NCBI GenBank assembly: GCA_037129895.1
Contig: JBAXUB010000003.1
Location: 2,699-66,698 of the forward strand
Origin: Candidatus Tayloriibacteriota bacterium
GTDB taxonomy: Bacteria > Patescibacteriota > Minisyncoccia > Phycocordibacterales > PALSA-1337
Length of the DNA stretch: 64,000 bases
Direction of reading: 5' to 3'
Shown: positions 1 through 64,000 of the stretch, one piece after another
Position numbering within the stretch: position 1 is the first letter of the stretch
Layout of the letters: each line of letters starts with the position of its first letter
The notes under the pieces: generated by a model
Databases searched by the model: none
Told to the model about the DNA's origin: nothing
What the model saw: the letters and a program-made list of their open reading frames with translations, nothing else
Translations under genes and position numbers: made by a program

Positions 1-2003
1 TCCGACCAAACTACGATGGTACAAAAAAGGAACCTACCGTAATGCCAACCGCCGTTCCTAACTTGCTTTTGAATGGAACTCTAGGTATCGCTGTTGGTAT
101 GGCTACCAATATCGCTCCACACAATCTCCGTGAGGTGGTTGACGCGACTGTGCACCTACTCGGAAACAAAGACGCTTCAACTGAGGATCTATTCCATTTC
201 ATCAAAGGTCCAGATTTCCCAACAGGCGCTATCATGTATGGTGAGAAAGATATACATCATGCCTATGCTACAGGACGTGGAGGTGTCACGGTTCGCGGTG
301 AGGCCGAGATAGTCGAGGACAAGAAGGGTCAATTCCAGATCATCATAACTTCTATACCATATCGCGTGAACAAGGCTGAGCTCATCATGAAGATAGCTGA
401 CCTCGTTCGTGAGAAGGTTATAGAGGGTGTGAAGGGGCTTCGCGATGAGTCAGACAAGGATATGCGTATCGCTATAGATTTGAAGCAAGGTTCATATCCT
501 GAGAAAGTCCTCAATTTACTCTATAAGCACACACAACTAGAAGATGCATTCCATTTCAATACAGTTGCTCTAGTTCATGGTGTTCCACAAACTCTTTCAT
601 TGAAGTCGATCCTACAAGAATTCGTTACACATAGAATAGATGTTGTACGTCGTCGTACACAATTCGATCTCACGAGAGCTGAAGATCGTGAACATATATT
701 GCTAGGTTTGAAGAAAGCACTGGATCATATAGATGAGATCATCACACTCATTCGTGGTTCCAAGGATGCAGTAGAAGCGCACGCTTCACTCATGAAGAAA
801 TTCAAGTTCAGTGAGAAACAAGCAACAGCGATATTGGAGATGAAACTACAGAGACTAGCTGGACTAGAGCGCAAGAAAGTTCTCGATGAATTACATGAAG
901 TTCAGGCTCTCATCGAAGAATTGAAGTCTATTTTGGGAAGTGAAAAGAAGGTTAGAAGTATCATCAAAACTGAGCTTATCGATGTAAGGACGAGATATGG
1001 TGATGATCGAAGGACCAAGATCGTGAAGCATGGCGTAAAGGATTTCAATCCAGAAGATTTGATAGCAGATGAAGAGTCGGTTATCGTTCTAACCAAAGGT
1101 GGTTATATAAAGAGAACTGATCCAGATGAATATCGCAAGCAGAAGCGTGGTGGTGTTGGGGTAGTTGATCTGGATACCAAGGAAGAGGATTTCATCTCTC
1201 ATTTGGTCTTTGCTTGGACTCATAACGATCTACTTTTCTTTACAGATAAAGGTAAGGCGTACCAGATCAAGATGTATGATATTCCAGAAGGTAAGAGGGC
1301 CACGAAAGGCAAATCAGTGATGAATTTTCTATCTCTTTCAGATGGTGAACGTGTGACTTCTATATTGCCGATGCCAAAAAACAAGAAAGATGCTGAAGGT
1401 CTCTCTCTTATCATGGTTACGAAAAATGGTACTGGCAAGAAGACTTCCGCTCAACATTTCAAAGATGTACGTCGTTCTGGGCTTATCGCTATAACACTCG
1501 AAGGCGGTGATGAACTCATCTCAGCTTCTTTTGTGACAAAGGGTGATGAGGTTGTTATGGCTACAAAGGAGGGTCAGTCGATACATTTCAAGGAAGGTGA
1601 CGTACGCGAAATGGGCCGAAATGCTGCAGGTGTTCGTGTCATCAAGATAGACAAGACTGATAGTGTGATCTCTGCTGACGTCGTCTCAAAAGACGCCAAG
1701 AATCCCCAATTATTCGTTATGGGAGCAAATGGTTATGGCAAGAAGACGAAACTTGCTGAATACAAGGTTCAGAATCGTGGTGGTTCAGGTATCCTCACTA
1801 TGAATATAACTTCGAAGACTGGCTCACTCATCGCCGCCAAGGTTGTTACTGATGACATCGAAGAGATCGTTGCCATGTCCAAGAAATCTCAGGTTATACG
1901 TGTTGATCTCAAGGAAATCCCATCATTATCTCGCGCTACCCAAGGCGTTCGTGTTATGAAACTTCGAGATGGTGATACTTTGGCTAGTCTCATCTGTTTG
2001 TAA
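1..2003 (+). CDS. gyrA: DNA gyrase subunit A, 3' partial (runs off the window start; internal M at 42 is not the true start)
   Basis: Frame is open from nt 3. It carries the GyrA motif '...NGTLGIAVGMATNIAPHN...' followed by C-terminal beta-pinwheel repeats, and stops at 2003. Confidence 0.9.
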   Translation, partial: RPNYDGTKKEPTVMPTAVPNLLLNGTLGIAVGMATNIAPHNLREVVDATVHLLGNKDASTEDLFHFIKGPDFPTGAIMYGEKDIHHAYATGRGGVTVRGEAEIVEDKKGQFQIIITSIPYRVNKAELIMKIADLVREKVIEGVKGLRDESDKDMRIAIDLKQGSYPEKVLNLLYKHTQLEDAFHFNTVALVHGVPQTLSLKSILQEFVTHRIDVVRRRTQFDLTRAEDREHILLGLKKALDHIDEIITLIRGSKDAVEAHASLMKKFKFSEKQATAILEMKLQRLAGLERKKVLDELHEVQALIEELKSILGSEKKVRSIIKTELIDVRTRYGDDRRTKIVKHGVKDFNPEDLIADEESVIVLTKGGYIKRTDPDEYRKQKRGGVGVVDLDTKEEDFISHLVFAWTHNDLLFFTDKGKAYQIKMYDIPEGKRATKGKSVMNFLSLSDGERVTSILPMPKNKKDAEGLSLIMVTKNGTGKKTSAQHFKDVRRSGLIAITLEGGDELISASFVTKGDEVVMATKEGQSIHFKEGDVREMGRNAAGVRVIKIDKTDSVISADVVSKDAKNPQLFVMGANGYGKKTKLAEYKVQNRGGSGILTMNITSKTGSLIAAKVVTDDIEEIVAMSKKSQVIRVDLKEIPSLSRATQGVRVMKLRDGDTLASLICL

Positions 2004-2018
2004 TTGGTCAGTCAATTT

Positions 2019-2136
2019 ACCCACACCACACGAGAGTTTTTATAACTCGAGGACTGTTCGGTGGTGCGTCAATTCGTGAGATAAATAATAGTTTCCTTCA
2101 TCCGCAGAGTTATAAAAACTCTCGTGTGGTGTGGGT
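2019..2136. repeat. Inverted repeat with 30-bp perfect arms (acccacaccacacgagagtttttataactc / revcomp) and a ~58-nt loop
   Basis: I compared the left arm 2019-2048 with the right arm 2107-2136 directly; they are exact reverse complements. Confidence 0.6.
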
Positions 2137-2149
2137 TTTAACAGGTATC

Positions 2150-2236
2150 CATTCACGGGGTAATTTGCTCCGTCGTCTGCGGGCGCTCCCGCTGGCTACC
2201 AGTCCTCGACGCACTACGCAAATTACCCCGTGAATG
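2150..2236. repeat. Inverted repeat with 19-bp perfect arms (cattcacggggtaatttgc / revcomp) and a GC-rich ~49-nt loop
   Basis: Left arm 2150-2168 and right arm 2218-2236 are exact reverse complements. The loop contains a further small hairpin. Confidence 0.6.
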
Positions 2237-2303
2237 TTATACATGTGTAACTGTCCACACATGGCACCTTTATACTTCATAACGAATAGACTATAATTAG
2301 CCT

Positions 2304-2819
2304 ATGTTTTCCGACCCAGCAACAAATTTGAATAAAGTAGGCTTAACAGACGGTATGAAAATAGTAGATATAGGCGCCGGTTCTGGTTTCTATAGTATTG
2401 AGGCGGCCAAGAGAGTTGGGGCCACTGGTAGGGTATATGCCGTAGATGTGCAGAAGGACCTATTGGAGAGACTCCGTTCGGTCGGTGCATCTCAAGGTCT
2501 TAGAAATATAGAAGTAATATGGGGAAATGCTGAGAAGATAGGTGGAACGAAACTCCGTGAAGGACTAGCTGACAGAGTCATTGTATCCAATGTATTGTTT
2601 CAAATAGAAAAACCGGATGATTTTGCTTTGGAGATAAAGAGGATCATCAAGCCGGGCGGCAAGGTTTTGTTGGTTGATTGGAGTGAAGTGAGTGCACTCG
2701 GTCCTTCTACAGTTGTATCTTCGAGTCAGGCACAGGCATTATTTGAGAAGTCAGGTTTCAAGTTAGAACAGCAATTCGGTGCAGGGGATCATCATTATGG
2801 CTTGGTTTTTGTAAAGTAG
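2304..2819 (+). CDS. Class I SAM-dependent methyltransferase
   Basis: Motif I 'VDIGAGSGFYSIEAA', acidic motif II 'VYAVDV' and motif 'IVSNVLF' are present, in a UbiE/COQ5-like arrangement. Confidence 0.7.
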   Translation: MFSDPATNLNKVGLTDGMKIVDIGAGSGFYSIEAAKRVGATGRVYAVDVQKDLLERLRSVGASQGLRNIEVIWGNAEKIGGTKLREGLADRVIVSNVLFQIEKPDDFALEIKRIIKPGGKVLLVDWSEVSALGPSTVVSSSQAQALFEKSGFKLEQQFGAGDHHYGLVFVK

Positions 2820-2867
2820 GCTGGCGTACACCTTCCGTATTTCATTCCTAGAATATATAATTCAATT

Positions 2868-4157
2868 ATGTCAAAATTCCAACTAATAATCTTGTCAGTG
2901 TTCGTAGTTTGTATCATTGCTGGTGTTATCGCCTTTGCAACATTCAAGGGTAATGGTACAAGTACTGATCTACCGAGCGTTACTATTTGGGGCACGTTTC
3001 CAGCGGATATTTTTAATAAGTATGTAGTAGAAATTAACAGCACATCATCCGTTACAATGACGGTGAATTATGTAGAGAAGAAACCAGAGCAATTCTCTAC
3101 CGATTTTATAGCAGCTTTGGCGAGAGGTACTGGACCTGATGCGATCCTCATACCACTAGATATGCTGTTGCCTCATTTGGATAAGCTGACCATGATACCG
3201 TATACAGCTCTGTCACAGAGGGCATATATGGATACATATGTTCAAGAATCCAACATATATCTTACAGACAGTGGCATTATGGGCCTACCATTCGTTATAG
3301 ATCCGCTCATCATGTATTGGAATAGGGGGATGTTCAACTCGGCTGGTGTAGCAACTTATCCAAAATATTGGGATGAATTTAACACGATAATACCGAAATT
3401 GACCGTGAGAGAGAGCGATGGGAATGTTCGTAAGTCGGCTGTTGCAATGGGTGATTTTACGAATATGACGAATGCTCGCGAGCTTGTTGGTTCTATGCTA
3501 TTACAACTCAACAATCCTTTTACTGCGTATGATAGTACTGGTATAAAGACAACGATCACGAATTCCTCGGGTTCAGCACCACAATCAGTATTCAAATTCT
3601 TCACACAGTTCGTCGATCCATCTAGTCCCAATTATTCATGGAATAGAGGGATGCCCAATGACAAAACAGCTTTCTTGTCAGGTATAGGGGCTACATATTT
3701 TGGCTTTGCCTCTGAACTCAAGGATATCCGTACAAAGAATCCAAATCTCAATTTTGATGCAGCATCGTTACCACAAGTTCGAACAGGTGGTGTCAAAGCA
3801 ACATTCGGAAAGATGTATGCATTTTCATTCATGAAAAGTTCGAGTAATGTGAACACTGCTTTCCAAGTCGCTTCAACTATGACAGCACCATCATTTTTAC
3901 CTATCTTGGGGAGTATGCTGTATCTACCTTCAGTACGTAGAGATATCATCGCACGTGGTTCTACAGATCCATATATCGATGTTTTCAATAAGGCAGCACT
4001 CGTCTCCAATGGATGGCTGGATATAGAACCTATAAAGTCACGCGCTATTCTCTCAGGAATGGTTCAGAACATTACGAGCGGTAAGGTTTCGGTGAGCGAA
4101 GGTATCCAAGACATTGAGGACTTGTATAATGTTCAGTTAAGGGCTGCCACACAATAA
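2868..4157 (+). CDS. Membrane-anchored extracellular solute-binding protein (SBP family 1/MalE-like), orphan
   Basis: It has an N-terminal TM helix. 'ARGTGPDAILIPLDMLLPHLDKL' resembles the MalE 'GDGPDIIFWAHDRFGG' region. No permease or ATPase gene is adjacent. Confidence 0.4.
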   Translation: MSKFQLIILSVFVVCIIAGVIAFATFKGNGTSTDLPSVTIWGTFPADIFNKYVVEINSTSSVTMTVNYVEKKPEQFSTDFIAALARGTGPDAILIPLDMLLPHLDKLTMIPYTALSQRAYMDTYVQESNIYLTDSGIMGLPFVIDPLIMYWNRGMFNSAGVATYPKYWDEFNTIIPKLTVRESDGNVRKSAVAMGDFTNMTNARELVGSMLLQLNNPFTAYDSTGIKTTITNSSGSAPQSVFKFFTQFVDPSSPNYSWNRGMPNDKTAFLSGIGATYFGFASELKDIRTKNPNLNFDAASLPQVRTGGVKATFGKMYAFSFMKSSSNVNTAFQVASTMTAPSFLPILGSMLYLPSVRRDIIARGSTDPYIDVFNKAALVSNGWLDIEPIKSRAILSGMVQNITSGKVSVSEGIQDIEDLYNVQLRAATQ

Positions 4158-4162
4158 ATATT

Positions 4163-4606
4163 ATGAAAAATAAGATATATACGATCATATTGGCCGCCAT
4201 AGTTCTAAGCTCGTTCGCACAGTTTTCAATACTGACCGTTAGTGCAGCAAATGAGTCTGTTGATATAACAAAATCGAGTTTTCAGTTATCTATCTGTGAT
4301 GGACCGAGGCCACCAGGTGGAGGTACTAGTGGCACGGTGTATTGTGATTTTACTGGACTTATCTTGACGGTACAGCGGTTCATCAATGTCGGTATAGCCA
4401 TCGGTGTATTCGTAGCACTCGGTAGTTTCTGTTATATCGGCTATCTATATATGACTGGAACACCGGGCAATATCACCAAGGCAAAATCCATTTTCCCAAA
4501 AATCTTTTTTGGGTTTATAATAATGCTCACGGCATGGTTCATCGTTTATCAGATGCTCTCATGGCTAGGTGCCAGTTCGACCTATACTACTTTATTGGGG
4601 AAATAA
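4163..4606 (+). CDS. Small signal-peptide/2-TM protein, paralog 1 (VirB2/TrbC-pilin-like topology)
   Basis: A signal peptide is followed by two hydrophobic helices. It ends with the shared C-terminal motif 'IIMLTAWFIV', which reads '..LS.WGLVNIL' in the other paralogs. Confidence 0.4.
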   Translation: MKNKIYTIILAAIVLSSFAQFSILTVSAANESVDITKSSFQLSICDGPRPPGGGTSGTVYCDFTGLILTVQRFINVGIAIGVFVALGSFCYIGYLYMTGTPGNITKAKSIFPKIFFGFIIMLTAWFIVYQMLSWLGASSTYTTLLGK

Positions 4607-4616
4607 TATAAATATA

Positions 4617-5087
4617 ATGAAATTATCAAACATAATTGGGTATAAGATTGGAACTAGCGTTATGATCGTTCTCATGTTAGTTGTGGTACTCAGTGTACCA
4701 GTGACTTTAGTCATGGCGCAGATCAATATTGGTGGGAATGCTATTACTGCCCCCGTCAGTGGGAATGGTAAAGCAGGAACTCTCGATAATCCATTAAAAG
4801 GAGTGAGTTCACTCGGCGATCTAGTAAAAACTGGTCTACAAGTCTTTACATACATAGCGGTTCTCATAGGTGTTGTCATGATAGTGATAGTTGGTCTCAA
4901 ATATATCCTCGCACGTGGTAAACCAGAGGAGATGAAGAAAGCCAGCCAATGGCTACTGTATATCGTGATAGGGCTAGCGATCGTTATTGGTTCTAGGATC
5001 GCCGTATCTATCGTTATCAACACACTGGAGTCCTCTGGTGCGGTTGATCCGAAAGTTATACAAAGTGCAAAGAATGCCAATCAATAA
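4617..5087 (+). CDS. Small signal-peptide/2-TM protein, paralog 2
   Basis: Start chosen at ATG 4617 (MKLSNIIG) to avoid overlapping the previous gene. It has a hydrophobic N-terminus and the helix-loop-helix body 'VFTYIAVLIGVVMIVIVGLKYIL...LYIVIGLAIVIG'. Confidence 0.4.
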   Translation: MKLSNIIGYKIGTSVMIVLMLVVVLSVPVTLVMAQINIGGNAITAPVSGNGKAGTLDNPLKGVSSLGDLVKTGLQVFTYIAVLIGVVMIVIVGLKYILARGKPEEMKKASQWLLYIVIGLAIVIGSRIAVSIVINTLESSGAVDPKVIQSAKNANQ

Positions 5088-5107
5088 TTTATTAATTATT
5101 CAATAAT

Positions 5108-5605
5108 ATGACAAAAAAACATTTAAAATATACACTTTCAATATTGATCGCCACTACGCCACTGTTAGCTTTTGCTGCGACGGGCGGTACTTTGAAGACT
5201 TTGATATCATCGATCATCAATTACCTCAATTGGGCACTAGTCCTCATGATGGCTCTGGCTATCGTGTATTTCACTTGGAATGTGATCAAGTATTATGTTA
5301 GGACCAATGAAGATAGGAAAGAGGGAAATACTTATGTTATGTATAGTATCATCGGTTTTTTCGTAATATTGTCTTTCTGGGGATTGGTAAATATTCTGCA
5401 AAATAGCTTCGGTTTGAGTAATCAAGGGAATACTCCAGGTAGTTGGGCTTCATTCTCCAATATTTTCCCTGGAGGAGGGTCGTCAGCTTCTGGTGGGGTA
5501 AGTGATCCAGCCTCGCAGACTCTATTTGATTACCAGGCTGGTGGCAGTTCGATTACTTGTCCGAGTGGAACGGATTACAATGCGACGACTGAGACTTGTA
5601 TGTAG
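5108..5605 (+). CDS. Small signal-peptide/2-TM protein, paralog 3
   Basis: Signal peptide 'LLAFAATGG' and the conserved motif 'FFVILSFWGLVNILQNSFG' are present, with a Gly/Ser-rich tail. Confidence 0.4.
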   Translation: MTKKHLKYTLSILIATTPLLAFAATGGTLKTLISSIINYLNWALVLMMALAIVYFTWNVIKYYVRTNEDRKEGNTYVMYSIIGFFVILSFWGLVNILQNSFGLSNQGNTPGSWASFSNIFPGGGSSASGGVSDPASQTLFDYQAGGSSITCPSGTDYNATTETCM

Positions 5606-5716
5606 TATAACCTATCAATATCCACAGGGGGGTGCATTTAATAGTCTGTAAAGTAGTGTATAATTATAACCAACTAATATATTCGTATTAGCATTTATTA
5701 ACAAATTAACAATAAT

Positions 5717-6076
5717 ATGAAAAAAATCATCGCAGTAGCATTGGCATTAACACCTGTTGTAGCATTTGCTCAATTGACACAGATCACCGACGTCAATAGT
5801 TTGTCTAGTAGACTCGTGAGTTTGGGTAATACATTTACATATTTGTTGATAGCTCTAGCAGTTATCTTCATTATCTGGAACGTGGTTATGTCCTTGATCA
5901 AAGGTAATGATCCTGCAGCTCGTGGTGCAGCAGCATCCTCTATATTGTATGGTATAGTCGGTCTATTCGTAATACTATCTATCTGGGGCCTAGTGAATAT
6001 CCTAGTCAATACATTCGGTACGAGACCACCTGCTGCAACAGTCCCTCAGGCACAGAATGCTCCAATAGTTTACTAA
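5717..6076 (+). CDS. Small signal-peptide/2-TM protein, paralog 4 (best VirB2-like topology)
   Basis: Layout is signal 'VVAFAQ', helix 1, loop 'KGNDPAARGAAAS', then helix 2 'LFVILSIWGLVNILVNTFG'. Confidence 0.45.
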   Translation: MKKIIAVALALTPVVAFAQLTQITDVNSLSSRLVSLGNTFTYLLIALAVIFIIWNVVMSLIKGNDPAARGAAASSILYGIVGLFVILSIWGLVNILVNTFGTRPPAATVPQAQNAPIVY

Positions 6077-6091
6077 TAGTTAAACAATTCG

Positions 6092-6376
6092 ATGTCATCC
6101 GTAACTCAGCTCATGGCCGCACTGGACGCTGCTACATTCGGCAAAGCAGTTGACCCGATTATATCAAATATATTGAATCCGATAATGGCGCTAATATTTG
6201 CTGTTGCTCTCGTCGTGTTCGTTTACGGAGTTTTGACATATGTTTGGGGTTCGCAAGATGGTGATGCAAGGACCCTAGCGAAGAATAGTATGGTTGGAGG
6301 AATCATCGGTATGTTCATCATGTTGTCAGCGTGGGGCATAGTCAATCTGATAGCAAATACTGTTAAATCTCTGTAA
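6092..6376 (+). CDS. Small 2-TM protein, paralog 5
   Basis: It carries the conserved motif 'MFIMLSAWGIVNLIANTV'. Confidence 0.4.
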   Translation: MSSVTQLMAALDAATFGKAVDPIISNILNPIMALIFAVALVVFVYGVLTYVWGSQDGDARTLAKNSMVGGIIGMFIMLSAWGIVNLIANTVKSL

Positions 6377-6416
6377 GTACTCAGAAAAATCTAGATCGGA
6401 ATTATATATAAAAGGG

Positions 6417-6447
6417 AAAGGCCGGACATGAATCGCTTCATGCCGGC
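6417..6447. terminator. Convergent intrinsic terminator hairpin
   Basis: The hairpin 'ggccggacatgaa tcgc ttcatgccggcc' is followed by 'gtttctt'. It sits between the end of the paralog array (+) and the end of the 6464-7009 gene (-). Confidence 0.5.
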
Positions 6448-6463
6448 CGTTTCTTGCAAAGAA

Positions 6464-7009
6464 CTATGACGAGGGTACATCCCTCGTTTCTGATATCGCC
6501 CAGGCAACAGGTGCCTGAGACAACTTTTGGTTTGGTTCGATACTCACCTCGATCGTATTGAACCCGACTGTGTTCTCGAGGTGAGACTTTTCCCGCCAAT
6601 TGCGCGGGTAAAGTTTGAAAATACGACTATCGTCGTGATCAAACCTCACCAACCAATGGACATCGTCGACAAGTATGTTCATGTCGACCCTTCTCCCAAA
6701 GACGCTCACGCCCTGCCATTTTCCTGGCACGGCAATGATGACGCCTGATTCGTGAGCTGTGGTGTAGCTCTGCTTCACCATTTCGCTCATCTTCGGGTTA
6801 AGTCCGTCACCCGATCCGGAAGATCCGGAGGGGGATGACCTCGACACGAATATGATGAGGATGATGAGTGGTGCCAGCAATAGTGCCCACTTCTGTGTTT
6901 TACTCATTTTCTGTTTGGGCGGGATCACCATTGCTGGTGTTACCGCTTTTGTCGTCGCTGCTGCGGGTGCAGCAGGTGTTGTTGTCGTCGCTGCTGTTGG
7001 TTTCGCCAT
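6464..7009 (-). CDS. Hypothetical membrane-anchored protein (first gene of the GC-rich island)
   Basis: It has an Ala/Thr/Pro-rich N-terminus and a TM helix 'WALLLAPLIILIIFV'. GC is ~52% against ~38% in the flanks. Confidence 0.45.
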   Translation of the reverse strand: MAKPTAATTTTPAAPAAATTKAVTPAMVIPPKQKMSKTQKWALLLAPLIILIIFVSRSSPSGSSGSGDGLNPKMSEMVKQSYTTAHESGVIIAVPGKWQGVSVFGRRVDMNILVDDVHWLVRFDHDDSRIFKLYPRNWREKSHLENTVGFNTIEVSIEPNQKLSQAPVAWAISETRDVPSS

Positions 7010-7033
7010 ATTAATCCTTCTATTTTTTTTGTT

Positions 7034-8062
7034 CTATTTTTTGCCTGCCATGACTATTCCCGCGCCGTCCCCAAGGCCCAATGCTGTTAGACCTTCCTGG
7101 GGAATGCCCCGGTATTCGTTCTCTTTTACTTCAATTGTTCGAGTCGTCTTTGGATCGACAGCTGCTGCTGCGGTCCTCGACGCCTCGTTTACGCCCATAT
7201 CAGGGTTCGCTTCCCTGAGTGCTCTGATCCCTTCGTTGATCATACCGATCGTCGACTTGGACGAGTAGATCGTCCTTGACTCTGGTGTGAGGTCAAAGTT
7301 TTCCAACGTTGGATTTTTGATCTCGCACCCGATCTGGTCTTCGAAAGCGGAGATATTTTCTTCGCCATCAAAAAGTGTTGAAACCCATTTGACTACTGAG
7401 CTCTTGTAATAGAGCAGAGTCTCAACCGAGTTCAATCCTGCCAGATCTGATAGTCGAGCAGCGACTAGCGCCAATATCCAGGCCCGAATCTCCGCGTTTT
7501 GATAACGCAGTGATTTGCTGAGCGCATCCGTGTCGCTCTTACGATTGTAGAGTATCAGGATGTTCGCAAACATCACGTATCCATCACGAGTGGTGAATGT
7601 CACCTGATTCTCGCTACCAAATCGGGTCGTTATGATTTCGTGCTTTTGGAAGTTGATTGGCTCTTCCTGAAGCCTAGAACTCCACATTGTGAAGTGGAAT
7701 CCTTGGAGGTAAACCAGGATCTTTCCCGGTCTGAAATAGTCCAGGTAGACCTTGGCTTCCCGAGCGTTCACTGTCGTCCACATCGCTGGGGTGTAGATGA
7801 TCACGAACGCTGCCACTCCGATCAGCGGAATTCCGATCGTCATCATCGACGATTTGTCGATGAATGATAGACCAATCGACAAGGCAACGAAAAGTATCAT
7901 TGCTGTCAATAGGTTGAGTATCAGCGATTCATAATCAAAGTTATTGATCACCGCTACCGCCAACGCTTTATCCGTGTTCACCCTGGCTCCCGGTTTCGGT
8001 GGGAGGGAGGTAATTTTCGGTCTCCGCAACGCGGGCGGAGCTTCTTTAATTTTCTTACTCAT
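7034..8062 (-). CDS. SPFH/band-7 (stomatin/HflK-like) membrane protein
   Basis: N-terminal TM helices are followed by the segment '...HEIITTRFGSENQVTFTTRDGYVMFANILILYNRKSDTDAL...', which is the SPFH pattern. Confidence 0.4.
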   Translation of the reverse strand: MSKKIKEAPPALRRPKITSLPPKPGARVNTDKALAVAVINNFDYESLILNLLTAMILFVALSIGLSFIDKSSMMTIGIPLIGVAAFVIIYTPAMWTTVNAREAKVYLDYFRPGKILVYLQGFHFTMWSSRLQEEPINFQKHEIITTRFGSENQVTFTTRDGYVMFANILILYNRKSDTDALSKSLRYQNAEIRAWILALVAARLSDLAGLNSVETLLYYKSSVVKWVSTLFDGEENISAFEDQIGCEIKNPTLENFDLTPESRTIYSSKSTIGMINEGIRALREANPDMGVNEASRTAAAAVDPKTTRTIEVKENEYRGIPQEGLTALGLGDGAGIVMAGKK

Positions 8063-8200
8063 AATTTCATTTCTTTCTGTCTTTGATCTTCAGCCATAAT
8101 TGTGGCCTCGGATCGGTTTGTCTATTATTCAGCTGTCAAACAGTATCTTTTGGACACTGGCAAGAGTCATCCGACCCTCGCAAACAGGCTTTTAAATCTG
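8063..8200. repeat. Promoter/5'UTR repeat, copy 1 (about 85% identical to 9435-9576)
   Basis: Direct comparison shows it contains TTGACA on the minus strand and the palindrome 'agccataattgtggcc'. It ends at the start codon of the 7034-8062 gene. Confidence 0.6.
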
Positions 8201-8317
8201 GTTCAATTGTAGCATAAAAAAAGGGCAAAGTCAAGGCAAATTGAGTATCGAAATAGGGCTATATAGCAAGTCATATTATTGGCTATTTTTGGTCATAAAT
8301 ATAAAGAAAACCCCTCA

Positions 8318-8352
8318 TAGACATTGCTGTCAGTGAGGGGTTTTTTGAAGGA
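8318..8352. terminator. Intrinsic terminator (bidirectional)
   Basis: 'cccctcatagacattgctgtcagtgagggg' plus a T-run lies downstream of the 8364-9434(-) gene. Confidence 0.5.
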
Positions 8353-8363
8353 ACTGTTCGGTG

Positions 8364-9434
8364 CTACCTGCACCGGCCACCACCACCGTGGTGGTATGTG
8401 GCAAACGGTAGTGGGGGACCGCCACGATATCCGCCGCCGTACGATGGGGCACAATAGCTGCCACTATAGTAGCTACCACCCCCGTATCCGACACTAATGA
8501 TCGGCCTGTACGTTTGATACACGTACGGCTGCTGGTAAACAACCGTCGGCGCTGTTCGATAGTAGTATGAGGACTGCTCAACCGGAGCAGGTTCCCGATA
8601 CTCCTGCACCTGTTTCTCAACAGGTTGCGCCGGCGGTGACCACGTTGAAGTGGTCTTCGTCGCACAAGTCGGCTGCCTCACTGTTACGGCCTGTGTGCTG
8701 ACAAGGGTGTTGCCCTTGTACACAGGCCCGTAGTTTACGGTTATGGAGCAGTTCGTGCTGCTCACAATGTTGAAGCAGTTCGACATGGCCATGGTATTGG
8801 CCACTGAAGAGCTCATCCCACTCTGACTCTGAGCGAGGCCAGCTCTGGCGCGAGCGATTTCGCCCTCGTAATCGCTGAGCTTTTTGCTCTCAGCGTTCAA
8901 GTCGAGCTGCTCTTTATGGGCAGCGTCGTACCCTTTTGTCAACTTCCTGTATTCTGCAGCTGTCGCTGCGGCTGTTGACGGCGCGTCCACGGTGGCCTTC
9001 TGGTCGCGGTGTGTCCACCACCACCAGAGACCGATGAGGCTGAGAATCGCCACGATTAACGTGGTAATCTTAAGCCACTTCCACTTGTCGCCCGAAGCGG
9101 GCGGCGTGGTGGTGACGTTTACTGTCGTCGATCCACCTGTACCACCGGAAGCTGCAGCTGCTGCAGCGGCGGCCGCGGCTGCTGCTTTAGCGGCGCTCCC
9201 TGCGCGCGGCTTCCGAGCCTTCTTGGGTGCGGCTGGCTGCGGCGGCGGAGTGACTGGTGGCGGCGTCCCCGTTGTTGGGGGAGTTGCCGTCTTCTTCGCC
9301 TTGGCAGTTTTAGGGGCGGCAGGTGCCGTACCCGAAGTTGCTGCTGACGCTGTTGTTGCTGCAGGTGCTGTATTTACAGAACCTGGATTTGCGGGCGGTT
9401 GCCCAACCGGCGTTTTTGTCGTTGCCATATTCAT
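8364..9434 (-). CDS. Low-complexity Pro/Ala/Thr-rich membrane protein with Gly/Tyr-rich C-terminus
   Basis: It contains the TM helix 'ITTLIVAILSLIGLWWWW' and a coiled-coil segment. GC is ~62%. The plus-strand ORF 8884-9471 is its antisense shadow. Confidence 0.5.
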   Translation of the reverse strand: MNMATTKTPVGQPPANPGSVNTAPAATTASAATSGTAPAAPKTAKAKKTATPPTTGTPPPVTPPPQPAAPKKARKPRAGSAAKAAAAAAAAAAAASGGTGGSTTVNVTTTPPASGDKWKWLKITTLIVAILSLIGLWWWWTHRDQKATVDAPSTAAATAAEYRKLTKGYDAAHKEQLDLNAESKKLSDYEGEIARARAGLAQSQSGMSSSVANTMAMSNCFNIVSSTNCSITVNYGPVYKGNTLVSTQAVTVRQPTCATKTTSTWSPPAQPVEKQVQEYREPAPVEQSSYYYRTAPTVVYQQPYVYQTYRPIISVGYGGGSYYSGSYCAPSYGGGYRGGPPLPFATYHHGGGGRCR

Positions 9435-9576
9435 ATTTCTTTTTCTTTCCGTCTTTGATCCTCGGCCATAATTATGGCCTCGGATCGGTTTCTATATTCA
9501 GCTGTCAAACAGTATCTTTTGGACACTGGCAAGAGTCATCCGACCCTTGCAAACAAGCTTCAAATTTCTGGTGGTA
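9435..9576. repeat. Promoter/5'UTR repeat, copy 2
   Basis: It contains TTGACA on the minus strand and the perfect 16-bp palindrome 'ggccataattatggcc' at 9464-9479. It ends at the start codon of the 8364-9434 gene. Confidence 0.6.
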
Positions 9577-9647
9577 TTATATCACAAAGGAGTAATTTGT
9601 CAAGGTAAACGTATTTCGGCAATGATCGGGTGAACATGAGTCAAATA

Positions 9648-9673
9648 GCGTTATACCATATATGGTATAACGC
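9648..9673. repeat. 26-bp perfect palindrome gcgttataccata|tatggtataacgc
   Basis: Read directly. It lies ~40 bp from the first tRNA-Leu 3'-end repeat. Confidence 0.6.
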
Positions 9674-9713
9674 CTATAAGCTATGTTGTGCGCCCCAGGA
9701 TAACATATTTGCG

Positions 9714-9731
9714 GTGCCGGGGAGAGGACTC
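9714..9731. repeat. Direct repeat of the tRNA-Leu 3' end (18 bp, gtgccggggagaggactc), copy distal to the tRNA
   Basis: It is identical to 10024-10041, which is the 3' terminal 17 nt of tRNA-Leu plus 1 nt. Confidence 0.6.
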
Positions 9732-9855
9732 TTTCCCTACGGGAACGGTACAGTCTTCGTATTTCTCCTCGTCTACGACTCGTAGAAATATACTCAGACT
9801 TTTCGAGTCTTTGGACGCGAACCAGTCAACTGGTTCGCTGGTGGTATGCATATCA

Positions 9856-9873
9856 GTGCCGGGGAGAGGACTC
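9856..9873. repeat. Direct repeat of the tRNA-Leu 3' end (18 bp), middle copy
   Basis: It is identical to 9714-9731 and 10024-10041. Confidence 0.6.
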
Positions 9874-10024
9874 CCCCGCGACTCTCGGCTGACCAGTCAG
9901 CCTCGGTCTGGGCACCGGCTCGCGGCTCGGTGCGCTCACCTCGCACGCTCCGCCGTTCTCGTCCTACCCCATGTCACAATGATGCTCCATTCGGACTGCA
10001 TTTAGCAGTCCTCGTGGATCATTG

Positions 10025-10106
10025 TGCCGGGGAGAGGACTCGAACCTCCATGAATTGCTTCGCGTGGTCCTAAGCCACGTGCGTCTACCAATTTCGCCAC
10101 CCCGGC
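10025..10106 (-). tRNA. tRNA-Leu (anticodon TAG), type II with long variable arm
   Basis: I folded it by hand. Acceptor GCCGGGG pairs with CCCCGGC, anticodon arm is CGTGG-CTTAGGA-CCACG, and T arm is GGAGG-TTCGAGT-CCTCT. Length is 82 nt. Confidence 0.8.
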
Positions 10107-10271
10107 GTAGATATAACATAGCATGTTTATGTGGGATTGACAAAATGGTATAAACAATGTTATAGTACACACGGCTAAGTTCTCTTACAATGTGATTTGA
10201 ACCAAGTGCCAAAAGTAAACAACCGGGCCTTTATGCCCACGGCTGAATAAGCCAAAAAAGAAAGGATAGTT

Positions 10272-11702
10272 ATGTTAAGTGAAAAATTCGTGCTGACGGT
10301 AAGTCGGCTAGTCATGCCGATCGGATTCGCTGTCGAAAATTTGGTCGCACGTATGCTACTCATGTGGTATGCGTTTGATAGGTTCGTCGGGGTAGATAAG
10401 GCCCCTATCATGTTCTCTCAGGGGGAAGTGATCGGAGTGGATGCTACGTTCGACGCAGATGGTGAGGTGCCTATCGGGTGCGGACAAGGAAGGTTCGGGA
10501 CCGAGCATCCGGCCATCTCGGTGGCCAAAGAGCTCGGAATCCAGGACAACGCGGAGTTGTTACCGCTACTAGGATTTCTGAAAAATGGGACAGGTAGTGA
10601 GTTGCGACTGCAAGTGCTGTTCAAGTCCGTTCGTCGAAAGGTGAACGGTGACCCGAAGACATGCATTCAGGTTATGAGCATCTTCATTGATGCCATAATC
10701 ATGAATGCCCGGTACAATCCGGTCGCATGTCAGAAGGAACTGTCGCTGGAAGAGGTCTTTCAAGGTCTCATCAAGCGCAAGAAGTTCACTGACAAACGAG
10801 CCTGCGCTCATCTGCAAAAGCAGATCGAACTCAGTCTTGCGAACAGTAAAGATGTGACTGAGTTAAATCACGTCCTTATGGCACTGTTCCGTCGTCGTGA
10901 CAAGACTGTGACGACAGCGGATGTGCCTCTCTACAAGGAGGCTGACATCCTCGAGTGGATGGAGTTCGTCCTCACAGCCTATTACCAGCAGCAGATCGAC
11001 TTTGGCAAGGCGCTGGAGGAGGTTCGAGATTTGGAACCTGTCATGGTTCCTACACTGATCGGTAAGAGCAGATTCAAGATGAAGCTCATCACCGTATCGA
11101 GTGAAAATGATCAGGTGGCAAAAGCTGCCAGATCGCTCGGTGCGGACATAGTCTTGCACAGAGAGCCAATGTCTCTACGTCGTCACATAAGTTTTGGTCC
11201 TGTCCGTGGGTTATCTAGCCAGAACCTGGCGAAAATGATCGAGTGGATGGAGGTGCCGAAAAAAATGAAAAGTCGAGTAAAGTGGGCTGATCTGGGAAGC
11301 TTCGACAAGAGTCGCGGGATCACATGGTGGCACGTGGACCGCAACGGAAATCTGCATAATGGTACCAAGTACCGTCCGCAGCCGGAATCGATGATCGCAG
11401 ATTCTTCGATCGTTGATGCGATCCAGCACGCCTTCCATTTCGAGGAACTGAAGTTCTGGTGCAATCATCCGGATCGCAAGATCAGGATCTCGGCCAGAAC
11501 GGAAGGGAAGAAACAGCTCGCCCTTCCTCAGCCCAACGGAAACAATGGGAACGGGAATGGACATCACGAGGTAGCCGGGATCAATGCGGTGGCAACTGCA
11601 TTCGACAAAGCCTTGGAATCCAAGGCAGTCAGGGACGTTGTCAAAGACGTCAAGCCCAAGCGCAGGGTTAGTAAAGGGGACAAGGTTGTCAGCAGGGCAT
11701 AG
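10272..11702 (+). CDS. Hypothetical protein (GC-rich island; no recognisable domain)
   Basis: A 476-aa ORF at ~52% GC. I see no tyrosine-recombinase R..HxxR..Y signature. Confidence 0.45.
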   Translation: MLSEKFVLTVSRLVMPIGFAVENLVARMLLMWYAFDRFVGVDKAPIMFSQGEVIGVDATFDADGEVPIGCGQGRFGTEHPAISVAKELGIQDNAELLPLLGFLKNGTGSELRLQVLFKSVRRKVNGDPKTCIQVMSIFIDAIIMNARYNPVACQKELSLEEVFQGLIKRKKFTDKRACAHLQKQIELSLANSKDVTELNHVLMALFRRRDKTVTTADVPLYKEADILEWMEFVLTAYYQQQIDFGKALEEVRDLEPVMVPTLIGKSRFKMKLITVSSENDQVAKAARSLGADIVLHREPMSLRRHISFGPVRGLSSQNLAKMIEWMEVPKKMKSRVKWADLGSFDKSRGITWWHVDRNGNLHNGTKYRPQPESMIADSSIVDAIQHAFHFEELKFWCNHPDRKIRISARTEGKKQLALPQPNGNNGNGNGHHEVAGINAVATAFDKALESKAVRDVVKDVKPKRRVSKGDKVVSRA

Positions 11703-11780
11703 TACAAATCAAGAACAGGGGGTTCCAGACAACTGGGCCCCCTTTCCTTTTATCTCAACATCCAATAGTTGAATCTGGTA

Positions 11781-11809
11781 TTGTCTAAATCACAAAAACC
11801 TGTTATATT
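11781..11809 (+). promoter_or_regulatory. Sigma70-like promoter for tRNA-Lys
   Basis: TTGTCT is followed by 17 nt and then TATATT, ending 9 nt before the tRNA 5' end. Confidence 0.45.
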
Positions 11810-11818
11810 TTCTCGTAC

Positions 11819-11891
11819 GCGCCCATAGCTCAGCTGGTAGAGCAGATCCCTCTTAAGGATAAGGTCGTAGGTTCGATCCCTACTGGGCGCA
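11819..11891 (+). tRNA. tRNA-Lys (anticodon CTT)
   Basis: Acceptor GCGCCCA pairs with TGGGCGC, D arm is GCTC..GAGC, anticodon loop is CTCTTAA, and T arm is GTAGG-TTCGATC-CCTAC. Length is 73 nt. Confidence 0.8.
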
Positions 11892-12020
11892 CAGAAATGA
11901 AAGTATTATATTAGTAGCAGGTGCATTTATGCACCTGCGTGTGGGGAGCGACTGTCGGAACAATACCGAGCCTAGTCAGGCGAGGTTGTCATTTCATCGG
12001 TCACGTGCAATAATTACTTT

Positions 12021-12308
12021 ATGTCAATAGCAGAAATACAGGAGAAAATTAGTCCAGTTCTCAAGTCATACGGTGTTACTTATGCTGGTATTTTTGGTTC
12101 AGTTTCGCGAGGCGAGGATCTTCCAGGTAGTGATATTGATATACTGATCAAGCTCGGCAAACCAATGGGCATGTTTTCTTATATGAGCCTGATTGAGGCT
12201 ATTCAGGACATATTGGGACGCAAAGTAGATATAGTTACAGAACAGAGTTTAAGTAAGTTTGTTAGACCTTATGTCATGCCTGAGTTAAAGACTATTTATG
12301 AAGGATGA
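12021..12308 (+). CDS. MNT-type nucleotidyltransferase antitoxin (MntA-like)
   Basis: It carries the minimal NTase motif 'GIFGSVSRGEDLPGSDIDILI'. It overlaps the downstream HEPN gene by 11 nt. Confidence 0.7.
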   Translation: MSIAEIQEKISPVLKSYGVTYAGIFGSVSRGEDLPGSDIDILIKLGKPMGMFSYMSLIEAIQDILGRKVDIVTEQSLSKFVRPYVMPELKTIYEG

Positions 12309-12621
12309 GAAAGTCTACATAGAACAGATGTTGGATTCGGTAGCAAAGATCGAAGATTTTACTAGTGGTATGAACAAGGAAGGTTTTATGAATGATTCCA
12401 AAACTCAGAGTGCCGTCATTATGCAGTTGGCAGTGATCGGCGAAATAGTAAAGAAGGTCTCTCCGAAGACGAAAGAAACTAGTGACATACCATGGAAAGA
12501 GATTGCAGGTTTCAGAGATCGAGCTATTCATCATTATTTTGGTATGGACCTGAATGTGATCTGGGATACTGTAGTTTTGGATATTCCAATTCTGAAGGCA
12601 GAACTCAAAAAGATACCATAA
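12298..12621 (+). CDS. HEPN/DUF86 toxin (HepT-like)
   Basis: The Rx4-6H motif 'RDRAIHH' is present and it is paired with the upstream MNT gene. Confidence 0.7.
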   Translation: MKDEKVYIEQMLDSVAKIEDFTSGMNKEGFMNDSKTQSAVIMQLAVIGEIVKKVSPKTKETSDIPWKEIAGFRDRAIHHYFGMDLNVIWDTVVLDIPILKAELKKIP

Positions 12622-12640
12622 AGCGTTGTTTCATATTTAG

Positions 12641-12649
12641 TGTTATAAT
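12641..12649 (+). promoter_or_regulatory. Extended -10 element (TGTTATAAT) upstream of the pilin gene
   Basis: It matches TGnTATAAT and sits 7 nt before the ATG at 12656. The same TGGTATAAT-type element recurs at 37332, 42890, 47174 and 57101. Confidence 0.4.
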
Positions 12650-12655
12650 TTGCAC

Positions 12656-13207
12656 ATGAATAAAAGTATCAAATTATTTAGACCTCGGTCTATCCGCGGT
12701 TTTACTCTGATCGAGATGCTCGTGGTTATAGCTATCATAGGCATATTGACGGGGATCATCGTCACTAACCTTTCTGGAGCAAAAGGAAAAGCCAGAGATG
12801 CAAAGAGAGTTTCGGATCTGAGTCATATTCAGTTAGCATTGCAGTTATATTTCGATAGGTGTGGTAGGTATCCAGAACCTGATGGTGGAGGAGTTGGTCA
12901 AGGGGGTAATGGTCAATGTAATAGAACAAAGTCGGGTCCAAATTCGGAATATACAATGTCTGATTTCATCCCGTCTATTCCAACACCGACGAGTGAGGCG
13001 GGGCAGACGGTTTATGGGTATGACTATGATTCAATTAAACCATATACCTACGTACTATATGCTGCCCTCGAATCTCCGAGTGCGGCTGTAAATGATGGTT
13101 TGAAGGCTGTGAGTGGTAGCCCGTCCTATTCTATCGGTACAAAAACTCTTACCTGTGGCGACAACACCACTGCCGGTTCCGTCCTCTATTGTCTCGGACC
13201 AAACTAA
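12656..13207 (+). CDS. Type IV pilin (major pilin candidate)
   Basis: Prepilin leader plus 'G|FTLIEMLVVIAIIGIL', the class III signal-peptide motif. The tracker's 12650 start is a TTG. Confidence 0.8.
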   Translation: MNKSIKLFRPRSIRGFTLIEMLVVIAIIGILTGIIVTNLSGAKGKARDAKRVSDLSHIQLALQLYFDRCGRYPEPDGGGVGQGGNGQCNRTKSGPNSEYTMSDFIPSIPTPTSEAGQTVYGYDYDSIKPYTYVLYAALESPSAAVNDGLKAVSGSPSYSIGTKTLTCGDNTTAGSVLYCLGPN

Positions 13208-13211
13208 GAAC

Positions 13212-14015
13212 ATGGATACACTTTCACTCGTTCTATCATTCATATTCGGCACGGTTATCGGAAGTTTCTTGAACGTAGTATCTCTGCGTTTCAATACAGG
13301 AACAGGTATAGGGGGTAGATCCAAATGCATGTCATGTGGAACGACTCTCACATGGAGGGAACTCGTACCACTTTTCAGTTACACAGTGCAGCTCGGCAAG
13401 TGCAAGAAGTGCAAGAGCAAGATCTCTTGGCAGTATCCACTAGTCGAATTCGTAGGTGGAGCATTATTCGTTCTCATATTCATCACATTTCCTCCACTTT
13501 CATTACTTTCAGGGATCACGACATTCTTGTATGTGATCGCTAGTTGTCTCCTGTTGGTAATGTCTGCATATGATATAAAACACAAGATAATACCAGATCA
13601 GTTCGTGTATACATTCATCTTGATTTCACTCATCAACCTATGTGTTGGTGGCACGTCACTACTGCATGTTCCTAGTATTTCAGCTTTTGCTGCTGGACCA
13701 CTGCTCGCTCTACCATTCGCACTGCTCTGGTTGGTATCGAAAGGTACATGGATGGGACTGGGTGATGCGAAATTGGTCCTCGGAATAGGATGGTTCACTG
13801 GGATCAGTCTAGGGATCAATGCTCTCATACTAGCTTTCTGGATCGCAGCAGGCGTCTCTGTTATATGGCTATTTTCTACATACAAGAAATTCAAATCAAA
13901 GACCGAGATACCTTTTGGACCATATCTCATATTGGGTATGTATTTGGTTATCGTATTCCATATTCAAGTTATCGATATTCAGCTCATAAAGGAATTATTG
14001 ATCGCGTATTTATAA
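13212..14015 (+). CDS. pilD: Prepilin peptidase (A24 family)
   Basis: It has the N-terminal zinc motif CxxC...CxxC (CMSCG...CKKCKSK), catalytic 'YDIKHKIIPD' and 'GLGDAKL'. Start ATG 13212 was chosen to avoid overlapping the pilin gene. Confidence 0.85.
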   Translation: MDTLSLVLSFIFGTVIGSFLNVVSLRFNTGTGIGGRSKCMSCGTTLTWRELVPLFSYTVQLGKCKKCKSKISWQYPLVEFVGGALFVLIFITFPPLSLLSGITTFLYVIASCLLLVMSAYDIKHKIIPDQFVYTFILISLINLCVGGTSLLHVPSISAFAAGPLLALPFALLWLVSKGTWMGLGDAKLVLGIGWFTGISLGINALILAFWIAAGVSVIWLFSTYKKFKSKTEIPFGPYLILGMYLVIVFHIQVIDIQLIKELLIAYL

Positions 14016-14034
14016 ATCATGATATAATGATCGT

Positions 14035-14631
14035 ATGATCCGCCTTCGAAAACATAATAAAGGCTTCACTCTCGTCGAACTTCTGGTCTGTATTGTGATC
14101 TTCGTCATCATGACCGCACTACTCGTGGTCAAATACGGCAATTTCAATCAGAATATCCTAGTCACCAACTTGGCGTATGACACTGCTCTCGCCATTCGCA
14201 CTGCACAGAATTACGGATTGAGTGTGAAAGCAGCTCAGACGACAACTGATTGTAGTAATGATTCATCATCGGCGTTTCAATGCGCGTATGGTGTGGAGTT
14301 TAATGCACCTAGTGGTAATTCATTTATTTTGTTTGCGCACGTGCCAATTACTACCGAGACTGGCATGTATGTTGAAGGAACTGATTCAAAAATGACAACA
14401 TATAATATGAAAAGTGGAGCCGTGATCACCAGGTATTGTTTCAATGAAAATGATTGTTCGAGTCTTGAAATAGGTAAATTGGATATCCTATTCAAACGTC
14501 CAGATCCGACGGCTCTCATATATTATGAAGGTAATCTCAAGTCATATGTGAAAATCATGATCCTGGGCACTGATGGAACGAAACGGAACATAAGCATTCG
14601 TAGCAACGGTCAAATATCTGTAGATATATAA
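14035..14631 (+). CDS. Minor (pseudo)pilin
   Basis: 'KGFTLVELLVCIVIFVIM' is a prepilin N-terminal methylation motif. Confidence 0.7.
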   Translation: MIRLRKHNKGFTLVELLVCIVIFVIMTALLVVKYGNFNQNILVTNLAYDTALAIRTAQNYGLSVKAAQTTTDCSNDSSSAFQCAYGVEFNAPSGNSFILFAHVPITTETGMYVEGTDSKMTTYNMKSGAVITRYCFNENDCSSLEIGKLDILFKRPDPTALIYYEGNLKSYVKIMILGTDGTKRNISIRSNGQISVDI

Positions 14632-14632
14632 T

Positions 14633-15298
14633 ATGAAAAAGGAATTTTCAATTTTTACAAACAAATATTCAAAAGGTTTTACTCTAGTTGAGATGATCGT
14701 ATCTCTTGCCATATTTTCCATAGTGGCTGTCGTCGCACTAGGTGCACTCATGAAGATCATCGGTGCCAATAAGAAGGCACAGACTCTGCAGTCTGCTATG
14801 ACGAATATCAACTTTGCTCTCGAATCTATGTCGCGTGAGATGAGAGTGGCGTCTAAGTTTGCGTGTTTTAATAGTGAAAATGCTGGTATTCAACCTAGCG
14901 ATACATTCTCAGCTGGTAACTGTACCAGTGGGCTTTTGAGTGAGAGTAATGTTCCTAATCCAGTAACTATCGCATTCAAGTCTTCGCATATAGGTGACGG
15001 CAACAATGGTGTGAAATGTAACCTTATTTATGCCTACAGCCTATCATATGACATTAACAAAAAAAGATGGAATATGAAGAAGGCAACACAGGGTAATTGT
15101 AATAGTGCAATTAATTCAAATAGTTACACATCCATCATAGACGATAAGGTGATCATCACAGATTGGTATGTCAAAATGACCAATGAAAAATATCCTCGTA
15201 TGCTTATCCGACTATCAGGTTATGTAGGAGATCAAGAGATCAATAAAACATTTTTCGATGTACAAACAGCCGTAGCATCTAGGCTAATGACGATCTGA
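14633..15298 (+). CDS. Minor (pseudo)pilin
   Basis: It carries the prepilin motif 'KGFTLVEMIVSLAIFSIVAVV'. Confidence 0.7.
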   Translation: MKKEFSIFTNKYSKGFTLVEMIVSLAIFSIVAVVALGALMKIIGANKKAQTLQSAMTNINFALESMSREMRVASKFACFNSENAGIQPSDTFSAGNCTSGLLSESNVPNPVTIAFKSSHIGDGNNGVKCNLIYAYSLSYDINKKRWNMKKATQGNCNSAINSNSYTSIIDDKVIITDWYVKMTNEKYPRMLIRLSGYVGDQEINKTFFDVQTAVASRLMTI

Positions 15299-15305
15299 TA
15301 TCAAA

Positions 15306-15908
15306 ATGAAATATTTATTTAATAAAAATAGGCATAATGAATCGAGTCCATTCAGAAATGGAGGTTTTACGATCATAGAAACTCTCGTGGCTATAACTGT
15401 ACTCATGATCGCCATCGCAGGACCTCTCGTCGTAGCTAGTAAGGGCTTGAATACTGCTCTATATGCTAGAGATCAGGTCATAGCTTCTAGCCTCGCTCAG
15501 GAAAGCATGGAGTTGATAAAGAATATGAAGAATAACAATCTTCAACTGCAGCAGACAGATGGTACGAGAGAGTGGTTGAATGGAATAATTAGTCCGGGTG
15601 TTGGAAATTCATGTACTGATGTACTTAGCTACTGTGATGCTAGTGTTATCGATGGTGTGAATAGTGTTAATGTCGGCGGTACTCTCGGCTATCCTATCTA
15701 TTTTAATAAATCAACAGGATATGGAACTAACGATACTGATGCAGTAAAAACAATTTTCTATAGGTATTACTATCTGACAACGGGTAGTGGTAGTTCATGT
15801 TCATCATCAGATAGTAACTGCACGATACACGTGGTTGTGTCATGGAATGAAGGTCCCGTGCCGTATGATATGGAACTGAGTAGTGAGATCGTTAGTAACT
15901 TGCCATAA
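15306..15908 (+). CDS. Minor (pseudo)pilin
   Basis: It carries the prepilin motif 'GGFTIIETLVAITVLMIAIAG'. Confidence 0.7.
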   Translation: MKYLFNKNRHNESSPFRNGGFTIIETLVAITVLMIAIAGPLVVASKGLNTALYARDQVIASSLAQESMELIKNMKNNNLQLQQTDGTREWLNGIISPGVGNSCTDVLSYCDASVIDGVNSVNVGGTLGYPIYFNKSTGYGTNDTDAVKTIFYRYYYLTTGSGSSCSSSDSNCTIHVVVSWNEGPVPYDMELSSEIVSNLP

Positions 15909-15913
15909 CAATC

Positions 15914-16465
15914 ATGAAATCATCCAGTATATATCAAGTGAATAGGAATGGCGGTTACACTCTGCTTTTCGCCATGCTCACTGCTGCTCTAGTTCTCGGT
16001 GTGGCTGTTTTCATAATATCTATAAGTAGGGGACAGTATCTGTTGTCTTCAACCGCCCGCGAATCAATGTTCGCTGTGTATGCGGCCGATAGCGGACTAG
16101 AATGTGGATCATTAGCAGCAGTTTCTACTTTACTCTCTACTACGAGCGCTGCATATGATAGCGCAGGGACTATTAGTTGTGGTGGAAGTGAGCCGCAAAT
16201 ATCTGCATACGGTCAATTGGCTGAATATGCTGGACTAAAAAATGATACCGCCTACAAAGCTGGAGTATCCATAATATTTGGAACTGGGGTCAATACCCGT
16301 TGTGCGCAAGTTGCTTTTATAAAGGGTATGACTGAAGATGGTCTATATCCGGTAACTATCATTGAATCACGAGGATATAACAGAGACTGTCCTGCTGCTA
16401 ATACTCCAATAGACCCACTAACTGTCGAGAGAGCACTCGTTCTAACACATGTCGGACAGGAATAA
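15914..16465 (+). CDS. Minor pilin (PilX-like)
   Basis: 'GGYTLLFAMLTAALVLGVAVFII' is a degenerate prepilin N-terminus. It has similarity to 28094-28525. Confidence 0.55.
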   Translation: MKSSSIYQVNRNGGYTLLFAMLTAALVLGVAVFIISISRGQYLLSSTARESMFAVYAADSGLECGSLAAVSTLLSTTSAAYDSAGTISCGGSEPQISAYGQLAEYAGLKNDTAYKAGVSIIFGTGVNTRCAQVAFIKGMTEDGLYPVTIIESRGYNRDCPAANTPIDPLTVERALVLTHVGQE

Positions 16466-16471
16466 TTGTGA

Positions 16472-18798
<2,327 letters not shown>

Positions 18799-18829
18799 AT
18801 ATGTGGAAATGCTCCGCCAGAATATAACC

Positions 18830-20281
18830 ATGAAAATCGAACTCAAAGGAATGACAATAGAGAAGGCACATGCACATCTCATGAAAGGTGACTTTACTTC
18901 TGTTGAGCTAACCGAGGCGTATCTAGATGTTATAAAAAATAGAGACACTGAAGTTCATGCATATCTGGAAGTATTCAATGACGCTGTTGGATCAGCCAGG
19001 GAAGCTGACAAAAGGATAGCGAATGGAGATAAAGGAATGCTTGTCGGTATACCAGTGGCTGTGAAGGACAATATTCTGATAAAAGGTAAAATCGCGAGCG
19101 CCGCATCCAAGATGCTGGAGAACTATCATGCGACGTATGATGCGACAGTTATAGAAAAATTGAGGAGAGAAGGAGTCGTATTTATCGGCAGGACGAACAT
19201 GGATGAATTCGCTATGGGAGGGTCAACTGAAAACTCTGCTTACGGAGCTACCAAGAATCCTCATGATGTGACCCGCATCGCTGGTGGATCATCTGGTGGA
19301 TCAGCAGCAGCAGTCGCTATGGATGGTGCAGTCTTCTCGTTGGGTTCTGATACTGGTGGTTCTATCAGACAGCCAGCAAGTTTCTGTGGAGTAGTTGGTT
19401 TGAAGCCAACTTATGGAAGTGTTTCTAGGTATGGAGTTATGGCGATGGGATCATCCCTAGATCAGATCGGGCCTATCACAAAAACGGTTGCAGATAGCGA
19501 GATCGTCTTCAATGCTATAAGAGGCAGAGATGTGAAAGATGGTACAACGATCAGTGAAGATACTTATGAAAAAATTGCCAATAATGGCAAGAAGAAACCG
19601 ATAATAGGGATTCCTAGACATTTCTTGAGTGGAGATGGTATAGACAAAGGAGTCATGAAGGCTTTCGATCAGGCGGTCCAGATATTGAAGAATGATGGCT
19701 ATGAAATAAAGGAAATAAAATTACCGAATATTTCATATTCACTCATGGTTTATTACATCATCATGCCTGCAGAAGTTTCTGCGAATATGGCGAGATTCGA
19801 TGGTATGAGATTTGGTCTCTATAAGGAAGGTGCAAACGGTATACAGGACTATTTTGAATCACGTCGTGCCGGACTCGGTCGTGAAGTCATCCGTCGTATC
19901 TTGCTCGGAACATACGTTTTGTCATCTGGATATTATGATGCGTATTACAATAGAGCGAACGCTGTTCGTAATATGATCACTGAGGATTTCTTAGAAGCGT
20001 TCAAGTCGGTTGATGCGATCATCACACCGACGGCACCATCTCCAGCTTTCAAGATCGGTGAAAAAACTAGTGATCCTATAGCGATGTACCTCGAGGATAT
20101 ATTTACTGTCACAGCTAACCTGACTGGATTGCCAGCAATCTCTGTTCCTATCAAGCCACAGGGCGCTGTAGAATATTCTGGTACCAATATGCCTATTGGT
20201 TTACAGATAACAGCGAGACATGGGTGTGAGTCGACATTATTTGAAATTGGTAAGGATGTGGAGTTAACAAAACCGGCGTAA
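18830..20281 (+). CDS. gatA: Asp/Glu-tRNA amidotransferase subunit A (amidase)
   Basis: It carries the amidase signature 'GGSSGGSAAAVA...GSDTGGSIRQPA'. Start was set at the in-frame ATG 18830, just after the gatC stop. Confidence 0.9.
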   Translation: MKIELKGMTIEKAHAHLMKGDFTSVELTEAYLDVIKNRDTEVHAYLEVFNDAVGSAREADKRIANGDKGMLVGIPVAVKDNILIKGKIASAASKMLENYHATYDATVIEKLRREGVVFIGRTNMDEFAMGGSTENSAYGATKNPHDVTRIAGGSSGGSAAAVAMDGAVFSLGSDTGGSIRQPASFCGVVGLKPTYGSVSRYGVMAMGSSLDQIGPITKTVADSEIVFNAIRGRDVKDGTTISEDTYEKIANNGKKKPIIGIPRHFLSGDGIDKGVMKAFDQAVQILKNDGYEIKEIKLPNISYSLMVYYIIMPAEVSANMARFDGMRFGLYKEGANGIQDYFESRRAGLGREVIRRILLGTYVLSSGYYDAYYNRANAVRNMITEDFLEAFKSVDAIITPTAPSPAFKIGEKTSDPIAMYLEDIFTVTANLTGLPAISVPIKPQGAVEYSGTNMPIGLQITARHGCESTLFEIGKDVELTKPA

Positions 20282-20301
20282 TAATTTGCTATAATATACC
20301 T

Positions 20302-20862
20302 ATGGATTTGATTCCAGCATTAGTCAAATTAGTCGAAACCGTTTTTGGATGGTATCCAGTTTTGGCGGCTGTCATCAAACAAGTGATCAGTTTCTTCATC
20401 ACTATATCTTTTCCGATATCTCTGGTATTTTTCATTGGTATAATATATTGCGTTGAAAACCTGAAGAGGATACGCAATCGTGAAGAAGAGATATATGACA
20501 CAAAGACCGAGCCTGCATATGAGGTCGGAGCGAAGGTGGACAAACATTTGACAGGGCGTTGGGAAAGCGTACAGAGACATATGAGCTCGACCAATCAGAA
20601 TGATTGGAAACAGGCCATCATCGAAGCTGATGTGATGCTCGATGATATATTGACCAAGATGGGTTATAGGGGAGAGTCAGTAGGGGAAAAATTGAAGCGA
20701 GTAGCTACTGGAGATTTCGCATCACTAGATGAGGCTTGGGAGGCACACAAGGTGAGAAATAGGATAGCTCATGATGGAGCAACATTCGTATTATCAGAGC
20801 ATGATGCCAAGCAGACAATTCAAAAGTATAGGAAGGTGTTCGAGGAGTTCTATTATATTTAA
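20302..20862 (+). CDS. Hypothetical membrane protein
   Basis: It has an N-terminal TM region and a C-terminal soluble domain. No recognisable family. Confidence 0.4.
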   Translation: MDLIPALVKLVETVFGWYPVLAAVIKQVISFFITISFPISLVFFIGIIYCVENLKRIRNREEEIYDTKTEPAYEVGAKVDKHLTGRWESVQRHMSSTNQNDWKQAIIEADVMLDDILTKMGYRGESVGEKLKRVATGDFASLDEAWEAHKVRNRIAHDGATFVLSEHDAKQTIQKYRKVFEEFYYI

Positions 20863-20866
20863 AAGT

Positions 20867-20885
20867 GTAGAGGTCAGACCTCTGC
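20867..20885. repeat. Palindromic element GTAGAGGTC(A)GACCTCTGC, copy 1
   Basis: Together with the following G-rich tract it is near-identical to 21507-21525. Confidence 0.55.
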
Positions 20886-20934
20886 AGTGGGGTGGTGGTG
20901 AGAGTTGTTGCTTTGGTAGCTTTTTCGTATATAC

Positions 20935-21456
20935 TTGCAATATATGAATGCTCTTTTCACCATGGGGGTGGTTTTGGCCATATTTCTAGGGGCCAGTTAC
21001 TGCTTCCTATATAGATCGTACAAGCGCATCGCTAGGCGATGTCGCAAGAAAGACTGTGGTCGCACAGGAGTGAAGAGGATCTGCAAGATACTCCCAGCTC
21101 GTGATGAGAACGTGGTCTCTTTTCGGAGTCCAGAAGGAAAACCTCGGTGGTTCATCCGTCGGATTATCAAGTTGACATTCACTCAGTGCAAATGTGGCTG
21201 GGTCGAATTGGTCAAGATCGATACTGATCCTATGTCTCTGTGGCACGCTTGGTGGGCCATGAAGTTTCATAAAGATCAGTTCATGTTCACTGAGCCCAAG
21301 CTCATAGAAGCGGCGCAGGCAAAGATGCGGAAGTTGTATCTAGGGGGCAAACACGAAAGTCTAGATCCCCAGACAACAGACACACCAACTTTGTCGCCAA
21401 AATCATTGTTCCGTGACTATTTCGAGGAGATCTCTGAAGTCATCGACAAAATTTAG
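20935..21456 (+). CDS. Hypothetical protein (N-terminal TM, Cys/His-rich; locally higher GC)
   Basis: An ORF with a coding-like local GC shift to ~50%. It is flanked by the two palindromic element copies. Confidence 0.4.
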   Translation: MQYMNALFTMGVVLAIFLGASYCFLYRSYKRIARRCRKKDCGRTGVKRICKILPARDENVVSFRSPEGKPRWFIRRIIKLTFTQCKCGWVELVKIDTDPMSLWHAWWAMKFHKDQFMFTEPKLIEAAQAKMRKLYLGGKHESLDPQTTDTPTLSPKSLFRDYFEEISEVIDKI

Positions 21457-21472
21457 TAAGTTTCGGTTTCAA

Positions 21473-21506
21473 GGCATGTATACCTCCCGTATGCATGCCC
21501 TTTTTT
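21473..21506 (+). terminator. Intrinsic terminator
   Basis: Stem ggcatg...catgcc followed by a TTTTTT run. Confidence 0.45.
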
Positions 21507-21525
21507 GTAGAGGTCTGACCTCTAC
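21507..21525. repeat. Palindromic element GTAGAGGTC(T)GACCTCTAC, copy 2
   Basis: Direct comparison with 20867-20885. Confidence 0.55.
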
Positions 21526-21641
21526 ATGAGGGGGGTGTATGTAGTTATTCACCATTTACAAGCCATATTGGCTCCACTTCATAATATAATCATGATATAA
21601 TAGCCGGTAATAGGTGGATCAATATTCACGCGTTTACCTTT

Positions 21642-22016
21642 ATGGAATCAAACAAAAAAAAGATATTAGTACTGGAAGACGAAAAAGCGCTATCTAGGGC
21701 ACTAGAACTCAAACTCACGCATGAGGGATTTGAAGTCAAGACAGGTATAAACGGAGATGATCTACTCAGTGTACTATCGAAAGACAAGTATTCACTCATC
21801 ATCTGTGATCTATTGATGCCCAAGACTGATGGATTCCAGGTACTACAGCTTCTCAAAGACAATAATATGAAGATCCCTGTGATAGTTCTCACAAACCTGA
21901 GCCAGGCAGAAGATGAAAGGAAAGTTAGAGAATTGGGGGCAGTGGAATATTTCGTGAAGTCAGATATACCTATTTCTGAAGTGGTTGAGAAAGTCAAAGT
22001 CAGAATCGCCAAGTGA
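21642..22016 (+). CDS. Single-domain response regulator (REC only), adjacent to pilB
   Basis: The motifs 'ILVLEDE', 'CDLLMPKTDG', 'VIVLT' and 'K' are all present. Confidence 0.8.
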   Translation: MESNKKKILVLEDEKALSRALELKLTHEGFEVKTGINGDDLLSVLSKDKYSLIICDLLMPKTDGFQVLQLLKDNNMKIPVIVLTNLSQAEDERKVRELGAVEYFVKSDIPISEVVEKVKVRIAK

Positions 22017-22113
22017 TCGGCTATAGTTTTTGTGTAGCACATAGAAATTTGCAAAGTAGAGTCAGTACATTTTATAAAACTAAAATAATTTAATAAAAAG
22101 ATTAAATAAATAT

Positions 22114-23763
22114 ATGAAATTTGATCAAGAAGCAATCATCAAAACCCTTTTGGATGGTAATTACATTACCGCAGATGATATAAAGAAGGCTGGAGAGTAT
22201 GCCGAGGAACATCGTGGCTCTCCGATCGAATACTTGATCACAGAAGGCCTGGCTAGCAATGATATCATCGGCCAAGCTATAGCTGAATCTCTCAAAGTTC
22301 CATATTCGAATCTGAAGACCAAAGAACCTTCCAAGGAACAGGTGTTGCTCATACCCGAGGAGATCGCAAAGAAATTTCATGTAGTCGTTTTCGATGAGAA
22401 CAGTCGCGAGACGATCATCGCTTCGGATGATCCAAAGAATGAAGACTTGGCGAAGGAGTTGGCGGTGATTTTCCCAAACAAGAAGATCAAACTCACTTTT
22501 TCACTATCTGATGATATCGACGCGGCATTCGTAGCATACCAACAAGGTTTGAAGACCAAGTTTTCCAAGATCATCGCAGCGAAGGGACGCATAGTTCCAG
22601 AGATCTGGGATCAAATATTCGAGGATGCATTGCTCCTCAAGACTTCCGATATACACTGTGAACCGCAGGAAAAGAAAGTTGTTATAAGATTCAGAATAGA
22701 TGGGATATTGCATGATGCTGGTGAGATACCAAAGGAATTCTATGAGAATGTTGTGAACAGGTTGAAGGTTCAAGCCAAGTTGCGTATCGATGAACATTTC
22801 AGTGCACAAGATGGTGCTATCCGTTATGTTCCCAAGAATTATCCTCATCCAGTCGATCTACGTGTATCTATCGTTCCTGTATTGGATGGTGAGAAGATCG
22901 CTATCCGTGTTCTATCATCATATGTGCGTGATCTCACATTGAGTGATGTTGGATTGTCAAAGGAATTGCAGGATCAGATCGAAAAGAGCTCAAAGAAACC
23001 ATTTGGTATGATACTAGTTACTGGTCCAACAGGTTCAGGTAAGACGACTACGCTCTATTCTATATTGAAAATAGTGAATACGCTGAAGACGAATATCACT
23101 ACGATCGAAGATCCTGTGGAGTACAAGATCGATGGTATCAATCAGATACAAGTGAACAATCAGACTAATCTGACTTTTGCCAAGGGTTTGAGAGCTATCA
23201 CACGTCAAGACCCCAATATCATCTTAGTTGGTGAGATCCGAGATCTGGAAACTGCAGACATCGCTGTGAATGCCTCATTGACTGGTCACCTCCTGTTCTC
23301 TACATTCCATGCTAACAACGCTTCAGCGGCGATTCCGAGATTCATAGATATGGGCATCGAACCATTTCTAGCAGGATCTACGATAGAGATGGTCATCGCA
23401 CAGAGATTGGTTCGTAGAATATGTGATTCATGCAAGGTGAGTCAGACGATGACCAAAGCAAAGATCAATAAGTTCGGCCCTGAGGTTAGTAAATATTTCG
23501 TCGGCGATAACTTTACATTCTATAGAGGCAAAGGCTGTGAGTCATGTTCGCATACAGGTTACAAGGGCCGCATCGGCATATTTGAGTTCATGACGACATC
23601 TCCTGAATTGCAGGACCTCATCGGCAAGAGTCCATCGACAAAGGATGTATTGTCATTGGTCCGGACACAAGGCTTCAAAACAATGTTCGAAGATGGGGTC
23701 GAAAAAATCAAAGCTGGCATCACGACTATAGATGAATTGTTGCGCGTTATCACACCACAATAA
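22114..23763 (+). CDS. pilB: Type IV pilus assembly ATPase (PilB/GspE family)
   Basis: It has an N-terminal GspE_N-like domain, the Walker A 'GPTGSGKTT', a Walker B/His box, and tetracysteine 'CDSC...CESCSH'. Confidence 0.9.
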   Translation: MKFDQEAIIKTLLDGNYITADDIKKAGEYAEEHRGSPIEYLITEGLASNDIIGQAIAESLKVPYSNLKTKEPSKEQVLLIPEEIAKKFHVVVFDENSRETIIASDDPKNEDLAKELAVIFPNKKIKLTFSLSDDIDAAFVAYQQGLKTKFSKIIAAKGRIVPEIWDQIFEDALLLKTSDIHCEPQEKKVVIRFRIDGILHDAGEIPKEFYENVVNRLKVQAKLRIDEHFSAQDGAIRYVPKNYPHPVDLRVSIVPVLDGEKIAIRVLSSYVRDLTLSDVGLSKELQDQIEKSSKKPFGMILVTGPTGSGKTTTLYSILKIVNTLKTNITTIEDPVEYKIDGINQIQVNNQTNLTFAKGLRAITRQDPNIILVGEIRDLETADIAVNASLTGHLLFSTFHANNASAAIPRFIDMGIEPFLAGSTIEMVIAQRLVRRICDSCKVSQTMTKAKINKFGPEVSKYFVGDNFTFYRGKGCESCSHTGYKGRIGIFEFMTTSPELQDLIGKSPSTKDVLSLVRTQGFKTMFEDGVEKIKAGITTIDELLRVITPQ

Positions 23764-23769
23764 AAATAT

Positions 23770-24906
23770 ATGAGACCTATAGACGTACGCAGATCATATG
23801 AAAAGAAGGGTTTTACAAAACCGGTTTTCGAATATCGTCCAGATTGGCCATATATCAGCGTAGGTTTCGGAGATGAACAGGATTATCTGATAGAGAATCT
23901 GAGTCTACTCATATCATCGGGTATGGGGATATCTAGTGCACTAGAAGCGATCAGAGTTTCGATAAAGGGTAGGAGATTGAAGAAGATCACCAAAGCCATA
24001 GAGTCTATGGTGAATGACGGCATGCCTCTCTGGCAAGCATTCGAGGTGACGAAATTATTATCTGATCGAGTTATATCGATCATCAGATCAGGTGAAGAAG
24101 CGGGAAAACTTCCAGAACACCTGAACTTGGTGACTATACAGACACACAAGGAAAAAGTCTTCAATTCTAGACTGAAATCAGCTCTACTATATCCTGGCAT
24201 CGTCCTCATCTTGGCTTTCATCGTCGCTGTCGGTAGTACATGGATCGTCCTGCCAAAACTGGTGTCAGTATTTCAAACAGCCAAGGGAGATCTGCCATTC
24301 GCAACGAAGACGATGTTGTGGTTGGGTACATTTATGTCAGATTATGGTGCTATCGTGGCGCCAGCCGTCATTGCGGCGGTTCTCGTACTAGTTTTCTTTG
24401 TCTTTTTCTTCAAGAAAACCAAGTTCATCGGGGATTATATATTGTTCTCGATTCCAGGAGTGAGGTCACTCATACAAGGCGTCGAATTGGCGAGGTTCGG
24501 GTATATAACCGGGGTATTGTTGCAAGCGGGATTCCAGGTCAATGAAGCATTGGAATCAGTGAAGAAAGGCACAACATACGCACAATATAGGAAGTTCTAT
24601 GAGCATCTCCAGCTCAATATCATAAACGGCGAATCATTCAAGAAATCGGTTTCATCATTCAAGAAGGCTGATAAATATCTACCAATCCCTATTCAGCAAC
24701 TTATTTTCTCTTCTGAACAGTCTGGAAAGTTATCCGAAACTCTGATCAAGATCGGAGTGATATTCGAAGAAAAGACCGAAGCTATGTCGAGAGATCTGAG
24801 TACAGTATTGGAACCAGTCATCTTGATCGTAGTTGGTCTAGTCGTCGGTTTCGTCGTGCTTGCGATCATGGGACCAATATATGGATTATCAAATCAAATA
24901 TTATAA
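23770..24906 (+). CDS. pilC: Type IV pilus platform protein (PilC/GspF family)
   Basis: It has duplicated T2SSF domains and 3 TM segments. Confidence 0.85.
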   Translation: MRPIDVRRSYEKKGFTKPVFEYRPDWPYISVGFGDEQDYLIENLSLLISSGMGISSALEAIRVSIKGRRLKKITKAIESMVNDGMPLWQAFEVTKLLSDRVISIIRSGEEAGKLPEHLNLVTIQTHKEKVFNSRLKSALLYPGIVLILAFIVAVGSTWIVLPKLVSVFQTAKGDLPFATKTMLWLGTFMSDYGAIVAPAVIAAVLVLVFFVFFFKKTKFIGDYILFSIPGVRSLIQGVELARFGYITGVLLQAGFQVNEALESVKKGTTYAQYRKFYEHLQLNIINGESFKKSVSSFKKADKYLPIPIQQLIFSSEQSGKLSETLIKIGVIFEEKTEAMSRDLSTVLEPVILIVVGLVVGFVVLAIMGPIYGLSNQIL

Positions 24907-25330
24907 TAGAGGGTTTTCTTTGGTAGAACTTTTGATAGTGATAGGCATCATTGCACTATTCGCTACAACTTCTACTGGTGTCTATTATAGTCTGAGGTCA
25001 AATACTAGTTTGGAATTGAATACTGGAAGTATAGTAGAGGCCGTCCGACTCGCACAATCTAGCGCCCAATCGGGTAAAGGCGATGCAAAATGGGGGGTCA
25101 AAATATCTGCCAATCAGTTGACGATCTTCGAGGGCAATAGTTATTCTGCTAGGAATGCTTCAGCCGATCAGGTCTATGGTATCTCGGGGGATGTCAGCAT
25201 GAGTGGTGTTAGCGAGATAGTTTTCGAGAAGGTCACGGGTGCAACGACTGGTGCGGGTACGATCACGGTTACCAACGGTTCTGGAGTTAGGAATATTATA
25301 ATAAATGAAAAAGGAACAGTTATATATTGA
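24881..25330 (+). CDS. Pilin-like protein
   Basis: It carries the prepilin motif 'RGFSLVELLIVIGIIALFA'. Confidence 0.6.
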   Translation: MDYQIKYYNRGFSLVELLIVIGIIALFATTSTGVYYSLRSNTSLELNTGSIVEAVRLAQSSAQSGKGDAKWGVKISANQLTIFEGNSYSARNASADQVYGISGDVSMSGVSEIVFEKVTGATTGAGTITVTNGSGVRNIIINEKGTVIY

Positions 25331-27551
25331 TATGTATAATAGAACTGATAAATCAAATACTCACTTGGCTCGCTCTGTTCGTACGAGTCGCTCGGCTGGA
25401 TTTTCTCTAGTCGAAATACTCGTTTCGATCTCTATATTCGTTATATTCGTCATAGCGGCGTCGGGTACCATAACTGATGTATCGAGACAGTCAAAGAATT
25501 CTGCCAACAAGGAAAGAGCAGCAGTCCTCGTAGAAGAGGCATTCGAAGCATCGAGAAATATTCGCGATGCCAATTTCGATAATCTCATCGATGGCTCATA
25601 CGGACTTTCTACATCGAGTAATATGTGGAATTTTTCTGGAACGTCTGATCTCACAGATCTGTTTACTAGAGTGATCAATATTTCGACAATCAGTCCTGAT
25701 CAGAAGAAGATCTCCGTGGCTGTTTCCTGGGCTGATCAGGCTTCAACTTCCAACACCTTTTCCATGAGTACATATCTCACACGTTGGCGTACCATTCTGA
25801 ACAATCAAGCAGGACTCACAGTGAACAAATCGGTAGTGAACCATGGCGGATCTAAGGTCGCTGCTGATTTTGCACCATATATGGCTGGTACTACTACGTT
25901 GACAGTTGGAGTTGCATCTATGCTAGATCCTGGATCTTACACAATCACCGAAAGTGTTGACCCAAATTACATTCAAACATTCAGTGGGGATTGTGATAGT
26001 GGTGGTAATATCACACTTGGCGCTAGTACTACCAATACTTGTCTCATCACCAATGAAGAAAAGCCTTCTAGGCTCACAGTGACCAAGGTGGTGACGAATC
26101 ATGGTCTATCAAAAACTATCTCAGACTTTACTCTGCTCGTAGATGCAAATCCAGTCACTTCTGGTGTAACAAATACTTTCAATTCTGGTATACATACAGT
26201 TTCTGAGGTTGCAGATAGTAGTTACAACACCACATTCAGCGGTGATTGTAATTCTATAGGTTCTGTCACACTAGCACCTAATACCACAAAAGCTTGTACA
26301 TTGACCAATGAAGAAAATCTAGCAAGCATATATATTACGAAAACAGTTATCAATCATGGTGATTCTAAGGTAGCCGCCGATTTTCAACCTTATCAAGTTG
26401 GGAATGCATCGGGTACAACTACGGTTAGTCTGAATGCTACAACAACCAAGAATTCTGGCACGTACTACGTCTCAGAGGTGATCGTTAATAAATATACGAA
26501 AACATATAGTGGGGATTGCAATGCGAGTGGTTTGATCACTCTGACTAGTGGAACAACGAAGTATTGTCACCTAACAAATGAAGAAGTACTTGTGAATGCA
26601 GTCCCTGACGTCACCACTCCTACAGTCTCATCTATTACCAATACCACTGCCACTCTCGGTGCGACTGTCACATCACTCGGCGTTCCAGCATCTATATCTG
26701 CACGCGGAACGTGTTGGGGAACGTCACCATCACCAACGACGAATTGTGTAGCCGAAGGCAATACGACAACTGGCGCATTCACTCAAGCTAGGACAGGACT
26801 CGCTATGGCTACTACGTATTACTATCGAGGTTATGCAACGAATACTACTGGCACGGGGTATTCTGCTGACGGTACATTCACAACGACTGGTTGTTCGACC
26901 GCATCATCTGTAGTTGGTACTCCGACGCTGTATGATTCTGCTTCATCAAACTCGGCCCTGGTCTCGAAGCCTACAGGAGTTACAACTGGTGACATCATGT
27001 TCGCACATATTCTACATAATGCTGCTAATAATAGTGATCGCTTGAATGCTATCCCTACGGGTTGGGTCCAAATCGCTCGCCACAGAAATGGAAATTACAA
27101 TCAGGCATTGTATTATCACGTCGCTGATGCAGCCGAGGGGGCCAATTATACTTTTGGCTTTTCGGGAAATATCAAAGCCGCGATTACTGTATCGGCATAT
27201 AGAGGCTGCTTCAATACAGCCAATCCTATAGCAGCCTCTTCTAGTGTTGAATATGTTGCGAATAATACTACATACCGTGCTGATACGATGACGTTACCAT
27301 CTGCCAATAGTACGATCCTCATGTTCCCAAGCATGTTTACTACTACAGTACGTACGTTCGCAAATCCTCTAACTCAGTCCGGTGGTTGGACAGAGGACTA
27401 CGATCAAGGTAGTACAGCGTCTGACTTCTCGAGAGCTGGGTATCGCAAGTTCATGTCTGCGTCTGGTGCAACGAATGTTATAGATAGTATCGGTCAGTCA
27501 GGGAGCACAGTTAAACACGCCTTTGGTGTAGGACTCACGCCGATCCCATGA
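25305..27551 (+). CDS. Large pilin-like protein with N-terminal prepilin motif and ≥3 internal ~90-aa repeats (possible tip adhesin)
   Basis: N-terminal 'SAGFSLVEILVSISIFVIFVIA' is followed by repeats such as 'VNHGGSKVAADFAPY...', 'NHGLSKTISDFTL...' and 'NHGDSKVAADFQPY...'. The C-terminal region is Thr/Ser-rich. Confidence 0.6.
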   Translation: MKKEQLYIDMYNRTDKSNTHLARSVRTSRSAGFSLVEILVSISIFVIFVIAASGTITDVSRQSKNSANKERAAVLVEEAFEASRNIRDANFDNLIDGSYGLSTSSNMWNFSGTSDLTDLFTRVINISTISPDQKKISVAVSWADQASTSNTFSMSTYLTRWRTILNNQAGLTVNKSVVNHGGSKVAADFAPYMAGTTTLTVGVASMLDPGSYTITESVDPNYIQTFSGDCDSGGNITLGASTTNTCLITNEEKPSRLTVTKVVTNHGLSKTISDFTLLVDANPVTSGVTNTFNSGIHTVSEVADSSYNTTFSGDCNSIGSVTLAPNTTKACTLTNEENLASIYITKTVINHGDSKVAADFQPYQVGNASGTTTVSLNATTTKNSGTYYVSEVIVNKYTKTYSGDCNASGLITLTSGTTKYCHLTNEEVLVNAVPDVTTPTVSSITNTTATLGATVTSLGVPASISARGTCWGTSPSPTTNCVAEGNTTTGAFTQARTGLAMATTYYYRGYATNTTGTGYSADGTFTTTGCSTASSVVGTPTLYDSASSNSALVSKPTGVTTGDIMFAHILHNAANNSDRLNAIPTGWVQIARHRNGNYNQALYYHVADAAEGANYTFGFSGNIKAAITVSAYRGCFNTANPIAASSSVEYVANNTTYRADTMTLPSANSTILMFPSMFTTTVRTFANPLTQSGGWTEDYDQGSTASDFSRAGYRKFMSASGATNVIDSIGQSGSTVKHAFGVGLTPIP

Positions 27552-27558
27552 TGATCCT

Positions 27559-28092
27559 ATGATTTTCCATTCATTAAATATGAAACAAGTAAAACAAATA
27601 TCAGGCTTCAGTTTAGTAGAGACGCTAGTATACATAGCGATATTTTCGGTGCTCATTATTTCGATCACGAATTTCTTTGGTACGATGTCGGCATCTCGTA
27701 TACGCAATCAACTGACCCTAGAGGTCAATGATCAAGGCGCGAAAGTGATGAAGACGATAACTCAAGCGCTGAGGAATGCTAGTCAGGTCAACAGTCCGAC
27801 GATAGGGAATACGGGTGCGAGTCTCAGTCTAGTGACTGTGGCTCCTGTAACATCGCCGACAGTATTTTCTCTGAGTAATGGCACGATATTTGTAACGGAA
27901 GGGGCGGGAGTTGCAACAGCACTAACCAACAACAAGGTTATTGCGAATAGTCTCGTGTTCGCGAACTTATCACATCCATCAACTCCGAACATTGTGAAGA
28001 TCAGCTATACACTGACTAGTTCCACTACTGCCTCAGGTCCAGGTGGACAGTATTCATTTACTTTCAATGGAAGTGGGGCACTCAGGAAATAA
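27559..28092 (+). CDS. Pilin-like protein
   Basis: It carries the prepilin motif 'SGFSLVETLVYIAIFSVLIISI'. Confidence 0.6.
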   Translation: MIFHSLNMKQVKQISGFSLVETLVYIAIFSVLIISITNFFGTMSASRIRNQLTLEVNDQGAKVMKTITQALRNASQVNSPTIGNTGASLSLVTVAPVTSPTVFSLSNGTIFVTEGAGVATALTNNKVIANSLVFANLSHPSTPNIVKISYTLTSSTTASGPGGQYSFTFNGSGALRK

Positions 28093-28093
28093 T

Positions 28094-28525
28094 ATGAAAA
28101 AATATCAATTAAATAAAGATTCAAAGGCAGCTCGACGCTCCGAGAGCATCTCTCAAGGTGGTTTTGCGACTCTATTCATCGTGATCGTTCTAGGGGCTGT
28201 TGTTCTGGCCCTCATATTCAACTTATCAACTAGTAGTGTTTGGTCTATCAAAGGCAGTACCGACACGAAAAATTCGAATGTAGCGAAGTCACTCACAAAC
28301 GCTTGTGCAGAAGTCGCTCTAGAGGCATTGCGTGAGAATCACAGTCTAACAGGTACAGCAAGTCTGGTATTGGATGGAAATACTTGTGAATATACAGTTA
28401 CGAATACTGGTGGTGATACGAGACAGGTTGTAGCGTCGAGTACTTATAGTGGCATCGTACGTAAGTTGACTATAAATACTAGTACTTTCAATCCACTGGT
28501 CATATCTAGCTGGGTTGAGAATTAA
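28094..28525 (+). CDS. Minor pilin (PilX-like)
   Basis: It starts at 'MKKYQLNK...' with a degenerate prepilin N-terminus 'GGFATLFIVIVLGAVVLAL'. It is paralogous to 15914-16465. Confidence 0.5.
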   Translation: MKKYQLNKDSKAARRSESISQGGFATLFIVIVLGAVVLALIFNLSTSSVWSIKGSTDTKNSNVAKSLTNACAEVALEALRENHSLTGTASLVLDGNTCEYTVTNTGGDTRQVVASSTYSGIVRKLTINTSTFNPLVISSWVEN

Positions 28526-28613
28526 ACGAGTATATGAGTTGATAGAGAAAATGCGCATATTTCATTTTATCTGCAACATAGTGTAAAATATAGACGATCT
28601 AGTTCAAAAAAAC

Positions 28614-29612
28614 ATGAAAAAAATCACGATCATTTCAGCATGTGTTATTTTGCTCATTGCTATCGCTGGTGGATTGTTTCTGTTTGGGCAATTCCAAAAT
28701 CAATCTCTAGGAACGATCAAATACGGCTATCAGGACTGGCCAGGTGTATTGCCTTATCTCATTGCATACGAAAAAGGATTCTATAAAAATAGAGGTTTAG
28801 ATGTTGTATTGGTCAAAGAAGACTCATATGTCAAGGAACTTGAGGATCTGATAAGCGGCGCTATAGATTTCAGTGGGGACGTTGCCCTCATCGATGTGGT
28901 AAAAAGAGTCAGTAAAGGGGTAAATCTCTCAGTTGTCTTGGCAACTGATTACTCGAACGGCGCGGATGGATTTGTTGCCAATAGTTCCGTGAAAAGTATC
29001 ACTGGCCTCAAGGGCAAGAATGTGTCGGTCGAGATGGATACGTTGGGCGAATATCTACTATATGAAGCACTGAAAAAGGACAATTTGAAACTGACTGATA
29101 TAAAGGAGGTCAATCTTTCTGCACAGGACGCCGCACAGGCTTTCATAGACAAAAAGGTAGATGCAGCTGTTAGTTATGGACCGAACTTGAGTCGTGCTGT
29201 TACGGATGGTGATGGGGCGATACTGTATTCATCAGCCAATTCGCCTGGACTCATCATCGATGTTCTAGCTTTTCGAAGCGATTTTGTAAAAAACAATCCA
29301 GCCAAAGTCTCGGCTGTAGTCGGTGCCTATGCCGATGCTATGGATTTTATAGAAAAGAATCCCGGTGATGCCTATACTATAGGTGCGAAATATTTTGGGA
29401 TTTCGGTTGAAGCACTCACAGGTCAATTGAAGGGTATAAAATTGATGTCTATAAGTGAAAATATGGATCTCATGTCATTCGGAAGCGGCAAGGATTCTAT
29501 CCATGGTCTTATAAATAATGCGTATGATTTTCTGAAATTAAAAGGTGATATAGTTGGAGACATAGATACGACAGAGATAGTTGATCATAGTTATGTGCGT
29601 GGAATAATGTGA
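28614..29612 (+). CDS. Membrane-anchored periplasmic-binding protein (NMT1/SsuA/TauA-like SBP)
   Basis: It has an N-terminal TM helix and an SBP type-2 fold, e.g. '...GYQDWPGVLPYLIAYEKGFYKNRGLDV...'. It sits directly upstream of the sensor genes. Confidence 0.55.
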   Translation: MKKITIISACVILLIAIAGGLFLFGQFQNQSLGTIKYGYQDWPGVLPYLIAYEKGFYKNRGLDVVLVKEDSYVKELEDLISGAIDFSGDVALIDVVKRVSKGVNLSVVLATDYSNGADGFVANSSVKSITGLKGKNVSVEMDTLGEYLLYEALKKDNLKLTDIKEVNLSAQDAAQAFIDKKVDAAVSYGPNLSRAVTDGDGAILYSSANSPGLIIDVLAFRSDFVKNNPAKVSAVVGAYADAMDFIEKNPGDAYTIGAKYFGISVEALTGQLKGIKLMSISENMDLMSFGSGKDSIHGLINNAYDFLKLKGDIVGDIDTTEIVDHSYVRGIM

Positions 29613-29619
29613 TACCAAT

Positions 29620-30867
29620 ATGTCCATCAAACTCAAATTAAGCTTGGTAATAATTTCTGTCTTAACCATCGTCGGTTCAATGATGTGGGGCATACTATAT
29701 TGGCAGAATAATAGAGTATTGAATGATCATATGGCAGCTGATATCAAGAATGCTGTTAGCTACAATTCTCAGTTGGTCAATGCATATATGGACAGGATCC
29801 AATCGAGTGTCACTAGTTTAGCTAGCGACCCGTCGATAGTCGATGCCTTGGTGAGTAGAGATAAACGTAAACTTGAGCAGGCGAGCCTCAAGTTCACTAC
29901 TATTGTTGAGTCTGAAAATAGTGTTGAGGATATCGCCCTATTCGAAGTCCGTGGATCGGGGTGTATTGTTATCGCAACTAGTAAAGTAGCCCAGTCGATT
30001 GTCGGACAGAATTTCTCTGAACGCGATTATTGTAAAGGCGTCCTGAAAATTAAGGAGACATATGTATCATCTGCGTTCGTCGGGGTTGTCACAAAACATC
30101 CGAATATATCTGTCGTAGTGCCGGTCGAGAATTCTAATGGAGAGATGATCGGGTTTGTGATGGGTGTCGTCAAATTTGACGAGTTACGTGGATATTTGTG
30201 GGATCTTCAGAACGATAGCAAGGTAGAAATAATGGATCGTAATGGAGTGATGTTCCTGGACACGACGAGCAAGATCGAAACCCTAGGTAATCTATCTACT
30301 GTCGAAGATGCAGAGCTCATGGAAATAGAGCAGTCGATATCGAACGGTGTACACGAATGGTATTTTAGAGATGATGATAACTTCATTGGGTACAAGTTCA
30401 ATGGATCGATGACGATCATATATGAACAATCAGCAACTAGTTTGATGGGTCTTTCACATTCCCTGAATTATACGATTCTGGCGTCCTTACTCGTATTGAT
30501 CATCCTGTCATTCTTGGTTATATTTATCTTTTTGGACAGTATTACCAATCGAATTTCGAGGTTGAGTAAAATCTCTAGTGATATTGCCAATGGGCAGTTC
30601 AATATAGAGTTGAATGAAAAAGATATGAAAGCCAAAGATGAGACAGCTATTCTAGCTATGACTTTCGTTGATATGGCAAAGAAACTCAAGGACCTCTATG
30701 ACAATCTGGATAATAAAGTAAAGGAGCGTACTAGTGAATTGGAGAAAACTGGGGCCGATCTCAAGAAAGCTCTAGATGAATCGAGCAGACTCAATAAAGT
30801 CATGGTAGGTAGGGAAATCGAGATGGCCAAATTGAAGAAGGGGCAGGAGCAACAAAAAAATTCATGA
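29620..30867 (+). CDS. Membrane sensor with Cache-like domain and HAMP, no output domain
   Basis: Layout is TM, extracytoplasmic Cache-like domain, TM, HAMP ('ISRLSKISSDIANGQF...'), then coiled coil. It overlaps the next gene by 4 nt. Confidence 0.55.
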   Translation: MSIKLKLSLVIISVLTIVGSMMWGILYWQNNRVLNDHMAADIKNAVSYNSQLVNAYMDRIQSSVTSLASDPSIVDALVSRDKRKLEQASLKFTTIVESENSVEDIALFEVRGSGCIVIATSKVAQSIVGQNFSERDYCKGVLKIKETYVSSAFVGVVTKHPNISVVVPVENSNGEMIGFVMGVVKFDELRGYLWDLQNDSKVEIMDRNGVMFLDTTSKIETLGNLSTVEDAELMEIEQSISNGVHEWYFRDDDNFIGYKFNGSMTIIYEQSATSLMGLSHSLNYTILASLLVLIILSFLVIFIFLDSITNRISRLSKISSDIANGQFNIELNEKDMKAKDETAILAMTFVDMAKKLKDLYDNLDNKVKERTSELEKTGADLKKALDESSRLNKVMVGREIEMAKLKKGQEQQKNS

Positions 30868-33674
30868 GGATAAGACGTAAAATAGCAGTTTCTTTTGTAT
30901 CTGGTTTCATTATTATTTTGTCGTTACTTATGCTGGTTCTGGGGGTTTACACTACGAGTATTATAAGGGCGAATGTATATTCGTATTTGCAGGCATCGAA
31001 TATCAGTAAAGCTGAACATTTGAAGACCTTCATTCAGGATCAACAGAAGACAGCGGTTATTTTGGCGGCATCATCTGTATATAGGGATTTCTTGTTGGAA
31101 CCTATAAATAGTAAACAATATAGTCTGTTGAAAGGCAAGATCGATAAACGTTTGATCAGAACGATAGAGTCTGACCCAGAGATTTATGAATCTATGATCA
31201 TAGATGCTCGTGGTGTGATCGTGGCTTCTTCAATCAAAACGAATGAAAAACTCGATAAATCTGGTGATGAATATTTCACCAAAGCCAAGGAAGGTGTATA
31301 TATCAAGGATATGTATTTTTCAGAGATAGATGGTCGAGTGAATTATACTGTTTCTGCACCGATCATCGCCGATGATGGGAAATTCTTGGGCGTGACGGTT
31401 GTCAGGTATTTACCAGAACATATCTATAAGATCGTAAATAGTAGTAGTGTGATCGGGCAGTCGGAGGAAAATCTACTAGTGAACAAGGATGGCCTATTCA
31501 TCACACCATCTGTTTTTCTGGGTTCTGAAGCTGTTTTGAAACAGAAGGATACTAGCCAGGTCAATGGTAGTTGTTCCGACCGTCGGGGTATCGATTCTGC
31601 TAGTAAGAGCGACATCAATATGCTGAAGGGTAGTCTGGCATCGGGTGTTACTGAGGTGACTGATTATCGTGGTGTACAAGTAGTTGAGACCAATGTGTAT
31701 ATACCTGACACGGGATGGTGTCTCATCACCAAGGTAGATGTCTCTGAAGCTTTGTCTTTCCGCTATAACATGATCTGGTATTATATATTGGCTGCACTAT
31801 TTGCAGAGATCATCTTCATTGCTGTTTCATACTATGTGTCAAGGAAGATAACCAGTCCTATTGAAGCTCTGCATGATGCTGTAGATAAGGTATCCCCATC
31901 CAGTCTAGATTTTAAGCCTGGGATTACTTCGAACGATGAGATAGGTAAACTTTCTGGCGCTTTCGGTGATATGGTCTTGGCTGTGAAGCAGGCCTTGAAT
32001 GATACCAAACAGAAAGTTATTGAACAGACCAGTGAATTGAATGCAAAAACTATTGAGGCTGATCTGCAGAAGACAGCTGTACTGAACATCCTCGAAGATG
32101 TCGAAGTGGAAAAGAAAAAAACGGAGCAATTGGCTAGTGATTTGCTAAAATTCAGACTGGCTGTAGATAATGCTATAGACCAAGTGGTCATAACCGATGT
32201 AGAAGGAATTGTTATATATGGGAATAGTGCAGTAGAGAAAATCACGGGGTATAAACCAGAAGAAGCTCTAGGCAAGAAGGCGGCAGTACTCTGGAAGGTA
32301 CCGATGCCTAATGATTATTACAAGGACATGTGGGATACGATAAAGATTCAAAAGAAACCATTCATAGGCGAGATACGTAATAAAAAGAAAAATGGCGATG
32401 TATACACGGCTATTATCAGTATTTCTCCGGTTCTCGATGATAAGGGTGACATCATCTTCTTTGTGGCCATTGAGCGAGATATTACAGATCGCAAGAAGAA
32501 TGAAGAACAGGTCAAGAAATTGCTAGCGGATACTCAGGAACAAGCAAAGTCATTGGATATAGCCAGATTGAAGGATGACGCGATCTTAGAAGGTATCGGT
32601 GACGGTATAATCACGACCAACGAAGACGGTATCATAACCTTGGTCAATGAGTCGGCATTGGAGATGTTCGGTTACAAGAGTGAGGAGATGATAAACAAAC
32701 AAGTCGTCGAGATAATGAGGATTACTGATGAGACAAGAGAAGAGATATCGATGAAACTCCGTCCTATAACGATTGCTCTCGAAACAGGAAAGAAAACAAG
32801 TGTTCCACTTGGCTCTACGTACTATTATAGTCGAAAAGATGGCACTAGATTCCCGTCAGGTATCACAGTCACACCGTTTAGGTTGGACGGCAAGATCATG
32901 GGTACGATCGAAGTATTCCGAGATATCACTATCGAAAAGGATATAGATAAGGCAAAGACAGAGTTCGTATCACTAGCATCTCATCAGCTTCGAACACCTC
33001 TGTCGGCTATCGGCTGGTATACAGAAATGCTCTTGGATGGTGATGCTGGTAAGATTTCAGTCAAGCAGAAGGATTATTTGAATGAGATATATAATGGCAA
33101 CAAGAGGATGGTCAATCTCGTCACATCCCTATTGAATGTATCGAGGATAGAACTTGGCACATTCTCTGTGGAACCAGAGCTGACTGATATTAGAGAGATA
33201 GTACAAAGCGTAGTTGATGAAATGAAACCTATGATCGTGGCGAAGAAAATGGATGTTAAGCTTGATATTGAAGAGGGTCTCGAAAAGATAATGGTTGATC
33301 AGAAACTCATAAGAATGGTTTATCAAAATCTGACCTCAAATGCGCTCAAATATACTGGAGAAGGAGGTCATATAACTATCGAGGTCAAGGTCAAGGACAA
33401 TGATCTGTTGAGTTCAGTCTCTGATAATGGTTTTGGGATACCAAAGAGTCAACAATCGGGAATATTCCAAAAGCTGTTCAGGGCTGATAATGCCAAGACT
33501 CAAGATGCAGATGGAACAGGATTGGGCTTGTATATAATAAAGTCGATAATAGAGCAATCAAGTAATGGCAAAATGTGGTTCGAATCCATTGAAAACAAGG
33601 GTACGACGTTCTACTTCACTATTCCAAAGAGTGGTGTAACTCCAAAGAAGGGCAGTCGACCATTGGGAAGTTAG
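30864..33674 (+). CDS. Sensor histidine kinase (Cache-HAMP-PAS-PAS-HisKA-HATPase_c)
   Basis: It has the H-box 'SLASHQLRTPLSAI', two PAS blocks, the N box and the G boxes 'DNGFGIP...GTGLGLYIIKSII'. Confidence 0.85.
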   Translation: MRIRRKIAVSFVSGFIIILSLLMLVLGVYTTSIIRANVYSYLQASNISKAEHLKTFIQDQQKTAVILAASSVYRDFLLEPINSKQYSLLKGKIDKRLIRTIESDPEIYESMIIDARGVIVASSIKTNEKLDKSGDEYFTKAKEGVYIKDMYFSEIDGRVNYTVSAPIIADDGKFLGVTVVRYLPEHIYKIVNSSSVIGQSEENLLVNKDGLFITPSVFLGSEAVLKQKDTSQVNGSCSDRRGIDSASKSDINMLKGSLASGVTEVTDYRGVQVVETNVYIPDTGWCLITKVDVSEALSFRYNMIWYYILAALFAEIIFIAVSYYVSRKITSPIEALHDAVDKVSPSSLDFKPGITSNDEIGKLSGAFGDMVLAVKQALNDTKQKVIEQTSELNAKTIEADLQKTAVLNILEDVEVEKKKTEQLASDLLKFRLAVDNAIDQVVITDVEGIVIYGNSAVEKITGYKPEEALGKKAAVLWKVPMPNDYYKDMWDTIKIQKKPFIGEIRNKKKNGDVYTAIISISPVLDDKGDIIFFVAIERDITDRKKNEEQVKKLLADTQEQAKSLDIARLKDDAILEGIGDGIITTNEDGIITLVNESALEMFGYKSEEMINKQVVEIMRITDETREEISMKLRPITIALETGKKTSVPLGSTYYYSRKDGTRFPSGITVTPFRLDGKIMGTIEVFRDITIEKDIDKAKTEFVSLASHQLRTPLSAIGWYTEMLLDGDAGKISVKQKDYLNEIYNGNKRMVNLVTSLLNVSRIELGTFSVEPELTDIREIVQSVVDEMKPMIVAKKMDVKLDIEEGLEKIMVDQKLIRMVYQNLTSNALKYTGEGGHITIEVKVKDNDLLSSVSDNGFGIPKSQQSGIFQKLFRADNAKTQDADGTGLGLYIIKSIIEQSSNGKMWFESIENKGTTFYFTIPKSGVTPKKGSRPLGS

Positions 33675-33714
33675 GTGGTAATATAGACTATGAGGTGTTA
33701 TTATTCTGAAATAT

Positions 33715-34092
33715 ATGGGAAAAAATAAAAAAATATTGATCATCGAAGATGAGGAGACCTTGCGGAAAGCAGTAAAAGATAAGCTTGAGATAGCGTCGTT
33801 CTCGACTGTTACTTGTAGTGATAGTGTTGTGGGATTGGAGACAGCACTCAGAGATCATCCGGATCTAATATTGTTGGATATCGTTATGCCCAAGATGAGC
33901 GGTTTGGATATACTCAAGGAATTACGAAAAGATGTATGGGGTAAGACTGCAGAGGTTATCATGTTTACGAATTTGAGTGATGATCAGAGTATGGACGAAG
34001 CAAAGAGACTAGGAGTGAGGGATTATTGGGTGAAGTCTTCGTTGCGTTTAGATGATATATTAACAATGGTGAAATCAACACTTGGTATATAG
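33715..34092 (+). CDS. Single-domain response regulator (REC only)
   Basis: The motifs 'ILIIEDEE', 'DLILLDIVMPKMSG' and 'VIMFTN' are present. Confidence 0.8.
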   Translation: MGKNKKILIIEDEETLRKAVKDKLEIASFSTVTCSDSVVGLETALRDHPDLILLDIVMPKMSGLDILKELRKDVWGKTAEVIMFTNLSDDQSMDEAKRLGVRDYWVKSSLRLDDILTMVKSTLGI

Positions 34093-34497
34093 GTGTTAAT
34101 AAAATTTATGGATAAAAAAATAATTCTTGTAACTGAAGATGAATCGAGGTTGCGCAATGTCCTCAAGGACAAACTGACCCTCGAGGGTTTCATAGTTTTT
34201 GAGGCAAAAGATGGAGAGGAGGGATTGAAATTGGCACTCAGTGAATATCCAGATCTCATGCTCGTCGATATATTCATGCCGAAGATGGATGGTCTCACGA
34301 TGCTCCGCAAGATCCGTGAAGACAGTCGTGGCAAGAAGATCAAGTTCATCATCCTCACCAATGCTGATGAGACTGACAAGATTGCCGAGGCTATGCAGGT
34401 TGCCGGCGTAGAAGATGACAAGACATTCGATTATTATGTGAAGTCTGATATCAAGATGGAAGATGTGATAGCCAAGGTCAAAGGGAAGTTGGGGTAA
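34093..34497 (+). CDS. Single-domain response regulator (REC only)
   Basis: The motifs 'IILVTEDE', 'DLMLVDIFMPKMDG' and 'FIILTN' are present. The likely true start is 'MDKKIILV' at ATG 34108. Confidence 0.75.
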   Translation: MLIKFMDKKIILVTEDESRLRNVLKDKLTLEGFIVFEAKDGEEGLKLALSEYPDLMLVDIFMPKMDGLTMLRKIREDSRGKKIKFIILTNADETDKIAEAMQVAGVEDDKTFDYYVKSDIKMEDVIAKVKGKLG

Positions 34498-34669
34498 TGA
34501 GTCACAAAAAAAATCGATAAAGGCAGACCTTTAGTGTTAGGAATATATCGTCAGTAGTGTAAGTGGTGGACATATAAACAAATATGTGGGACTATGTGGT
34601 CTGAACTGCTTTTTGACAAAAGCGCCGAGTCCCGACGGTAATTCGGGCTAAAACTAGTTAGGAGAGAAT

Positions 34670-35296
34670 ATGAAGAAACTAATATTAATTGGGGTGGTAT
34701 TTATATTTGTATCAGTGTTGACCGAAACTTTCGCACAGAACCTTATTCAAAATGGAAGTTTCGAATTTCCGGTAGTTGATCTTCAGCTTAGGGTTGATAC
34801 TGGAGCAACATGGCTTTCCGGTTGGGTTGTTGGTGGTACTGGTGATGTCTTTATTCACAATGGTCCGGCGAATGGTATTAACCAAGGTCCTGCTCAAGAT
34901 GGATTAAACTATTTGGATCTTAGTGGAGATGGACCGCCTCATGCATATGTTTACCAGGATCTTTCAACAGTTCCAGGTCTCACATATTCACTAAAGTTTT
35001 ATACTGGATCTTCAGGAGGCGTGTCGCCTATAATCAATATTCAACTTCAAGGAATGGGTATATTATTGAATACAAATCTAGCCCCTCTCGCACCAACCGC
35101 TGGTAAAATCAATTGGTTTGAGGAGACATTCTCCTTTGTATCCGATGCGAATTCAGTTCGACTTAGTTTCGTTGATACTTCAAGTTCAGACGACAACGCA
35201 AGTTATGTGGATAATGTTTCTGTCTCGATAATCCCTGAACCGACAACATTATTACCACTCGGATTAGTCGCCATGATCTTGTGGCGACGACGGTAA
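34670..35296 (+). CDS. Secreted protein with C-terminal PEP-CTERM sorting signal
   Basis: It has the signal peptide 'MKKLILIGVVFIFVSVLTETFAQ'. The C-terminus 'IPEPTTLLPLGLVAMILWRRR*' reads PEP, then a TM segment, then RRR. Confidence 0.55.
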   Translation: MKKLILIGVVFIFVSVLTETFAQNLIQNGSFEFPVVDLQLRVDTGATWLSGWVVGGTGDVFIHNGPANGINQGPAQDGLNYLDLSGDGPPHAYVYQDLSTVPGLTYSLKFYTGSSGGVSPIINIQLQGMGILLNTNLAPLAPTAGKINWFEETFSFVSDANSVRLSFVDTSSSDDNASYVDNVSVSIIPEPTTLLPLGLVAMILWRRR

Positions 35297-35453
35297 TCAT
35301 TGTGTGAGTATTTTACATACAACCAGACGAAAGTTTGGTTGTTTTTGTTTGAATGCTGTCAGAATTAAGACTTGAAATTGAGAAATGTTTATTGATATAC
35401 TATTCCTATAAAATATTTTAAATGGGCCGATTACTAACAGAAATACCCGAGGG

Positions 35454-35951
35454 GTGTTTTTTAATGCAACAAATATGATTCAATTTACACAAGAAGAGTT
35501 TGATGTCGCTAAAACAACTGGTGAGGCGCTGTACAAAACATTTGTAAGTGTATACTGTCCATACTTTAAGGAAAGGGTATCTTTTAATTCAAAAGGTCTA
35601 GAACATCTTAGGCTAAAAAGTCGGAACAAAGCAAGACTCCCTGCTGATCAGTTTATGCGTTTTAAGTTGATTAAGTTAGCACCACTGATTTTAGTTTCAT
35701 CTGGCACACTCCAGGGTATTTGGCAGACAAATAAGTTTGAGCCCAAGAGGATGCATAGCAGGACTGAAAATGTTTTGTCACTAGTCAATTATTATGAATT
35801 TACTGCAGTTATTAAGAGAGATCGAGTAAAGATTATTGTTAAACAAGTTGATAATGGTGAGATGTATTTTTGGAGCTTGATCCCATTCTGGGGTATGAAT
35901 ACGGAATATATGGAGAGGATTTTACATGACGGTGACCTTGAAAATGAATAA
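35454..35951 (+). CDS. Hypothetical protein
   Basis: A 165-aa ORF with no recognisable domain. Confidence 0.35.
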   Translation: MFFNATNMIQFTQEEFDVAKTTGEALYKTFVSVYCPYFKERVSFNSKGLEHLRLKSRNKARLPADQFMRFKLIKLAPLILVSSGTLQGIWQTNKFEPKRMHSRTENVLSLVNYYEFTAVIKRDRVKIIVKQVDNGEMYFWSLIPFWGMNTEYMERILHDGDLENE

Positions 35952-36305
35952 CAAAAAGCACCACGTTTCGGTGGTGCGTTTTGTTGGTGTCTGGTTACGG
36001 TTTAGAAACCGTGAGGGCGCGAACGCCCCAAACACCATTGAAAGTATACGCCAATTGGTATATGTGTCAAGAAGATGTAATAACTTGTTGCGGGGGCCGG
36101 AATCGCACCGACAATTTTCAGGTTATGAGCCTGACGGGTTACTGTTACCCTACCCCGCGATATTTTTCTAAGATTGGTCACCAACCTCACTTATCGGTCT
36201 ATTGTGCCATAAAAGGGGATTGGTTGCAAATGGTATTGTCAATGGGGTTGATTTATCGTCTTTTTTTCGCTATTGTATCTTGGTTGGGCAGGTGGGGTCA
36301 TGTTC

Positions 36306-36331
36306 GTTTGAAAATATATGTCGGCGTAGCT
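36306..36331. repeat. 26-bp direct repeat (gtttgaaaatatatgtcggcgtagct), copy A, followed by a degenerate tRNA-like 5' fragment
   Basis: It is identical to 36380-36405, which spans the upstream region and first 12 nt of tRNA-Met. Confidence 0.55.
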
Positions 36332-36393
36332 GTTGTAGTTTAGCCGGCACCAGGAGTATTGTAAGGTATGATGATATTAGTTTGAAAATATAT

Positions 36394-36467
36394 GTCGGCG
36401 TAGCTCAGGTAGTTAGAGCATAGCATTCATAAAGCTAAGGTCGAAGGTGCAAGTCCTTCCGCCGACA
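36394..36467 (+). tRNA. tRNA-Met (anticodon CAT; elongator or Ile-lysidine type)
   Basis: Acceptor GTCGGCG pairs with CGCCGAC, anticodon loop is TTCATAA, and T arm is GAAGG-TGCAAGT-CCTTC. Length is 74 nt. Confidence 0.75.
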
Positions 36468-36525
36468 CAATTCTGCATTATTAGTCCGTTGTTGTTTTAT
36501 AAAAACATTATAATATCTTTTTGAT

Positions 36526-37206
36526 ATGCCAATATTGAAATATGTAAATAAAGATTTCTTCAAATTATGGACTCCAACTATGGCTTATGTGCTGGGGTTC
36601 TTTGCTGCGGATGGGTATATGACATTGAATAAAAGGGGAGCGTACTTTTGGAATATTCAGATCACTGAGCGGGAGTTACTTCAAATGATCAAAGTGGTGA
36701 TCAATTCTCATCATAAGATAAGTGTGCGAAAAGGAAATGGTAGAGAGAAAGAGTTATATAGGTTGCAAATAGGAAGTAAAGAGATGTTTAACGATTTACA
36801 GAATCTCGGCTTTATTCCCGGAAAGACTTATAGTATGGCAGTGCCTAGTGTGCCAGCTAAGTTCTTTAGGGATTTTGTCAGGGGATATTTTGATGGTGAT
36901 GGAAATGTCTGGGTCGGGTATACTCATCGAAACAGGTGCACTAGACTTCTTACCCTATCTTCCAGCTTTACCTCATGTTCGAGGGCTTTTCTTGATGAAT
37001 TGAGATGTCGATTGAGACTATTTGGCCTAATTTCTGGTTCTGTATATACAGGAAAGGGTAAATTCTTTCGTTTGAAATATAGTGTACGTAGCTCTATGAA
37101 ATTATACGATTTCATGTATAATAGTCCACATCTGATACCAAGCAGGGATTTGTTCCTAGATCGAAAGAAGTCAGTCTTTGAAAGGTATCTGAAAATGCGC
37201 CCGTAG
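36526..37206 (+). CDS. LAGLIDADG homing endonuclease (double-motif, freestanding)
   Basis: It carries two LAGLIDADG motifs, 'LGFFAADGYM' and 'RGYFDGDGNVW'. The 3' end overlaps tRNA-Asp by 10 nt. Confidence 0.8.
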   Translation: MPILKYVNKDFFKLWTPTMAYVLGFFAADGYMTLNKRGAYFWNIQITERELLQMIKVVINSHHKISVRKGNGREKELYRLQIGSKEMFNDLQNLGFIPGKTYSMAVPSVPAKFFRDFVRGYFDGDGNVWVGYTHRNRCTRLLTLSSSFTSCSRAFLDELRCRLRLFGLISGSVYTGKGKFFRLKYSVRSSMKLYDFMYNSPHLIPSRDLFLDRKKSVFERYLKMRP

Positions 37207-37270
37207 TTTAGCTGGCTAAAACAATCCCCTGTCACGGGATAGACCGTGGGTTCGAGTCCCATCGGGCGCG
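37197..37270 (+). tRNA. tRNA-Asp (anticodon GTC)
   Basis: Acceptor GCGCCCG pairs with CGGGCGC, anticodon arm is ATCCC-CTGTCAC-GGGAT, and T arm is GTGGG-TTCGAGT-CCCAT. Confidence 0.85.
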
Positions 37271-37362
37271 CATAGATTTGAGATCAATAGGTAAGCCACA
37301 GAAAGTTCACGGGTCTAGAGGACTTGAGCTGTGGTATAATTTTTGTATAGAATTTGGATTAT
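37271..37362 (+). repeat. ~90-bp direct repeat copy 1 carrying an extended -10 promoter (TGGTATAAT at 37332-37340)
   Basis: It is near-identical to 42820-42917. It sits immediately 3' of tRNA-Asp and ends at the glycosyltransferase ATG. Confidence 0.65.
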
Positions 37363-38556
37363 ATGAATATCTGCTATATTTATCCGGGGTATCCGCCAGA
37401 AAATCACTCAGGTGGCGTGGGTACTTTTATTGAGGAATTAGTTAAAACAATTTCTAAGTATGGGACGCATAAGATTGATATCATCTCTCGAAGTGACAAA
37501 TATTTCGATAGCATTGAAAATCTTTCGACTAATGTCACATTATATCGCTTAGGGGAAACCCCTTTAGCGGAAAACAGTCCTGTCCTGTTGTTTCGTAATG
37601 AAGGTTTTCTCCGCCATTATGAAAGAGTGTTAGAGGTTGTAAAAATGATTAATGGCAAAAATCCGATAGATGTAATTGAAGTTGCAGATTGGGGAGCTGA
37701 AGGATTTTTGGTATTGAAGCAATTTTTGGATATCACACTTGTGCGATGTCATACGCCAGCCTTTGTTTCGGAGAGCTATAATCCGAGTAGTAGATCATAT
37801 CTTTCGGACAACATAAAATCATCTGAAAAGAGTATGCTGTCAATCGCTAAACACATTGTTTGTCCCAGTAGAAGTCTCATAGATGAGATTGATAAGCGGG
37901 TACATATTGGTTGTGTACCAAAAATTGAGTTATATCCCCTTGATCTTGGTGATATTAGGACAAAGCAGGACTACGCAATAACATCGAATGAAATAAGATT
38001 GCTTAGCGTTGGTAGAATTGAAGAGCGAAAAGGACAGGATATCATATACCAGGCGTGTCAGCTTATTTCAGAACAAAACAAATATAATATTAGTCTGGAC
38101 CTTATTGGAGCAGATACATATGTCGGAATCAACATGCTATTTAGTAAGTACTTCATTGAGAAGTTAGTAGAAAAGCCGACGTTCAAATTTAGGTTGCTTG
38201 GTGAAATGTCTAGAAAAAAGGTTTTAGAAATATATCAATATTACGATATCTATATTGGTGCATCGAGATTCGATAATTACCCATATACACTTCTTGAAGC
38301 AATGGGCGCAGGTTTGCCGGTGATAGGGAACAACAATTCTGGGATCAGTGAAATAATGATTAAAAACATAAACGGTTTAACGTTTGCTGGTAACTCGACA
38401 GAGCTTGCGAATTCGATTAATACACTTATTCAAGATCAAAAATTACGTGCGTACATAGGAGAGAACGCGAGAAGTTTTATTGAGACAAAATTGACACCTG
38501 GTGTGGTTTATCGTAATGTAATTAGAACGTATCAAAATATATGCAAAAAAGAATAA
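37363..38556 (+). CDS. Glycosyltransferase family 4 (GT-B)
   Basis: It has the N-terminal 'GGVGTFIEEL' and the C-terminal 'E.FG..LLEAMGAGLPVIG'. Start was taken at ATG 37363; the tracker's 37354 is a TTG. Confidence 0.7.
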   Translation: MNICYIYPGYPPENHSGGVGTFIEELVKTISKYGTHKIDIISRSDKYFDSIENLSTNVTLYRLGETPLAENSPVLLFRNEGFLRHYERVLEVVKMINGKNPIDVIEVADWGAEGFLVLKQFLDITLVRCHTPAFVSESYNPSSRSYLSDNIKSSEKSMLSIAKHIVCPSRSLIDEIDKRVHIGCVPKIELYPLDLGDIRTKQDYAITSNEIRLLSVGRIEERKGQDIIYQACQLISEQNKYNISLDLIGADTYVGINMLFSKYFIEKLVEKPTFKFRLLGEMSRKKVLEIYQYYDIYIGASRFDNYPYTLLEAMGAGLPVIGNNNSGISEIMIKNINGLTFAGNSTELANSINTLIQDQKLRAYIGENARSFIETKLTPGVVYRNVIRTYQNICKKE

Positions 38557-40193
38557 TTTCTCACAATAAAAACCTTGGAAAAAGACTAACTATGCAGTCA
38601 GATTTGCTGTTTTCAATTCACCATTTATTTCACAAAAAAGGTTTTAAAGAGATTAATACTCCAATATTAAGTTTTCCCACAAAGGAATATGGTGACGGTG
38701 AATTTGTTGTCGTGTCCAAGCTCCAGCCTGGAAAGTTCTATTCTCTTCCGCATTCTCCCCAATTGTATAAACAATATTTATTGGCTCGTTTTCCAGAACT
38801 GAAAGCATACTATCAGATAGCGTCAAATTTTCGACCTGAAATTGGTGATAATACACACGCACAAGAATTTCATCAAATAGATTTCGAAATTGCAAATTTA
38901 TCTCTGGACGATGTGCGACGAACTATTGAGCAAATTTGTAGTAAAGCTTTTTCACTTATTGACATTAGGCCGACCTATACCGTTATGAGATTTGAAGACT
39001 CTGTGTGTCTTTATGGCTCCGATTCGCCTGATCTTAGATACAGCGGTGGGGAATTTAGAAACGACGGAAAGGAAGTATATTTCGAAATACCAATTAGAGA
39101 TGTCCTAGATTTGCAGAAGTTGAAATCGCAGTTACGTGCAAGAACAGGTGTTAGTATGAGAATCGGACCAAAGTCATTTGTATTTGCGTCTCAAAAGGGT
39201 AACTTATATATACTAGGAGATTTCCGAAATAGGCTGATCAAAAATTATGTATTACGTCTACATTCTAAATGGTCATTCGTCTGGCTGATCGATTTACCTC
39301 TATTCAAGCGCGATGGCAATGGGCAAATTTCCACCTTTCATCATCCGCAAATGTCACCAATGAGTCATTATGCTTTTTGGAAAGCCGCAAAATCAAAAGA
39401 TATTAACGAAGTACTTTCTTTGAGGGGAAATGGATGTGAGCTCATAGTCAACGGAATGGAGCTTGGAGGAGGTAATGTTCGTAATAACGATTTAAAGATA
39501 CAAAAGGAAATTCTTAACATTTGTGGAGTAAGTGACACATCGCTTAGATCTACGTTTAAACCATTACTTGATATGCTCAGATCGCATCCGAATTACAAAA
39601 GCTCTGGAGCAGCTGTAGGCCTTGATCGTCTTATGATGTTATTAACAAAGAGCGATTCTCTTTCAGATAACCGAGCATTTCCACAAGATAATAATGGCAC
39701 GGAGTATTTCGGTGGCCCCTCAAACGTTTCTATGTCAGATTTACAGGAATTAGGTTTAGATTATGAACACCCGATAATAACCCAGTCACGGCAAACAGCA
39801 ATACGACTCGTTGAGGCAAATAACAATTTTATTCACGATCGAAAACATATACAGAATGTTGAGCAAAATGCAGTCGCGATCGCTATCAATGAAGGAGTTT
39901 TACCAGACGAAATACTCATTTTAAGACTAGCGGCGCATTGGCATGATGTCGGACGAAATGATTGGTTGCCACGTGAAATTGAACCCCACGCAGAAATTTC
40001 TATGAAAGCATTTAGAGAATGGGCGAATACGATGGGGATGCCAAATTCAGTAATTACTCCTGTTGAGTTATTGATAAAGGAACATGATGAACTATCGAAG
40101 ATCGAGCATCCTGATAAATTATTAAAAATCTTGCAAGACGGTGATAGGTTGGATGTTATTAATGTTGAGAGAGTGCAGAGGATATTGGCGTAG
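38541..40193 (+). CDS. Class IIb (AspRS-like) aminoacyl-tRNA-synthetase catalytic domain without anticodon-binding domain, fused to a C-terminal HD phosphohydrolase domain
   Basis: Motif 1 is 'FKEINTPIL'. Motif 2 is 'LPHSPQLYKQYLL...FRPEIGDNTHAQEFHQIDFEIA'. Motif 3 is 'ELGGGNVRNNDLKIQ...AAVGLDRLMMLLT...AFPQ'. The C-terminus carries 'AAHWHDVGR...EHD...DGDRLD'. Confidence 0.6.
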   Translation: MQKRIISHNKNLGKRLTMQSDLLFSIHHLFHKKGFKEINTPILSFPTKEYGDGEFVVVSKLQPGKFYSLPHSPQLYKQYLLARFPELKAYYQIASNFRPEIGDNTHAQEFHQIDFEIANLSLDDVRRTIEQICSKAFSLIDIRPTYTVMRFEDSVCLYGSDSPDLRYSGGEFRNDGKEVYFEIPIRDVLDLQKLKSQLRARTGVSMRIGPKSFVFASQKGNLYILGDFRNRLIKNYVLRLHSKWSFVWLIDLPLFKRDGNGQISTFHHPQMSPMSHYAFWKAAKSKDINEVLSLRGNGCELIVNGMELGGGNVRNNDLKIQKEILNICGVSDTSLRSTFKPLLDMLRSHPNYKSSGAAVGLDRLMMLLTKSDSLSDNRAFPQDNNGTEYFGGPSNVSMSDLQELGLDYEHPIITQSRQTAIRLVEANNNFIHDRKHIQNVEQNAVAIAINEGVLPDEILILRLAAHWHDVGRNDWLPREIEPHAEISMKAFREWANTMGMPNSVITPVELLIKEHDELSKIEHPDKLLKILQDGDRLDVINVERVQRILA

Positions 40194-40199
40194 TATAGT

Positions 40200-41039
40200 A
40201 TGGGCAATCAGATCGGCGAGTACAATTATTATCAGTCTATAGCATTTTGGGTTAAAATGAACAAAACCATGAACAATATTTTACAGACAAAATCAGCGAA
40301 AAAAATGTATTTAGATCGCCAATCGGAATTTAACGATATTATAGAGTTGTTACGCGTGTACAGGATCGACACTAAAAGAACAATAATTGCACTTGGTGGT
40401 GCGGAATCAATCACAGGCATATATAACTCTTTGGATAGGTCGGTACTCGGTTCTGTTGCTTCCGACAAAATCAAAATGCTTTATGTACCTATTGGCGTTT
40501 TCGGAAATGCTGATATTGTCAAAACAGTTGATGAATATGTAACGATTGTAAAGAGGTATTATCAAGGTTTGGGTAGTGAGGTTGATTTTAAGTATGTAAG
40601 CCCTCATGATTCTGAGGATGAGATTATTTCAAAAATTAAGGAGGCAGGCATAGTTTATTTAGCAGGAGGTGATACAAAATATTTAATCGAGAAGCTAAGT
40701 GCACCCAAAATAGAAGAGGCACTTAAAGAATCTTATGAAAAAGGAACAATTCTGATTGGAAACAGTGCTGGTATATTGTGTCTTCTTCAAAATCCAGTTT
40801 CATTTTCCTATGGTGATGAGCCAGAATACATGAAAGGTCTTGGATTACTAAAAAAATATTGCATCCTGGTTCACTATTCACCAGAGAAGGATGCACATAT
40901 AAAAAAAATACAGAAGCAAGTTAAGGATGATCAAATAGTACTGCTACCTGAATCTGGTGCCGCAATATTTATAAATGAGGAGCTCGTAGCTTCTACGGAA
41001 AAAAATAGCGTGTTACCCACTGCTGGTAACACGCGCTAG
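40200..41039 (+). CDS. Peptidase S51 family (dipeptidase E/cyanophycinase-like)
   Basis: 'IVYLAGGDTKYLIEKL' is followed by the nucleophile motif 'GNSAGILCL', then His in 'VHYSPE'. Confidence 0.5.
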   Translation: MGNQIGEYNYYQSIAFWVKMNKTMNNILQTKSAKKMYLDRQSEFNDIIELLRVYRIDTKRTIIALGGAESITGIYNSLDRSVLGSVASDKIKMLYVPIGVFGNADIVKTVDEYVTIVKRYYQGLGSEVDFKYVSPHDSEDEIISKIKEAGIVYLAGGDTKYLIEKLSAPKIEEALKESYEKGTILIGNSAGILCLLQNPVSFSYGDEPEYMKGLGLLKKYCILVHYSPEKDAHIKKIQKQVKDDQIVLLPESGAAIFINEELVASTEKNSVLPTAGNTR

Positions 41040-41061
41040 TTGATTGGCTTGGGACTCGCTA

Positions 41062-42552
41062 TTAGTCAGTGTAGTGTCCGATCGATGAGCTCAATGTATC
41101 AGGATTTACAGTGATCCTACCAAGGACTTGCTGTCTATCATTTTCGGTGGGTTCTTGGAATGATCTATTGCCATGAACCTGGGCCGTAATTTCAGCAAGG
41201 TCGTCCACGAACTTTTGATAAAACTGGCGCGTATACTCACATGCACGCTTATCACAGTTCATCATGTTTCCTGATTGTACCCACGATTCGTAGGCACAGG
41301 CATTCCCACATATCCCTATGGCTTTACAACCTTGACATGTATCGATGTAGACAGGTGAGCGTCGCTGAAGTGAATCTAGGATGTTTGGTTTCATCGAACA
41401 ACAATTAGCTGGTTCGATAGTCATACCACTAGCTAGTGTGTTAAGAGCTAGGAATGATTTACATGGACCGATGTTGCCTCGGGCATCAATGTTAATCGTT
41501 GTACCAGCGGCGGCTCCGCAATCGTGGTATCTGAACCTTCTGGTAACAAATGGATGGACTCTTCTGTACACGAGTTCAAAGAATAGTCCTGTGTTACGAA
41601 ACACACGGAAAGCATCATATGTTGCTTGGACGAAGTCAATAGGCGTGATCAGGAATGGGAAGTCCCCTTGACTCTTTGTTGGAGGCTTCATGTAGTTCAC
41701 TCCGATGCTTACTGGCCGATATTCTTCCAACATGGTTGAGATTTCACGTTTAAGATGGCAGACGTTGTGTTTTCCAATCACCATCGAAAGACCGAGTTCT
41801 ATACCAAAGCTGTTGAGTAGGCGGATGCCCATGTCAACTTGTTTGAATGATCCACGACCAGTGTGGTCTTTGCGCAGTATATCGTGGATGTCCTGTTGGC
41901 CATCAATCGATACTATCACCTTGATGTTATGGTGAGATAGATATTTCGCCCGTTCCGCGTTGATCAATATTCCGTTTGTGCCAAGCGCGATGAAGTATCT
42001 TTCACCAGCGCGTTTGAGCGATTCGACGAGAACGATTATTTGTTTTACACGTTCCCAAGCTATTAAAGGTTCCCCACCTGAAATATGTATGACCTTAGGC
42101 GTCGATGGGACGGAACCATTAAAGAAGAGTTCGATTACGTGTTTAAGATCCTCTGGTGATGCGGCCCGTTTAGTTACTGTAGTGATATTGTGCATAACCT
42201 TACAATAATCACAGCTCAGGTTGCAAACGTCTGTAAGGAGGATGCGTAGAAGCCTGTACCCACTATTACGGGTGCTCGTTTCTGGAGTTATGAAGTCAGT
42301 TAACTGTTCGTTTTCAGATAAAGCTACAAACGAGCCTCTGTTCAATGTCTCCACAAGATGCTTCGCTTCAGTGGGACAATATAATTGTTCCGCAAATGCG
42401 GAGACTTCTTCTTGTGTCCTATCACTAGTTATGAAATTTGCAAGTCTAATCAATCTGTTATCGCCGAATATTTGATTCAGCGAAACCGATTGGGATAAAA
42501 CCTGCAGTCCATTGCTAGCAATCATGGACTTGCTGAATTTTGATAATCTCAT
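41062..42552 (-). CDS. Radical SAM/SPASM-domain peptide maturase with N-terminal RRE (PqqD-like) domain
   Basis: The rSAM motif is CNLSCDYC (Cx3Cx2C). The C-terminal Cys-rich SPASM region reads 'CQGCKAIGICGNACAYE'. The ~110-aa N-terminal extension is PqqD/RRE-like. Confidence 0.75.
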   Translation of the reverse strand: MRLSKFSKSMIASNGLQVLSQSVSLNQIFGDNRLIRLANFITSDRTQEEVSAFAEQLYCPTEAKHLVETLNRGSFVALSENEQLTDFITPETSTRNSGYRLLRILLTDVCNLSCDYCKVMHNITTVTKRAASPEDLKHVIELFFNGSVPSTPKVIHISGGEPLIAWERVKQIIVLVESLKRAGERYFIALGTNGILINAERAKYLSHHNIKVIVSIDGQQDIHDILRKDHTGRGSFKQVDMGIRLLNSFGIELGLSMVIGKHNVCHLKREISTMLEEYRPVSIGVNYMKPPTKSQGDFPFLITPIDFVQATYDAFRVFRNTGLFFELVYRRVHPFVTRRFRYHDCGAAAGTTINIDARGNIGPCKSFLALNTLASGMTIEPANCCSMKPNILDSLQRRSPVYIDTCQGCKAIGICGNACAYESWVQSGNMMNCDKRACEYTRQFYQKFVDDLAEITAQVHGNRSFQEPTENDRQQVLGRITVNPDTLSSSIGHYTD

Positions 42553-42708
42553 TCAGTTTCCTTTTGTTGTAAATGATCAACTATGTTGAGAAATCTTGGG
42601 GATAAATTTGGTACCGTTTAGGTACGTTTCTATGGAAATATATATCACAAAATAGTAGAAATGGCAAGCTGTTAGCAAATCTTATCTTATCTGGAACGTT
42701 TGTGGTTT

Positions 42709-42776
42709 GTTAAACAATAGTGCACAACCTGGTGGGGTAATTGAATGTTGGAATACTTTTTGTCGTTTTACCCATA
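42709..42776 (-). CDS. Candidate 21-aa precursor peptide MGKTTKSIPTFNYPTRLCTIV (unannotated small ORF)
   Basis: I translated it by hand. It has an AGGAA RBS 6 nt upstream, sits ~155 nt upstream of the maturase on the same strand, and has a single Cys near the C-terminus. Confidence 0.2.
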
Positions 42777-42819
42777 TTCTTCCTTATCCCAGTTCCAACA
42801 TCCTCCTACCGCGTCCGCG

Positions 42820-42917
42820 CATAGATTTGAGGTCAATAGTAAGCCACAGAAAGTATGTGGATCTAGAGGACTTGAGCTGTGGTATAATTTTTGTATAGAA
42901 TTTTAATATACGAGTTT
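42820..42917 (+). repeat. ~90-bp direct repeat copy 2 with extended -10 promoter (TGGTATAAT at 42890-42898)
   Basis: It is near-identical to 37271-37362 and ends at ATG 42918. Confidence 0.65.
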
Positions 42918-43685
42918 ATGCCAACAGAACAAATGAATTTCGATCAATTGATATCAAAACTGTCCAATAATCAGAATGTGGACGCGCTACTTCTGTGTGG
43001 TTCAACTGCTACACAAACGCGTACTACTAGTAGTGATTATGATCTTGTTGTTATTGTCAAAGATAAGCCTGAAAAGCTAGTGTCGATGTTTGCAACGATC
43101 GGTAACGTACCAGCTGATATTTTTTTCTTTACAATATTGGAAATAGAAACTATTTTGAAGAACATGAGTGTGAAAGATGGTGCGGAGATGTGGCTATTGA
43201 ATTGGCTCGAAACTGGCAAGATTTCCTTCGATAAGTCTGGGACCTTAACGAAACTGCAAGAAACGAGAAGGAGTGTACAGAAGCCAGACAATGTTTCTTT
43301 GGCTAAGTCCTACGAATACAAGATCAATTATAATCTTCTGGCTAATACACGGTATTTTGAATCTAAAGATGAGCTTTATCATGCGGCACTAGAGATCCGT
43401 CTTTTATATTCCATTGTCGAAGCACTGGTCGGATATTTTACTATGCGTGCCATAAATTGGGAAGGAGAGAAGAGTGCTATCCTATATCTAAGAAAGAACG
43501 ACCCAGCATATCTGAAAGTATTTGAGTCAGTCTGTAGAGAGACATCTCTTTTTAGTAAGTTCGCTTCTTACAAGAAATTAGTTGAGGAGTCATTTTATGG
43601 TAAATACAAGAAGTGGGATAATGATATTGCTGTTAGTATGGATGGTGACTTCGGTGAATTCTGGAGGGGTCTATTGAATATGTAA
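42918..43685 (+). CDS. Nucleotidyltransferase-fold protein (Pol-beta superfamily, ANT/Lnu-like)
   Basis: It carries 'LLCGSTATQ...SDYDLVVIV', which is the GS...D.D motif. Confidence 0.5.
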   Translation: MPTEQMNFDQLISKLSNNQNVDALLLCGSTATQTRTTSSDYDLVVIVKDKPEKLVSMFATIGNVPADIFFFTILEIETILKNMSVKDGAEMWLLNWLETGKISFDKSGTLTKLQETRRSVQKPDNVSLAKSYEYKINYNLLANTRYFESKDELYHAALEIRLLYSIVEALVGYFTMRAINWEGEKSAILYLRKNDPAYLKVFESVCRETSLFSKFASYKKLVEESFYGKYKKWDNDIAVSMDGDFGEFWRGLLNM

Positions 43686-43774
43686 TCCTGTTGACTTCAT
43701 GGTATTTTTTGATAATATAGAGGTACAAGTGGCTTCGGCCTAACCCTCGAAAGGGGGAGAAAAGAGAAAAACCG

Positions 43775-44368
43775 TCAAAATAATTTTTTGACGGTTTTTC
43801 TTAAATTTTGAAATATATCGATCTCTAGGAAACCAATTTTTTCAACCAAGCGCCTTGTATCTATTGCGCGAACCTGAGACAAGATGGCAGAAGCGTGTTT
43901 TCCTTGAATTTCTCCTATAGGCACACGTAAATAATGTTTACGAAGAGAAGTGGTGAGAGGTATAACCATACAGATATTGGCCCCAAATCCACGGATGATC
44001 AAAACTGGTCTTAAGAAGTCCTCTCCATTACCATCTTGCTCCGAGCCTATGTTTATACCTAGTCTGCACCACCAAACTTCCCGTACAGTATAGAGGCGCG
44101 GTTTTTCTATATGTACAAGTTTCTTCTTGAAATTCCAACTGTCAAATTCTTTATTAATAGAAACTGGGTCTTCGAATGAGAACCTGATACCGTATTCTAC
44201 GCCAAATTCACTATTTCGAATATGATTTTCAGCTTCTTTTGCGGCTGTATATAGCAGGTCAAATGTACCAAGGACACTGATTTCTCCATTGGTATCAAAA
44301 TCCATTTCAGAAACATAATATTTTCCTGTAGGCGTTTCTTCTATTTGAATGTAATTATTTGTACTCAT
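43775..44368 (-). CDS. MazF/PemK-family toxin domain with ~100-aa N-terminal extension
   Basis: The C-terminal half reads '...RPVLIIRGF...ICMVIPLTTS...AILSQVRAIDTRRLVEKIGFL', a MazF signature. No separate antitoxin ORF was seen upstream. Confidence 0.55.
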   Translation of the reverse strand: MSTNNYIQIEETPTGKYYVSEMDFDTNGEISVLGTFDLLYTAAKEAENHIRNSEFGVEYGIRFSFEDPVSINKEFDSWNFKKKLVHIEKPRLYTVREVWWCRLGINIGSEQDGNGEDFLRPVLIIRGFGANICMVIPLTTSLRKHYLRVPIGEIQGKHASAILSQVRAIDTRRLVEKIGFLEIDIFQNLRKTVKKLF

Positions 44369-44576
44369 GATTTTGTTTGATTTATGTCTAATAATAGTTA
44401 CTACTAACCTAAACTAAAAAACTGCGACGAGTGAGTGCGTCATAATTATATAATTGTATGTCTTTTTTATCCTGAGAAATACTTACGATCTGAAACAGGA
44501 TCATTGTATCAGGTCAACTAATATTTTACAAAAAACAAAGGGTTTGAGAGTATTTAAACTGTGATAGAATTAACCC

Positions 44577-44987
44577 ATGAACAACTACAACTGGTACTCA
44601 CAACTTATCAAACCCACATGGTCACCACCATCATGGCTTTTTGGGCCGGTATGGACGGTACTGTATGTGATCATCGCAGTTACTTTTGGTACAGTATTTT
44701 ACAAGACATTTACGGGTAAACTATCGTGGATCGTGGCTCTACCTTTTATTCTCAACCTGATCTTCAATTTCGCATTTACACCATTGCAATTTGGTCTCAA
44801 GAACAATCTACTGGCTGCAGTAGACATCCTCCTTATTCTGGGAACACTCATCTGGGCACTCTATGCCGTCTGGCACGCATCAACAGAGCTCCGCTTTATT
44901 GTATACGCCAATATTCCGTATCTGTTATGGGTATCGTTTGCCACGTCTTTGCAATTGACTATCACTGTACTCAATAGACATATATAA
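44577..44987 (+). CDS. TspO/MBR (tryptophan-rich sensory protein) family membrane protein
   Basis: It has 'WYSQLIKPTWSPPSWLFGPVWTVLY' and 5 TM helices. Confidence 0.65.
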   Translation: MNNYNWYSQLIKPTWSPPSWLFGPVWTVLYVIIAVTFGTVFYKTFTGKLSWIVALPFILNLIFNFAFTPLQFGLKNNLLAAVDILLILGTLIWALYAVWHASTELRFIVYANIPYLLWVSFATSLQLTITVLNRHI

Positions 44988-45314
44988 ATGAATAATGAAA
45001 AAATAGAAAATTCACAGGATAGAATCCCAGCCAAAGAAGAAGTACTAAAAATAGTAGGCAGATTTGCAGAAAATTTTACTATTTTGAGTGAGTTGTCTGA
45101 TGAATGGGGTATTTATTCTTTGGAAGCGAAAGCTAGTGGATTAGAAAACAATGAGAGTGTCATCTATGATTATTCAAGGAAGGGTAGGTATGCAGATGGT
45201 CATCAGTCAGGAGCAACGGTTATTTATGCAGTTTCATATAATGGTGATATACCCACTGGCGGAGAGACGGTGGCTGAGATCGATGAAAAAACGGGTGAGT
45301 GGGTATTTAATTAG
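44988..45314 (+). CDS. Hypothetical protein
   Basis: A 108-aa ORF with no recognisable domain. Confidence 0.3.
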   Translation: MNNEKIENSQDRIPAKEEVLKIVGRFAENFTILSELSDEWGIYSLEAKASGLENNESVIYDYSRKGRYADGHQSGATVIYAVSYNGDIPTGGETVAEIDEKTGEWVFN

Positions 45315-45432
45315 TTTTGATGGTTTGTAAAAGTGTCAAAAAAGTTGACGCTTTTTGCAAGTGGCGGGAAGGAGGTGGTATGTGGCGGCTGATAGTTCTT
45401 AAAATCAGTTAAAGAGTAGTATACTTAACAGT

Positions 45433-46062
45433 ATGAAAAGACCAAGTCTACCACAGTCACAGGATTTGCCTATTATCTCAAGGGACCAGCTGCATGACTT
45501 ATATATTACGTGTCGTCAATCAGTTTCTGCAATCGCTATTTTGTTAAAATGTTCTCAGAATAGAATTAACTACTGGCTGGCAAAATATCATATACCAAAA
45601 AGGACTATTTCCGAGGCAATTTATCAGTTAAGAAATCCTAAGGGTGATCCGTTTCTATATAAACCACCGGATAGTTTAGAGACAGCAGTATTGTTTGGAA
45701 TGGGACTCGGGTTATATTGGGGTGAAGGCTCAAAACGTGGGACGGGTGGTGTTAGATTGACTAATACAGATCCGAGATTGCTAAGAAAATTCATTGAGTT
45801 TTTACAAGTATCATTCAACATTGATAGGTTTAAGTTGAGATTTGGCCTCCAAATATTCGATGATCTTTCGAAAGTTAAGACTTTGTCATATTGGACTCGC
45901 GAACTCGGAGTCAGCAGAAAACAGTTTTATAAGATTATTGTTTCAAAGATTCGCGGTAAAGGAACATATAAGATTAAGTCTGCAAATGGTGTGATAATTG
46001 TATATTTCAATAATATCAAACTGAAGAGACAGATCTGTGCCATGATTGATAATATCAGATAA
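45433..46062 (+). CDS. HTH-containing protein with a possible degenerate single LAGLIDADG-like motif
   Basis: It has an N-terminal HTH-like segment and 'FGMGLGLYWGEGSKRGTGGVRL', which is LAGLIDADG-like and resembles the single-motif family. The call is weak. Confidence 0.25.
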   Translation: MKRPSLPQSQDLPIISRDQLHDLYITCRQSVSAIAILLKCSQNRINYWLAKYHIPKRTISEAIYQLRNPKGDPFLYKPPDSLETAVLFGMGLGLYWGEGSKRGTGGVRLTNTDPRLLRKFIEFLQVSFNIDRFKLRFGLQIFDDLSKVKTLSYWTRELGVSRKQFYKIIVSKIRGKGTYKIKSANGVIIVYFNNIKLKRQICAMIDNIR

Positions 46063-46144
46063 ATAGTTTATTCTTACAGAGCTGCAAGGATGCCGATGCA
46101 GGTGTCTTGGTAGTTAAACCAGAAATGGTAATTTTGAAAATATA

Positions 46145-46424
46145 ATATAGTTATGCCGATGTAGCTCAGTTGGTAGAGCACGCCATTGGTAGGTCGTAAG
46201 ACCCTGCCCATATATGAGGTAACTCGTATATGAATCCCGAATTACGGTTAAAGTCCACAGAACATATTATTGCGGATAAGACCGTGGCGCTTCAAGTAGA
46301 TGCGCCCGAACGACTGACAAGGGTTTCCATTGTTCGAATGGAAAAAGATACAGTCTAGTCCTTGCTGTAAAGTGAGGTGTAAACGAATGGCGAGGTCTCC
46401 GGTTCAATCCCGGACGTCGGCTCC
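46145..46424 (+). tRNA. tRNA-Thr (anticodon GGT) interrupted by a 204-nt group I intron in the anticodon loop (exons 46145-46180 and 46385-46421, plus encoded CCA to 46424)
   Basis: The 5' half is GCCGATG-TA-GCTC...GAGC-A-CGCCA-TTGGT. The 3' half is AA-TGGCG-AGGTC-TCCGG-TTCAATC-CCGGA-CGTCGGC-T-CCA. The halves pair only if 46181-46384 is removed. Confidence 0.7.
46181..46384 (+). ncRNA. Group I intron (self-splicing intron candidate) in tRNA-Thr
   Basis: It inserts after U36, the intron ends in G, and it contains a P-element-like 'ttattgcggataag', an R-like 'acgactgacaa' and an S-element-like 'aagatacagtctagtcc'. There is no internal ORF. Confidence 0.6.
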
Positions 46425-46471
46425 AATTCCTCATGTGGATTCTCTATCCACATTGTCGTATACTAGACACC

Positions 46472-47041
46472 ATGATCATTATCGGAATAACAGGCACATT
46501 GGGCGCTGGAAAAGGCGTGGCGGTGTCATATTTGGAGAAAAAAGGGTTTCAACATTTTTCGGCTAGAAGTTTCATCCTCGAAGAGGTGCGTCGCAGGGGA
46601 CTGCCGGAAGTTAGAGATTCCAATGTCACCGTGGCGAATGACTTGCGCAAGAATCATTCTCCGAGTTATATTCTAGAAAGCCTGTACAATATGGCTGCAA
46701 AAAGCGGTCAAAACAGTGTATTGGAGTCAGTCAGAACTCCAGGCGAAGTTGATTTCCTAAAGAAGCAAGAGTCATTCTATCTTCTCTCAGTTGATGCTGA
46801 TCAGAAGGAGAGATATAGGAGAGTTGTGAAGAGGAATACGTCTTTTGACAATGTAACATTCGAAGAATTCCAATTACACGATTCGAGAGAGATGGAAGCC
46901 ACGGATCCTAACAAACAGAATATAGCTGAATGCATGAGGCTCGCTGACTTCAGTCTCGTGAACGATGGAACGATAGAAGAATTTCACGCGAAGTTAGAGG
47001 TGATGTTGAAGGAGATAAATGGGAGGAAAAATTTATTATAG
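46472..47041 (+). CDS. P-loop nucleoside/nucleotide kinase-like protein (adenylate-kinase-like GxxGxGKG)
   Basis: 'IIGITGTLGAGKGVAVSYLEKKGFQHFSA' resembles the NMP-kinase N-terminus. Start was set at ATG 46472, after the tRNA. Confidence 0.4.
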   Translation: MIIIGITGTLGAGKGVAVSYLEKKGFQHFSARSFILEEVRRRGLPEVRDSNVTVANDLRKNHSPSYILESLYNMAAKSGQNSVLESVRTPGEVDFLKKQESFYLLSVDADQKERYRRVVKRNTSFDNVTFEEFQLHDSREMEATDPNKQNIAECMRLADFSLVNDGTIEEFHAKLEVMLKEINGRKNLL

Positions 47042-47045
47042 TTGT

Positions 47046-47121
47046 GCCGATGTAGCTCAGTTGGTAGAGCGCCACTTTCGTAAAGTGGATGTCCCCGGTT
47101 CGATTCCGGGCATCGGCTCCA
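47046..47121 (+). tRNA. tRNA-Thr (anticodon CGT), CCA encoded
   Basis: Same 5' half as tRNA-Thr(GGT), anticodon arm CCACT-TTCGTAA-AGTGG, T arm CCCGG-TTCGATT-CCGGG. Confidence 0.85.
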
Positions 47122-47214
47122 AAACGTCTGATCTTGGTGCGGAGTAGTATTAAGGTAGGTGTTACAAAGAATCTGGTATAATGATATTGTGATGGCACAA
47201 GTTTAATAACCACA

Positions 47215-48141
47215 ATGGGAGACTATATTTCGAGAATTGAATCAATCAAGATATCTTATCCAGACTTAAAGGATGAGAATTTTGTGCCTGCAAAAAGTGG
47301 TACTCATCATGCAGTATTTATATCGAAAAATTTTGTGATCCGTTTCAGAGATGATAATCCGAGTCTACTTCAGCGAGAAGCGAAGCTTCTAGAAACGATT
47401 TCAGATACGCTGGTTCCAAAAGTTCTGTGGAAGAATTTTGAAGAAAAAGTGGGTGTCATCGTGGAAAATCGCTTACATGGAGAGAATATTAGTTTGGTAT
47501 GGAAATCATTATCAGTACAAGAAAGATCTAAATTAGTAAGTGGGTTAGTTGAATTTATTGGGAAACTTAGAAATATTGTGGGGAACAGGGTGTCTTCTGT
47601 TAGTAATGGTAAAGAGTATTCAAATTTTATTGATTTATTGCTTGATGGAGTACAGGAAAAGATTTCAAAGATATCTGAGTTCGATAAGGCTCGTGCCGTT
47701 ATTGCCGAAATTGAGCAGACTATTTCAGGTCAGGATATGATTGGGGATTTGTTTAATGGGTCAAAGATTTCGCTGATTCATGGTGATTTGATCAATCATA
47801 ATTTGTTGTCTGATGGTGGCAAACTCACTGGTGTTTTAGACTGGGAATTGGCTTGTTATGGTGATCAGGATTTTGATTTGTTTAGGCTTTTCTACTATCG
47901 TGAATGTGCCATGGCTTATCACGGTCAGGGTGTTGATGATACTTATGAATCTGAATATATGGATATTCTGATTGAAGAAATATACAAGTCAGGTCTAATA
48001 GGTGACGATAATATTTTTCAAAAAAAATATGCCTTTGTACGAGCAATCTTTTTTGTTAATGCACTATATTGGGATGTTTCATCCAATAAGGCGGAGGAAA
48101 ATCTCGCGAGTACTATAAATTTGTGGTTTAAGGGTAAATAA
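47215..48141 (+). CDS. Aminoglycoside phosphotransferase (APH)/choline-kinase family kinase
   Basis: It carries 'IHGDLINHNLL...VLDWELACYGDQDFDL', the Brenner/HGD motif plus a DxD motif. Confidence 0.6.
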   Translation: MGDYISRIESIKISYPDLKDENFVPAKSGTHHAVFISKNFVIRFRDDNPSLLQREAKLLETISDTLVPKVLWKNFEEKVGVIVENRLHGENISLVWKSLSVQERSKLVSGLVEFIGKLRNIVGNRVSSVSNGKEYSNFIDLLLDGVQEKISKISEFDKARAVIAEIEQTISGQDMIGDLFNGSKISLIHGDLINHNLLSDGGKLTGVLDWELACYGDQDFDLFRLFYYRECAMAYHGQGVDDTYESEYMDILIEEIYKSGLIGDDNIFQKKYAFVRAIFFVNALYWDVSSNKAEENLASTINLWFKGK

Positions 48142-48187
48142 AAAAGGGCCATGAACTAGTCGTGGCCCCGCTGAAAGTTGGGTAAAC

Positions 48188-48280
48188 CTACTTACAGCTA
48201 GTTCGTCTCCCAAAATGTTCCGAACCACCACGTGGTGGGGTTAATTTCGAGATGCGAATCTTTTTTGTTTTGATTTTCAT
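48188..48280 (-). CDS. Candidate 30-aa peptide MKIKTKKIRISKLTPPRGGSEHFGRRTSCK (unannotated small ORF)
   Basis: Translated by hand. It has an AGGAA RBS 6 nt upstream, lies immediately downstream of the rSAM gene on the same strand, and has a single C-terminal Cys. It also contains the 14-bp palindrome ccaccacgtggtgg. Confidence 0.2.
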   Translation of the reverse strand: MKIKTKKIRISKLTPPRGGSEHFGRRTSCK

Positions 48281-48305
48281 AATTTCCTTTGTCTAGAGAT
48301 TACTC

Positions 48306-49742
48306 TTACCCGGTGCTTGTGTCAAGCTCCTGTGACTTTAGGTGCTCGATTATCAATGCGTCTGTTATCTCTCGATAGAATTCGCACTGGCTTGTAAAGA
48401 TCTTGTTGTCTTGGAAAGACCCACTTTTTGAAGAGAATTCTCGAGTAACTTCGCATTGGCCAGCACAGGCGCACTCGATTTGGCATCCTATACAGACCTT
48501 GTCGGTCCCAGGGTATCTCGCTTTCACAAGTCGTGAAAGATTGTTGTTACTCTCAAATAGCTTATCGAAAGTATTTACATGACCAATTCGACTGGTTGTA
48601 TGACTGCAGACTTTAATACTTCCGTCAGTGTTGAATTCAAGCGACTTTCCTTGGACGGCTGCACAGAATGTATGCGTCTCTGTGAGGAGGTTTCCGCTAG
48701 TAAGATTCCTGTAGGCACTGTCCCATGTACCGAAGAAGTTTATGCCAATTGCGTCAGCGTACTTTTTTAGGCACATAAGCTTACTTACTTTTTCCTTTGT
48801 CGGCACATTGTGGAGTCCTATCAGATCGTAATCAAACGCGATAGACGTCATCTGTCGATTGGCTGCCCAGTCGATTATGTCTGTTCCAATAGAATCAAAG
48901 TTGTTCTGCGCCACAGTTATACTAAATCCGTCCAAGGGGTACCCAATATGATCTAGAAGGTCGATATTTTTTACAATTGCGTCAAATGTTCCTCGTCCTT
49001 CGTTTGTTATGCGTATAGCATTGTTGGCGATTTTAGTGCCGTCTAGAGATGTAGCGATGCGAACCTTAAATTTCTTCAGGGTATGTGCTATGTCGGACGT
49101 TAATAACGTAAGGTTTGTATTAATAGTGAATTCAAACGAGATGTCCGAAATAGAGTCACAGTAGTGTAGTATTTTAGCAATAGTTTGCCAGTTGAATAAT
49201 GGTTCTGCATTGCCGAAATGAATCTTGCAGTGATTTCGGTTGTGATCTCGTAGTAGTGCAATAAATCCGTCTATACATATTTTTGCGGTTTCCCATGTCA
49301 TGTTGAGTCCCGGTAATGGTCGCCTATACTCAGTAATTTTTTCTTGCGTCTCCGAATCCTTCTGGAAATGGATACAATGTTTGCAGGCTAGGTTGCACCA
49401 GTCACTAATAGCTAAACCCATTCTATCTACGGTCCGTCCACTAGCCAGTTCAAGTAAGTATTTTGATCGATTTTGAACTAGTATAAGTCGTTCGTCTTGG
49501 CCAGGGATGATGAGGAAAGATAATTGCTTGAAGTTTTCAAGTAGTTCTCTAGGGTCGTCATCGCACTGTTCGACAATAGCAATTAAAGTTTGTGGCTTCA
49601 AAAACAAGTTGAGAAAATTAATTCCTTCTGCATTCAGGATTCTGGGATTTCCGAACAGTTTGTGGTAAACCAGGGTTGAATTGGAAGACGGCTCTTTAAC
49701 ATAGCGTAAGAATGGAGATAGTTGATATTTTGAATCTTGCAT
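48306..49742 (-). CDS. Radical SAM/SPASM-domain peptide maturase with N-terminal RRE (PqqD-like) domain
   Basis: The rSAM motif is CNLACKHC (Cx3Cx2C), and the SPASM region reads 'CIGCQIECACAGQCE'. The N-terminal stretch 'ILNAEGINFLNLF...TLIAIVEQ...DPRELLENFKQLSFLI' is PqqD/RRE-like. Confidence 0.75.
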   Translation of the reverse strand: MQDSKYQLSPFLRYVKEPSSNSTLVYHKLFGNPRILNAEGINFLNLFLKPQTLIAIVEQCDDDPRELLENFKQLSFLIIPGQDERLILVQNRSKYLLELASGRTVDRMGLAISDWCNLACKHCIHFQKDSETQEKITEYRRPLPGLNMTWETAKICIDGFIALLRDHNRNHCKIHFGNAEPLFNWQTIAKILHYCDSISDISFEFTINTNLTLLTSDIAHTLKKFKVRIATSLDGTKIANNAIRITNEGRGTFDAIVKNIDLLDHIGYPLDGFSITVAQNNFDSIGTDIIDWAANRQMTSIAFDYDLIGLHNVPTKEKVSKLMCLKKYADAIGINFFGTWDSAYRNLTSGNLLTETHTFCAAVQGKSLEFNTDGSIKVCSHTTSRIGHVNTFDKLFESNNNLSRLVKARYPGTDKVCIGCQIECACAGQCEVTREFSSKSGSFQDNKIFTSQCEFYREITDALIIEHLKSQELDTSTG

Positions 49743-49924
49743 AAGATTTGTTCATTTGTTTGATTGTCAGAGATCGAATAATAAAGACGTTGTCTATATA
49801 TGTACTCGTTTAGTTCTACTACTAATGCACAAAATGTCAATAGGTACTAAATGTGATCGTAGGGGAGGGATCCTGTTGCCGTAGTTGTGTCTATGTGGTT
49901 ATATTGTTACAATTTTTGCATAAA

Positions 49925-50569
49925 ATGCCATCAAATATGATTTATAGATTAAACAGTGAAGTCAATAATAATCTCCAGGATGTTTGCTCTATAGCGCACA
50001 AAGAGCTTGATGAATTTTTTGGTATCAATTGGGTTAGGAATCTACCTCGTCTAATTATTGTAAATGATAGGAAAACAATCGATGGATTGTTTGGTAAAAA
50101 AACAGAGGCGTGGACAATAGGTTGGTCGGAAAATAACAATATCTATGTTCTCGATAAGAATAAGTTTTCTGAGGAAAGCGATCATAAGGAGTATACTGAT
50201 GATGAATATGCCGTGCTCGTGAAGCATGAAATGAGCCATTCATTTTCGAAAATATTAGCAAAAGGGGAAGTGAAGCCTAAATGGCTTTGGGAGGGTATTG
50301 CTGTATATACTTCAGGTGAGAACAAAGCGCGGATTAGACCTACAGAGTTTAAGCAATTTCTTGACTTTTTCGATGAAGGCGGTAAGGGTGTGTACGTAGA
50401 GGCCGGTTTTGCAATTCAACTTCTTGTCGAAAAATTTGGTAAACAAAAAATATTGGATTTGATAAAGATCTCATCCACATTTACGACGAGGGATGATTTC
50501 AATCTTGCGTTCAATTCGAGCTTTGATTTTGAGCCGACGTATGAGGAATTTAACAGGTTACTTTATTAA
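49925..50569 (+). CDS. Putative zinc metallopeptidase (HExxH)
   Basis: 'VKHEMSHSF' is an HExxH motif, with a downstream Glu in 'WLWEGIAVY'. It is divergent from the rSAM gene. Confidence 0.35.
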   Translation: MPSNMIYRLNSEVNNNLQDVCSIAHKELDEFFGINWVRNLPRLIIVNDRKTIDGLFGKKTEAWTIGWSENNNIYVLDKNKFSEESDHKEYTDDEYAVLVKHEMSHSFSKILAKGEVKPKWLWEGIAVYTSGENKARIRPTEFKQFLDFFDEGGKGVYVEAGFAIQLLVEKFGKQKILDLIKISSTFTTRDDFNLAFNSSFDFEPTYEEFNRLLY

Positions 50570-51029
50570 GTCTTTCAACATGCTTTTCCAGTTCCTTTAG
50601 TGTCCCTATATTATATTTCTTTCTTTCTGCGTCACTAGTTCGTGGGTCGACAGGCAGTAGTCTCCACATACTTTTTGAATTTTTCTTTTTATACTGGGTG
50701 CCAAATTTTTGCTTCCCACTTTTTTTGAGAAGTAATCTGTCCAAACACATGGCATACAAGGATAAAGCTTTCTTATACCCCAGTTTATAACTAATTTTAG
50801 AAAGTCTGACAGCCTTCGTTGAGTCTTGGATACTTGAACCATGATGAAATATCATCGCTGCATGATAGTAGTCATCTGCGGATACAAGCATTTTTTTGGA
50901 AATAAGATCACAAACTAACTTTTTTCTTTCTCTATCACATTTTGATAGCAACGACGCATCATTACATACTATTTTGTCATGACGATCTTTTTGGTCACTA
51001 TTGAATATTTTTTTCAGCGGTTTATTCAT
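50550..51029 (-). CDS. Hypothetical protein
   Basis: A 159-aa ORF with no recognisable domain. Confidence 0.3.
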   Translation of the reverse strand: MNKPLKKIFNSDQKDRHDKIVCNDASLLSKCDRERKKLVCDLISKKMLVSADDYYHAAMIFHHGSSIQDSTKAVRLSKISYKLGYKKALSLYAMCLDRLLLKKSGKQKFGTQYKKKNSKSMWRLLPVDPRTSDAERKKYNIGTLKELEKHVERLNKVTC

Positions 51030-51152
51030 AAGTTGATTCTATCATATAGAGTATTATTACTCGAAAGACGTAATGGTGCTAATTATAGTTATCCACAGCT
51101 ATATGTAGATATTATCATTTATCATATTGATAAATACTGATATTATGAGTAA

Positions 51153-52802
51153 ATGTCTAAATATATATCACACTTTAAGCCGACCGCGTCTGGTCTAGAT
51201 ATACTTATTAGTGGTAGGATTTTGGCGCCGGGGGAGAAGCCATATCATATGGTAGAAAGGGTTGTTGGTGCACTCGTTGGCATAGAGGAGCATTTTGGTA
51301 CAAATGAACAAGAAATGAATATCATAGCTCAAGAACTTGGAAGCATGATTGATGATCGTCATATCGTGTTGAGTACTCCGATAATGACCAATGCAGGGAG
51401 GTATTTAAACAGACCACTGTCCGCCTGTACTGTACCATTGCTTGATTTGGCTCATGATGACATCAATCACATTTGTAAAGTTATAACAAATATGCACGAG
51501 GATGGTATGGGAACGGGTTTTTGTCTTGATCATTTGGATGATCCTGTGGGTATGTTGAGAAAACTCAATGATATAGCTTTACAAAGTTCACGATCGGGTA
51601 AAGAAGACCGTCCTGTAGGAAACATGGCCACTTTGCGTTTTGATAGTGCGCATATTCTGGAATTTATCCGAGTAAAAATCGGAGCAGATCAAAGAGGTGA
51701 GGCATGGAAATTCAACATATCAATTGATTGTGGGTATGATTTTTTTGATAAAATTGAGAAAAATGATTTTATAACAATGTCGGATGGTTCAAGGTGTCAA
51801 GCTCGCTATATATTTGATGAAATTGTAAATGCAGTGCACTTGTGCGCTGAGCCAGGTTTAATTTTTATTGACAGAATGGAAGCTGACAATCCCACTCCGT
51901 GTGTTGGCCATTATCTTACTACTGCACCTTGTGCAGAAGTCGGTTTGACTTCTGGGGAGTCATGCCAATTTGGTTATCTAAATCTTGCGACGTTTATTGA
52001 AGCTGACGGTAAACTTGATGTAGATAAACTGAAGAAAGCCACGCGTCTTATAACTAGGATACTCGATAATGCCCTTGAAATCTCTATTCAAAACTATACT
52101 GAGATGGCTAATCGTATAATTGCGTCTAAGAAAAGGAAAATTGGTATAGGTGTTTGTGGGTTAGCTGATGCATTGATAAAATCGAAGTTGTTATATTCTT
52201 CTCCCGAGGCTCGTGAGTTTGCATTTGATATTATTACTTTGATTAATTTTGAATCTAAGAAAGCTTCTTATGAACTTGCTAAGAATCGTGGTTCCTTCGG
52301 TGCCATGTCGGAAATGATAGGTAATCGTCATATTGAGAATCCATCTTTCATTGACTGCCGTTATGGGTCACTTGAATCTAAGTACGTTGGGATGGAGGAA
52401 TGGTCTCTACTCTCCGAAAAAATTAGATCGAATAAGATGTTACGTAATGCCTCAACAATCGCTTTGCCACCCACTGGTAGGTGTGCGTTGGTATTTGGTG
52501 CATCTGCTGGTATAGAGCCAATCTTTTCAAAGGACTTATATAAAGTTGTGAATCCTGATTTATTGAGTAATTTGTATCAATATATAGAAACAGCTAATCA
52601 AATAAAACCAATAGATCATTTACGCATAACGGCGGCGTTGCAAAGAGGTGTAGATGAATCAATCTCTAAAACGATCAATATGGTTTCGGATATCACAAGA
52701 GAGGAGATAGGGGAATTGTATAAAGCAGCTTGGAATTTTGGTTTAAAGGGAATAACGGTCTATCGAGAGGGTTCTAAAGTGATGCAGCCAAATAAACTCT
52801 AG
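51153..52802 (+). CDS. Ribonucleotide reductase catalytic subunit (short, class II-like)
   Basis: It carries 'STPIMTNAGRYLNRPLSACTV', 'TAPCAEVGL' (thiyl-radical Cys loop) and 'GASAGIEP'. No beta-subunit gene is adjacent. Confidence 0.5.
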   Translation: MSKYISHFKPTASGLDILISGRILAPGEKPYHMVERVVGALVGIEEHFGTNEQEMNIIAQELGSMIDDRHIVLSTPIMTNAGRYLNRPLSACTVPLLDLAHDDINHICKVITNMHEDGMGTGFCLDHLDDPVGMLRKLNDIALQSSRSGKEDRPVGNMATLRFDSAHILEFIRVKIGADQRGEAWKFNISIDCGYDFFDKIEKNDFITMSDGSRCQARYIFDEIVNAVHLCAEPGLIFIDRMEADNPTPCVGHYLTTAPCAEVGLTSGESCQFGYLNLATFIEADGKLDVDKLKKATRLITRILDNALEISIQNYTEMANRIIASKKRKIGIGVCGLADALIKSKLLYSSPEAREFAFDIITLINFESKKASYELAKNRGSFGAMSEMIGNRHIENPSFIDCRYGSLESKYVGMEEWSLLSEKIRSNKMLRNASTIALPPTGRCALVFGASAGIEPIFSKDLYKVVNPDLLSNLYQYIETANQIKPIDHLRITAALQRGVDESISKTINMVSDITREEIGELYKAAWNFGLKGITVYREGSKVMQPNKL

Positions 52803-52813
52803 TAGTATTTCAC

Positions 52814-53404
52814 CTAGAATCTGGATTTTTCTCGCATAAGTATATTTGTAATGCTTTTTTTCACGATCATGTCCTTTTTTATACCGTGCTTATCTAAAAA
52901 TATAATCAAATCATTTTTTGCTTTTTCAATATTGTTGTGGTTGGTCATCATTTCTACTTCTATAGCTGGTTGGAAATTATGGATATCCTCTAGACACACC
53001 TCGACGCCATGATCGTGGAATGAATATCGTTTTTTACGAAGTTCAAAAAATTTCTTAAATCCTATCGAGTTAAGTATTCTCTCAGCCTCAGTAAATGATG
53101 AAATATTTATTTCATGTTCTAACCACGCATTATGATCACCTTCAGATTGGATGACCTTCGTATTCATACTGCTGTTTTCCTTATCAGAATCTTGTTCACA
53201 GCGAAGCCTCAGACTATATGAGCCCACTTTATCCATCTCTATTTCCTTGAAAGATGTTACTGATTTGGCGCAATAATATGCGTCAGTTATTGAGAGTGGT
53301 TTTATGGTCTTTTTAATAGAGTCACGCGCTTCTGCAAGAAATTTATCGAAGATGTCTCGCGAAATTAGTGCTCTGAATTCTACCTCATGTTTATGATCTT
53401 TCAT
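52814..53404 (-). CDS. CYTH-like domain protein
   Basis: It has an N-terminal 'HEVEFRAL' (ExExK/R-type) and matching size. Confidence 0.35.
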   Translation of the reverse strand: MKDHKHEVEFRALISRDIFDKFLAEARDSIKKTIKPLSITDAYYCAKSVTSFKEIEMDKVGSYSLRLRCEQDSDKENSSMNTKVIQSEGDHNAWLEHEINISSFTEAERILNSIGFKKFFELRKKRYSFHDHGVEVCLEDIHNFQPAIEVEMMTNHNNIEKAKNDLIIFLDKHGIKKDMIVKKSITNILMREKSRF

Positions 53405-53468
53405 TATGGGATCATATTAGCATTTTTATGGGCTAAAAAAAAGCGACCCAGATGAGGTCGCTATTGAA

Positions 53469-54035
53469 TTATCGTGAGCGGCTAATTATGGAATTAATGA
53501 TTTCAGCACATATTGACGCACAATCGTCTTGTCCTATTATTCCGGTATTAAGCGCTATAAATGGCAGATTGTACTTTAGAATATTTCTGTAATAGGCCAA
53601 TGAAATAGTTTCCTGCTTATCGATCATATTCCGATCGCGTATTGATAATCCACGTTGATGCATCCTCTGTAATTGTATGTCGATATGCATTGAAAGAAGG
53701 ATTGTCAGGTCTGGCTCTATGATATCTTTAAAATCTGATCGTCGTACAGGTACGCCAATAATTTCATGGTAGATAAAAGTCGTTAGCCAATAGCGATCAA
53801 CAACAACATGTTTACCTTCAGCCAATAGTTTTCGGATATATTTGGATGTTTCGATGACTCCTGTTTTATAGTAGGCGTATTTTTCCGCAGGAGACGCGCT
53901 TTTATCGATAAGTTTGCGAGATTTTTCATAATGATCTGGTGGGGTCTTGCAAGAAACTGCCCCAATTATGTCAGAGAGTAAAGGACAAAGTGTTGATTTA
54001 CCTGTCCCGTCTGCACCTTCTATTACAATGAACAT
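53469..54035 (-). CDS. tmk: Thymidylate kinase
   Basis: It carries 'MFIVIEGADGTGKST' (P-loop), a DRY-like 'VVDRYW' and a lid region. Confidence 0.85.
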   Translation of the reverse strand: MFIVIEGADGTGKSTLCPLLSDIIGAVSCKTPPDHYEKSRKLIDKSASPAEKYAYYKTGVIETSKYIRKLLAEGKHVVVDRYWLTTFIYHEIIGVPVRRSDFKDIIEPDLTILLSMHIDIQLQRMHQRGLSIRDRNMIDKQETISLAYYRNILKYNLPFIALNTGIIGQDDCASICAEIINSIISRSR

Positions 54036-54112
54036 AGTCGTAGTCTTTCTGCTGTTAGACCTGCTGATGAGGCAGCTAGGCTTCCATACTTATAATAAAT
54101 CAAAAAAAGTAA

Positions 54113-54661
54113 TTGTCAATAGCTTGTGTTGACTTTATGCATTTTATGAGATATGTTACATATGAATCGTACATTAAAATTATGAAATTATTGTTTCTTT
54201 ATGATGATCTCGTGGAACTCCAAAGACGTTACAGTGTTCTGAAGAAAAAAAACCGAGAGGCGGGTATTGCATGCGGTGAGGCTTCTGATCAAGGGGAATC
54301 ATTCGCGGGACATGATAATGCTCCGTTCGAAGCCGCTATGCTCGAAATGAATATTTCATCGCGCCAACTTGGGGACATCGAACTAATGCTCAGTAAGGCC
54401 GAAGAGTGTATTCCTAAGCCAAACGATGGTACAGTTCAGTTTGGACGTTTGGTTTTGATTGATGATGTATCTTTGAATGAAAAGACGTGGTATCTCATAG
54501 GGAGTCCTTGGACAACAATAAATGGCGACGGTCTTACTAAGGATGATCCTATGTCAACGTCATACATAAGTCCTATTGCGCGGGCTCTTTCAGGGCATAA
54601 GGTTAATGATAAAGTTTTGTTTCAGAATAAACGTGAGTTGAGAATTCTCGAGATTTGTTAA
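54113..54661 (+). CDS. GreA/GreB-family transcription elongation factor-like protein
   Basis: The C-terminal FKBP-like signature 'YISPIARALSGHKVNDKV' is present, with an N-terminal coiled coil. The likely start is ATG 54182. Confidence 0.5.
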   Translation: MSIACVDFMHFMRYVTYESYIKIMKLLFLYDDLVELQRRYSVLKKKNREAGIACGEASDQGESFAGHDNAPFEAAMLEMNISSRQLGDIELMLSKAEECIPKPNDGTVQFGRLVLIDDVSLNEKTWYLIGSPWTTINGDGLTKDDPMSTSYISPIARALSGHKVNDKVLFQNKRELRILEIC

Positions 54662-54703
54662 TCCATGGGTCGGTGCTACTTAAAGGTGAGTAGCATTTTT
54701 TTA

Positions 54704-56389
54704 TTATACCGCCACCCCAACCACCACCTTCACCCCTTTGTGAAGTCCTTCTGACCCAATAGTTAGCTCACCTTTATGCGCCCTCACAATAGCTCTTGCA
54801 ACAGACAACCCTATACCCATGCCGCGAGGATTGACGGTCATGGCTGCAGCACTTCTGTAATAGTTCTTTTTGAATAACTTCTCTCTGTCTAGGGAAGTTA
54901 AGCCGATGCCGGTATTTTTCACGACGATCTCAAAGTAGCCGTCTCTCGAATCAGTTGTAACTTCTATCGTACCGCCATCAACATTGTATTTGATTGCATT
55001 CTCTAGAATGATGAGTAGAACTTCACGCATCTTGTGTGCATCGATCTGTAAATCTGGCCAGATGTTGGGCTTTCCATTCTCTACGGTCAAATGCATCTTT
55101 TCTATATCGATCCGCAATTCGTCGAGTACATCTTCGGTCAACAGCCCGAGATTACCAGTTCCAATATTCAATATCTGCGAGCCGACTTTGAGTGTCGTAA
55201 TATCTAGGAAATCATCAACGATCTTACTCAATCGTGTTGCTGTCGCGTCTGTGTCCTCTAGGGATCTCGTAAGTTTCGCGCTCAATCGTCCATTGTCTCC
55301 AGAAAGTGTTGCAGCAAGGTCATTCTTGATCCTAGTCACTGGCGCCCGCAGATGGTGCTGAGTGATCATGATGAATTGGTCCTTGGTTTCATTGAGCTTT
55401 TCCAGATCACGTCTTGCATGCTTCTCGAGTTCGTATGCCTTGCGAATCTCTGCGGTCTGCTCAGCGACTTTTTCCGCGAGGGTGGAATTGAGGGTGGTGA
55501 GTTGGGCTGTCTGTTTGATGCCATTAGTAACAGATTTATACAAAAAGTAGCATAGTGTTGTGACCGCTATAAATAGAATAATACGTCCGTATATACCAAA
55601 AATGTAATCTGTAAAAATATTTATTACAGACATCGTTGCCATTGAAATTATCAATACCTTTGCTATTGCTATTTGTACATTCATTTGACGATAACGTGCA
55701 ATTGAATATGCAACAATAAAAATCCAAATTGCACCGAATATTGGTCCTGCCCAGTTCAGTCTATATTCTCCAAGTGAAGGTAGAAAAATATTGGCCATTG
55801 TCGGCGGAATTATGCCAAGTAATAGCGCAATAAACATATTTCTTAAGTTTGACTTTGATTTATCATTTGCAACCCTATAGGAATTAAATAAATGATAAAG
55901 TGATATTGTCCATAACAGGTAGAAAGAGACATCAAATACAAAGTTCCACGGCCCAAACGTCCACGCCCAACGGCCAAGACTAGCTATTTGATAAACACCT
56001 GATATAAATGTGTCGGTAAAATAATATAAATATGCAAAAATGGTAACAGCAATGACTGATAAAGCTACAGATTTTTTTGATGGAATAATATCGTTTGGGT
56101 ATATTATTGAAAAATAGTAGAAACCCAAAGCGATTATTATACCAAGTAGGTATTGGGTTCGCATCAGAAAGTCAGCAGTAATAGGGTCGGCTGTCGATAT
56201 AAGAAAGCCCTGAGATAGAACCCAAAGAGCTGTGACAAATGAAAATAATGCAAACACACGAGAAGATAGGTCTTTACTGCCGATTAGAATAACAATATCT
56301 AGATTAATGATTAAAATTGCAATAGTCCAAATTGTAATTATAATTGGAGTTATTTCCATATGTGGATTATATACCAATTTAGGCAGCAA
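54704..56389 (-). CDS. Sensor histidine kinase with multi-TM N-terminal domain
   Basis: It has ~7 TM helices, the H-box 'ITQHHLRAPVTRI', and HATPase_c G boxes 'NTGIGL...GMGIGLSVARAIV'. Confidence 0.8.
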   Translation of the reverse strand: MLPKLVYNPHMEITPIIITIWTIAILIINLDIVILIGSKDLSSRVFALFSFVTALWVLSQGFLISTADPITADFLMRTQYLLGIIIALGFYYFSIIYPNDIIPSKKSVALSVIAVTIFAYLYYFTDTFISGVYQIASLGRWAWTFGPWNFVFDVSFYLLWTISLYHLFNSYRVANDKSKSNLRNMFIALLLGIIPPTMANIFLPSLGEYRLNWAGPIFGAIWIFIVAYSIARYRQMNVQIAIAKVLIISMATMSVINIFTDYIFGIYGRIILFIAVTTLCYFLYKSVTNGIKQTAQLTTLNSTLAEKVAEQTAEIRKAYELEKHARRDLEKLNETKDQFIMITQHHLRAPVTRIKNDLAATLSGDNGRLSAKLTRSLEDTDATATRLSKIVDDFLDITTLKVGSQILNIGTGNLGLLTEDVLDELRIDIEKMHLTVENGKPNIWPDLQIDAHKMREVLLIILENAIKYNVDGGTIEVTTDSRDGYFEIVVKNTGIGLTSLDREKLFKKNYYRSAAAMTVNPRGMGIGLSVARAIVRAHKGELTIGSEGLHKGVKVVVGVAV

Positions 56390-56418
56390 TACATGTTGAT
56401 GTTTTATGCTATAATCCC

Positions 56419-57051
56419 TTGACTATGACATTCCTACGAATCTCCCAGTTTCTGACATGGCCAATAGCTTTTGTCTACTTTCATTTATTTTACCGTTTAC
56501 GTGTGAATGGTAGAGAAAATTTCAAGAACGTAAGCAGTCCATTCATCATCATTGTTAATCACTTCAGCTTCGTCGATAGTTTCTTGTTTCGTTTGATCCT
56601 CGGATTCGCTACGCCTCACTTACCGTTACGATTTATGGCTGTAGAAAAGTTCAGTTGGAGATGGTTGAATTTTCTATCTGACATAGGTGTTATCCCGTTC
56701 ATATATAGTATATTTGGTGTTTTCGTTGTTGTTCCCGGGTTAGGGCTTCATAAGAATTTGGAGAAGGCCAGAAAGATAATTGGTAAGAAAGGGAATATTG
56801 TTATATATCCTGAAGGTAAAATAGTAAAAGATAATGTAATAGCGCCATTCAAGTCTGGTGCAGCTGTTCTAGCTATAGAGACCAATACGCCGGTTGTGCC
56901 AGTTTCACTTCGACTCGGAAGGAGAAAGTGGGTGAGGAAGGAGCTGGTTGTGAATGTTGGGGAGGCTATGTTGGTGTCAAATGGCTCGAATATCGATGAG
57001 ACTGTAGCATCATTTTATCGATGTATACTTACTCTTTACAATAGGTCATAG
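56419..57051 (+). CDS. plsC: 1-acyl-sn-glycerol-3-phosphate acyltransferase family
   Basis: The HxxxxD motif 'NHFSFVD' and the motif 'YPEGKI' are present. Confidence 0.65.
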   Translation: MTMTFLRISQFLTWPIAFVYFHLFYRLRVNGRENFKNVSSPFIIIVNHFSFVDSFLFRLILGFATPHLPLRFMAVEKFSWRWLNFLSDIGVIPFIYSIFGVFVVVPGLGLHKNLEKARKIIGKKGNIVIYPEGKIVKDNVIAPFKSGAAVLAIETNTPVVPVSLRLGRRKWVRKELVVNVGEAMLVSNGSNIDETVASFYRCILTLYNRS

Positions 57052-57116
57052 ATAGTGAAAAAAGTCGGTGATCGAGCCGCATAGTTTTATACTTTTTGTA
57101 TGGTATAATATGTCGT

Positions 57117-57668
57117 ATGACATTACATAACAAAAAGATACTTGTGGGTGTGACTGGTGGTATTGCAGCATATAGAGCATGCAGTCTAGTTAGTCGTCTC
57201 CTAGGTGAAGGGGCTGAAGTTAGGGTTGTGATGACTGATAGTGCAAAAAAGTTTGTTACGCAACTGACTTTTCAAGCATTAACAAATCATCCTGTTTATG
57301 ATGATTTATGGAATATTAAGGATGAAAATTCGGTTGAGCATATTTCAGTTTCTCATTGGGCTGATTTGATAGTTGTCGCTCCTGTTACGGCAAATACTAT
57401 CGCTAAATTCGCCCATGGTATAGCGGATAATTTATTGACAACTATCGTGCTCGCGAGGTTACCAAATGTAAAAGTTGTTCTAGCTCCAGCCATGAATGTG
57501 AATATGTGGAATAATAGTATGGTTCAGAAAAATGTGGCGCTAATAAAAGACACGAAGGAGTTTATCGTCATTGAACCAAGGTCTGGTGTTTTGGCATGTA
57601 GAGATGAAGGTAAAGGTAAGATAGCTGATGTTGAAGATATTCTTGATATTGTGGTTAAGAGTATATAA
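57117..57668 (+). CDS. coaC: Phosphopantothenoylcysteine decarboxylase (flavoprotein)
   Basis: It carries 'KKILVGVTGGIAAYRACSLVSRL'. Start was set at the in-frame ATG 57117, downstream of the extended -10 at 57101-57109. Confidence 0.75.
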   Translation: MTLHNKKILVGVTGGIAAYRACSLVSRLLGEGAEVRVVMTDSAKKFVTQLTFQALTNHPVYDDLWNIKDENSVEHISVSHWADLIVVAPVTANTIAKFAHGIADNLLTTIVLARLPNVKVVLAPAMNVNMWNNSMVQKNVALIKDTKEFIVIEPRSGVLACRDEGKGKIADVEDILDIVVKSI

Positions 57669-58340
57669 GTGAATATGAAAAAAGATATAAATTTAACTGG
57701 GAAAAAGATTCTTGTTACTGCTGGCTCGACATGGGTCGCAATAGACGATGTTCGAGTAATAACAAATATCTTTAAGGGTAAGATAGGATTGACTATTGCA
57801 ATAGCGGCAGCCGAATTTGGTGCTGCTGTGACTTTGTTGCTTGGCTCGTCGTTAGACATATCGTGTATGAATCTACCTAGCACTCTCAGGGTGGTTAGGT
57901 TTAAATATTTTGAGGAGTTAGACGATTTAATGACTGAGAATTTGAGGTCTGGCAATTATGATGCGGTAATACATTCTGCTGCAGTCTCCGATTTCAAACT
58001 TGCGAAGAAACATGAGGGTAAAATCAAATCTAATACAGGGAATCTTACTTTAGAGTTAGTACCAACAAAAAAAATTGTGGATGGAGTAAAGAAGCTTGCA
58101 CCGGAAGTGTTTTTAGTAAAATTTAAGCTGGAGGTCGGTATTTCTGTGGAGCGCCTAATTGAAGTGGCTAGTGATAGTATGAGACAGTCGAGTGCGGATC
58201 TTGTTGTTGCAAATATTTACAATCCAAATTTTACTGATCATGAGGCTTATATAATCGATATCTCTGGTAAAGTCACTAATGTTCAGGGCAAAGAGGCAAT
58301 AGCACTTAAAATATTAGAAAATATTTATGAAGGATTATAA
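57669..58340 (+). CDS. coaB: Phosphopantothenate-cysteine ligase
   Basis: It carries 'ILVTAGSTWVAIDDVRVITNIFKGKIG'. It is a separate gene from coaC, i.e. a split coaBC. Confidence 0.7.
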   Translation: MNMKKDINLTGKKILVTAGSTWVAIDDVRVITNIFKGKIGLTIAIAAAEFGAAVTLLLGSSLDISCMNLPSTLRVVRFKYFEELDDLMTENLRSGNYDAVIHSAAVSDFKLAKKHEGKIKSNTGNLTLELVPTKKIVDGVKKLAPEVFLVKFKLEVGISVERLIEVASDSMRQSSADLVVANIYNPNFTDHEAYIIDISGKVTNVQGKEAIALKILENIYEGL

Positions 58341-59145
58341 CTTACAACAATTTTTATTGCCGACGTATTACTGTGATTCTGATAATGATTTAGTAAAAGA
58401 TATTGCAAGGAAGTATGTCGATCAAGGTTTAGATGAGGCTGAATTAGCTAGACGACTATTTTATTATGTTAGAGATTCGACCGTATATAGAGTAGGTCAT
58501 TGGACGAGGAAGGCGTCTGAGACATTACTTGAAAAAGGCGGTACATGCACGAATAATGCTAATTTATTGGTAGCTTTGTTGAGAGCTGCAAAAATCCCTG
58601 CCGGTTATGGTGTAATGGATGTCGTGGGTCCAGAATATTTTGGACCTGTTGTGTTGCCACACTTTTCAAGGAATGTGTCACGTCGTTCGAAACATGTATA
58701 TTGTTATGTATATGTAAAAGATAAATGGGTAAAATGTGACCCTTCTGATGATGAGCCTCTTTCTATAAATACACAACACTTGAATCCTCAAAGTAGAGTG
58801 GTTGAATGGAATGGTTTAAGTGATGCGATGCTTAATCTTGACCCCAATCATATATTGAAAGATGATGGGCCATTATCAAGTATTGATAATGTAATCGCAA
58901 AAAAGATGAAACATAGGCGTAGGATACCTGTCTATTTAGGGAATATCTATATTCAATTTTTGCGTGAGGAGGGAAGAAACATATTAAAGTTATCTGAGTT
59001 AAACGATGCATTTAATAGATGGTTATTTCAGAACCATAAAGTATTATATATATTTTATAGGTTGTTCTTCTTTATTGAATCAACTGTAAACCGAATGCGT
59101 GAATATAGCAGATCAACTTTTATTAAAAATAATAAATATGCTTGA
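58327..59145 (+). CDS. Transglutaminase-like cysteine protease domain protein
   Basis: It carries 'GGTCTNNANLLVALLRAAKIPAGY'. Confidence 0.5.
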   Translation: MKDYNLQQFLLPTYYCDSDNDLVKDIARKYVDQGLDEAELARRLFYYVRDSTVYRVGHWTRKASETLLEKGGTCTNNANLLVALLRAAKIPAGYGVMDVVGPEYFGPVVLPHFSRNVSRRSKHVYCYVYVKDKWVKCDPSDDEPLSINTQHLNPQSRVVEWNGLSDAMLNLDPNHILKDDGPLSSIDNVIAKKMKHRRRIPVYLGNIYIQFLREEGRNILKLSELNDAFNRWLFQNHKVLYIFYRLFFFIESTVNRMREYSRSTFIKNNKYA

Positions 59146-60721
59146 TATCTATCAATCGGCAGTAATAATAGCAGCTTTCTTCTTTACTGGTTTTGGCAGT
59201 TTTGCTGTATGGAAAAATCAAAGTGATCCACAGGCAAGACATTTTGCCTTATTAGCACTGGCTTATGCGGTATGGATATTTTCTTGGTTCGGCCTTCTGA
59301 AAATGGAATCCGATATGTACATGGCGCTATTTTTCGCGAGGTTACTCAATTTAGGGGCGACATTCATACCGGTTCTATTTTTACATTGGGTTTATAAGGC
59401 CGTGAGTGTTAAAAAAAAGTATAATATTTTTCTATACTTTTGTTACGCACTAACATTATTTTTCGCATCATTTAGCTTCTCCGATTTATATATATCTGGG
59501 GTCAGAAGTATTTCAGTTTTTCCATATTGGCCAGTTGCCGGACCTTTATATATATATTTTATTGTCATTGGGTATGTAGGATTTATTTTATCGGGTTTGA
59601 TTTTACTAGTATATAATTATTTCCGATCATCAGGTCAGGTTCGTTACAGGATTGCTTGTTTGTTTATTGGGTCAATGTTGAGCTTCGTGGGAGGTGGTGT
59701 AAATTTTCCTATGATGTTGGGCTACGTCATTCCACAGCCTTTTGATTTGGTAGGTGTATTTATGTTAATGACTAGCCCGATAATTTTCAGTTACGCAGTG
59801 CTTCATTATAAGCTATTTGAAATTCGTAATGTGGCAATACAGTTAGTTGCAGGCGCACTAAATATTGTATTCGTAATTAATTTAACTTTAGCTAAGACCT
59901 TCGGTGCAATATTTGTAAATTCAGCACTGTTTGTTTTTACTGTTTGGTTTACCGTAATGCTTTTTAGGACATTGAGTCGCGAAATCTCCCAACGCGAACG
60001 GATTGAACTCCTCGCTTCCGACCTCCAGGCTGCCAATGACAACCAAACAAATCTTATTCACGTCATGAATCACCAGATCAAGGGCAAGCTCACGGATGCC
60101 AAGGCGGCGTTTGCGGAACTACTAACTGATGATTATGGTACAGTCCCTGACGCAGCCAAGGTGATCGTGAGGCAGGGCTTCGAGCAGACACAGTTGGGTG
60201 TGGACTACGTTCAAGGAATATTGAAGAGTCTCTCTGCAGCGAGTGGCTCATTACCATACGACATGAAAGAGGTTGACCTGAAAGCCCTAGTAAAGAAAAT
60301 CAGTGACAAGCTAGCCGAAAAAGCCAAGGAGAAGAAACTCGCCTTTGAAGTCAATCTAGTAGATGGCGACTTCGTGGTTACTGCGGATACGATGCAGCTC
60401 GGCGAAGCTATCGGGAACCTCATCAGCAACTCCATCTCATACACCCCATCCGGCAGCATCCATATTTGGCTCACGAAGAAGGGTACCAATGCTCTCATAG
60501 CTGTCCAAGACACAGGTATAGGTATATCAGATGAGGACAAGACGAAACTATTCAAAAGCGGTGGCCGTGGGAAAGATTCGATCAGAGTCAATGTAAATAG
60601 TACCGGATATGGTCTCTCCTTCGTCAAAGGTGTAGTCGAAGCTCACAAAGGCCGTGTTTGGGCTGAATCTGATGGACCAGGGAAGGGCTCTAGTTTCTAT
60701 ATGGAATTACCGTTGGGGTAG
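59099..60721 (+). CDS. Sensor histidine kinase with multi-TM N-terminal domain
   Basis: It has ~6 TM helices, and HATPase_c motifs 'DTGIGISDEDKTKLF...STGYGLSFVKGVV'. The likely start is ATG 59137. Confidence 0.8.
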   Translation: MNIADQLLLKIINMLDIYQSAVIIAAFFFTGFGSFAVWKNQSDPQARHFALLALAYAVWIFSWFGLLKMESDMYMALFFARLLNLGATFIPVLFLHWVYKAVSVKKKYNIFLYFCYALTLFFASFSFSDLYISGVRSISVFPYWPVAGPLYIYFIVIGYVGFILSGLILLVYNYFRSSGQVRYRIACLFIGSMLSFVGGGVNFPMMLGYVIPQPFDLVGVFMLMTSPIIFSYAVLHYKLFEIRNVAIQLVAGALNIVFVINLTLAKTFGAIFVNSALFVFTVWFTVMLFRTLSREISQRERIELLASDLQAANDNQTNLIHVMNHQIKGKLTDAKAAFAELLTDDYGTVPDAAKVIVRQGFEQTQLGVDYVQGILKSLSAASGSLPYDMKEVDLKALVKKISDKLAEKAKEKKLAFEVNLVDGDFVVTADTMQLGEAIGNLISNSISYTPSGSIHIWLTKKGTNALIAVQDTGIGISDEDKTKLFKSGGRGKDSIRVNVNSTGYGLSFVKGVVEAHKGRVWAESDGPGKGSSFYMELPLG

Positions 60722-60745
60722 GGGCTGATTGCAGTGATGAATTAC

Positions 60746-60961
60746 TTAGAGAGATCGAGTCATCTTATTCAGACGCCTTCTTGAAGTTATCTTGCTAACA
60801 TCGACTTTTTGAAGGTCGATATATTTTCCGTAACTGTTGGTCAGCGACAGCATCAATGAATTGGTGCTTTCTTTGATTACAAATCCAACTGCATGAAGCT
60901 CGACGTTTTCAGTTTTATTGAAGGATTGTCTCCATACGATATATTCAGGTTGATTCTTCAT
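60746..60961 (-). CDS. Hypothetical protein
   Basis: A 71-aa ORF adjacent to 60963-61544. Confidence 0.25.
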   Translation of the reverse strand: MKNQPEYIVWRQSFNKTENVELHAVGFVIKESTNSLMLSLTNSYGKYIDLQKVDVSKITSRRRLNKMTRSL

Positions 60962-60962
60962 G

Positions 60963-61544
60963 TTATTTTTGTTTGATTAGTCTAATCTCAGTGATCATTG
61001 CTTTTGGTATGTAATACTTTTTAGGAGTTTTGTCTGGATGATTTATTGAATCTATAAGATTGAGAGTGATCGGATTATCTATGAGAATGTTCGAACTCGT
61101 TTCTCGGAACAAAACTCCTTCAGTAAGCATTGGAGTCAGTTTGTGTTTCCCAGTATAGTCATCGTCATACTGGAATATGTCATTCCAGTATACAGCAACC
61201 GAGTCACCTTCATGACAGATATCACGAATAATACTTTGAGGTTTTTTATTCATTCCCCGTATAACTCCTATAGGAATCACAATTCCAAAAACAGTGGCCT
61301 TTGGATGTTCAGTCCAAGATTGTTCAAGGTCGATGTACTCGTTGTTTCTCTCTAGTATTCTCCCATAAGATACGATCCTACCTACTGGAGGCTTTGTATT
61401 ATTTCCGTACGAGTAGTGTGCGTCTATGTAGGATATTTTAACTATTTTATTGCTCATGAAGTTAGTGATATTATTAATTTGATTTAGATAGATATAAAAA
61501 ACCACTTGCATCAAGTATTGCAATGTGGCTGTAATAGAACACAA
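60963..61544 (-). CDS. Hypothetical protein
   Basis: A 193-aa ORF with no recognisable domain. Confidence 0.3.
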   Translation of the reverse strand: MCSITATLQYLMQVVFYIYLNQINNITNFMSNKIVKISYIDAHYSYGNNTKPPVGRIVSYGRILERNNEYIDLEQSWTEHPKATVFGIVIPIGVIRGMNKKPQSIIRDICHEGDSVAVYWNDIFQYDDDYTGKHKLTPMLTEGVLFRETSSNILIDNPITLNLIDSINHPDKTPKKYYIPKAMITEIRLIKQK

Positions 61545-61948
61545 GACCGTAAAAGTAGTTGTCTATCTTTTCGTAAAACGAATACCTGAGGATGTGGATT
61601 TGGGAGCCCAACCCGGAGATGATTTGAAAGATGACTTGTCACGGCCACTCCGTGCACCTGAATCGCTGCGTGCCTGATGCCATGCTCGCGACACACCCTT
61701 GGTTGATGATCCAGTTGACTTTGCAGCATCTTTCTTACCGAAACTAAATAAACCCATAAGTATCTTTCTCTTTTCGTTGCTCGATAGACGATTCAATGAA
61801 ATGAAAAGTACCACTTCAAGGTTCTATCTATTAAATAGTCTAGTAGTTTAATCCTGACATGTCAACCATATTCAGGTGATTGCAAAAAGATGGTAGATGA
61901 TCTAGGGTTATCGTACATACGATCATATCCAATGACCAAGGGGAGATA

Positions 61949-62161
61949 TTGATTTTACAAAGGTCAAAAAAGAATGATGTTCTTCCTGAATATTGGGATG
62001 TGCCTGGAGGAACGCTAGAGGATGGTGAAGACCCGGAGGTTGGGGCGATACGAGAGGTAGTCGTAGACTATTTACCTGAGTGTTTGCGTGCCTACAAGGA
62101 GTTAAATAAAGATCCAATAAATCGAGGCTCTCGGACTGAAGGCTGTGCCGGTGTGATATAG
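61949..62161 (+). pseudogene. Truncated Nudix-box fragment (70 aa)
   Basis: It contains 'WDVPGGTLEDGEDPEVGAIREV', which is a Nudix box. It is too short for a full Nudix fold and sits directly upstream of an intact Nudix gene. Confidence 0.35.
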
Positions 62162-62168
62162 TTGTTTT

Positions 62169-62693
62169 ATGAAAAAAGTGACTAGCGTTTATTGCAAGAA
62201 GGATTACAAAGGAACTAGCGAAGTCGAATACATTGTTGAGTATTCTGATACTGATTCTTTTGATGATCTTGACTATGATCTGTGTCGCCAAGTCTACGGC
62301 ATCTGTTTTTGTGAAGACAAGTTGGTTATCGGTTATGGAGGCCAAAAGAAGAATTGGGGATTGATTGGGGGGACGATTGAAAAAGGAGAGACATTCGAAC
62401 AGACTCTCAGAAGAGAGATAAAAGAAGAATCAAATATGGAAGTTCTAGAGTTTATGCCTGTTGGCTATCAAAAAGTTACTGACACTCGGGATGGTAGCTA
62501 TTTTTTTCAACTTCGTTACACTTGCACAACTCGTCCTTATGGTACGTTCGTGTTAGATCCTGCTGGTGGAATTACCAAGATCAAACTGATAGATCCGAAA
62601 GATTACAAAAAGTATTTCGATTGGGGTAGAATTGGGGAGAGGATGATTGAGAGGGCATTGGAGTTGAGGAATATCACATCGTTTCCGTATTAA
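62169..62693 (+). CDS. Nudix hydrolase
   Basis: It carries the Nudix box 'GGTIEKGETFEQTLRREIKEESN'. Confidence 0.7.
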   Translation: MKKVTSVYCKKDYKGTSEVEYIVEYSDTDSFDDLDYDLCRQVYGICFCEDKLVIGYGGQKKNWGLIGGTIEKGETFEQTLRREIKEESNMEVLEFMPVGYQKVTDTRDGSYFFQLRYTCTTRPYGTFVLDPAGGITKIKLIDPKDYKKYFDWGRIGERMIERALELRNITSFPY

Positions 62694-62745
62694 AGCATAG
62701 GCAAGAAATTGGGATTGATATTTGAAGTTTCTTTGGTTAAAGTGT

Positions 62746-64000
62746 GATGGTGAATAAAGCTGCGAGTAAAGCTACTAGCATGATAACCAGACAATATAAA
62801 TTCGTTGAATATTTTTCGGCTGTAAAATATCTCGAAAGCCTTGGCAATATCGGCGCGGGTTATCAAAAAACAGATCTTTCTGCCCATTCACATCCTGAGA
62901 TGTTCCTCGAAAGGATGCAGGATTTTCTTGATTTGTTGGGTAATCCTGAAAAGAGTTTCAAGTATATTCATATAACGGGAACTGCTGGTAAAGGTAGTGT
63001 TGCAACGGCAGTTCATTTTGAGCTTGTAAAAGCTGGAAAGAAGTCTGGTTTGTTTACTTCACCATTTACAGTTAGTACTATCGAAAAGATTCAGGTTGGA
63101 GATAAATATATTGATCCCGTAGTTTTTGCAAAGTTGACTGATTCAATAAAGCCAGTCGTTGATCGTATGTTATTGTCTGGTCGACATGGCGCGCCATCAT
63201 ATTTCGAGATGATGTTGGCGATCGCTCTCATGTATTTTAATAAAGAAAAGTGTGAGTATGTTGTATTGGAAGTAGGACTCGGAGGCAGCTATGACGCCAC
63301 AAATATTATCCGTAAACCGACTATAACGGCGATAACCAATATCAGTCTTGATCATACAAATATATTAGGTTCAACTAGGGAATGTATTGCTAAAGACAAA
63401 GCAGGAATAATAAAGAAAGGAAGTGAGTTTTTCACTACTGAGAATGATCAGAAAATTCTGAAGATCTTCGAGGAGAAGTGTATGGGTACTGGTGCAAAGT
63501 ATCATTCTATCAATGTTCACAGTGTTGATTATGATGTAAGAAATCGATTACTTGTTGGAAGTATTTGTCAGAGTCTCGGAATCGTAAATGTTGCAGAAGA
63601 GGTCGGTCCATTACCAAGTATGCCAGCACGATTTGAAATTGTGGAAAGATCGCCCTTAGTCATAATAGATGGTGCCCATAATCCATCGAAGATATCGAGC
63701 ACTATTGTAAATTTGAGAAAACTGAAATATCGTAGTCTCGATTTGGTTGTCGCCGTTTCTGCGGATAAGGATTGGAAGGAGATGTTAAAATTGATTGCTC
63801 CATTTGCTAGGAGAATATTTGCGACTAGATTCAGTGTTCCAGGGAGAGTCTCTGTGAACCCGAAGGAGCTATTTATAGAAGCGAAGCTAGTTGCATCAAA
63901 AGGATGTAAGGTTGAACTGTTCGCCGATCCAGTAATGGCATTTGATATTGCGAGAAGAACAATGAATAAAAGTGACGTCTTATTGGTGGCGGGATCATTT
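62746..64000 (+). CDS. folC: Folylpolyglutamate synthase/dihydrofolate synthase (Mur ligase family), 5' partial (runs off the window end)
   Basis: It has the P-loop 'HITGTAGKGS' and a Mur-ligase middle domain. The frame is open to nt 64000. Confidence 0.7.

Follow-up and report, generated by a model that had tools for sequence, protein, structure and literature searches.

Several described systems resemble parts of the locus analysed here. GluQRS is an anticodon-less aminoacyl-tRNA synthetase (aaRS) paralogue that acts on the queuosine of tRNA-Asp, and in animals queuosine is mannosylated by a GT4-family enzyme. The S51 enzymes described to date act as exo- or dipeptidases specific for Asp; deacetylases or transferases are not known among them. 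Blasticidin-type pathways bring together parallel enzyme classes, namely a nucleotide hydrolase, a glycosyltransferase, a radical SAM enzyme, an amino-acid ligase and a peptidase, and albomycin with SerRS, microcin C with AspRS and the peptidyl-nucleoside antibiotics provide a logic model for a product that inhibits AspRS.

The segment described here, from a Candidatus Taylorbacteria genome, represents one instance of a multi-enzyme module of CPR/Patescibacteria that is rare, conserved and evolutionarily mobile. The core of this module is an RRE-radical SAM-SPASM enzyme, a GT4 glycosyltransferase, an AspRS-derived catalytic core that lacks the anticodon and GAD domains and an S51 Ser-His hydrolase, and a YpgQ/YedJ-type HD domain is optional. 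The preliminary description did not recognise the arrangement, and it matches no curated family: none of the Pfam, NCBIfam and PADLOC models, nor the literature, describes the cassette. Within the window (the whole stretch of 64,000 nucleotides that was analysed) the features are as follows.

37197..37271, + strand: tRNA-Asp (GTC), by ARAGORN (Rfam gives 37197-37270, 67 bits)
37267..37355, + strand: direct repeat copy 1, which includes the GT4 operon's 5' leader and an extended -10 element (TGGTATAAT, 37332-37340)
37363..38556, + strand: GT4 (GT-B) glycosyltransferase, 397 aa, ATG start per the gene caller (Glycos_transf_1, E 3.7e-28)
38541..39704, + strand: class IIb aaRS catalytic core from bacterial-type AspRS (tRNA-synt_2, E 5e-54, residues 8-383 of the 38541-40193 protein)
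39819..40190, + strand: HD phosphohydrolase catalytic core of the YedJ/Lin1889/YpgQ type (motifs H..HD..H..D)
40191..40193, + strand: in-frame TAG dividing the ancestral aaRS-HD-S51 gene (relatives encode Q, C or Y here)
40200..41039, + strand: second piece of the split gene, S51 (Peptidase_S51, E 1.1e-21)
41008..41034, - strand: terminator-like element (by consensus scan only), a G+C-rich hairpin with a T-run after it, where the S51 and radical SAM genes converge
41062..42552, - strand: radical SAM/SPASM enzyme, 496 aa (Radical_SAM, E 1.9e-15)
41239-41520, - strand: SPASM region with seven invariant cysteines
42202-42225, - strand: CX3CX2C motif of the radical SAM enzyme
42328-42552, - strand: RRE-like wHTH at the N-terminus of the radical SAM enzyme
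42553..42815, no strand assigned: unique intergenic stretch preceding the radical SAM gene, without a conserved small ORF and presumably containing that gene's promoter
42816..42903, + strand: direct repeat copy 2, with the same promoter and leader for the gene downstream
42918-43685, next after repeat copy 2: Pol-beta nucleotidyltransferase gene, outside the conserved cassette

All four domain assignments made earlier (GT4, aaRS-like with HD, S51 and radical SAM/SPASM) proved correct in profile searches and structure models. The GT4 ORF, which extends from a TTG at 37354 and is also matched by Pfam Glyco_transf_4, is found in every cassette. It is of a generic kind: no NCBIfam equivalog reached its cut-off, and its best solved relatives by sequence, BshA and MshA, give weak scores and are outscored by EpsE-type models. 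Its 3' end overlaps the aaRS-like gene by 16 nt, and GT4/aaRS overlap is seen in relatives' loci too. As this overlapping GT4 gene occupies the upstream sequence, a fragmented canonical AspRS is excluded. The proposed lack of an anticodon-binding OB domain is borne out by an alignment that begins only at residue ~133 of E. coli AspRS, and the GAD insertion is shrunk to a subdomain of ~55 aa. The core retains all the residues with which bacterial AspRS binds Asp and ATP, the positions kept relative to the E. coli enzyme being S193, Q195, K198, R217, D233, E235, H448, H449, E482, R489 and R537, whereas the motif-2 loop differs from that of AspRS and has the family-invariant sequence RPExGDxxHxQEF. 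Of the structures suggested for comparison, AspRS and AsnA, it is bacterial AspRS that the fold most closely resembles (1c0a is the best PDB match of the AlphaFold model, E 1.7e-27), and not AsnA or EpmA.

On the single protein the HD domain scores only 20.3 bits against a Pfam cut-off of 22, but the assignment is firm with the family profile, which matches PDB 3b57 (E 1.4e-14) and YpgQ 5dqv (E 3e-6), and Pfam HD is found in six of six members. The domain is missing or degenerate in several relatives; it is therefore dispensable and cannot be required for any essential step. The S51 Ser-His hydrolase domain lies at 40386-40982, its GxSAG serine and its histidine are invariant across the family, and among solved structures its closest relative is the cyanophycinase-like exopeptidase 6nqc. 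In the 40200-41039 protein the first ~50 aa form the C-terminal helical part of the HD-family fold, and the ORFs at 38541-40193 and 40200-41039 share one frame and are parted by a single TAG. The preliminary description, in taking AspRS-HD and S51 for separate genes, was right about the domains but not about the genes, which are one tri-domain gene split here by the TAG.

For the radical SAM enzyme, the AlphaFold model (pLDDT 91.8) predicts an N-terminal beta3-alpha3 domain of RRE type, in line with the earlier suggestion, and Pfam did not find PqqD in this protein. The best PDB match of the model is CteB, over 467 columns. The strongest NCBIfam similarities are to the peptide maturases PapB, FibroRumin, DynA and QhpD, with none of the maturase equivalogs at cut-off (PapB 120 bits against 340). 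The C-terminal tail TLSxSIGHxT is conserved, and an actinomycete homologue, 44% identical, has the same RRE motif and tail and sits in a sugar/cyclitol-type cluster with SerRS and a carbamoyltransferase.

The combination of radical SAM/SPASM, GT4, anticodon-less AspRS core and S51, usually with HD, recurs at 10 distinct loci in CPR genomes, in surroundings that are unrelated to one another, and the tight family has only 6 representatives among 1.84 billion proteins. In relatives the aaRS, HD and S51 domains form a single protein of 792-836 aa; other fusions are aaRS-S51 (P0011), HD-S51 (at locus L017, and in P0095) and GT4-HD-S51 (P0090), and at L101 all the cassette genes are separate. From these varied fusions it follows that the enzymes work together, and the functional link between an Asp-type ligase and S51 is much stronger than could be known from the window, the two being one polypeptide in relatives and the set being kept in 10 loci. 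The operon at L015 includes an NAD-dependent sugar epimerase/dehydratase, and amide hydrolases adjoin the cassette at L101 (M20), L002 (an HExxH protein) and L017 (Amidohydro_2). An equivalog-level non-discriminating AspRS directly adjoins it at L007 and L008, with an AsnRS-like gene at L007 and a divergent AspRS-like gene at L017; AspRS adjacency thus holds in 3 of the 10 loci, of which L007 and L008 may share ancestry, and at L101 ArgRS takes the place of AspRS. No conserved small ORF or precursor-peptide gene was found in cis in or around the 10 loci, even between cassettes with ~62% identical maturases, and no riboswitch or RNA element was found in cis at the cassette.

It could well be that the cassette encodes a tRNA-independent aspartyl-ligase pathway making an aspartylated glycoconjugate or peptide, and we tentatively prefer the glycoconjugate, although the acceptor and the product are purely what we infer. 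The aaRS-like core would form aspartyl-adenylate from Asp and ATP, and the aspartyl group would then be passed, without tRNA, to an amine or a hydroxyl group on an acceptor built or sugar-decorated by GT4. The physically coupled HD and S51 domains might perform hydrolytic steps in between or afterwards, such as removal of phosphate or nucleotide, or cleavage, trimming or proofreading of the aspartyl amide, and the radical SAM/SPASM enzyme would add a radical tailoring step, for example a cross-link or an oxidation. Such a pathway would be self-contained, leading from the universal metabolites Asp, ATP, NDP-sugar and SAM to an aspartylated glycoconjugate. In favour of the glycoconjugate are the epimerase/dehydratase at L015, the sugar/cyclitol-type cluster of the actinomycete homologue and the lack of a conserved small ORF or riboswitch in cis. 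Against it are the generic nature of GT4, the peptidase activity of known S51 enzymes with its Asp specificity, the TAG in the tri-domain gene of the window copy, and the RRE, which on a SPASM radical SAM enzyme is a hallmark of ribosomal-peptide maturases (CteB, SuiB, TigE) and favours a peptide substrate.

An alternative is a RiPP or scaffold-peptide pathway. Its substrate, a ribosomal peptide or protein, would be encoded elsewhere or would have escaped detection because of its shortness or variability; the RRE would bind it, the radical SAM/SPASM enzyme would cross-link it, GT4 would attach a sugar and the aaRS-like ligase would add aspartate in the way of EpmA or PEARL enzymes, after which S51 would trim or release an Asp-containing product. 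This is possible but somewhat doubtful. The near full-length match to CteB, TigE and SuiB, the peptide maturases as closest NCBIfam models, the peptidase nature of S51 and the extra amide hydrolases at L101, L002 and L017 all accord with it; however, the modified-peptide pathway envisaged in the preliminary description is not shown: at none of the loci was a conserved small ORF found close to the cassette, which transfers among unrelated contexts without a precursor. The sub-threshold equivalog scores also tell against it, and a YpgQ-type HD domain and a GT4-HD-S51 fusion would be unusual in RiPP pathways. The AspRS genes beside some cassettes could instead be self-immunity copies protecting against a product that mimics an aspartyl-adenylate or aspartyl-nucleoside and inhibits AspRS, an improbable reading with which the AsnRS-like gene, the SerRS and carbamoyltransferase of the actinomycete cluster, the kinship of HD to the nucleotide pyrophosphohydrolase YpgQ and the blasticidin-type parallel agree, but which leaves the RRE unexplained and has to contend with the limited, perhaps non-independent, AspRS adjacency and with ArgRS at L101. 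More improbable again is modification of a housekeeping macromolecule of Asp/Asn decoding, for example wobble hypermodification of GUN-anticodon tRNAs, or an EF-P-type protein modification by aaRS paralogue, radical SAM enzyme and glycosyltransferase. A universal substrate would let a cassette without a precursor work after transfer, the enzyme classes fit known queuosine and EF-P modifications, and tRNA-Asp adjoins the cassette here as non-discriminating AspRS and AsnRS do elsewhere; yet the tRNA-Asp adjacency is limited to this window, the module is rare and patchy, its radical SAM enzyme is of the peptide-maturase kind, and S51 and HD would be left without a clear role.

Two further explanations concern this copy rather than the pathway. 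The cassette might be decaying in this genome, with the TAG as a nonsense mutation that has cost the tri-domain enzyme its S51 activity and perhaps its HD activity. In the window TAG serves as a normal stop codon, ending 17 of 60 ORFs, and here a lone TAG replaces Q, C or Y inside the HD-family fold of an otherwise collinear gene. Both pieces are otherwise intact, however, and an ATG 6 nt past the TAG makes termination-reinitiation plausible; moreover, S51 or HD-S51 are naturally separate proteins in other members, and the split falls where the HD catalytic core ends, and several solved homologues align no further than this. Decay is rather unlikely, and the window copy of the tri-domain enzyme may be impaired. 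The other explanation is that the 5.5-kb segment is an integrative mobile element directed at the tRNA-Asp 3' end, for which the 89-nt repeats would serve as att sites. The segment does start at that end (tRNA-Asp ends at 37270/37271), and the four genes are flanked exactly by direct repeats that are 92% identical (82 identities, 6 mismatches and 1 indel in 89 columns), that occur only twice in the window where shuffles expect 0, and that both carry the promoter TGTGGTATAAT, as had been described. The varied genomic context of the cassette, and other rearrangements of the nearby tRNA cluster (a LAGLIDADG ORF and a partly duplicated tRNA-Met), would suit such an element. But there is no integrase, transposase or relaxase between the repeats, and repeat 1 shares only its first 4-5 nt with tRNA-Asp, so that this is not a classical tRNA-targeted island; the repeats are essentially promoter and leader, not a tRNA 3' half. 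The G+C content of the segment is not distinct, the empty site was searched for and not found, and a matching 5566-bp Logan contig is not evidence of a circle because its ends are obligatory k=31 graph breaks. The other cassette loci have neither flanking repeats nor adjoining tRNA genes, tRNA-Asp included, so that 'repeat-bounded' and 'tRNA-proximal' hold for this genome but not as traits of the cassette, and an integrative element is hardly probable. The tRNA-Asp gene is an upstream neighbour outside the conserved cassette, and the repeats represent an intergenic, promoter-carrying segment that was duplicated locally, probably the footprint of the cassette recombining into the spacer between tRNA-Asp and the nucleotidyltransferase gene.

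Taken as a whole, the gene set has the look of a pathway not described before, by which a few ultra-small (CPR) bacteria would attach aspartate to a non-tRNA target. The RRE-radical SAM-SPASM architecture of CteB, TigE and SuiB is matched nearly full length by the cassette enzyme, which falls in the peptide-maturase SPASM clade and is unlike the QueE, EpmB and MiaB types. For the proposed transfer of the aspartyl group to its acceptor, MshA/MshC, BshA/BshC and EpmA may, by analogy, provide the model of the logic.

Four enzyme genes are the only ORFs in the segment between the 3' end of tRNA-Asp and the second of two direct repeats in the window. This arrangement had been noted in the preliminary description, and the repeat pair and the domains named there for the four genes were all recovered in our analysis.

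Features of the window segment
37197-37271 by ARAGORN, 37197-37270 by Rfam, plus strand: tRNA-Asp(GTC), upstream of the GT4 gene
37267-37355 and 42816-42903: direct repeats, aligned over 89 columns with 6 mismatches and 1 indel (92% identity)
From 37363 (called start): GT4 glycosyltransferase (Glycos_transf_1, E 3.7e-28)
38541-40193: AspRS-like core with HD domain, 550 aa
40200-41039: Peptidase_S51 protein, 279 aa, split from the preceding ORF by a TAG
Minus strand, opposite to the other three genes: radical SAM/SPASM enzyme, 496 aa

The 550-aa protein, which NCBI names merely "amino acid--tRNA ligase-related protein", contains the catalytic core of an aspartyl-tRNA synthetase that has lost its anticodon module. 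Pfam tRNA-synt_2 covers residues 8-383 (E 5e-54), with a weak HD match. Alignment with Escherichia coli AspRS begins only at residue 133, so the protein has neither the anticodon-binding OB domain nor the hinge, and Pfam tRNA_anti-codon gave no N-terminal match in this protein. The GAD insertion is about 55 aa in place of about 115 aa. Class II motifs 1-3 are present, and the Asp/ATP-binding residues S193, Q195, K198, R217, D233, E235, H448, H449, E482, R489 and R537 (E. coli numbering) are retained, with little or no variation within the family. The motif-2 loop, which in class II synthetases contacts the acceptor end of the tRNA, has the family-specific and equally conserved form RPExGDxxHxQEF, where its AspRS counterpart is RDEDLRADRQPEF. 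In the AlphaFold model (pLDDT 79.9) the best match is E. coli AspRS (E 1.7e-27, 470 columns), and structures of bacterial-type AspRS fill ranks 1-18 of the fold matches, well above LysRS and archaeal AspRS; neither AsnA nor EpmA is among the top 50. No equivalog was reached with the NCBIfam profiles for AspRS (NF001750, 234 bits in two stretches against a cut-off of 443), EpmA (44.5 against 286.9) or AsnA (46.2 against 309). A fragmented canonical AspRS is ruled out, as there is no OB domain upstream or in frame and the family starts at the hinge motif throughout; the DNA immediately upstream is the GT4 gene, which overlaps the aaRS-like gene by 16 nt.

In homologues of 792-836 aa, tRNA-synt_2, HD and Peptidase_S51 domains lie in one chain, and the 550-aa and 279-aa window products align collinearly with these fusions. 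The two ORFs share one frame, with nothing between them but the TAG at 40191-40193 and two more codons. In relatives the TAG position encodes Q, C or Y. The TAG comes where the HD catalytic core ends, and the C-terminal helices of the HD fold are encoded by the start of the "S51" ORF. Recoding of this codon was considered and rejected, since TAG terminates 17 of the 60 window ORFs and is thus an ordinary stop. An ATG lies 6 nt downstream of it, so termination-reinitiation at the split gene is possible on this spacing; other family members naturally encode S51, or HD-S51, as separate proteins.

The HD domain falls in the YedJ/Lin1889/YpgQ group. The family profile matches 3b57 (E 1.4e-14) and the YpgQ entry 5dqv (3e-6), YpgQ being a nucleotide pyrophosphohydrolase, and the motifs HWHDVGR and DGDRLD supply the H..HD..D metal-binding pattern. 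For the single window protein the Pfam HD score is borderline (20.3 against 22), and in several family members the domain is missing or degenerate. Peptidase_S51 is matched at 78 bits against a gathering threshold of 23.9 (E 1.1e-21); the GNSAG serine (GxSAG) and the VH histidine are invariant in the family and align to those of the cyanophycinase-like protein 6nqc. Equivalog cut-offs were reached neither for PepE (33 against 156) nor for cyanophycinase (31 against 127). Both domains are plausibly catalytic. The GT4 protein meets both Pfam thresholds (Glycos_transf_1, 98.6 bits against 26.4; Glyco_transf_4, 31.1 against 28.5) and reaches no functional equivalog in NCBIfam. BshA and MshA are its best solved sequence relatives; the likeness is weak, with higher scores from EpsE-type models.

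The preliminary description called the fourth product a radical SAM/SPASM maturase with a RiPP recognition element (RRE), and this is borne out at the level of fold. The AlphaFold model (pLDDT 91.8) has a beta3-alpha3 unit at residues 7-72 (pLDDT about 97), and its best fold match is the RRE-bearing sactipeptide maturase CteB (E 1.2e-20, 467 columns), followed by TigE, anSME, ChlB and SuiB. Pfam PqqD has no match in the protein, and no NCBIfam maturase equivalog was reached (PapB, 120 bits against 340). The CX3CX2C cysteines C110, C114 and C117, and the SPASM cysteines C345, C364, C406, C409, C415, C419 and C438, do not vary among 65 homologues. Throughout the clade, and as far as the actinomycetes, the enzyme ends in an invariant tail, TLSxSIGHxT (L487, G492 and H493; window 41062-41106), which is coil yet modelled at fairly high confidence. 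The tail may serve to ligate an auxiliary cluster or act as a peptide mimic within the molecule.

A precursor peptide was sought by six-frame reading upstream of the radical SAM gene, by all-against-all BLASTP of intergenic ORFs of at least 20 aa and by listing Shine-Dalgarno-preceded ORFs of 7-70 aa. No conserved small ORF of at least 20 aa was found in nine of the ten loci (all but L101), and no Shine-Dalgarno-preceded ORF of 7-70 aa is common to all ten. A shared small ORF is absent even among the cassettes of the window, L002 and L004, which have one gene order in common and maturases about 62% identical. Rfam matches, searched for riboswitches and other RNAs, are tRNAs only. It is possible that a precursor is encoded in trans. 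An RRE-bearing SPASM enzyme with no precursor gene in its cluster is a puzzle for RiPP genome mining, and tools that label such loci "ranthipeptide" or "RRE-containing" may mislabel them.

An actinomycete homologue of the radical SAM enzyme is 44% identical and has the same C-terminal tail and the same N-terminal motif. Its locus (L014, GCA_000744785.1, 6310-16673) has neither GT4, aaRS-like core nor S51; the neighbours are xylose-isomerase-like TIM-barrel proteins, a Gfo/Idh/MocA oxidoreductase, a carbamoyltransferase, an epimerase and SerRS, together with a 517-aa nucleotidyltransferase-like protein. The locus is a possible gene cluster for an aminoacyl-nucleoside or a cyclitol, with the aaRS as a resistance or biosynthetic gene. 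No close plasmid homologue of the actinomycete enzyme was found.

Look-ups of homologues gave ten distinct loci, each with radical SAM, GT4, aaRS-like and S51 domains and each set among unrelated flanking genes.

Gene arrangement at the cassette-bearing loci
Window: GT4, aaRS-HD and S51 (split by TAG), radical SAM on the opposite strand; tRNA-Asp upstream
L001: radical SAM, GT4, aaRS-HD-S51 fusion, all on one strand; flanked by L32/NusB/RNase III and by Sua5
L002/3: GT4, aaRS-HD-S51 fusion, radical SAM on the opposite strand; PaaK-like, ThiF and nitroreductase genes nearby
L004/5/6: GT4, aaRS-HD-S51 fusion, radical SAM on the opposite strand
L007: radical SAM, GT4, aaRS-S51 fusion without HD; AsnRS-like and AspRS genes nearby
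L008, L009: radical SAM, GT4, lone aaRS, short S51 on the opposite strand; AspRS in L008
L015/16/20 (Magasanikbacteria): radical SAM, GT4, 802-aa fusion (L015:12593-15001); NAD-dependent sugar epimerase/dehydratase downstream
L017/18 (Gottesmanbacteria): radical SAM, GT4, aaRS, HD-S51 fusion; divergent AspRS-like gene nearby, amidohydrolase and methyltransferase upstream
L101/102: all genes separate, S51 divergent; ArgRS nearby

The exhaustive HMM search of 1.84 billion representatives recovered only six tight-family clusters above 700 bits, after which scores drop to canonical AspRS, and also yielded a GT4-HD-S51 fusion (P0090) and an HD-S51 protein (P0095). Because the same domains are fused in differing combinations, they are expected to act on one substrate or pathway, and the variety of fusions drawn from one small set is strong evidence that this is so. 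A metagenome scan with the family alignment returned canonical AspRS and no family member, being swamped by a pattern, SPQLYKQ, that is common to both. The genome scan recovered two Magasanikbacteria loci only, and a word-indexed search with P0095 returned only itself. Apart from generic domains, neither the AspRS-core-HD-S51 architecture nor the gene set corresponds to any Pfam, NCBIfam or PADLOC family, and full-text literature searches brought up no description of the system. Carriage on plasmids or phages was rejected, as tblastn matches were to canonical aspS only, at no more than 32% identity. A role in anti-phage defence was similarly set aside, the PADLOC match reflecting generic radical SAM (pVip) similarity and nothing specific.

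Other genes and sequences near individual cassettes were also recorded. In L002 a PaaK/F390-synthetase-like adenylating enzyme (TSGSTGEP), a ThiF-family protein and a nitroreductase-fold protein adjoin the cassette (7209-11008), a trio reminiscent of peptide-modifying systems, and a 237-aa protein upstream of GT4 has an HExxH motif. Downstream of the cassette in L017, the stretch 8500-9700 is G+C-rich and ORF-poor, with a 43-nt direct repeat at 9242 and 9375. Rfam gave no match for the stretch, which could represent a structured RNA not yet described or else a degenerate element.

Full-length aaRS genes adjoin the cassette in L007 (5397-8052), L008 (161-1465), L017 (187-1506) and L101 (8498-10288). 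In L007 and L008 this is a non-discriminating AspRS(ND) scoring above the NCBIfam cut-off; L007 has an AsnRS-like gene in addition, L017 a divergent AspRS-like gene and the window its tRNA-Asp. The aaRS genes may mark a functional link or may be immunity copies. A link to the Asp/Asn decoding system, whether through an inhibitor with an immunity copy or through modification of a macromolecule, is suggested by genes that are found at only four of the ten loci, and L101 has ArgRS instead.

The boundaries of the window segment do not have the form of a classical tRNA-targeted island. The repeats overlap the tRNA by 4-5 nt only, the remainder being an extended -10 promoter, with TGTGGTATAAT present in both copies, and a leader, and they do not duplicate the 3' part of the tRNA. 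The first copy leads into the GT4 operon and the second into a Pol-beta nucleotidyltransferase gene that is outside the conserved set. Two copies occur in the whole 64 kb and none in shuffled sequence. None of the ORFs between them is an integrase or recombinase, the G+C content of the segment is not distinct, and at the other loci checked neither flanking repeats nor tRNA-Asp accompany the cassette. A 5566-bp Logan contig corresponding to 37326-42891 was considered as a circular form and rejected; its ends are obligatory breaks of the k=31 graph at a 42-nt identical core, and the contig is therefore no evidence for a circle. Exact-protein look-ups for an empty site or circular form returned the same population only, with no empty site among the results. 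In our reading the repeats are a promoter-bearing spacer in duplicate, a remnant of the recombination that brought the cassette into a tRNA-rich, rearranged region.

The surroundings of the segment include a tRNA cluster at 36087-37271, with tRNA-Met on the minus strand and tRNA-Met and tRNA-Asp on the plus strand. The 5' region of a tRNA-Met is partially duplicated (36290-36340 and 36364-36414, 51 nt, 82% identical), and a free-standing LAGLIDADG endonuclease ORF (36526-37206) overlaps the start of tRNA-Asp with its 3' end. Directly after the second repeat, 42918-44368 holds the Pol-beta/MntA-like nucleotidyltransferase, with weak PADLOC PDC-S09 matches, and, convergent with it, a PemK/MazF-like protein whose N-terminal extension is long. 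The two resemble a toxin-antitoxin-type pair sharing the duplicated promoter of the cassette. A second radical SAM gene (478 aa, 48306-49742, minus strand) lies about 6 kb downstream of the cassette.

What the data show is the co-occurrence and fusion of these domains, an intact Asp/ATP site, the loss of the anticodon module and an altered acceptor loop. It is suggested here that the AspRS-derived core would form Asp-AMP and pass the aspartate on without tRNA, that GT4 would supply or decorate the acceptor, that HD and S51 might carry out hydrolytic steps coupled to ligation and that the SPASM enzyme would tailor the product. We favour a self-contained pathway that starts from universal metabolites, because no precursor gene travels with the cassette, the HD domain is of a nucleotide type, one lineage has a sugar epimerase added to the operon, and the domain order of P0090 mirrors the steps of mycothiol synthesis, the likeness of GT4 to BshA and MshA being weak. 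The main evidence against such a pathway is the RRE on the radical SAM enzyme, which argues for a peptide substrate, and a RiPP or scaffold-peptide pathway is for this reason almost equal to it in likelihood.

A more elaborate proposal, which we hold to be improbable, is that the cassette makes a natural product of peptide-like or aminoacyl type by a new route that uses neither a ribosomal precursor nor an NRPS. The AspRS-derived adenylating core and the fused S51, acting as an acyl-enzyme domain, would use a glycoside supplied by GT4 as the base on which to assemble an aspartyl conjugate or oligomer. The RRE-bearing SPASM enzyme would recognise this compound and then cross-link it. The product could be a mimic of aspartyl-adenylate or aspartyl-tRNA that targets AspRS, and if so this would account for the AspRS and tRNA-Asp genes beside several cassettes.

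Paralogues of aaRSs that do not recognise tRNA in the usual manner, such as AsnA, EpmA, MshC, GluQRS and the amino acid:carrier-protein ligases, have each represented a new kind of aminoacyl transfer, and the AspRS-like core would be the first such family derived from a bacterial-type AspRS. The fusions to S51, HD and GT4 provide natural "Rosetta-stone" evidence for its working partners. CPR bacteria have minimal metabolism and live on other cells, and a tailoring pathway that is conserved among them and shuffled horizontally is a candidate source of an interaction molecule or an envelope modification. The kinds of component (aaRS-paralogue ligases, SPASM maturases, S51 peptidases and GT4) are already known, and there is a real chance that their chemistry here is new. 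The central claim, formation of Asp-AMP without charging of tRNA, can be tested in vitro with small, soluble and separable enzymes.

Comparison with known systems places the cassette near several of them. AspS (E. coli 1c0a, Thermus thermophilus 1efw) is the best match of the AspRS-like core by sequence and by fold and shares with it the class IIb core, motifs 1-3 and all Asp/ATP contacts, but the cassette protein lacks the OB domain and hinge, has a shrunken GAD domain and a replaced motif-2 loop, and is fused to HD and S51. In principle it resembles AsnA/archaeal AsnRS-like asparagine synthetase, EpmA/PoxA/GenX, MshC and GluQRS, in which an adenylate is transferred to a non-tRNA (or non-3'-end) acceptor. 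However, it belongs to none of these families, bacterial AspRS ranking far higher by fold, and they are neither fused to HD or S51 nor paired with GT4 and a SPASM enzyme. The radical SAM enzyme has the domain order of the ranthipeptide and sactipeptide maturases CteB, SuiB, TigE and PapB, namely RRE, radical SAM and seven-Cys SPASM. It differs from RiPP maturases in having no cognate precursor gene in the cluster, in its own invariant C-terminal SIGH tail and in its constant association with the aaRS-like ligase, GT4 and S51 or, in actinomycetes, with sugar enzymes and SerRS.

Mycothiol biosynthesis proceeds through a glycosyltransferase, a phosphatase, an amidase and an aaRS-like ligase. The cassette resembles the mycothiol and bacillithiol pathways (MshA/BshA GT4, phosphatase, deacetylase, MshC/BshC) in combining GT4, hydrolytic steps and an aaRS-derived ligase, and in P0090 the GT4, HD and S51 domains stand where the glycosyltransferase, phosphatase and amidase stand in that logic. 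It differs in the use of Asp instead of Cys and in lacking an LmbE-type deacetylase, and we know of no deacetylase activity in S51. The GT4 similarity is also generic, and those pathways have no counterpart of the radical SAM/SPASM enzyme. With PepE aspartyl dipeptidase and cyanophycinase, the cassette protein shares the S51 domain and its conserved GxSAG serine and histidine, while it scores below their equivalog levels and is found fused to HD, aaRS-like or GT4 domains.

What the first reader, a model, noticed from the sequence alone, without database searches (positions are those of the whole stretch)
41062..42776. RRE-containing radical SAM/SPASM maturase with a candidate 21-aa Cys-containing precursor ORF upstream
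The enzyme has Cx3Cx2C (CNLSCDYC), a C-terminal SPASM cysteine cluster and a ~110-aa N-terminal PqqD-like RRE. That combination is characteristic of RiPP maturases such as sacti-/ranthipeptide and SCIFF-type enzymes. On the same strand ~155 nt upstream I found an unlisted 22-codon ORF, MGKTTKSIPTFNYPTRLCTIV, with a good AGGAA RBS. With only one Cys it would be an atypical core peptide, so the assignment is tentative.
Basis: partly seen in the sequence, partly recalled or inferred. Interest (0 to 1): 0.65.

Follow-up and report, generated by a model that had tools for sequence, protein, structure and literature searches.

The report
Orphan radical SAM enzyme, conserved cassette
The radical SAM enzyme is real and looks like a peptide-modifying maturase, but the 21-residue upstream ORF is probably a chance ORF; the enzyme's conserved partners are a glycosyltransferase, a truncated aspartyl-tRNA-synthetase-like ligase fused to a phosphohydrolase, and an Asp-type peptidase, a combination I found described nowhere.

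Summary
Observation confirmed. Window 41062-42552 (-) encodes a 496-aa radical SAM protein with CNLSCDYC, a 7-Cys SPASM pattern and an N-terminal beta3-alpha3 domain of RRE/PqqD topology. Its best structural matches are CteB and TigE. The ORF MGKTTKSIPTFNYPTRLCTIV exists at 42710-42775 (-).

The RiPP-precursor interpretation is not supported:
- No similar ORF lies upstream of 15 homologues.
- No intergenic small ORF is conserved across 14 clusters.
- 11% of simulated intergenic regions contain such an ORF with an SD-like motif.

What is conserved is the convergent operon next door: GT4 glycosyltransferase, an AspRS catalytic core without its anticodon domain fused to HD, and an S51 peptidase. 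This set accompanies the enzyme in 11 distinct lineages, in different gene orders and fusion states. A sister cluster type uses bona fide SerRS, a nucleotidyltransferase and shikimate-dehydrogenase-like genes. Other variants add kinases, phosphoribosyltransferases, nucleotidases or carbamoyltransferases.

The enzyme also has a strongly conserved C-terminal tail (…LSxSIGH) beyond the SPASM domain.

Best reading: the signature enzyme of an uncharacterised, precursor-less cassette that probably makes an aspartylated, glycosylated, nucleotide-derived small molecule. A peptide substrate encoded elsewhere, or the enzyme's own tail, remains possible.

The parts
41062..42552 (-). Radical SAM/SPASM enzyme, 496 aa, with an N-terminal RRE-like domain. 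It is the only gene common to all cluster types of this family.
   Evidence: The homologue P0001 is 100% identical but was called 9 residues shorter. The conserved N-terminal 'LSKF' motif supports the ATG at 42552.
42328..42552 (-). RRE/PqqD-like winged-helix domain (residues 1-75). Its topology is three strands followed by three helices.
   Evidence: AF2 places E7-11, E17-21, E26-30, H32-40, H47-57 and H60-72 at pLDDT about 96. The PDB profile alignment to CteB starts at profile position 37, and to TigE at position 5. There is no Pfam PqqD hit.
42202..42225 (-). The CX3CX2C motif (CNLSCDYC, residues 110-117) that binds the radical SAM [4Fe-4S] cluster.
   Evidence: C110, C114 and C117 are invariant in 32 homologues.
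41239..41520 (-). SPASM region (residues 345-438) with seven invariant Cys, expected to bind two auxiliary clusters.
   Evidence: C345, C364, C406, C409, C415, C419, C438. The fold matches CteB, anSME and ChlB.
41065..41169 (-). Conserved C-terminal tail beyond the SPASM domain (residues 462-496). The motif is [FY]xxP[TS]xxDRxxLLG-x7-[TS]LSxSIGH.
   Evidence: R473, L487, G492 and H493 are invariant; S490 and I491 are at least 90% conserved. Tail pLDDT is 88-96 over residues 461-490, falling to 64 for 491-496, in the full model. It stays at 80-91 when the RRE domain is deleted, so the tail packs on the catalytic core.
42710..42775 (-). The 21-aa ORF MGKTTKSIPTFNYPTRLCTIV, judged to be a chance ORF and not part of the system.
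   Evidence: A weak sigma-70-like -35/-10 pair (42713..42684, minus strand) lies downstream of it, but such hits are not above chance in this region.
40998..41034 (-). Intrinsic-terminator-like hairpin plus T-run, starting 28 nt after the enzyme's stop codon. It lies inside the 3' end of the convergent S51 gene.
   Evidence: 10-bp stem with 6 GC pairs, followed by TATTTTTTTC.
37354..38556 (+). GT4 glycosyltransferase, the first gene of the convergent operon.
   Evidence: Pfam Glycos_transf_1 3.7e-28 and GT4-conflict 1.7e-07. It co-occurs with the enzyme in all 11 type-A lineages and in the Enterousia variant.
38541..40193 (+). AspRS-like class II catalytic core (about residues 1-400) fused to an HD phosphohydrolase domain (about residues 430-545). 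It overlaps the GT4 gene by 16 nt.
   Evidence: tRNA-synt_2 5e-54, HD 7e-04. It lacks the anticodon OB domain and most of the GAD insertion, keeps motifs 1-3, and has an altered motif-2 loop. The family has only about 11 close members. At least 7 of them come from contigs whose lengths match contigs that carry an enzyme homologue (P0005-7, P0009, P0011, P0052, L016).
40200..41039 (+). Peptidase S51 domain protein (PepE/cyanophycinase family). It is in the same frame as the preceding gene and separated from it by an in-frame TAG at 40191-40193.
   Evidence: Peptidase_S51 1.1e-21. The homologues are single proteins of 799-836 aa containing AspRS-core, HD and S51. At the TAG column they carry Q, H or Y.

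Best explanation
The enzyme is a real three-domain radical SAM protein: an RRE-like winged helix, the radical SAM core, and a SPASM domain with two auxiliary clusters. It belongs to an uncharacterised family. The 21-aa upstream ORF is most likely a chance ORF.

The enzyme has its own promoter region and terminator. Functionally it belongs with the convergent operon immediately downstream: GT4 glycosyltransferase, AspRS-like catalytic core fused to HD phosphohydrolase, and S51 peptidase.

Proposed mechanism (all steps inferred):
1. The tRNA-independent AspRS core activates aspartate as Asp-AMP and ligates it to a non-tRNA acceptor.
2. The GT4 enzyme adds a sugar.
3. HD removes phosphate(s).
4. 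S51 hydrolyses an Asp-X bond, either for processing or for self-protection.
5. The radical SAM enzyme performs the key H-atom-abstraction step (oxidation, cross-link or rearrangement) on this small, probably nucleotide-derived, aminoacylated substrate.
6. The conserved C-terminal ...SIGH tail folds back onto the catalytic core and acts as an active-site gate, as the GG tail of MoaA does.

Shown here: the domain architecture, the conserved synteny, the absence of a conserved precursor gene, the conserved tail, and its docking on the core in the AF2 models.
Inferred: the substrate class, the order of steps, and the tail's role.
For: Architecture.

No precursor gene:
- Upstream regions of 15 loci share no ORF with the window's peptide.
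- An all-against-all comparison of 2504 ORFs of 12-110 aa from 14 clusters recovers only out-of-frame or antisense shadows of the conserved genes.
- The chance expectation is 11-64%.

Cassette:
- AspRS-like, HD and GT4 occur within a few kb of the enzyme in 11 distinct lineages at 35-62% identity, and S51 occurs in 10 of them.
- The genes appear convergent, co-directional, fused or split.
- The aaRS-like family is tiny, and at least 7 of its roughly 11 close members come from contigs whose lengths match enzyme-bearing contigs.

Small-molecule or nucleotide flavour of variant clusters:
- thymidylate kinase and a pyruvate-kinase-like gene;
- Glycos_transf_3;
- phosphoribosyltransferase, NT5C nucleotidase, metallophosphoesterase and carbamoyltransferase;
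- nucleotidyltransferase/DUF4037, shikimate-dehydrogenase-like, AP_endonuc_2/GFO_IDH and bona fide SerRS;
- sulfotransferase and an MFS exporter;
- UDP-glucose dehydrogenase and an epimerase.

Ligase: it lacks the anticodon-binding domain and has an altered motif-2 loop.

Tail: it is conserved and keeps its pLDDT without the RRE domain. [quoted passage not shown]
Against: - The RRE-like domain is confidently folded and retained across the family. In every characterised case known to me, such a domain on a radical SAM/SPASM enzyme binds a leader peptide.
- All the nearest characterised relatives by sequence and structure act on peptides or proteins.
- No substrate was identified.
- The gene contents of the cluster variants are heterogeneous, and their shared nucleotide theme is my reading, not a test.
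- I could not inspect model coordinates, so the tail's contact with the active site is not shown.
- Some family members sit in contexts with no recognisable partners (L029/L030; L035 at a contig end).
Confidence: 0.42

Rival explanations
1. An RRE-dependent peptide or protein maturase whose ribosomal substrate is encoded elsewhere in the genome, or is too short or divergent to recognise. The cassette enzymes would tailor that peptide: Asp ligation, O-glycosylation, and S51 cleavage. This resembles how mycofactocin combines a radical SAM/SPASM enzyme, an RRE, a peptidase and a glycosyltransferase.
For: - The RRE-like fold is retained, with conserved beta2-beta3 residues ('CLxHSLxQxQxFG').
- The nearest relatives are CteB, TigE, PapB, FibroRumin and DynA.
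- A peptidase and a glycosyltransferase are conserved partners.
Against: - No conserved small ORF occurs in or beside 14 clusters, whereas precursors of known radical SAM RiPPs are almost always adjacent.
- No leader protease/exporter pair was seen.
- Variant clusters are full of nucleotide- and sugar-handling enzymes.
Confidence: 0.25
2. Self-substrate. The enzyme's own conserved C-terminal tail (...LSxSIGH) is the core peptide. It would be modified in cis or within a dimer, then glycosylated or aspartylated and released by S51. This would be a radical SAM analogue of the borosins, where the core is fused to the enzyme, and of peptide-derived cofactors such as mycofactocin or PQQ.
For: - The enzyme is the only gene shared by all cluster types, so the substrate must be either a universal metabolite or the enzyme itself.
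- The tail is among the most conserved parts of the protein and lies outside the SPASM fold.
- No separate precursor exists.
- The tail is confidently docked on the catalytic core.
Against: - Stoichiometric self-consumption of an Fe-S enzyme would be costly.
- Clusters of types B and C have no peptidase.
- The tail does not depend on the RRE domain in the models, which leaves the RRE unexplained.
- The MoaA precedent explains a conserved Gly-containing tail without invoking a substrate role.
Confidence: 0.12
3. A classical RiPP locus: the 21-aa ORF at 42710-42775 is the precursor of this maturase.
For: The ORF is on the same strand, 157 nt upstream, with AGGAA 5 nt before the ATG and one Cys.
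Against: - It is not conserved next to any of 15 orthologues.
- An ORF like it is expected by chance in 11-64% of such regions.
- It has no Pfam match.
- The only promoter-like site on this strand lies downstream of it, which is weak evidence.
Confidence: 0.04
4. A tRNA- or aminoacyl-tRNA-directed modification system. The winged-helix N-domain would bind RNA, the aaRS-like protein would recognise a tRNA acceptor end, and the GT4 and radical SAM enzymes would modify a nucleoside. This recalls GluQRS and glycosyl-queuosine on tRNA-Asp.
For: - tRNA-Asp(GTC) lies 83 nt upstream of the GT4 gene in the window.
- Type-B clusters carry full-length SerRS with its tRNA-binding arm.
- HD and nucleotidyltransferase domains also occur in CCA-adding enzymes (my own knowledge).
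Against: - The tRNA-Asp adjacency is absent in all 16 other loci checked.
- The AspRS-like core has lost its anticodon domain and changed its motif-2 loop.
- Kinases, nucleotidases and an MFS exporter fit free metabolites better.
Confidence: 0.07
5. An anSME-type maturase that oxidises a Ser or Cys in a full-length protein.
For: TIGR03942 matches at 101 bits over nearly the full model. anSME structures are strong fold matches.
Against: - The score is far below the 349-bit cut-off and is no better than the scores for RiPP maturase models.
- An RRE-like domain is present, which the anSME structures lack: Foldseek aligns about 375-385 columns to anSME against about 470 to CteB.
- No sulfatase is encoded in any neighbourhood examined.
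Confidence: 0.03

Closest known systems
CteB (SCIFF thioether maturase, PDB 5wgg) and TigE (cyclopropylglycine synthase, PDB 8vpo)
   Same: They share the three-domain order of N-terminal RRE, radical SAM core and SPASM with two auxiliary clusters. They are the best sequence-profile hits in the PDB (E = 1.7e-32 and 1.5e-26). They are also the best Foldseek hits (E = 4e-21 and 6e-20, about 470 aligned columns).
   Different: - Identity is only 17%.
- There is no adjacent precursor gene.
- This family has an extra conserved tail of about 35 aa after the SPASM domain.
- Its partners are an aaRS-like ligase, HD, GT4 and S51, not a precursor, protease and exporter.
PapB-family ranthipeptide maturases (NF047865)
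   Same: This is the best NCBIfam hit (119.8 bits, covering residues 102-430). PapB enzymes form Cys-Asp/Glu thioethers (my own knowledge), and aspartate is also the presumed amino acid of this cassette.
   Different: The score is far below the 340-bit cut-off. No Cys-rich precursor is present.
MoaA (GTP 3',8-cyclase)
   Same: MoaA is a radical SAM enzyme with a C-terminal auxiliary cluster and a conserved Gly-containing C-terminal tail (…NYIGG). The tail enters the active site and gates SAM cleavage on a nucleotide substrate (PMC12625886). Here the tail ends …SIGH, with an invariant Gly and His.
   Different: The match to TIGR02666 is only 59 bits against a 284-bit cut-off. MoaA has one auxiliary cluster and no RRE. 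A tail function in this family is untested.
Mycofactocin pathway (MftA-F)
   Same: It combines a radical SAM/SPASM enzyme, an RRE, a peptidase and a glycosyltransferase to make a glycosylated, peptide-derived small molecule (my own knowledge).
   Different: - That pathway has a dedicated precursor, MftA, and a separate RRE protein, MftB.
- Its peptidase is creatininase-type and its transferase is GT2.
- It has no aaRS-like ligase or HD domain.
- No MftC model appears among the top NCBIfam hits.
Mycothiol and bacillithiol biosynthesis (MshA/A2/B/C, BshA/B/C)
   Same: The logic is a GT4 glycosyltransferase, a phosphatase, an amidase and an aaRS-paralogue ligase that attaches an amino acid to a sugar. 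The GT4 here hits BshA and MshA weakly (E = 8e-11 and 3e-9).
   Different: MshC is a class I CysRS paralogue, whereas the ligase here is a class II AspRS core. Those pathways contain no radical SAM enzyme. The GT4 score is far below their cut-offs.
Aminoacyl-nucleoside aaRS inhibitors (albomycin, microcin C)
   Same: In those gene clusters, radical SAM enzymes, a carbamoyltransferase, a methyltransferase and an extra SerRS (albomycin), or an Asp-adenylate mimic with a serine-peptidase immunity protein (microcin C), occur together (my own knowledge). The type-B sister clusters here carry one or two bona fide SerRS genes.
   Different: I tested no homology to the albomycin (Abm) or microcin C (Mcc) proteins. 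The AspRS-like protein here cannot serve as a resistant housekeeping copy, because it lacks the anticodon domain.

Membership tests
RRE-dependent radical SAM/SPASM RiPP maturases (sacti-/ranthipeptide, SCIFF type) | CX3CX2C radical SAM cluster motif | tested here: met
   CNLSCDYC at residues 110-117, invariant in 32 homologues. Pfam Radical_SAM 1.9e-15.
RRE-dependent radical SAM/SPASM RiPP maturases (sacti-/ranthipeptide, SCIFF type) | SPASM domain with 7-8 Cys for two auxiliary [4Fe-4S] clusters | tested here: met
   Seven invariant Cys with C-x2-C-x5-C-x3-C spacing. The fold superposes on CteB, anSME and ChlB. The Pfam SPASM model itself is not hit.
RRE-dependent radical SAM/SPASM RiPP maturases (sacti-/ranthipeptide, SCIFF type) | N-terminal PqqD-like RRE domain | tested here: met
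   Met at the level of fold only: beta3-alpha3 topology at pLDDT about 96, and about 470 columns aligned to CteB and TigE. There is no Pfam PqqD hit at E <= 10. Peptide binding is not testable here.
RRE-dependent radical SAM/SPASM RiPP maturases (sacti-/ranthipeptide, SCIFF type) | A precursor peptide gene adjacent to the maturase and conserved with it | tested here: not met
   No homologue of the 21-aa ORF occurs upstream of 15 orthologues. No conserved intergenic small ORF occurs in 14 clusters.
RRE-dependent radical SAM/SPASM RiPP maturases (sacti-/ranthipeptide, SCIFF type) | Score above the curated cut-off of a named maturase family (PapB, SCIFF, FibroRumin, DynA, QhpD and others) | tested here: not met
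   The best score is PapB at 119.8 bits against 340. All 25 listed models fall far below their cut-offs.
Anaerobic sulfatase-maturating enzymes (anSME) | Score above the TIGR03942 cut-off, no RRE domain, and a sulfatase target encoded nearby | tested here: not met
   101 bits against 349.45. An RRE-like domain is present. No sulfatase occurs in the window neighbourhood or in the related loci.
MoaA-type GTP cyclases | Score above the TIGR02666 cut-off, and a conserved C-terminal Gly tail | tested here: not met
   59.4 bits against 284. A conserved Gly-containing tail exists, but that is a resemblance and not membership.
Canonical aspartyl-tRNA synthetase (for the partner gene 38541-40193) | Anticodon-binding OB domain plus catalytic core, and a score above the aspS cut-off | tested here: not met
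   234 bits against 443 for NF001750. The OB domain and most of the GAD insertion are absent, while motifs 1-3 are retained.
Mycofactocin system | MftA precursor with a C-terminal GVY motif, a separate MftB protein, and MftC, MftE and MftF orthologues | tested here: not met
   No precursor is present. No MftC model appears among the top hits. The peptidase is S51 and the transferase is GT4.

The most novel reading that the evidence does not exclude
The cassette is a precursor-less pathway in which an aaRS catalytic core, not a ribosomal precursor, supplies the amino-acid building block. The building block would be Asp-AMP or an Asp ester in type-A clusters and Ser in the sister type.

The RRE/radical SAM/SPASM enzyme converts that building block on a nucleotide scaffold into a stable, glycosylated aminoacyl-nucleoside. 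The product would be an aaRS-targeting 'Trojan-horse' type metabolite. S51 in type A, and the extra SerRS copies in type B, would provide self-protection.

The cassette's patchy spread across CPR bacteria, DPANN archaea, reduced-genome Alphaproteobacteria and Streptomyces would make it a horizontally traded weapon or host-interaction molecule of episymbionts.
Probability: 0.15. Interest if true: 0.85.

Novelty: new variant of a known kind. Interest (0 to 1): 0.62.

Why it matters
The enzyme would be flagged as a ranthipeptide or sactipeptide maturase by domain content alone. Yet across 11 lineages it never has a precursor gene. It always travels with a truncated AspRS-like ligase, an HD phosphohydrolase and a GT4 glycosyltransferase, and with an S51 peptidase in 10 of the 11.

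If the substrate is a small molecule, this would be, to my knowledge, the first case of an RRE-bearing radical SAM/SPASM enzyme working outside peptide chemistry. It would also caution against calling RiPP clusters from RRE and SPASM domains alone.

If the substrate is the enzyme's own tail, or a peptide built with the help of an aaRS core, it would be a new biosynthetic logic.

Either way, the cassette is a compact four- to five-gene target that can be expressed directly. It comes from organisms (CPR, DPANN) whose specialised metabolism is almost unexplored.

Tried and rejected
1. Conservation of the 21-aa ORF. Upstream regions of 15 loci and an all-against-all comparison of small ORFs gave only shadow ORFs of the conserved genes.
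2. A small ORF shared by L001 and L003 (MVMV...QCGVC...). I rejected it because the two loci are near-identical relatives. L004 lacks it, and other frames of the same stretch are equally 'conserved'.
3. Small genes called downstream of the cluster in L089 and L090. They show no similarity to each other or to anything else.
4. A riboswitch or leader RNA in 42553-42890 and in the 880-nt L001 spacer. There were no credible Rfam hits, and the folding z-score was +0.5.
5. Promoter placement. One weak minus-strand site lies downstream of the small ORF, but the number of sites is at chance level, so I did not use it as evidence.
6. The divergent nucleotidyltransferase (42891-43685) as a relative of the NTase/DUF4037 partner of type-B clusters. 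No similarity was found, and it is absent from L001-L004, so it is not part of the system.
7. tRNA-Asp adjacency as a conserved feature. It is absent in 16 other loci.
8. Defence-system membership. PADLOC gave only generic viperin-like radical SAM similarity.
9. The 464-aa unknown partner in the Enterousia clusters as a hidden aaRS. It has no Pfam, NCBIfam or PDB profile match, so this is unresolved.
10. Literature searches for the gene combination found no description of it.
11. Whether the tail docks on the RRE domain. Its pLDDT is unchanged when the RRE is deleted, so it does not appear to.
Full report
**1. The observation**

- The minus-strand ORF at 41062-42552 encodes 496 aa.
- It carries CNLSCDYC at residues 110-117 and matches Pfam Radical_SAM at 1.9e-15.
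- In an alignment of 32 homologues at 33-62% identity, the three motif Cys are invariant. So are seven further Cys with SPASM spacing: C345, C364, C406, C409, C415, C419 and C438.
- AlphaFold2 with that alignment gives a confident model (mean pLDDT 89, pTM 0.90). Its first 72 residues form three strands followed by three helices at pLDDT about 96, which is the PqqD/RRE topology.
- Foldseek against the PDB ranks CteB (5wgg) and TigE (8vpo) first, with about 470 aligned columns. That length implies the alignments run through their N-terminal domains. anSME, ChlB and SuiB follow. A profile search of PDB sequences gives the same order.
- Neither Pfam PqqD nor Pfam SPASM is hit at sequence level, even on isolated pieces at E <= 10.
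- The small ORF at 42710-42775 (-) reads MGKTTKSIPTFNYPTRLCTIV. AGGAA lies 5 nt before its ATG, and it ends 157 nt upstream of the enzyme's start.

**2. Is the small ORF more than chance, and is it conserved?**

- In 5000 first-order Markov simulations of the 338-nt spacer, 64% contain an ATG ORF of at least 21 codons. With an SD-like motif as well, the figure is 11%.
- The protein database holds one identical copy of the enzyme, and the next homologues are at about 62% identity. Conservation could therefore only be tested at that distance and beyond.
- I listed every ORF of at least 12 codons in the 500 nt upstream of the enzyme in 15 loci. None resembles the window's peptide.
- I then compared 2504 ORFs of 12-110 aa from 14 clusters all-against-all with short-query BLAST. 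Every multi-locus group is an out-of-frame or antisense shadow of the enzyme, the glycosyltransferase or the ligase. No intergenic ORF recurs.
- There is no Rfam element and no excess RNA structure in the spacer.

**3. What is conserved instead**

The closest homologues (L001-L004) all have the enzyme convergent with two genes. One is a GT4 glycosyltransferase. The other is an 819-836-aa protein that combines tRNA-synt_2, HD and Peptidase_S51.

The window has the same genes on the plus strand:

| Gene | Coordinates |
|---|---|
| GT4 glycosyltransferase | 37354-38556 |
| AspRS-like core + HD | 38541-40193 |
| S51 peptidase | 40200-41039 |

The S51 gene ends 22 nt from the enzyme's stop codon. 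A terminator-like hairpin at 41034-40998 (-) follows the enzyme gene.

The same set recurs in other arrangements:
- Magasanikbacteria have a co-directional operon (L006, L016).
- L008, L090, L092, L094 and L089 carry the set as separate genes in other orders.
- A deltaproteobacterial MAG has it too (L032).

Profile searches over all fetched loci give AspRS-like, HD and GT4 in 11 distinct lineages, and S51 in 10 of them.

The AspRS-like family itself is tiny, with about 11 close members. At least 7 of them come from contigs whose lengths match enzyme-bearing contigs. Repeated fusion, fission and reordering with retained linkage is strong evidence that these genes work together.

The window's copy is annotated by NCBI in a Candidatus Taylorbacteria MAG.

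**4. The partners**

- *Ligase.* It aligns with canonical bacterial AspRS through motifs 1, 2 and 3 (LPHSPQLYKQ, FRPE...QEFHQIDFE, HHPQ, GGGNVR, GLDRLMMLLT). It lacks the roughly 125-aa anticodon-binding OB domain and most of the GAD insertion. Its motif-2 loop is different. I infer that it activates aspartate but does not use tRNA as the acceptor.
- *HD domain.* It keeps the H...HD...D signature.
- *S51.* It keeps a GNSAG nucleophile elbow.
- *The split in the window.* The ligase/HD and S51 parts are in one frame, interrupted by a TAG at 40191-40193. Homologues have Q, H or Y at that position. An ATG follows two codons later. S51 is a separate gene in several other lineages, so the split need not be inactivating.

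**5. Sister clusters**

The enzyme family also occurs in other settings.

- *Type B.* This type is found in Streptomyces, Kitasatospora, Streptacidiphilus, a Woesearchaeota MAG, a Falkowbacteria MAG and Alphaproteobacteria. The enzyme sits with a nucleotidyltransferase/DUF4037 protein and one or two SerRS genes. The two SerRS copies tested (L034) score above the serS cut-off. It also sits with a shikimate-dehydrogenase-like gene, AP_endonuc_2/GFO_IDH oxidoreductases and often a carbamoyltransferase.
- *Type C.* In Actinomycetota MAGs the enzyme sits with a sulfotransferase and an MFS transporter.
- *Other variants* add thymidylate kinase and a pyruvate-kinase-like gene or Glycos_transf_3. One adds a phosphoribosyltransferase, NT5C nucleotidase, a metallophosphoesterase and a carbamoyltransferase.
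- *Enterousia* (Alphaproteobacteria) keep HD and GT4. In place of the ligase and S51 they have an unknown 464-aa protein and an alpha/beta hydrolase.
- Some SerRS copies from different phyla are 45-66% identical to each other, against 30-40% for other pairs. This suggests a cluster-dedicated SerRS lineage.

The radical SAM enzyme is the only gene common to all of these. The recurring accessory functions are the phosphorylation, dephosphorylation, glycosylation, carbamoylation, sulfation and aminoacylation typical of small-molecule pathways, especially nucleoside and sugar pathways. None of the clusters has a recognisable precursor.

**6. The C-terminal tail**

- After the last SPASM Cys and a long helix, the family has a tail of about 35 residues. 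Its end is among the most conserved parts of the protein: [FY]xxP[TS]xxDRxxLLG-x7-[TS]LSxSIGH, with R473, L487, G492 and H493 invariant.
- In the model the tail is confidently placed. pLDDT is 88-96 for residues 461-490 and falls to 64 for the last six residues.
- Re-predicting the protein without residues 1-95 leaves the tail at pLDDT 80-91. The tail therefore packs on the catalytic core, not on the RRE domain. I could not read coordinates, so contact with the active site is not shown.
- A documented precedent is MoaA. [quoted passage not shown]
- The alternative is that the tail is itself a fused core peptide, as in borosins (my own knowledge). That cannot be excluded.

**7. Explanation and rivals**

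I favour, at about 0.4, a precursor-less small-molecule pathway.
- The AspRS core supplies activated aspartate.
- GT4 adds a sugar, and HD trims phosphate.
- S51 cleaves an Asp-X bond.
- The radical SAM enzyme performs the radical step, with its tail as a gate.

The main counter-argument is the well-folded, retained RRE-like domain, together with the fact that every close characterised relative acts on peptides.

The main rival, at about 0.25, is therefore a peptide substrate encoded elsewhere. Self-modification of the tail follows at about 0.12. A tRNA-directed role stands at about 0.07. It was prompted by tRNA-Asp(GTC) lying directly upstream of GT4 in the window, but that adjacency is not seen in 16 other loci.

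**8. Comparison with known families, and novelty**

- The enzyme meets the cofactor-motif and fold criteria of RRE-dependent radical SAM/SPASM maturases.
- It fails two membership criteria: an adjacent conserved precursor, and any curated family cut-off.
- It is not an anSME and not a MoaA.
- The cassette resembles mycofactocin (radical SAM/SPASM, RRE, peptidase, glycosyltransferase). It also resembles mycothiol/bacillithiol logic (GT4, phosphatase, aaRS-paralogue ligase). It is a member of neither.
- Full-text searches found no description of this gene combination. PADLOC gave nothing specific.
- I rate it a new variant of a known kind: a recognisable enzyme class in an undescribed, conserved and widely but patchily distributed context.

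Noticed in passing
window 40191-40193: An in-frame TAG splits what is a single AspRS-core/HD/S51 protein (799-836 aa) in the closest relatives. An ATG follows two codons later. At this column the relatives have Q, H or Y, so a CAG-to-TAG change is plausible. It could be a recent nonsense mutation, a sequencing error or a natural split.
   Followed up: partly
window 37197-37271: tRNA-Asp(GTC) lies 83 nt upstream of the GT4/AspRS-like operon. This is suggestive given the ligase's ancestry, but no tRNA-Asp lies near the cassette in 16 other loci.
   Followed up: yes
window 48306-49742 (-): A second orphan radical SAM/SPASM protein (478 aa) is 21% identical to the first. It also has an N-terminal extension that aligns to RRE-bearing maturases. 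Its best hit is PapB at 87 bits against a 340-bit cut-off. It lacks the ...SIGH tail. Its neighbours are an APH-family kinase (47215-48141) and unknown proteins.
   Followed up: partly
window 36526-37206 and 45433-46062: A free-standing LAGLIDADG homing-endonuclease-like ORF lies between tRNA-Met (36394-36468) and tRNA-Asp. A second, weaker LAGLIDADG/HTH ORF lies at 45433-46062. The first also weakly matches the intein region of a B12-dependent ribonucleotide reductase model.
   Followed up: no
window 42891-43685 (+) and 43775-44368 (-): A Pol-beta-type nucleotidyltransferase (MntA-like, weak hits to PADLOC PDC-S09) is divergent from the enzyme. Next to it is a 197-aa protein with a C-terminal PemK/MazF toxin domain. 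The pair may be a toxin-antitoxin-like module. It is absent from the orthologous loci.
   Followed up: partly
alignment A1; homologues P0029, P0037, P0041, P0047 (Actinobacteria): Actinobacterial family members carry an extra N-terminal extension of about 70 aa that begins with a conserved Cys-rich motif (…GGCGSCG…), ahead of the RRE-like domain. Its function is unknown.
   Followed up: no
L036 and L037: The 'Falkowbacteria' and 'Bdellovibrionales' MAG contigs carry identical SerRS genes and identical cluster layouts. They are probably the same organism binned under two names, so the Bdellovibrionales assignment should not be relied on.
   Followed up: partly
window about 6000-12000: GC content rises to 0.48-0.53 against about 0.40 elsewhere in the window. 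No rRNA was found there by Rfam. I did not examine the region further.
   Followed up: no
L019 11762-13156 (and L010, L020, L024): In the Enterousia clusters a conserved 464-aa protein occupies the position of the AspRS-like ligase. It has no Pfam, NCBIfam or PDB-profile match and contains a CIGHCIGEG motif. An alpha/beta hydrolase occupies the position of S51.
   Followed up: partly

Follow-up and report, generated by a model that had tools for sequence, protein, structure and literature searches.

[quoted passage not shown] BH72 and tRNA-Arg(CCU) of Agrobacterium, both assigned to subgroup IC3 (Reinhold-Hurek and Shub, 1992, as cited in PMC13011429). In Patescibacteria, introns inserted between positions 36 and 37 of tRNA-Thr(GGU) and missed by RF00028 are attributed to Castelle (2018, as cited in PMC13011429), and also appear in the work on tFind (Williams, 2020; bioRxiv 10.1101/2020.01.27.920355) and in Table 1 of Nakagawa (2026; PMC13011429). 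The last survey, of 95 complete genomes, includes three Thr cases and a size range that starts at 184 nt; it places the Thr introns on long branches in the IA clade, not in IC, and its splicing assays covered Asn and Asp introns only (PMC13011429). The three published genomes with Thr introns are GCA_001029635.1, GCA_016700375.1 and GCA_030583745.1. According to the published view, for which only the interiors of the introns were examined, tRNA introns of Patescibacteria are mostly devoid of homing endonucleases and hence hardly mobile. Outside cellular bacteria, an intron and an endonuclease gene located beside the interrupted gene occur together in psbA of cyanophage S-PM2, with F-CphI, and in mobE of phage T4, with I-TevIII (PMC3984707; PMC2790892; PMC6083498), and the free-standing GIY-YIG homing endonuclease SegB of phage T4 resides in a tRNA gene cluster and cuts within it (PMC2330249).

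We analysed a stretch of 64,000 nt, hereafter the window, to which all coordinates refer. Our reading of the locus, with a probability of about 0.9, is that of a tRNA-Thr(GGU) gene from a genome of Candidatus Taylorbacteria (Patescibacteria) containing a 195-nt, ORF-less group I intron, with a free-standing, locus-specific homing-endonuclease-like gene as its neighbor (Table 1). Both the sequence and ARAGORN with introns allowed, which reports tRNA-Thr [46155,46425] (ggt) i(37,195), place the gene at positions 46155–46425, and ARAGORN folds the joined exons into a canonical 76-nt cloverleaf. This bears out the proposal of the earlier note of a split tRNA-Thr(GGT), with a group I intron lying between U36 (46190) and A37, an exon that ends in U and an intron that ends in G (G46385). 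Nevertheless, the 5′ half that it had placed at 46145–46180 is shifted to 46155–46190, and the intron that it had measured as 204 nt has 195 nt (46191–46385) by ARAGORN and sequence. With default settings ARAGORN did not report any tRNA at this site, and the Rfam tRNA model at its gathering score missed it. At the syntenic site of the close relative L002 there is an intron-less tRNA gene whose sequence equals the joined exons of the window, its 5′ exon being 100 % identical to that of the window; exon conservation is likewise 100 % with respect to a second close relative, L001.

Table 1. Position and support of the features of the tRNA-Thr(GGT) locus (window coordinates).
Feature	Position	Strand	Description	Basis or support
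Free-standing ORF	45433–46062	+	209 aa; 92 nt 5′ of the tRNA	ORF translation
5′ exon	46155–46190	+	Acceptor 5′ strand, D arm, anticodon stem 5′ strand, loop through U36	Sequence, ARAGORN
Intron, group I	46191–46385	+	195 nt, no internal ORF	ARAGORN, Intron_gpI (20 bits), fold, model R1, covariation
P1	46188–46208	+	Exon G34 G35 U36 (46188–46190) with guide G C C (46206–46208); GUAA loop	
P1, upper part	46191–46195 / 46200–46203 and 46205	+	Within the intron	Upper pairs covary
P2	46209–46232	+	10 bp, GUAA (GNRA) loop	MFE fold; both-side changes in 9/10 pairs
P3, 5′ strand	46236–46238	+	CCC; pairs with GGG 46321–46323; pseudoknot with P7	
P4	46244–46248 / 46281–46285	+	ACGGU / ACCGU; encloses P5	Invariant, 100 % paired
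P5	46253–46256 / 46274–46277	+		Double-sided changes in 3/4 pairs
P6 hairpin	46286–46306	+	GGCGC / GCGCC	Double-sided changes in 4/5 pairs; 96 % of cells paired
P7, 5′ strand	46312–46316	+	GACUG; pairs with CAGUC 46351–46355	Invariant, 100 % paired (60 sequences)
P3, 3′ strand	46321–46323	+	GGG; partner of CCC 46236–46238	
P8 hairpin	46324–46344	+	UUUCCAUU / AAUGGAAA	MFE fold; double-sided changes in 5/5 basal pairs
J8/7 (AAGAUA), then P7 3′ strand (CAGUC)	46345–46355	+	Block AAGATACAGTCTA	Invariant in alignment A2
J7/9 dinucleotide GU	46358–46359	+	Pairs with A46383 and C46384, just before omega-G, as P9.0	
P9 hairpin	46360–46377	+	GUAA loop	MFE fold; double-sided changes in 6/7 pairs
omega-G	46385	+	Final intron nucleotide	G in 61/61 homologous introns
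3′ exon	46386–46422	+	A37 and A38, 3′ strand of anticodon stem, variable loop, T arm, 3′ strand of acceptor, discriminator U	Sequence, ARAGORN
3′ exon, end	CCA at 46423–46425	+	Encoded CCA	Sequence, ARAGORN

The insert is predicted to be a complete minimal group I intron, including P1 with its U.G pair, P2 to P9, P9.0 and omega-G. Its MFE fold (z = -4.65) recovers P1, P2 and P4–P9, and none of 200 shuffles folded equally well. The set of homologues comprised 61 introns of 169–229 nt with the same insertion site, all of them with U-1 and omega-G, and pair counts were made on 60 distinct sequences. In a structure-blind MAFFT alignment of these introns, 90.1 % of the cells were paired, compared to 30.7–43.8 % with the partners slid, and 39 of 57 pairs showed changes on both sides. 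The covariation score was 0.424, versus 0.07–0.12 in the slid controls, and the observed values were not reached by any of 500 shuffles. A model-fitted alignment concurs, with 91.3 % of cells paired and double-sided changes in 37 of 52 pairs. Strong compensatory covariation was found in P1, P2, P3, P5, P6, P8, P9 and P9.0; P4 and P7 do not contribute evidence of this kind, because neither ever varies.

At the splice site, the pair U36.G46206 of P1 is UG in all 60 distinct homologues and each of the exon G-C pairs beneath it is invariantly GC (60/60). P9.0 is paired in 100 % of the cases, through four Watson-Crick combinations and one with a wobble (GC/GC, 21; GU/AC, 20; AU/AU, 10; AC/GU, 7; GU/GC, 3). 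Two of the three pairs of P3 show double changes from CG to UA, with 98.9 % of cells paired; at just 3 bp, the length of this helix counts as a limit on the intron reading. The 5′ strand of P7, which by comparison with other group I introns is presumed to be the G-binding helix, sits inside the block that aligns with the core of Rfam Intron_gpI, and the block containing J8/7 and the 3′ strand of P7, AAGATACAGTCTA, agrees with the Rfam consensus AAGAUAUAGUC. Two of the core elements named in the earlier note find their place in this structure, since the R-like acgacugacaa corresponds to J6/7-P7(5′)-J7/3 and the S-like aagauacagucuaguc to J8/7-P7(3′)-J7/9. The P-like element, uuauugcggauaag, does not correspond to P4, for which the strands are those in Table 1, but to L5/P5(3′)/J5/4.

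A covariance model built from the homologues (R1) matched the window only once, at 46183–46393, with 181 bits and E = 1e-55. The search with Rfam Intron_gpI that had been proposed as a check did give a match (20 bits, local E = 0.0067 in a 451-nt search), although below the gathering score of 50; the seed of RF00028 has been reported to be without bacterial sequences (Williams, 2020; bioRxiv 10.1101/2020.01.27.920355). A split gene of the same kind, with U-1, omega-G and covariation in its group I helices, was found in over 60 genomes at species level and in over 100 contigs from metagenomes. Three related introns are carried by a phage gene (L093), for which PHROGs and Pfam were without match.

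The intron belongs to the described class of divergent group I introns in position 36/37 of tRNA-Thr(GGU) from Patescibacteria. They have in common the tRNA, the anticodon, the insertion point, the phylum, a similar size range and the behavior of the tools, with RF00028 missing them and ARAGORN calling either Thr(GGU) 36/37 or, wrongly, Arg(GCG) 34/35; nothing essential differs in the intron itself. The idea that an intron in tRNA-Thr(GGT) would be unusual is therefore outdated, the class being already in the literature (PMC13011429; Williams, 2020; Castelle, 2018, as cited in the former). The published survey did not include the upstream ORF, a structure supported by covariation or introns down to 169 nt, and the ORF went unreported because endonuclease genes were sought only inside introns larger than 500 bp (PMC13011429).

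Like those from Azoarcus and Agrobacterium, the window intron is small, lacks an ORF and follows position 36, a U, of the anticodon loop, and its minimal P1–P9 structure has P2 and P9 capped by GNRA loops and is devoid of peripheral domains. Unlike them, it interrupts another tRNA, and its 195 nt (169 nt in relatives) make it shorter; the Azoarcus intron has ca. 205 nt. By eye, the architecture of the window intron, without P7.1/P7.2 and with GNRA loops L2 and L9, looks similar to that of Azoarcus. By the established group I mechanism, an exogenous guanosine in P7 would attack, after transcription, the phosphate 3′ of U36; omega-G, placed by P9.0, would then take the place of the guanosine, and the 3′-OH of U36 would attack the bond 3′ of omega-G, resulting in a ligated anticodon loop. 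As is the case for other tRNA introns, the anticodon stem would keep both exons together. The neighboring ORF lies outside the intron, and splicing can be explained without it.

The product of the upstream ORF has a helix-turn-helix (HTH) domain at its N-terminus and only one LAGLIDADG-like core (GLGLYWGEGSK). In its motif, GLGLYWGEG, an acidic residue is followed by Gly, and residues G97, E98, G99 and K101 were invariant in 26 diverse members of the family; the Glu was present in 82 out of 82 loci. The alignment of the family has a mean column identity of 54 % and 38 invariant columns, and a dN/dS of 0.085 between the window and L001 indicates strong purifying selection. Synonymous divergence for this same pair was 1.69 for the ORF, 1.07 for a kinase gene and 0.36 for TspO, saturated and noisy values that hint that the ORF has had a history of its own. 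The match to Pfam LAGLIDADG_3 was below the curated cut-off (17.4 versus 22.5 bits), and only seven of the 26 members matched this model, with a best E = 0.0012; there was also a weak match to HTH_23, and the N-terminus matched phage families annotated as HNH endonucleases in PHROGs. The weak LAGLIDADG-like motif noted earlier is thus real, and indeed weak by Pfam, but there is more to the ORF than a motif, as it belongs to a conserved family from the 5′ flank of tRNA genes. The AlphaFold model (pLDDT 86) shows an extra helix between the strands, and its comparison to the PDB with Foldseek retrieved nothing at E < 0.001, with only weak matches to IspF and OmpA-like structures; neither a sequence-profile search of the PDB nor a search of NCBIfam gave a match. 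A scan for promoters and terminators yielded results no better than those from shuffles, and we make no claim of co-transcription because a TATAAT sequence at 46141–46146 is not conserved in L001.

The relatives were all MAGs of Patescibacteria, except for a few that were probably mis-binned, and a protein identical to the window product is present in a MAG of Candidatus Taylorbacteria. The ORF belongs to a family of putative nuclease-like genes, unreported so far, that are always situated just 5′ of particular tRNA genes. In 81 of 82 loci the ORF adjoins tRNA-Thr(GGT), with an intron in 64 of these 81 assessable loci and without it in 17, and in 63 of the 82 the ORF is co-oriented and adjacent. 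Sister subfamilies occur directly upstream of intron-less genes for tRNA-Tyr, Met, Trp and Thr(UGU), each one tied to a single tRNA species, at 0–40 nt from the 5′ end of the tRNA, and in unrelated neighborhoods, for example following trmD or clpB. Conversely, of the ca. 92 genes that have an intron and sufficient sequence upstream, ca. 43 had an ORF or a remnant and ca. 49 had no ORF nearby; C-terminal remnants were found in at least seven loci. Within a conserved tRNA-cluster synteny, the window and L001 contain both ORF and intron, whereas L002 has neither and keeps only the last ca. 20 nt of the ORF. The possibility that ORFs beside intron-less tRNAs had lost the catalytic Glu was rejected, because it is present in 17 out of 17.

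The arrangement resembles those of S-PM2 psbA/F-CphI and T4 mobE/I-TevIII in that the gene with the ORF-less intron has an endonuclease-like gene as its immediate neighbor, with joint presence or absence in close relatives (the window and L001 versus L002) and with decayed copies of the ORF. It differs in occurring in cellular bacteria and at a tRNA gene, and in that the putative nuclease is LAGLIDADG-like and not HNH or EndoVII-like. Additionally, loci with the ORF and no intron do occur (17 of 82), as opposed to the simple model for those systems. These 17 ORFs, which adjoin intron-less tRNA-Thr(GGT) genes, keep an intact WGEGxK motif, and this contradicts a simple model in which the intron protects against self-cleavage; in three of the 17 intron-less genes the anticodon stem is identical to that of intron-bearing alleles. 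With T4 SegB, the family shares a free-standing endonuclease-type gene among tRNA genes, which serve as conserved landing sites. Unlike SegB, it belongs to another nuclease family and to bacterial chromosomes instead of a phage, with whole subfamilies each bound to one tRNA species.

From these comparisons we infer, with moderate support, that the ORF is a free-standing homing-endonuclease-like gene with specificity for the locus of tRNA-Thr(GGU), its product combining an HTH with one LAGLIDADG-like domain. The gene would probably mobilize itself, and possibly the adjoining intron too, by cutting alleles without the ORF. The palindrome in the anticodon stem-loop would suit a homodimeric single-motif enzyme. 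More tentatively, and at somewhat less than even odds, these genes may represent an undescribed superfamily of free-standing homing endonucleases of the single-motif LAGLIDADG type from Patescibacteria, with one subfamily per tRNA and with collaborative homing in the case of the Thr(GGU) intron. The targets of the subfamilies would be Thr(GGU), Tyr(GUA), Met(CAU), Trp(CCA) and Thr(UGU), with each gene immediately 5′ of its target, and collaborative homing would have the palindromic anticodon stem-loop as the cleavage site, which the intron interrupts.

tRNA finders in default mode and Rfam at its gathering scores are silent on the split gene, and Intron_gpI reaches only 20 bits, as would be expected if the 5′ half were a pseudo-tRNA fragment, the 3′ half a chance match and the 195 nt between them a spacer that is never removed. 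The recurrence of the same split gene in so many genomes and contigs, the perfect cloverleaf formed by the joined exons and their complete conservation in L001 and L002 argue against it, and the comparative data effectively refute this explanation, to which we assign practically no probability. A different question is whether a genuine intron is too reduced to splice on its own, the LAGLIDADG-like protein being mainly a maturase and not a DNA endonuclease. LAGLIDADG maturases are an established class, and some organellar LAGLIDADG proteins aid splicing. Protein-assisted splicing has been reviewed by Hausner et al. (PMC3984707). The very small size of the introns in the family, the short P3, the co-oriented and adjacent ORF in most loci and the strong purifying selection on the protein would all be in agreement with such a role. 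Nevertheless, about half of the intron genes lack a nearby ORF, and their introns are neither longer nor obviously more elaborate: the expectation of more elaborate ORF-less introns, which would have indicated maturase dependence, was unsupported, with medians of 196 and 192 nt and an unconvincing p = 0.04. The ORFs next to intron-less tRNA-Thr(GGT), the sister subfamilies beside other intron-less tRNAs and an N-terminal module resembling the DNA-binding modules of phage endonucleases also speak against a maturase, which we consider improbable.

Less easily dismissed, if still unlikely, is that the ORF encodes a domesticated, WhiA-like DNA-binding protein of LAGLIDADG and HTH domains in which catalysis plays no part, such as a regulator of the tRNA gene downstream, that is inherited vertically and is linked to the intron only by shared ancestry. 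The strong conservation of the family in identity, invariant columns and dN/dS, its persistence with an intact motif beside intron-less tRNAs and the conserved synteny of the tRNA cluster would be expected of such a protein. However, WhiA is a bacterial transcription factor with two degenerate LAGLIDADG domains, a C-terminal HTH and loss of the catalytic acidic residues, whereas the product of the window ORF has one domain, an N-terminal HTH and an invariant Glu. Neither the presence and absence of the ORF among close relatives, with the short vestige in L002, nor the C-terminal remnants, a pattern of decay typical of homing endonuclease genes, nor the association of each subfamily with a different tRNA gene in unrelated neighborhoods favors vertical inheritance of a regulator. 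A tRNA-Thr(GGU) gene with a group I intron and a neighboring homing-endonuclease-like gene remains our preferred reading.

Annotation pipelines miss this class of introns, so that tRNA-Thr(GGU) seems to be absent and estimates of genome completeness are distorted. At 169–229 nt in the family, and 195 nt in the window, Thr-class introns rank with the smallest group I introns in nature, and their covariation-backed structure, including a clean P9.0, makes them attractive candidates for minimal ribozymes. If the ORF is active, a conserved endonuclease-like gene outside the tRNA would change the conclusion that the tRNA introns of Patescibacteria are hardly mobile, and the tRNA genes of cellular bacteria would be added to the landing sites known for free-standing homing endonucleases. 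If the proposed superfamily with collaborative homing is true, it would account for the persistence and spread of endonuclease-less tRNA introns in reduced genomes, as well as for the exon bodies of intron-bearing genes being more uniform than the neighboring tRNA.

Joining the two exons gives a canonical tRNA-Thr(GGT) of 76 nt, and ARAGORN, when set to permit introns and applied to the full window, calls tRNA-Thr [46155,46425] (ggt) i(37,195); the gene is therefore real, and the split tRNA-Thr(GGT) proposed in an earlier note is borne out. Default ARAGORN and Rfam at the gathering score returned six other tRNAs in the window, without tRNA-Thr(GGT). The 5′ half had been placed at 46145-46180, 10 nt off, and the intron, described as 204 nt long, measures 195 nt by the sequence and by ARAGORN. 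Because there is an A at both junctions, the intron boundary is ambiguous by one base; a boundary after U36 is the sole choice with a U at position -1 and a G closing the intron, in agreement with the exon-final U and intron-final G that had been noted.

Coordinates and structural elements of the split tRNA gene, its upstream ORF and related loci
Locus	Feature	Position	Strand	Detail
Window	tRNA-Met/Met/Asp cluster	36087-37271		
Window	ORF	45433-46062	+	209 aa
Window	5′ exon	46155-46190	+	GCCGATGTAGCTCAGTTGGTAGAGCACGCCATTGGT
Window	3′ exon with encoded CCA	46386-46425	+	AATGGCGAGGTCTCCGGTTCAATCCCGGACGTCGGCTCCA
Window	P1			exon GGU + intron AGGUC / GACC-C-UGCC; U36.G46206; GUAA loop
Window	P2			10 bp; GUAA loop
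Window	P3			CCC/GGG; pseudoknot with P7
Window	P4			ACGGU/ACCGU
Window	P5			hand-drawn helix, MFE-guided
Window	P6			GGCGC/GCGCC
Window	P7			GACUG/CAGUC
Window	P8			followed by J8/7, AAGAUA
Window	P9.0	46358-59 / 46383-84		GU / AC
Window	P9			GUAA loop
Window	omega-G	46385		
Window	tRNA-Thr pair compared	46155-46425; 47046-47121		GGT; CGT
L024	intron-bearing tRNA-Thr(GGT); ORF	2676-2937; 3001-3582		then tRNA-Thr(CGT)
L199	ORF; intron-bearing tRNA	3831-4442; 4538	-; +	ORF 5′ of tRNA
L093	introns	6272-6473, 6738-6943, 7561-7756		
L133, L150, L172, L201	Tyr(GTA) type	574-1224 (L133)		
L059, L127, L202	Met(CAT) type	808-1488 (L059)		
L048, L140	Trp(CCA) type	2785-3465 (L048)		
L123, L168	Thr(TGT) type	295-939 (L168)		
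L223-L231	grouped with paralogous subfamilies			
L013	other intron-type call	721-1008	-	
L202	other intron-type call	4073-4368		
L149	other intron-type call	9694-10032		
L201	other intron-type call	766-1036		
L020	other intron-type call	1926-2142		

The structure of the 195-nt insert was drawn by hand, guided by its MFE fold (-63 kcal/mol, z = -4.65). The Rfam Intron_gpI model, which the earlier note had named as a check, aligned with the P1 and J8/7-P7-P9 blocks, but reached only 20 bits, the gathering score being 50. The drawn structure was compared with 61 introns in a plain MAFFT alignment (A2), using as slid controls the same helices with 3′ partners moved 1-3 columns. Standard pairs occupied 90.1% of cells in A2, versus 30.7-43.8% in the slid controls; double-sided changes occurred at 39 of 57 pairs; the covariation score was 0.424, versus 0.07-0.12; and none of 500 shuffles matched the observed values. 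The covarying helices were P1 (upper part), P2, P3, P5, P6, P8 and P9, with P4 and P7 showing no variation in A2, and P9.0 paired in all sequences (GC/GC 21, GU/AC 20, AU/AU 10, AC/GU 7 and GU/GC 3). R1, a covariance model built from A2, had a single match in the window, of 181 bits, and the model-fitted alignment agrees with the picture from A2. This comparison of sequences establishes the group I assignment, as had been claimed: tRNA-Thr(GGU) does contain a group I intron, and we infer that this intron is catalytic.

Canonical P9.0 is formed by J7/9 and the dinucleotide that precedes omega-G. Where the P1 hairpin is extended, the L1 loop repeats the J7/9 dinucleotide with a C in front, the triplets CGU, CGC, CAC and CAU in L1 corresponding to the 3′ ends ACG, GCG, GUG and AUG. 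This match is paired in 92.6% of cells, versus 6-36% with slid partners, which suggests an alternative or additional contact between L1 and the 3′ end, with lineage effects possible; such a contact could hold the 3′ splice site back or bring it into place. As far as could be found this three-way covariation is undescribed, and we know of no account of it.

The tRNA-Thr(GGU) 36/37 intron class is itself already known, and the earlier view that such an intron would be unusual is outdated. Nakagawa et al. (2026; PMC13011429) reported it in 3/95 complete Patescibacteria genomes, found by tFind and "not detected" with RF00028, two of the three being called Arg(GCG) 34/35 by ARAGORN, and placed these introns on long branches within subgroup IA; the authors equate them with what Castelle et al. 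(2018) had named "divergent group I introns". The bacterial tRNA intron model was introduced by Williams (2020; bioRxiv 10.1101/2020.01.27.920355). The splicing tests of Nakagawa et al. covered the Asn and Asp introns, and their search for endonuclease genes covered the inside of introns >500 bp; they concluded that most tRNA introns are without endonuclease genes and that transfer is limited (PMC13011429). R1-related introns (50-140 bits) also occur outside tRNA genes in IMG/VR "viral" contigs (L093 = L102, L110; also L083-L101). In L093, three copies break one long reading frame (>300 aa) that becomes continuous again at two of the junctions, and the interrupted protein had no Pfam or PHROG match. 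Since R1-related introns interrupt this frame, the intron family extends to phage protein-coding genes.

The ORF upstream of the tRNA encodes a protein identical to one in a Candidatus Taylorbacteria MAG and has 498 homologues. The family alignment (A1) contains 38 invariant columns, including S41, Y47 and W48 in an N-terminal HTH, and W96, G97, E98, G99 and K101 within GLGLYWGEGxK. Pfam gave only sub-threshold matches to HTH_23 and LAGLIDADG_3; the LAGLIDADG-like motif recognized earlier is genuine, though weak in Pfam terms. The N-terminal 50 residues match phage "HNH endonuclease" families in PHROGs, a match that in sequence corresponds to a shared DNA-binding module and not to the HNH core. 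An AlphaFold model (pLDDT 86) had no significant Foldseek match in the PDB; we therefore consider the protein LAGLIDADG-like with moderate confidence. The dN/dS between the ORFs of the window and a close relative (L001) was 0.085, indicating purifying selection.

L001 also has this ORF, together with an intron of 199 nt; in the slightly more distant L002 (kinase 86% identical), tRNA-Thr(GGT) is in the same place without an intron, and the ORF is reduced to its final ~20 nt. Truncated C-terminal remnants adjoin the tRNA in L002 and six other loci (L072, L108, L114, L132, L183 and L216). When species-representative genomes were searched with the ORF profile, 547 encoding stretches emerged across all subfamilies, and the best 80 of these, plus the window and L001, were taken as a sample of 82 loci. 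An intron-bearing tRNA-Thr(GGT) lies 0-160 nt downstream of the ORF on the same strand in 63/82 and upstream in one (L024); the downstream tRNA-Thr(GGT) lacks an intron in 17, and one contig is too short at its end to judge. Thus the ORF is almost always beside tRNA-Thr(GGT), usually an intron-bearing one. All intron-bearing genes inspected read NNTGGT / intron...G / AA, with introns of 169-229 nt, and ARAGORN frequently miscalled them as Arg(gcg) i35 or His(gtg) i35. At L199 the ORF and the tRNA are on opposite strands. Many relatives (e.g. L005, L006, L021-L023, L029, L031) have a tRNA-Met, tRNA-Met, tRNA-Asp cluster 0.5-1.5 kb 5′ of the ORF; in the window this distance is 8.2 kb, and genes for TspO, a nucleotidyltransferase and a PemK/MazF-domain protein are among those in between, as if an insertion or rearrangement had separated the cluster from the ORF.

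Starting instead from the intron, a search for exact matches to its invariant core (CGAACGACTGMCAA...ATACAGTCTA) gave at least 120 metagenome contigs, and in nearly all matches listed the intron interrupts tRNA-Thr(GGT) at 36/37. Among the distinct cases listed with at least 750 nt upstream, a full ORF adjoins the intron-bearing tRNA in about 30, fragments or divergent copies occur in 9, the ORF is cut off by the contig end in 4, and about 49 have no ORF nearby. Among these matches, then, introns with no accompanying ORF are frequent, and intron length does not differ meaningfully between ORF-bearing and ORF-less cases.

Weaker profile matches in the same loci are paralogues of the same architecture, and 18/20 lie directly 5′ of a tRNA, versus 76/1350 other ORFs (5.6%). 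Each of their subfamilies is situated 0-40 nt 5′ of its own particular tRNA gene, mostly intron-less. A search with a Tyr-type member retrieved 504 homologues; in four of five looked up, ARAGORN placed tRNA-Tyr(GTA) 4-10 nt after the stop or just overlapping it, in two unrelated neighbourhoods (after trmD and after clpB). The fifth (P0329, L229) had no ARAGORN call, and a tRNA-Tyr(GTA) with anticodon loop CTGTAAA is visible by eye after its stop. Each subfamily is therefore tied to a single tRNA species, at its 5′ side. Other intron-type calls on the same contigs include putative tRNA-Asp(GTC) with 213- and 221-nt inserts, a putative "Leu(cag)" with a 267-nt insert, and a "Ser(tga)" with a 187-nt insert, which is probably a split tRNA-Tyr, as it directly follows an ORF of the Tyr type; L020 has a second, weak R1 match (28 bits).

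Since the subfamilies are bound to mostly intron-less tRNAs, we favour a selfish or DNA-binding element that targets tRNA genes, rather than a maturase specific to the intron. Four features together resemble the pattern of free-standing homing endonucleases: specificity for a site in a conserved gene, polymorphic presence or absence, decayed copies and modules of endonuclease type. Single-motif LAGLIDADG enzymes act as homodimers on near-palindromic sites. The anticodon stem-loop would offer such a site, with the intron at its centre. T4 SegB, a free-standing homing endonuclease among clustered tRNA genes (PMC2330249), is one precedent, and the collaborative homing known from phages (PMC3984707) is another.

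Outside the anticodon arm, the exon bodies of 27 intron-bearing tRNA-Thr(GGT) genes share 87.2% identity, versus 79.5% for the tRNA-Thr(CGT) genes beside them, the GGT exons being more alike in 27/27 genomes; when intron-bearing genes are compared with intron-less ones, the relation is reversed (73.7% versus 78.3%), the intron-less control comprising only four genomes. The greater likeness of the GGT exons is consistent with co-conversion during homing, and differing evolutionary rates of the two tRNA genes may also explain it. A simple immunity model, in which the intron protects the tRNA gene from the ORF endonuclease, does not sit well with the retention of WGEGxK in 17/17 ORFs beside intron-less tRNA-Thr(GGT), or with the anticodon stems that 3/17 intron-less genes share, identical, with intron-bearing alleles. 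Because of these same observations, a WhiA-like domesticated protein is a serious rival to the homing-endonuclease reading.

The upstream ORF is unmentioned in the literature searched and, as far as could be found, the tRNA-flanking LAGLIDADG-like gene family is undescribed. With group I introns of tRNA-Thr(GGU) already known as a kind, the finding itself is modestly novel; its main interest lies in this family and in the three-way covariation that involves the 3′ splice site.
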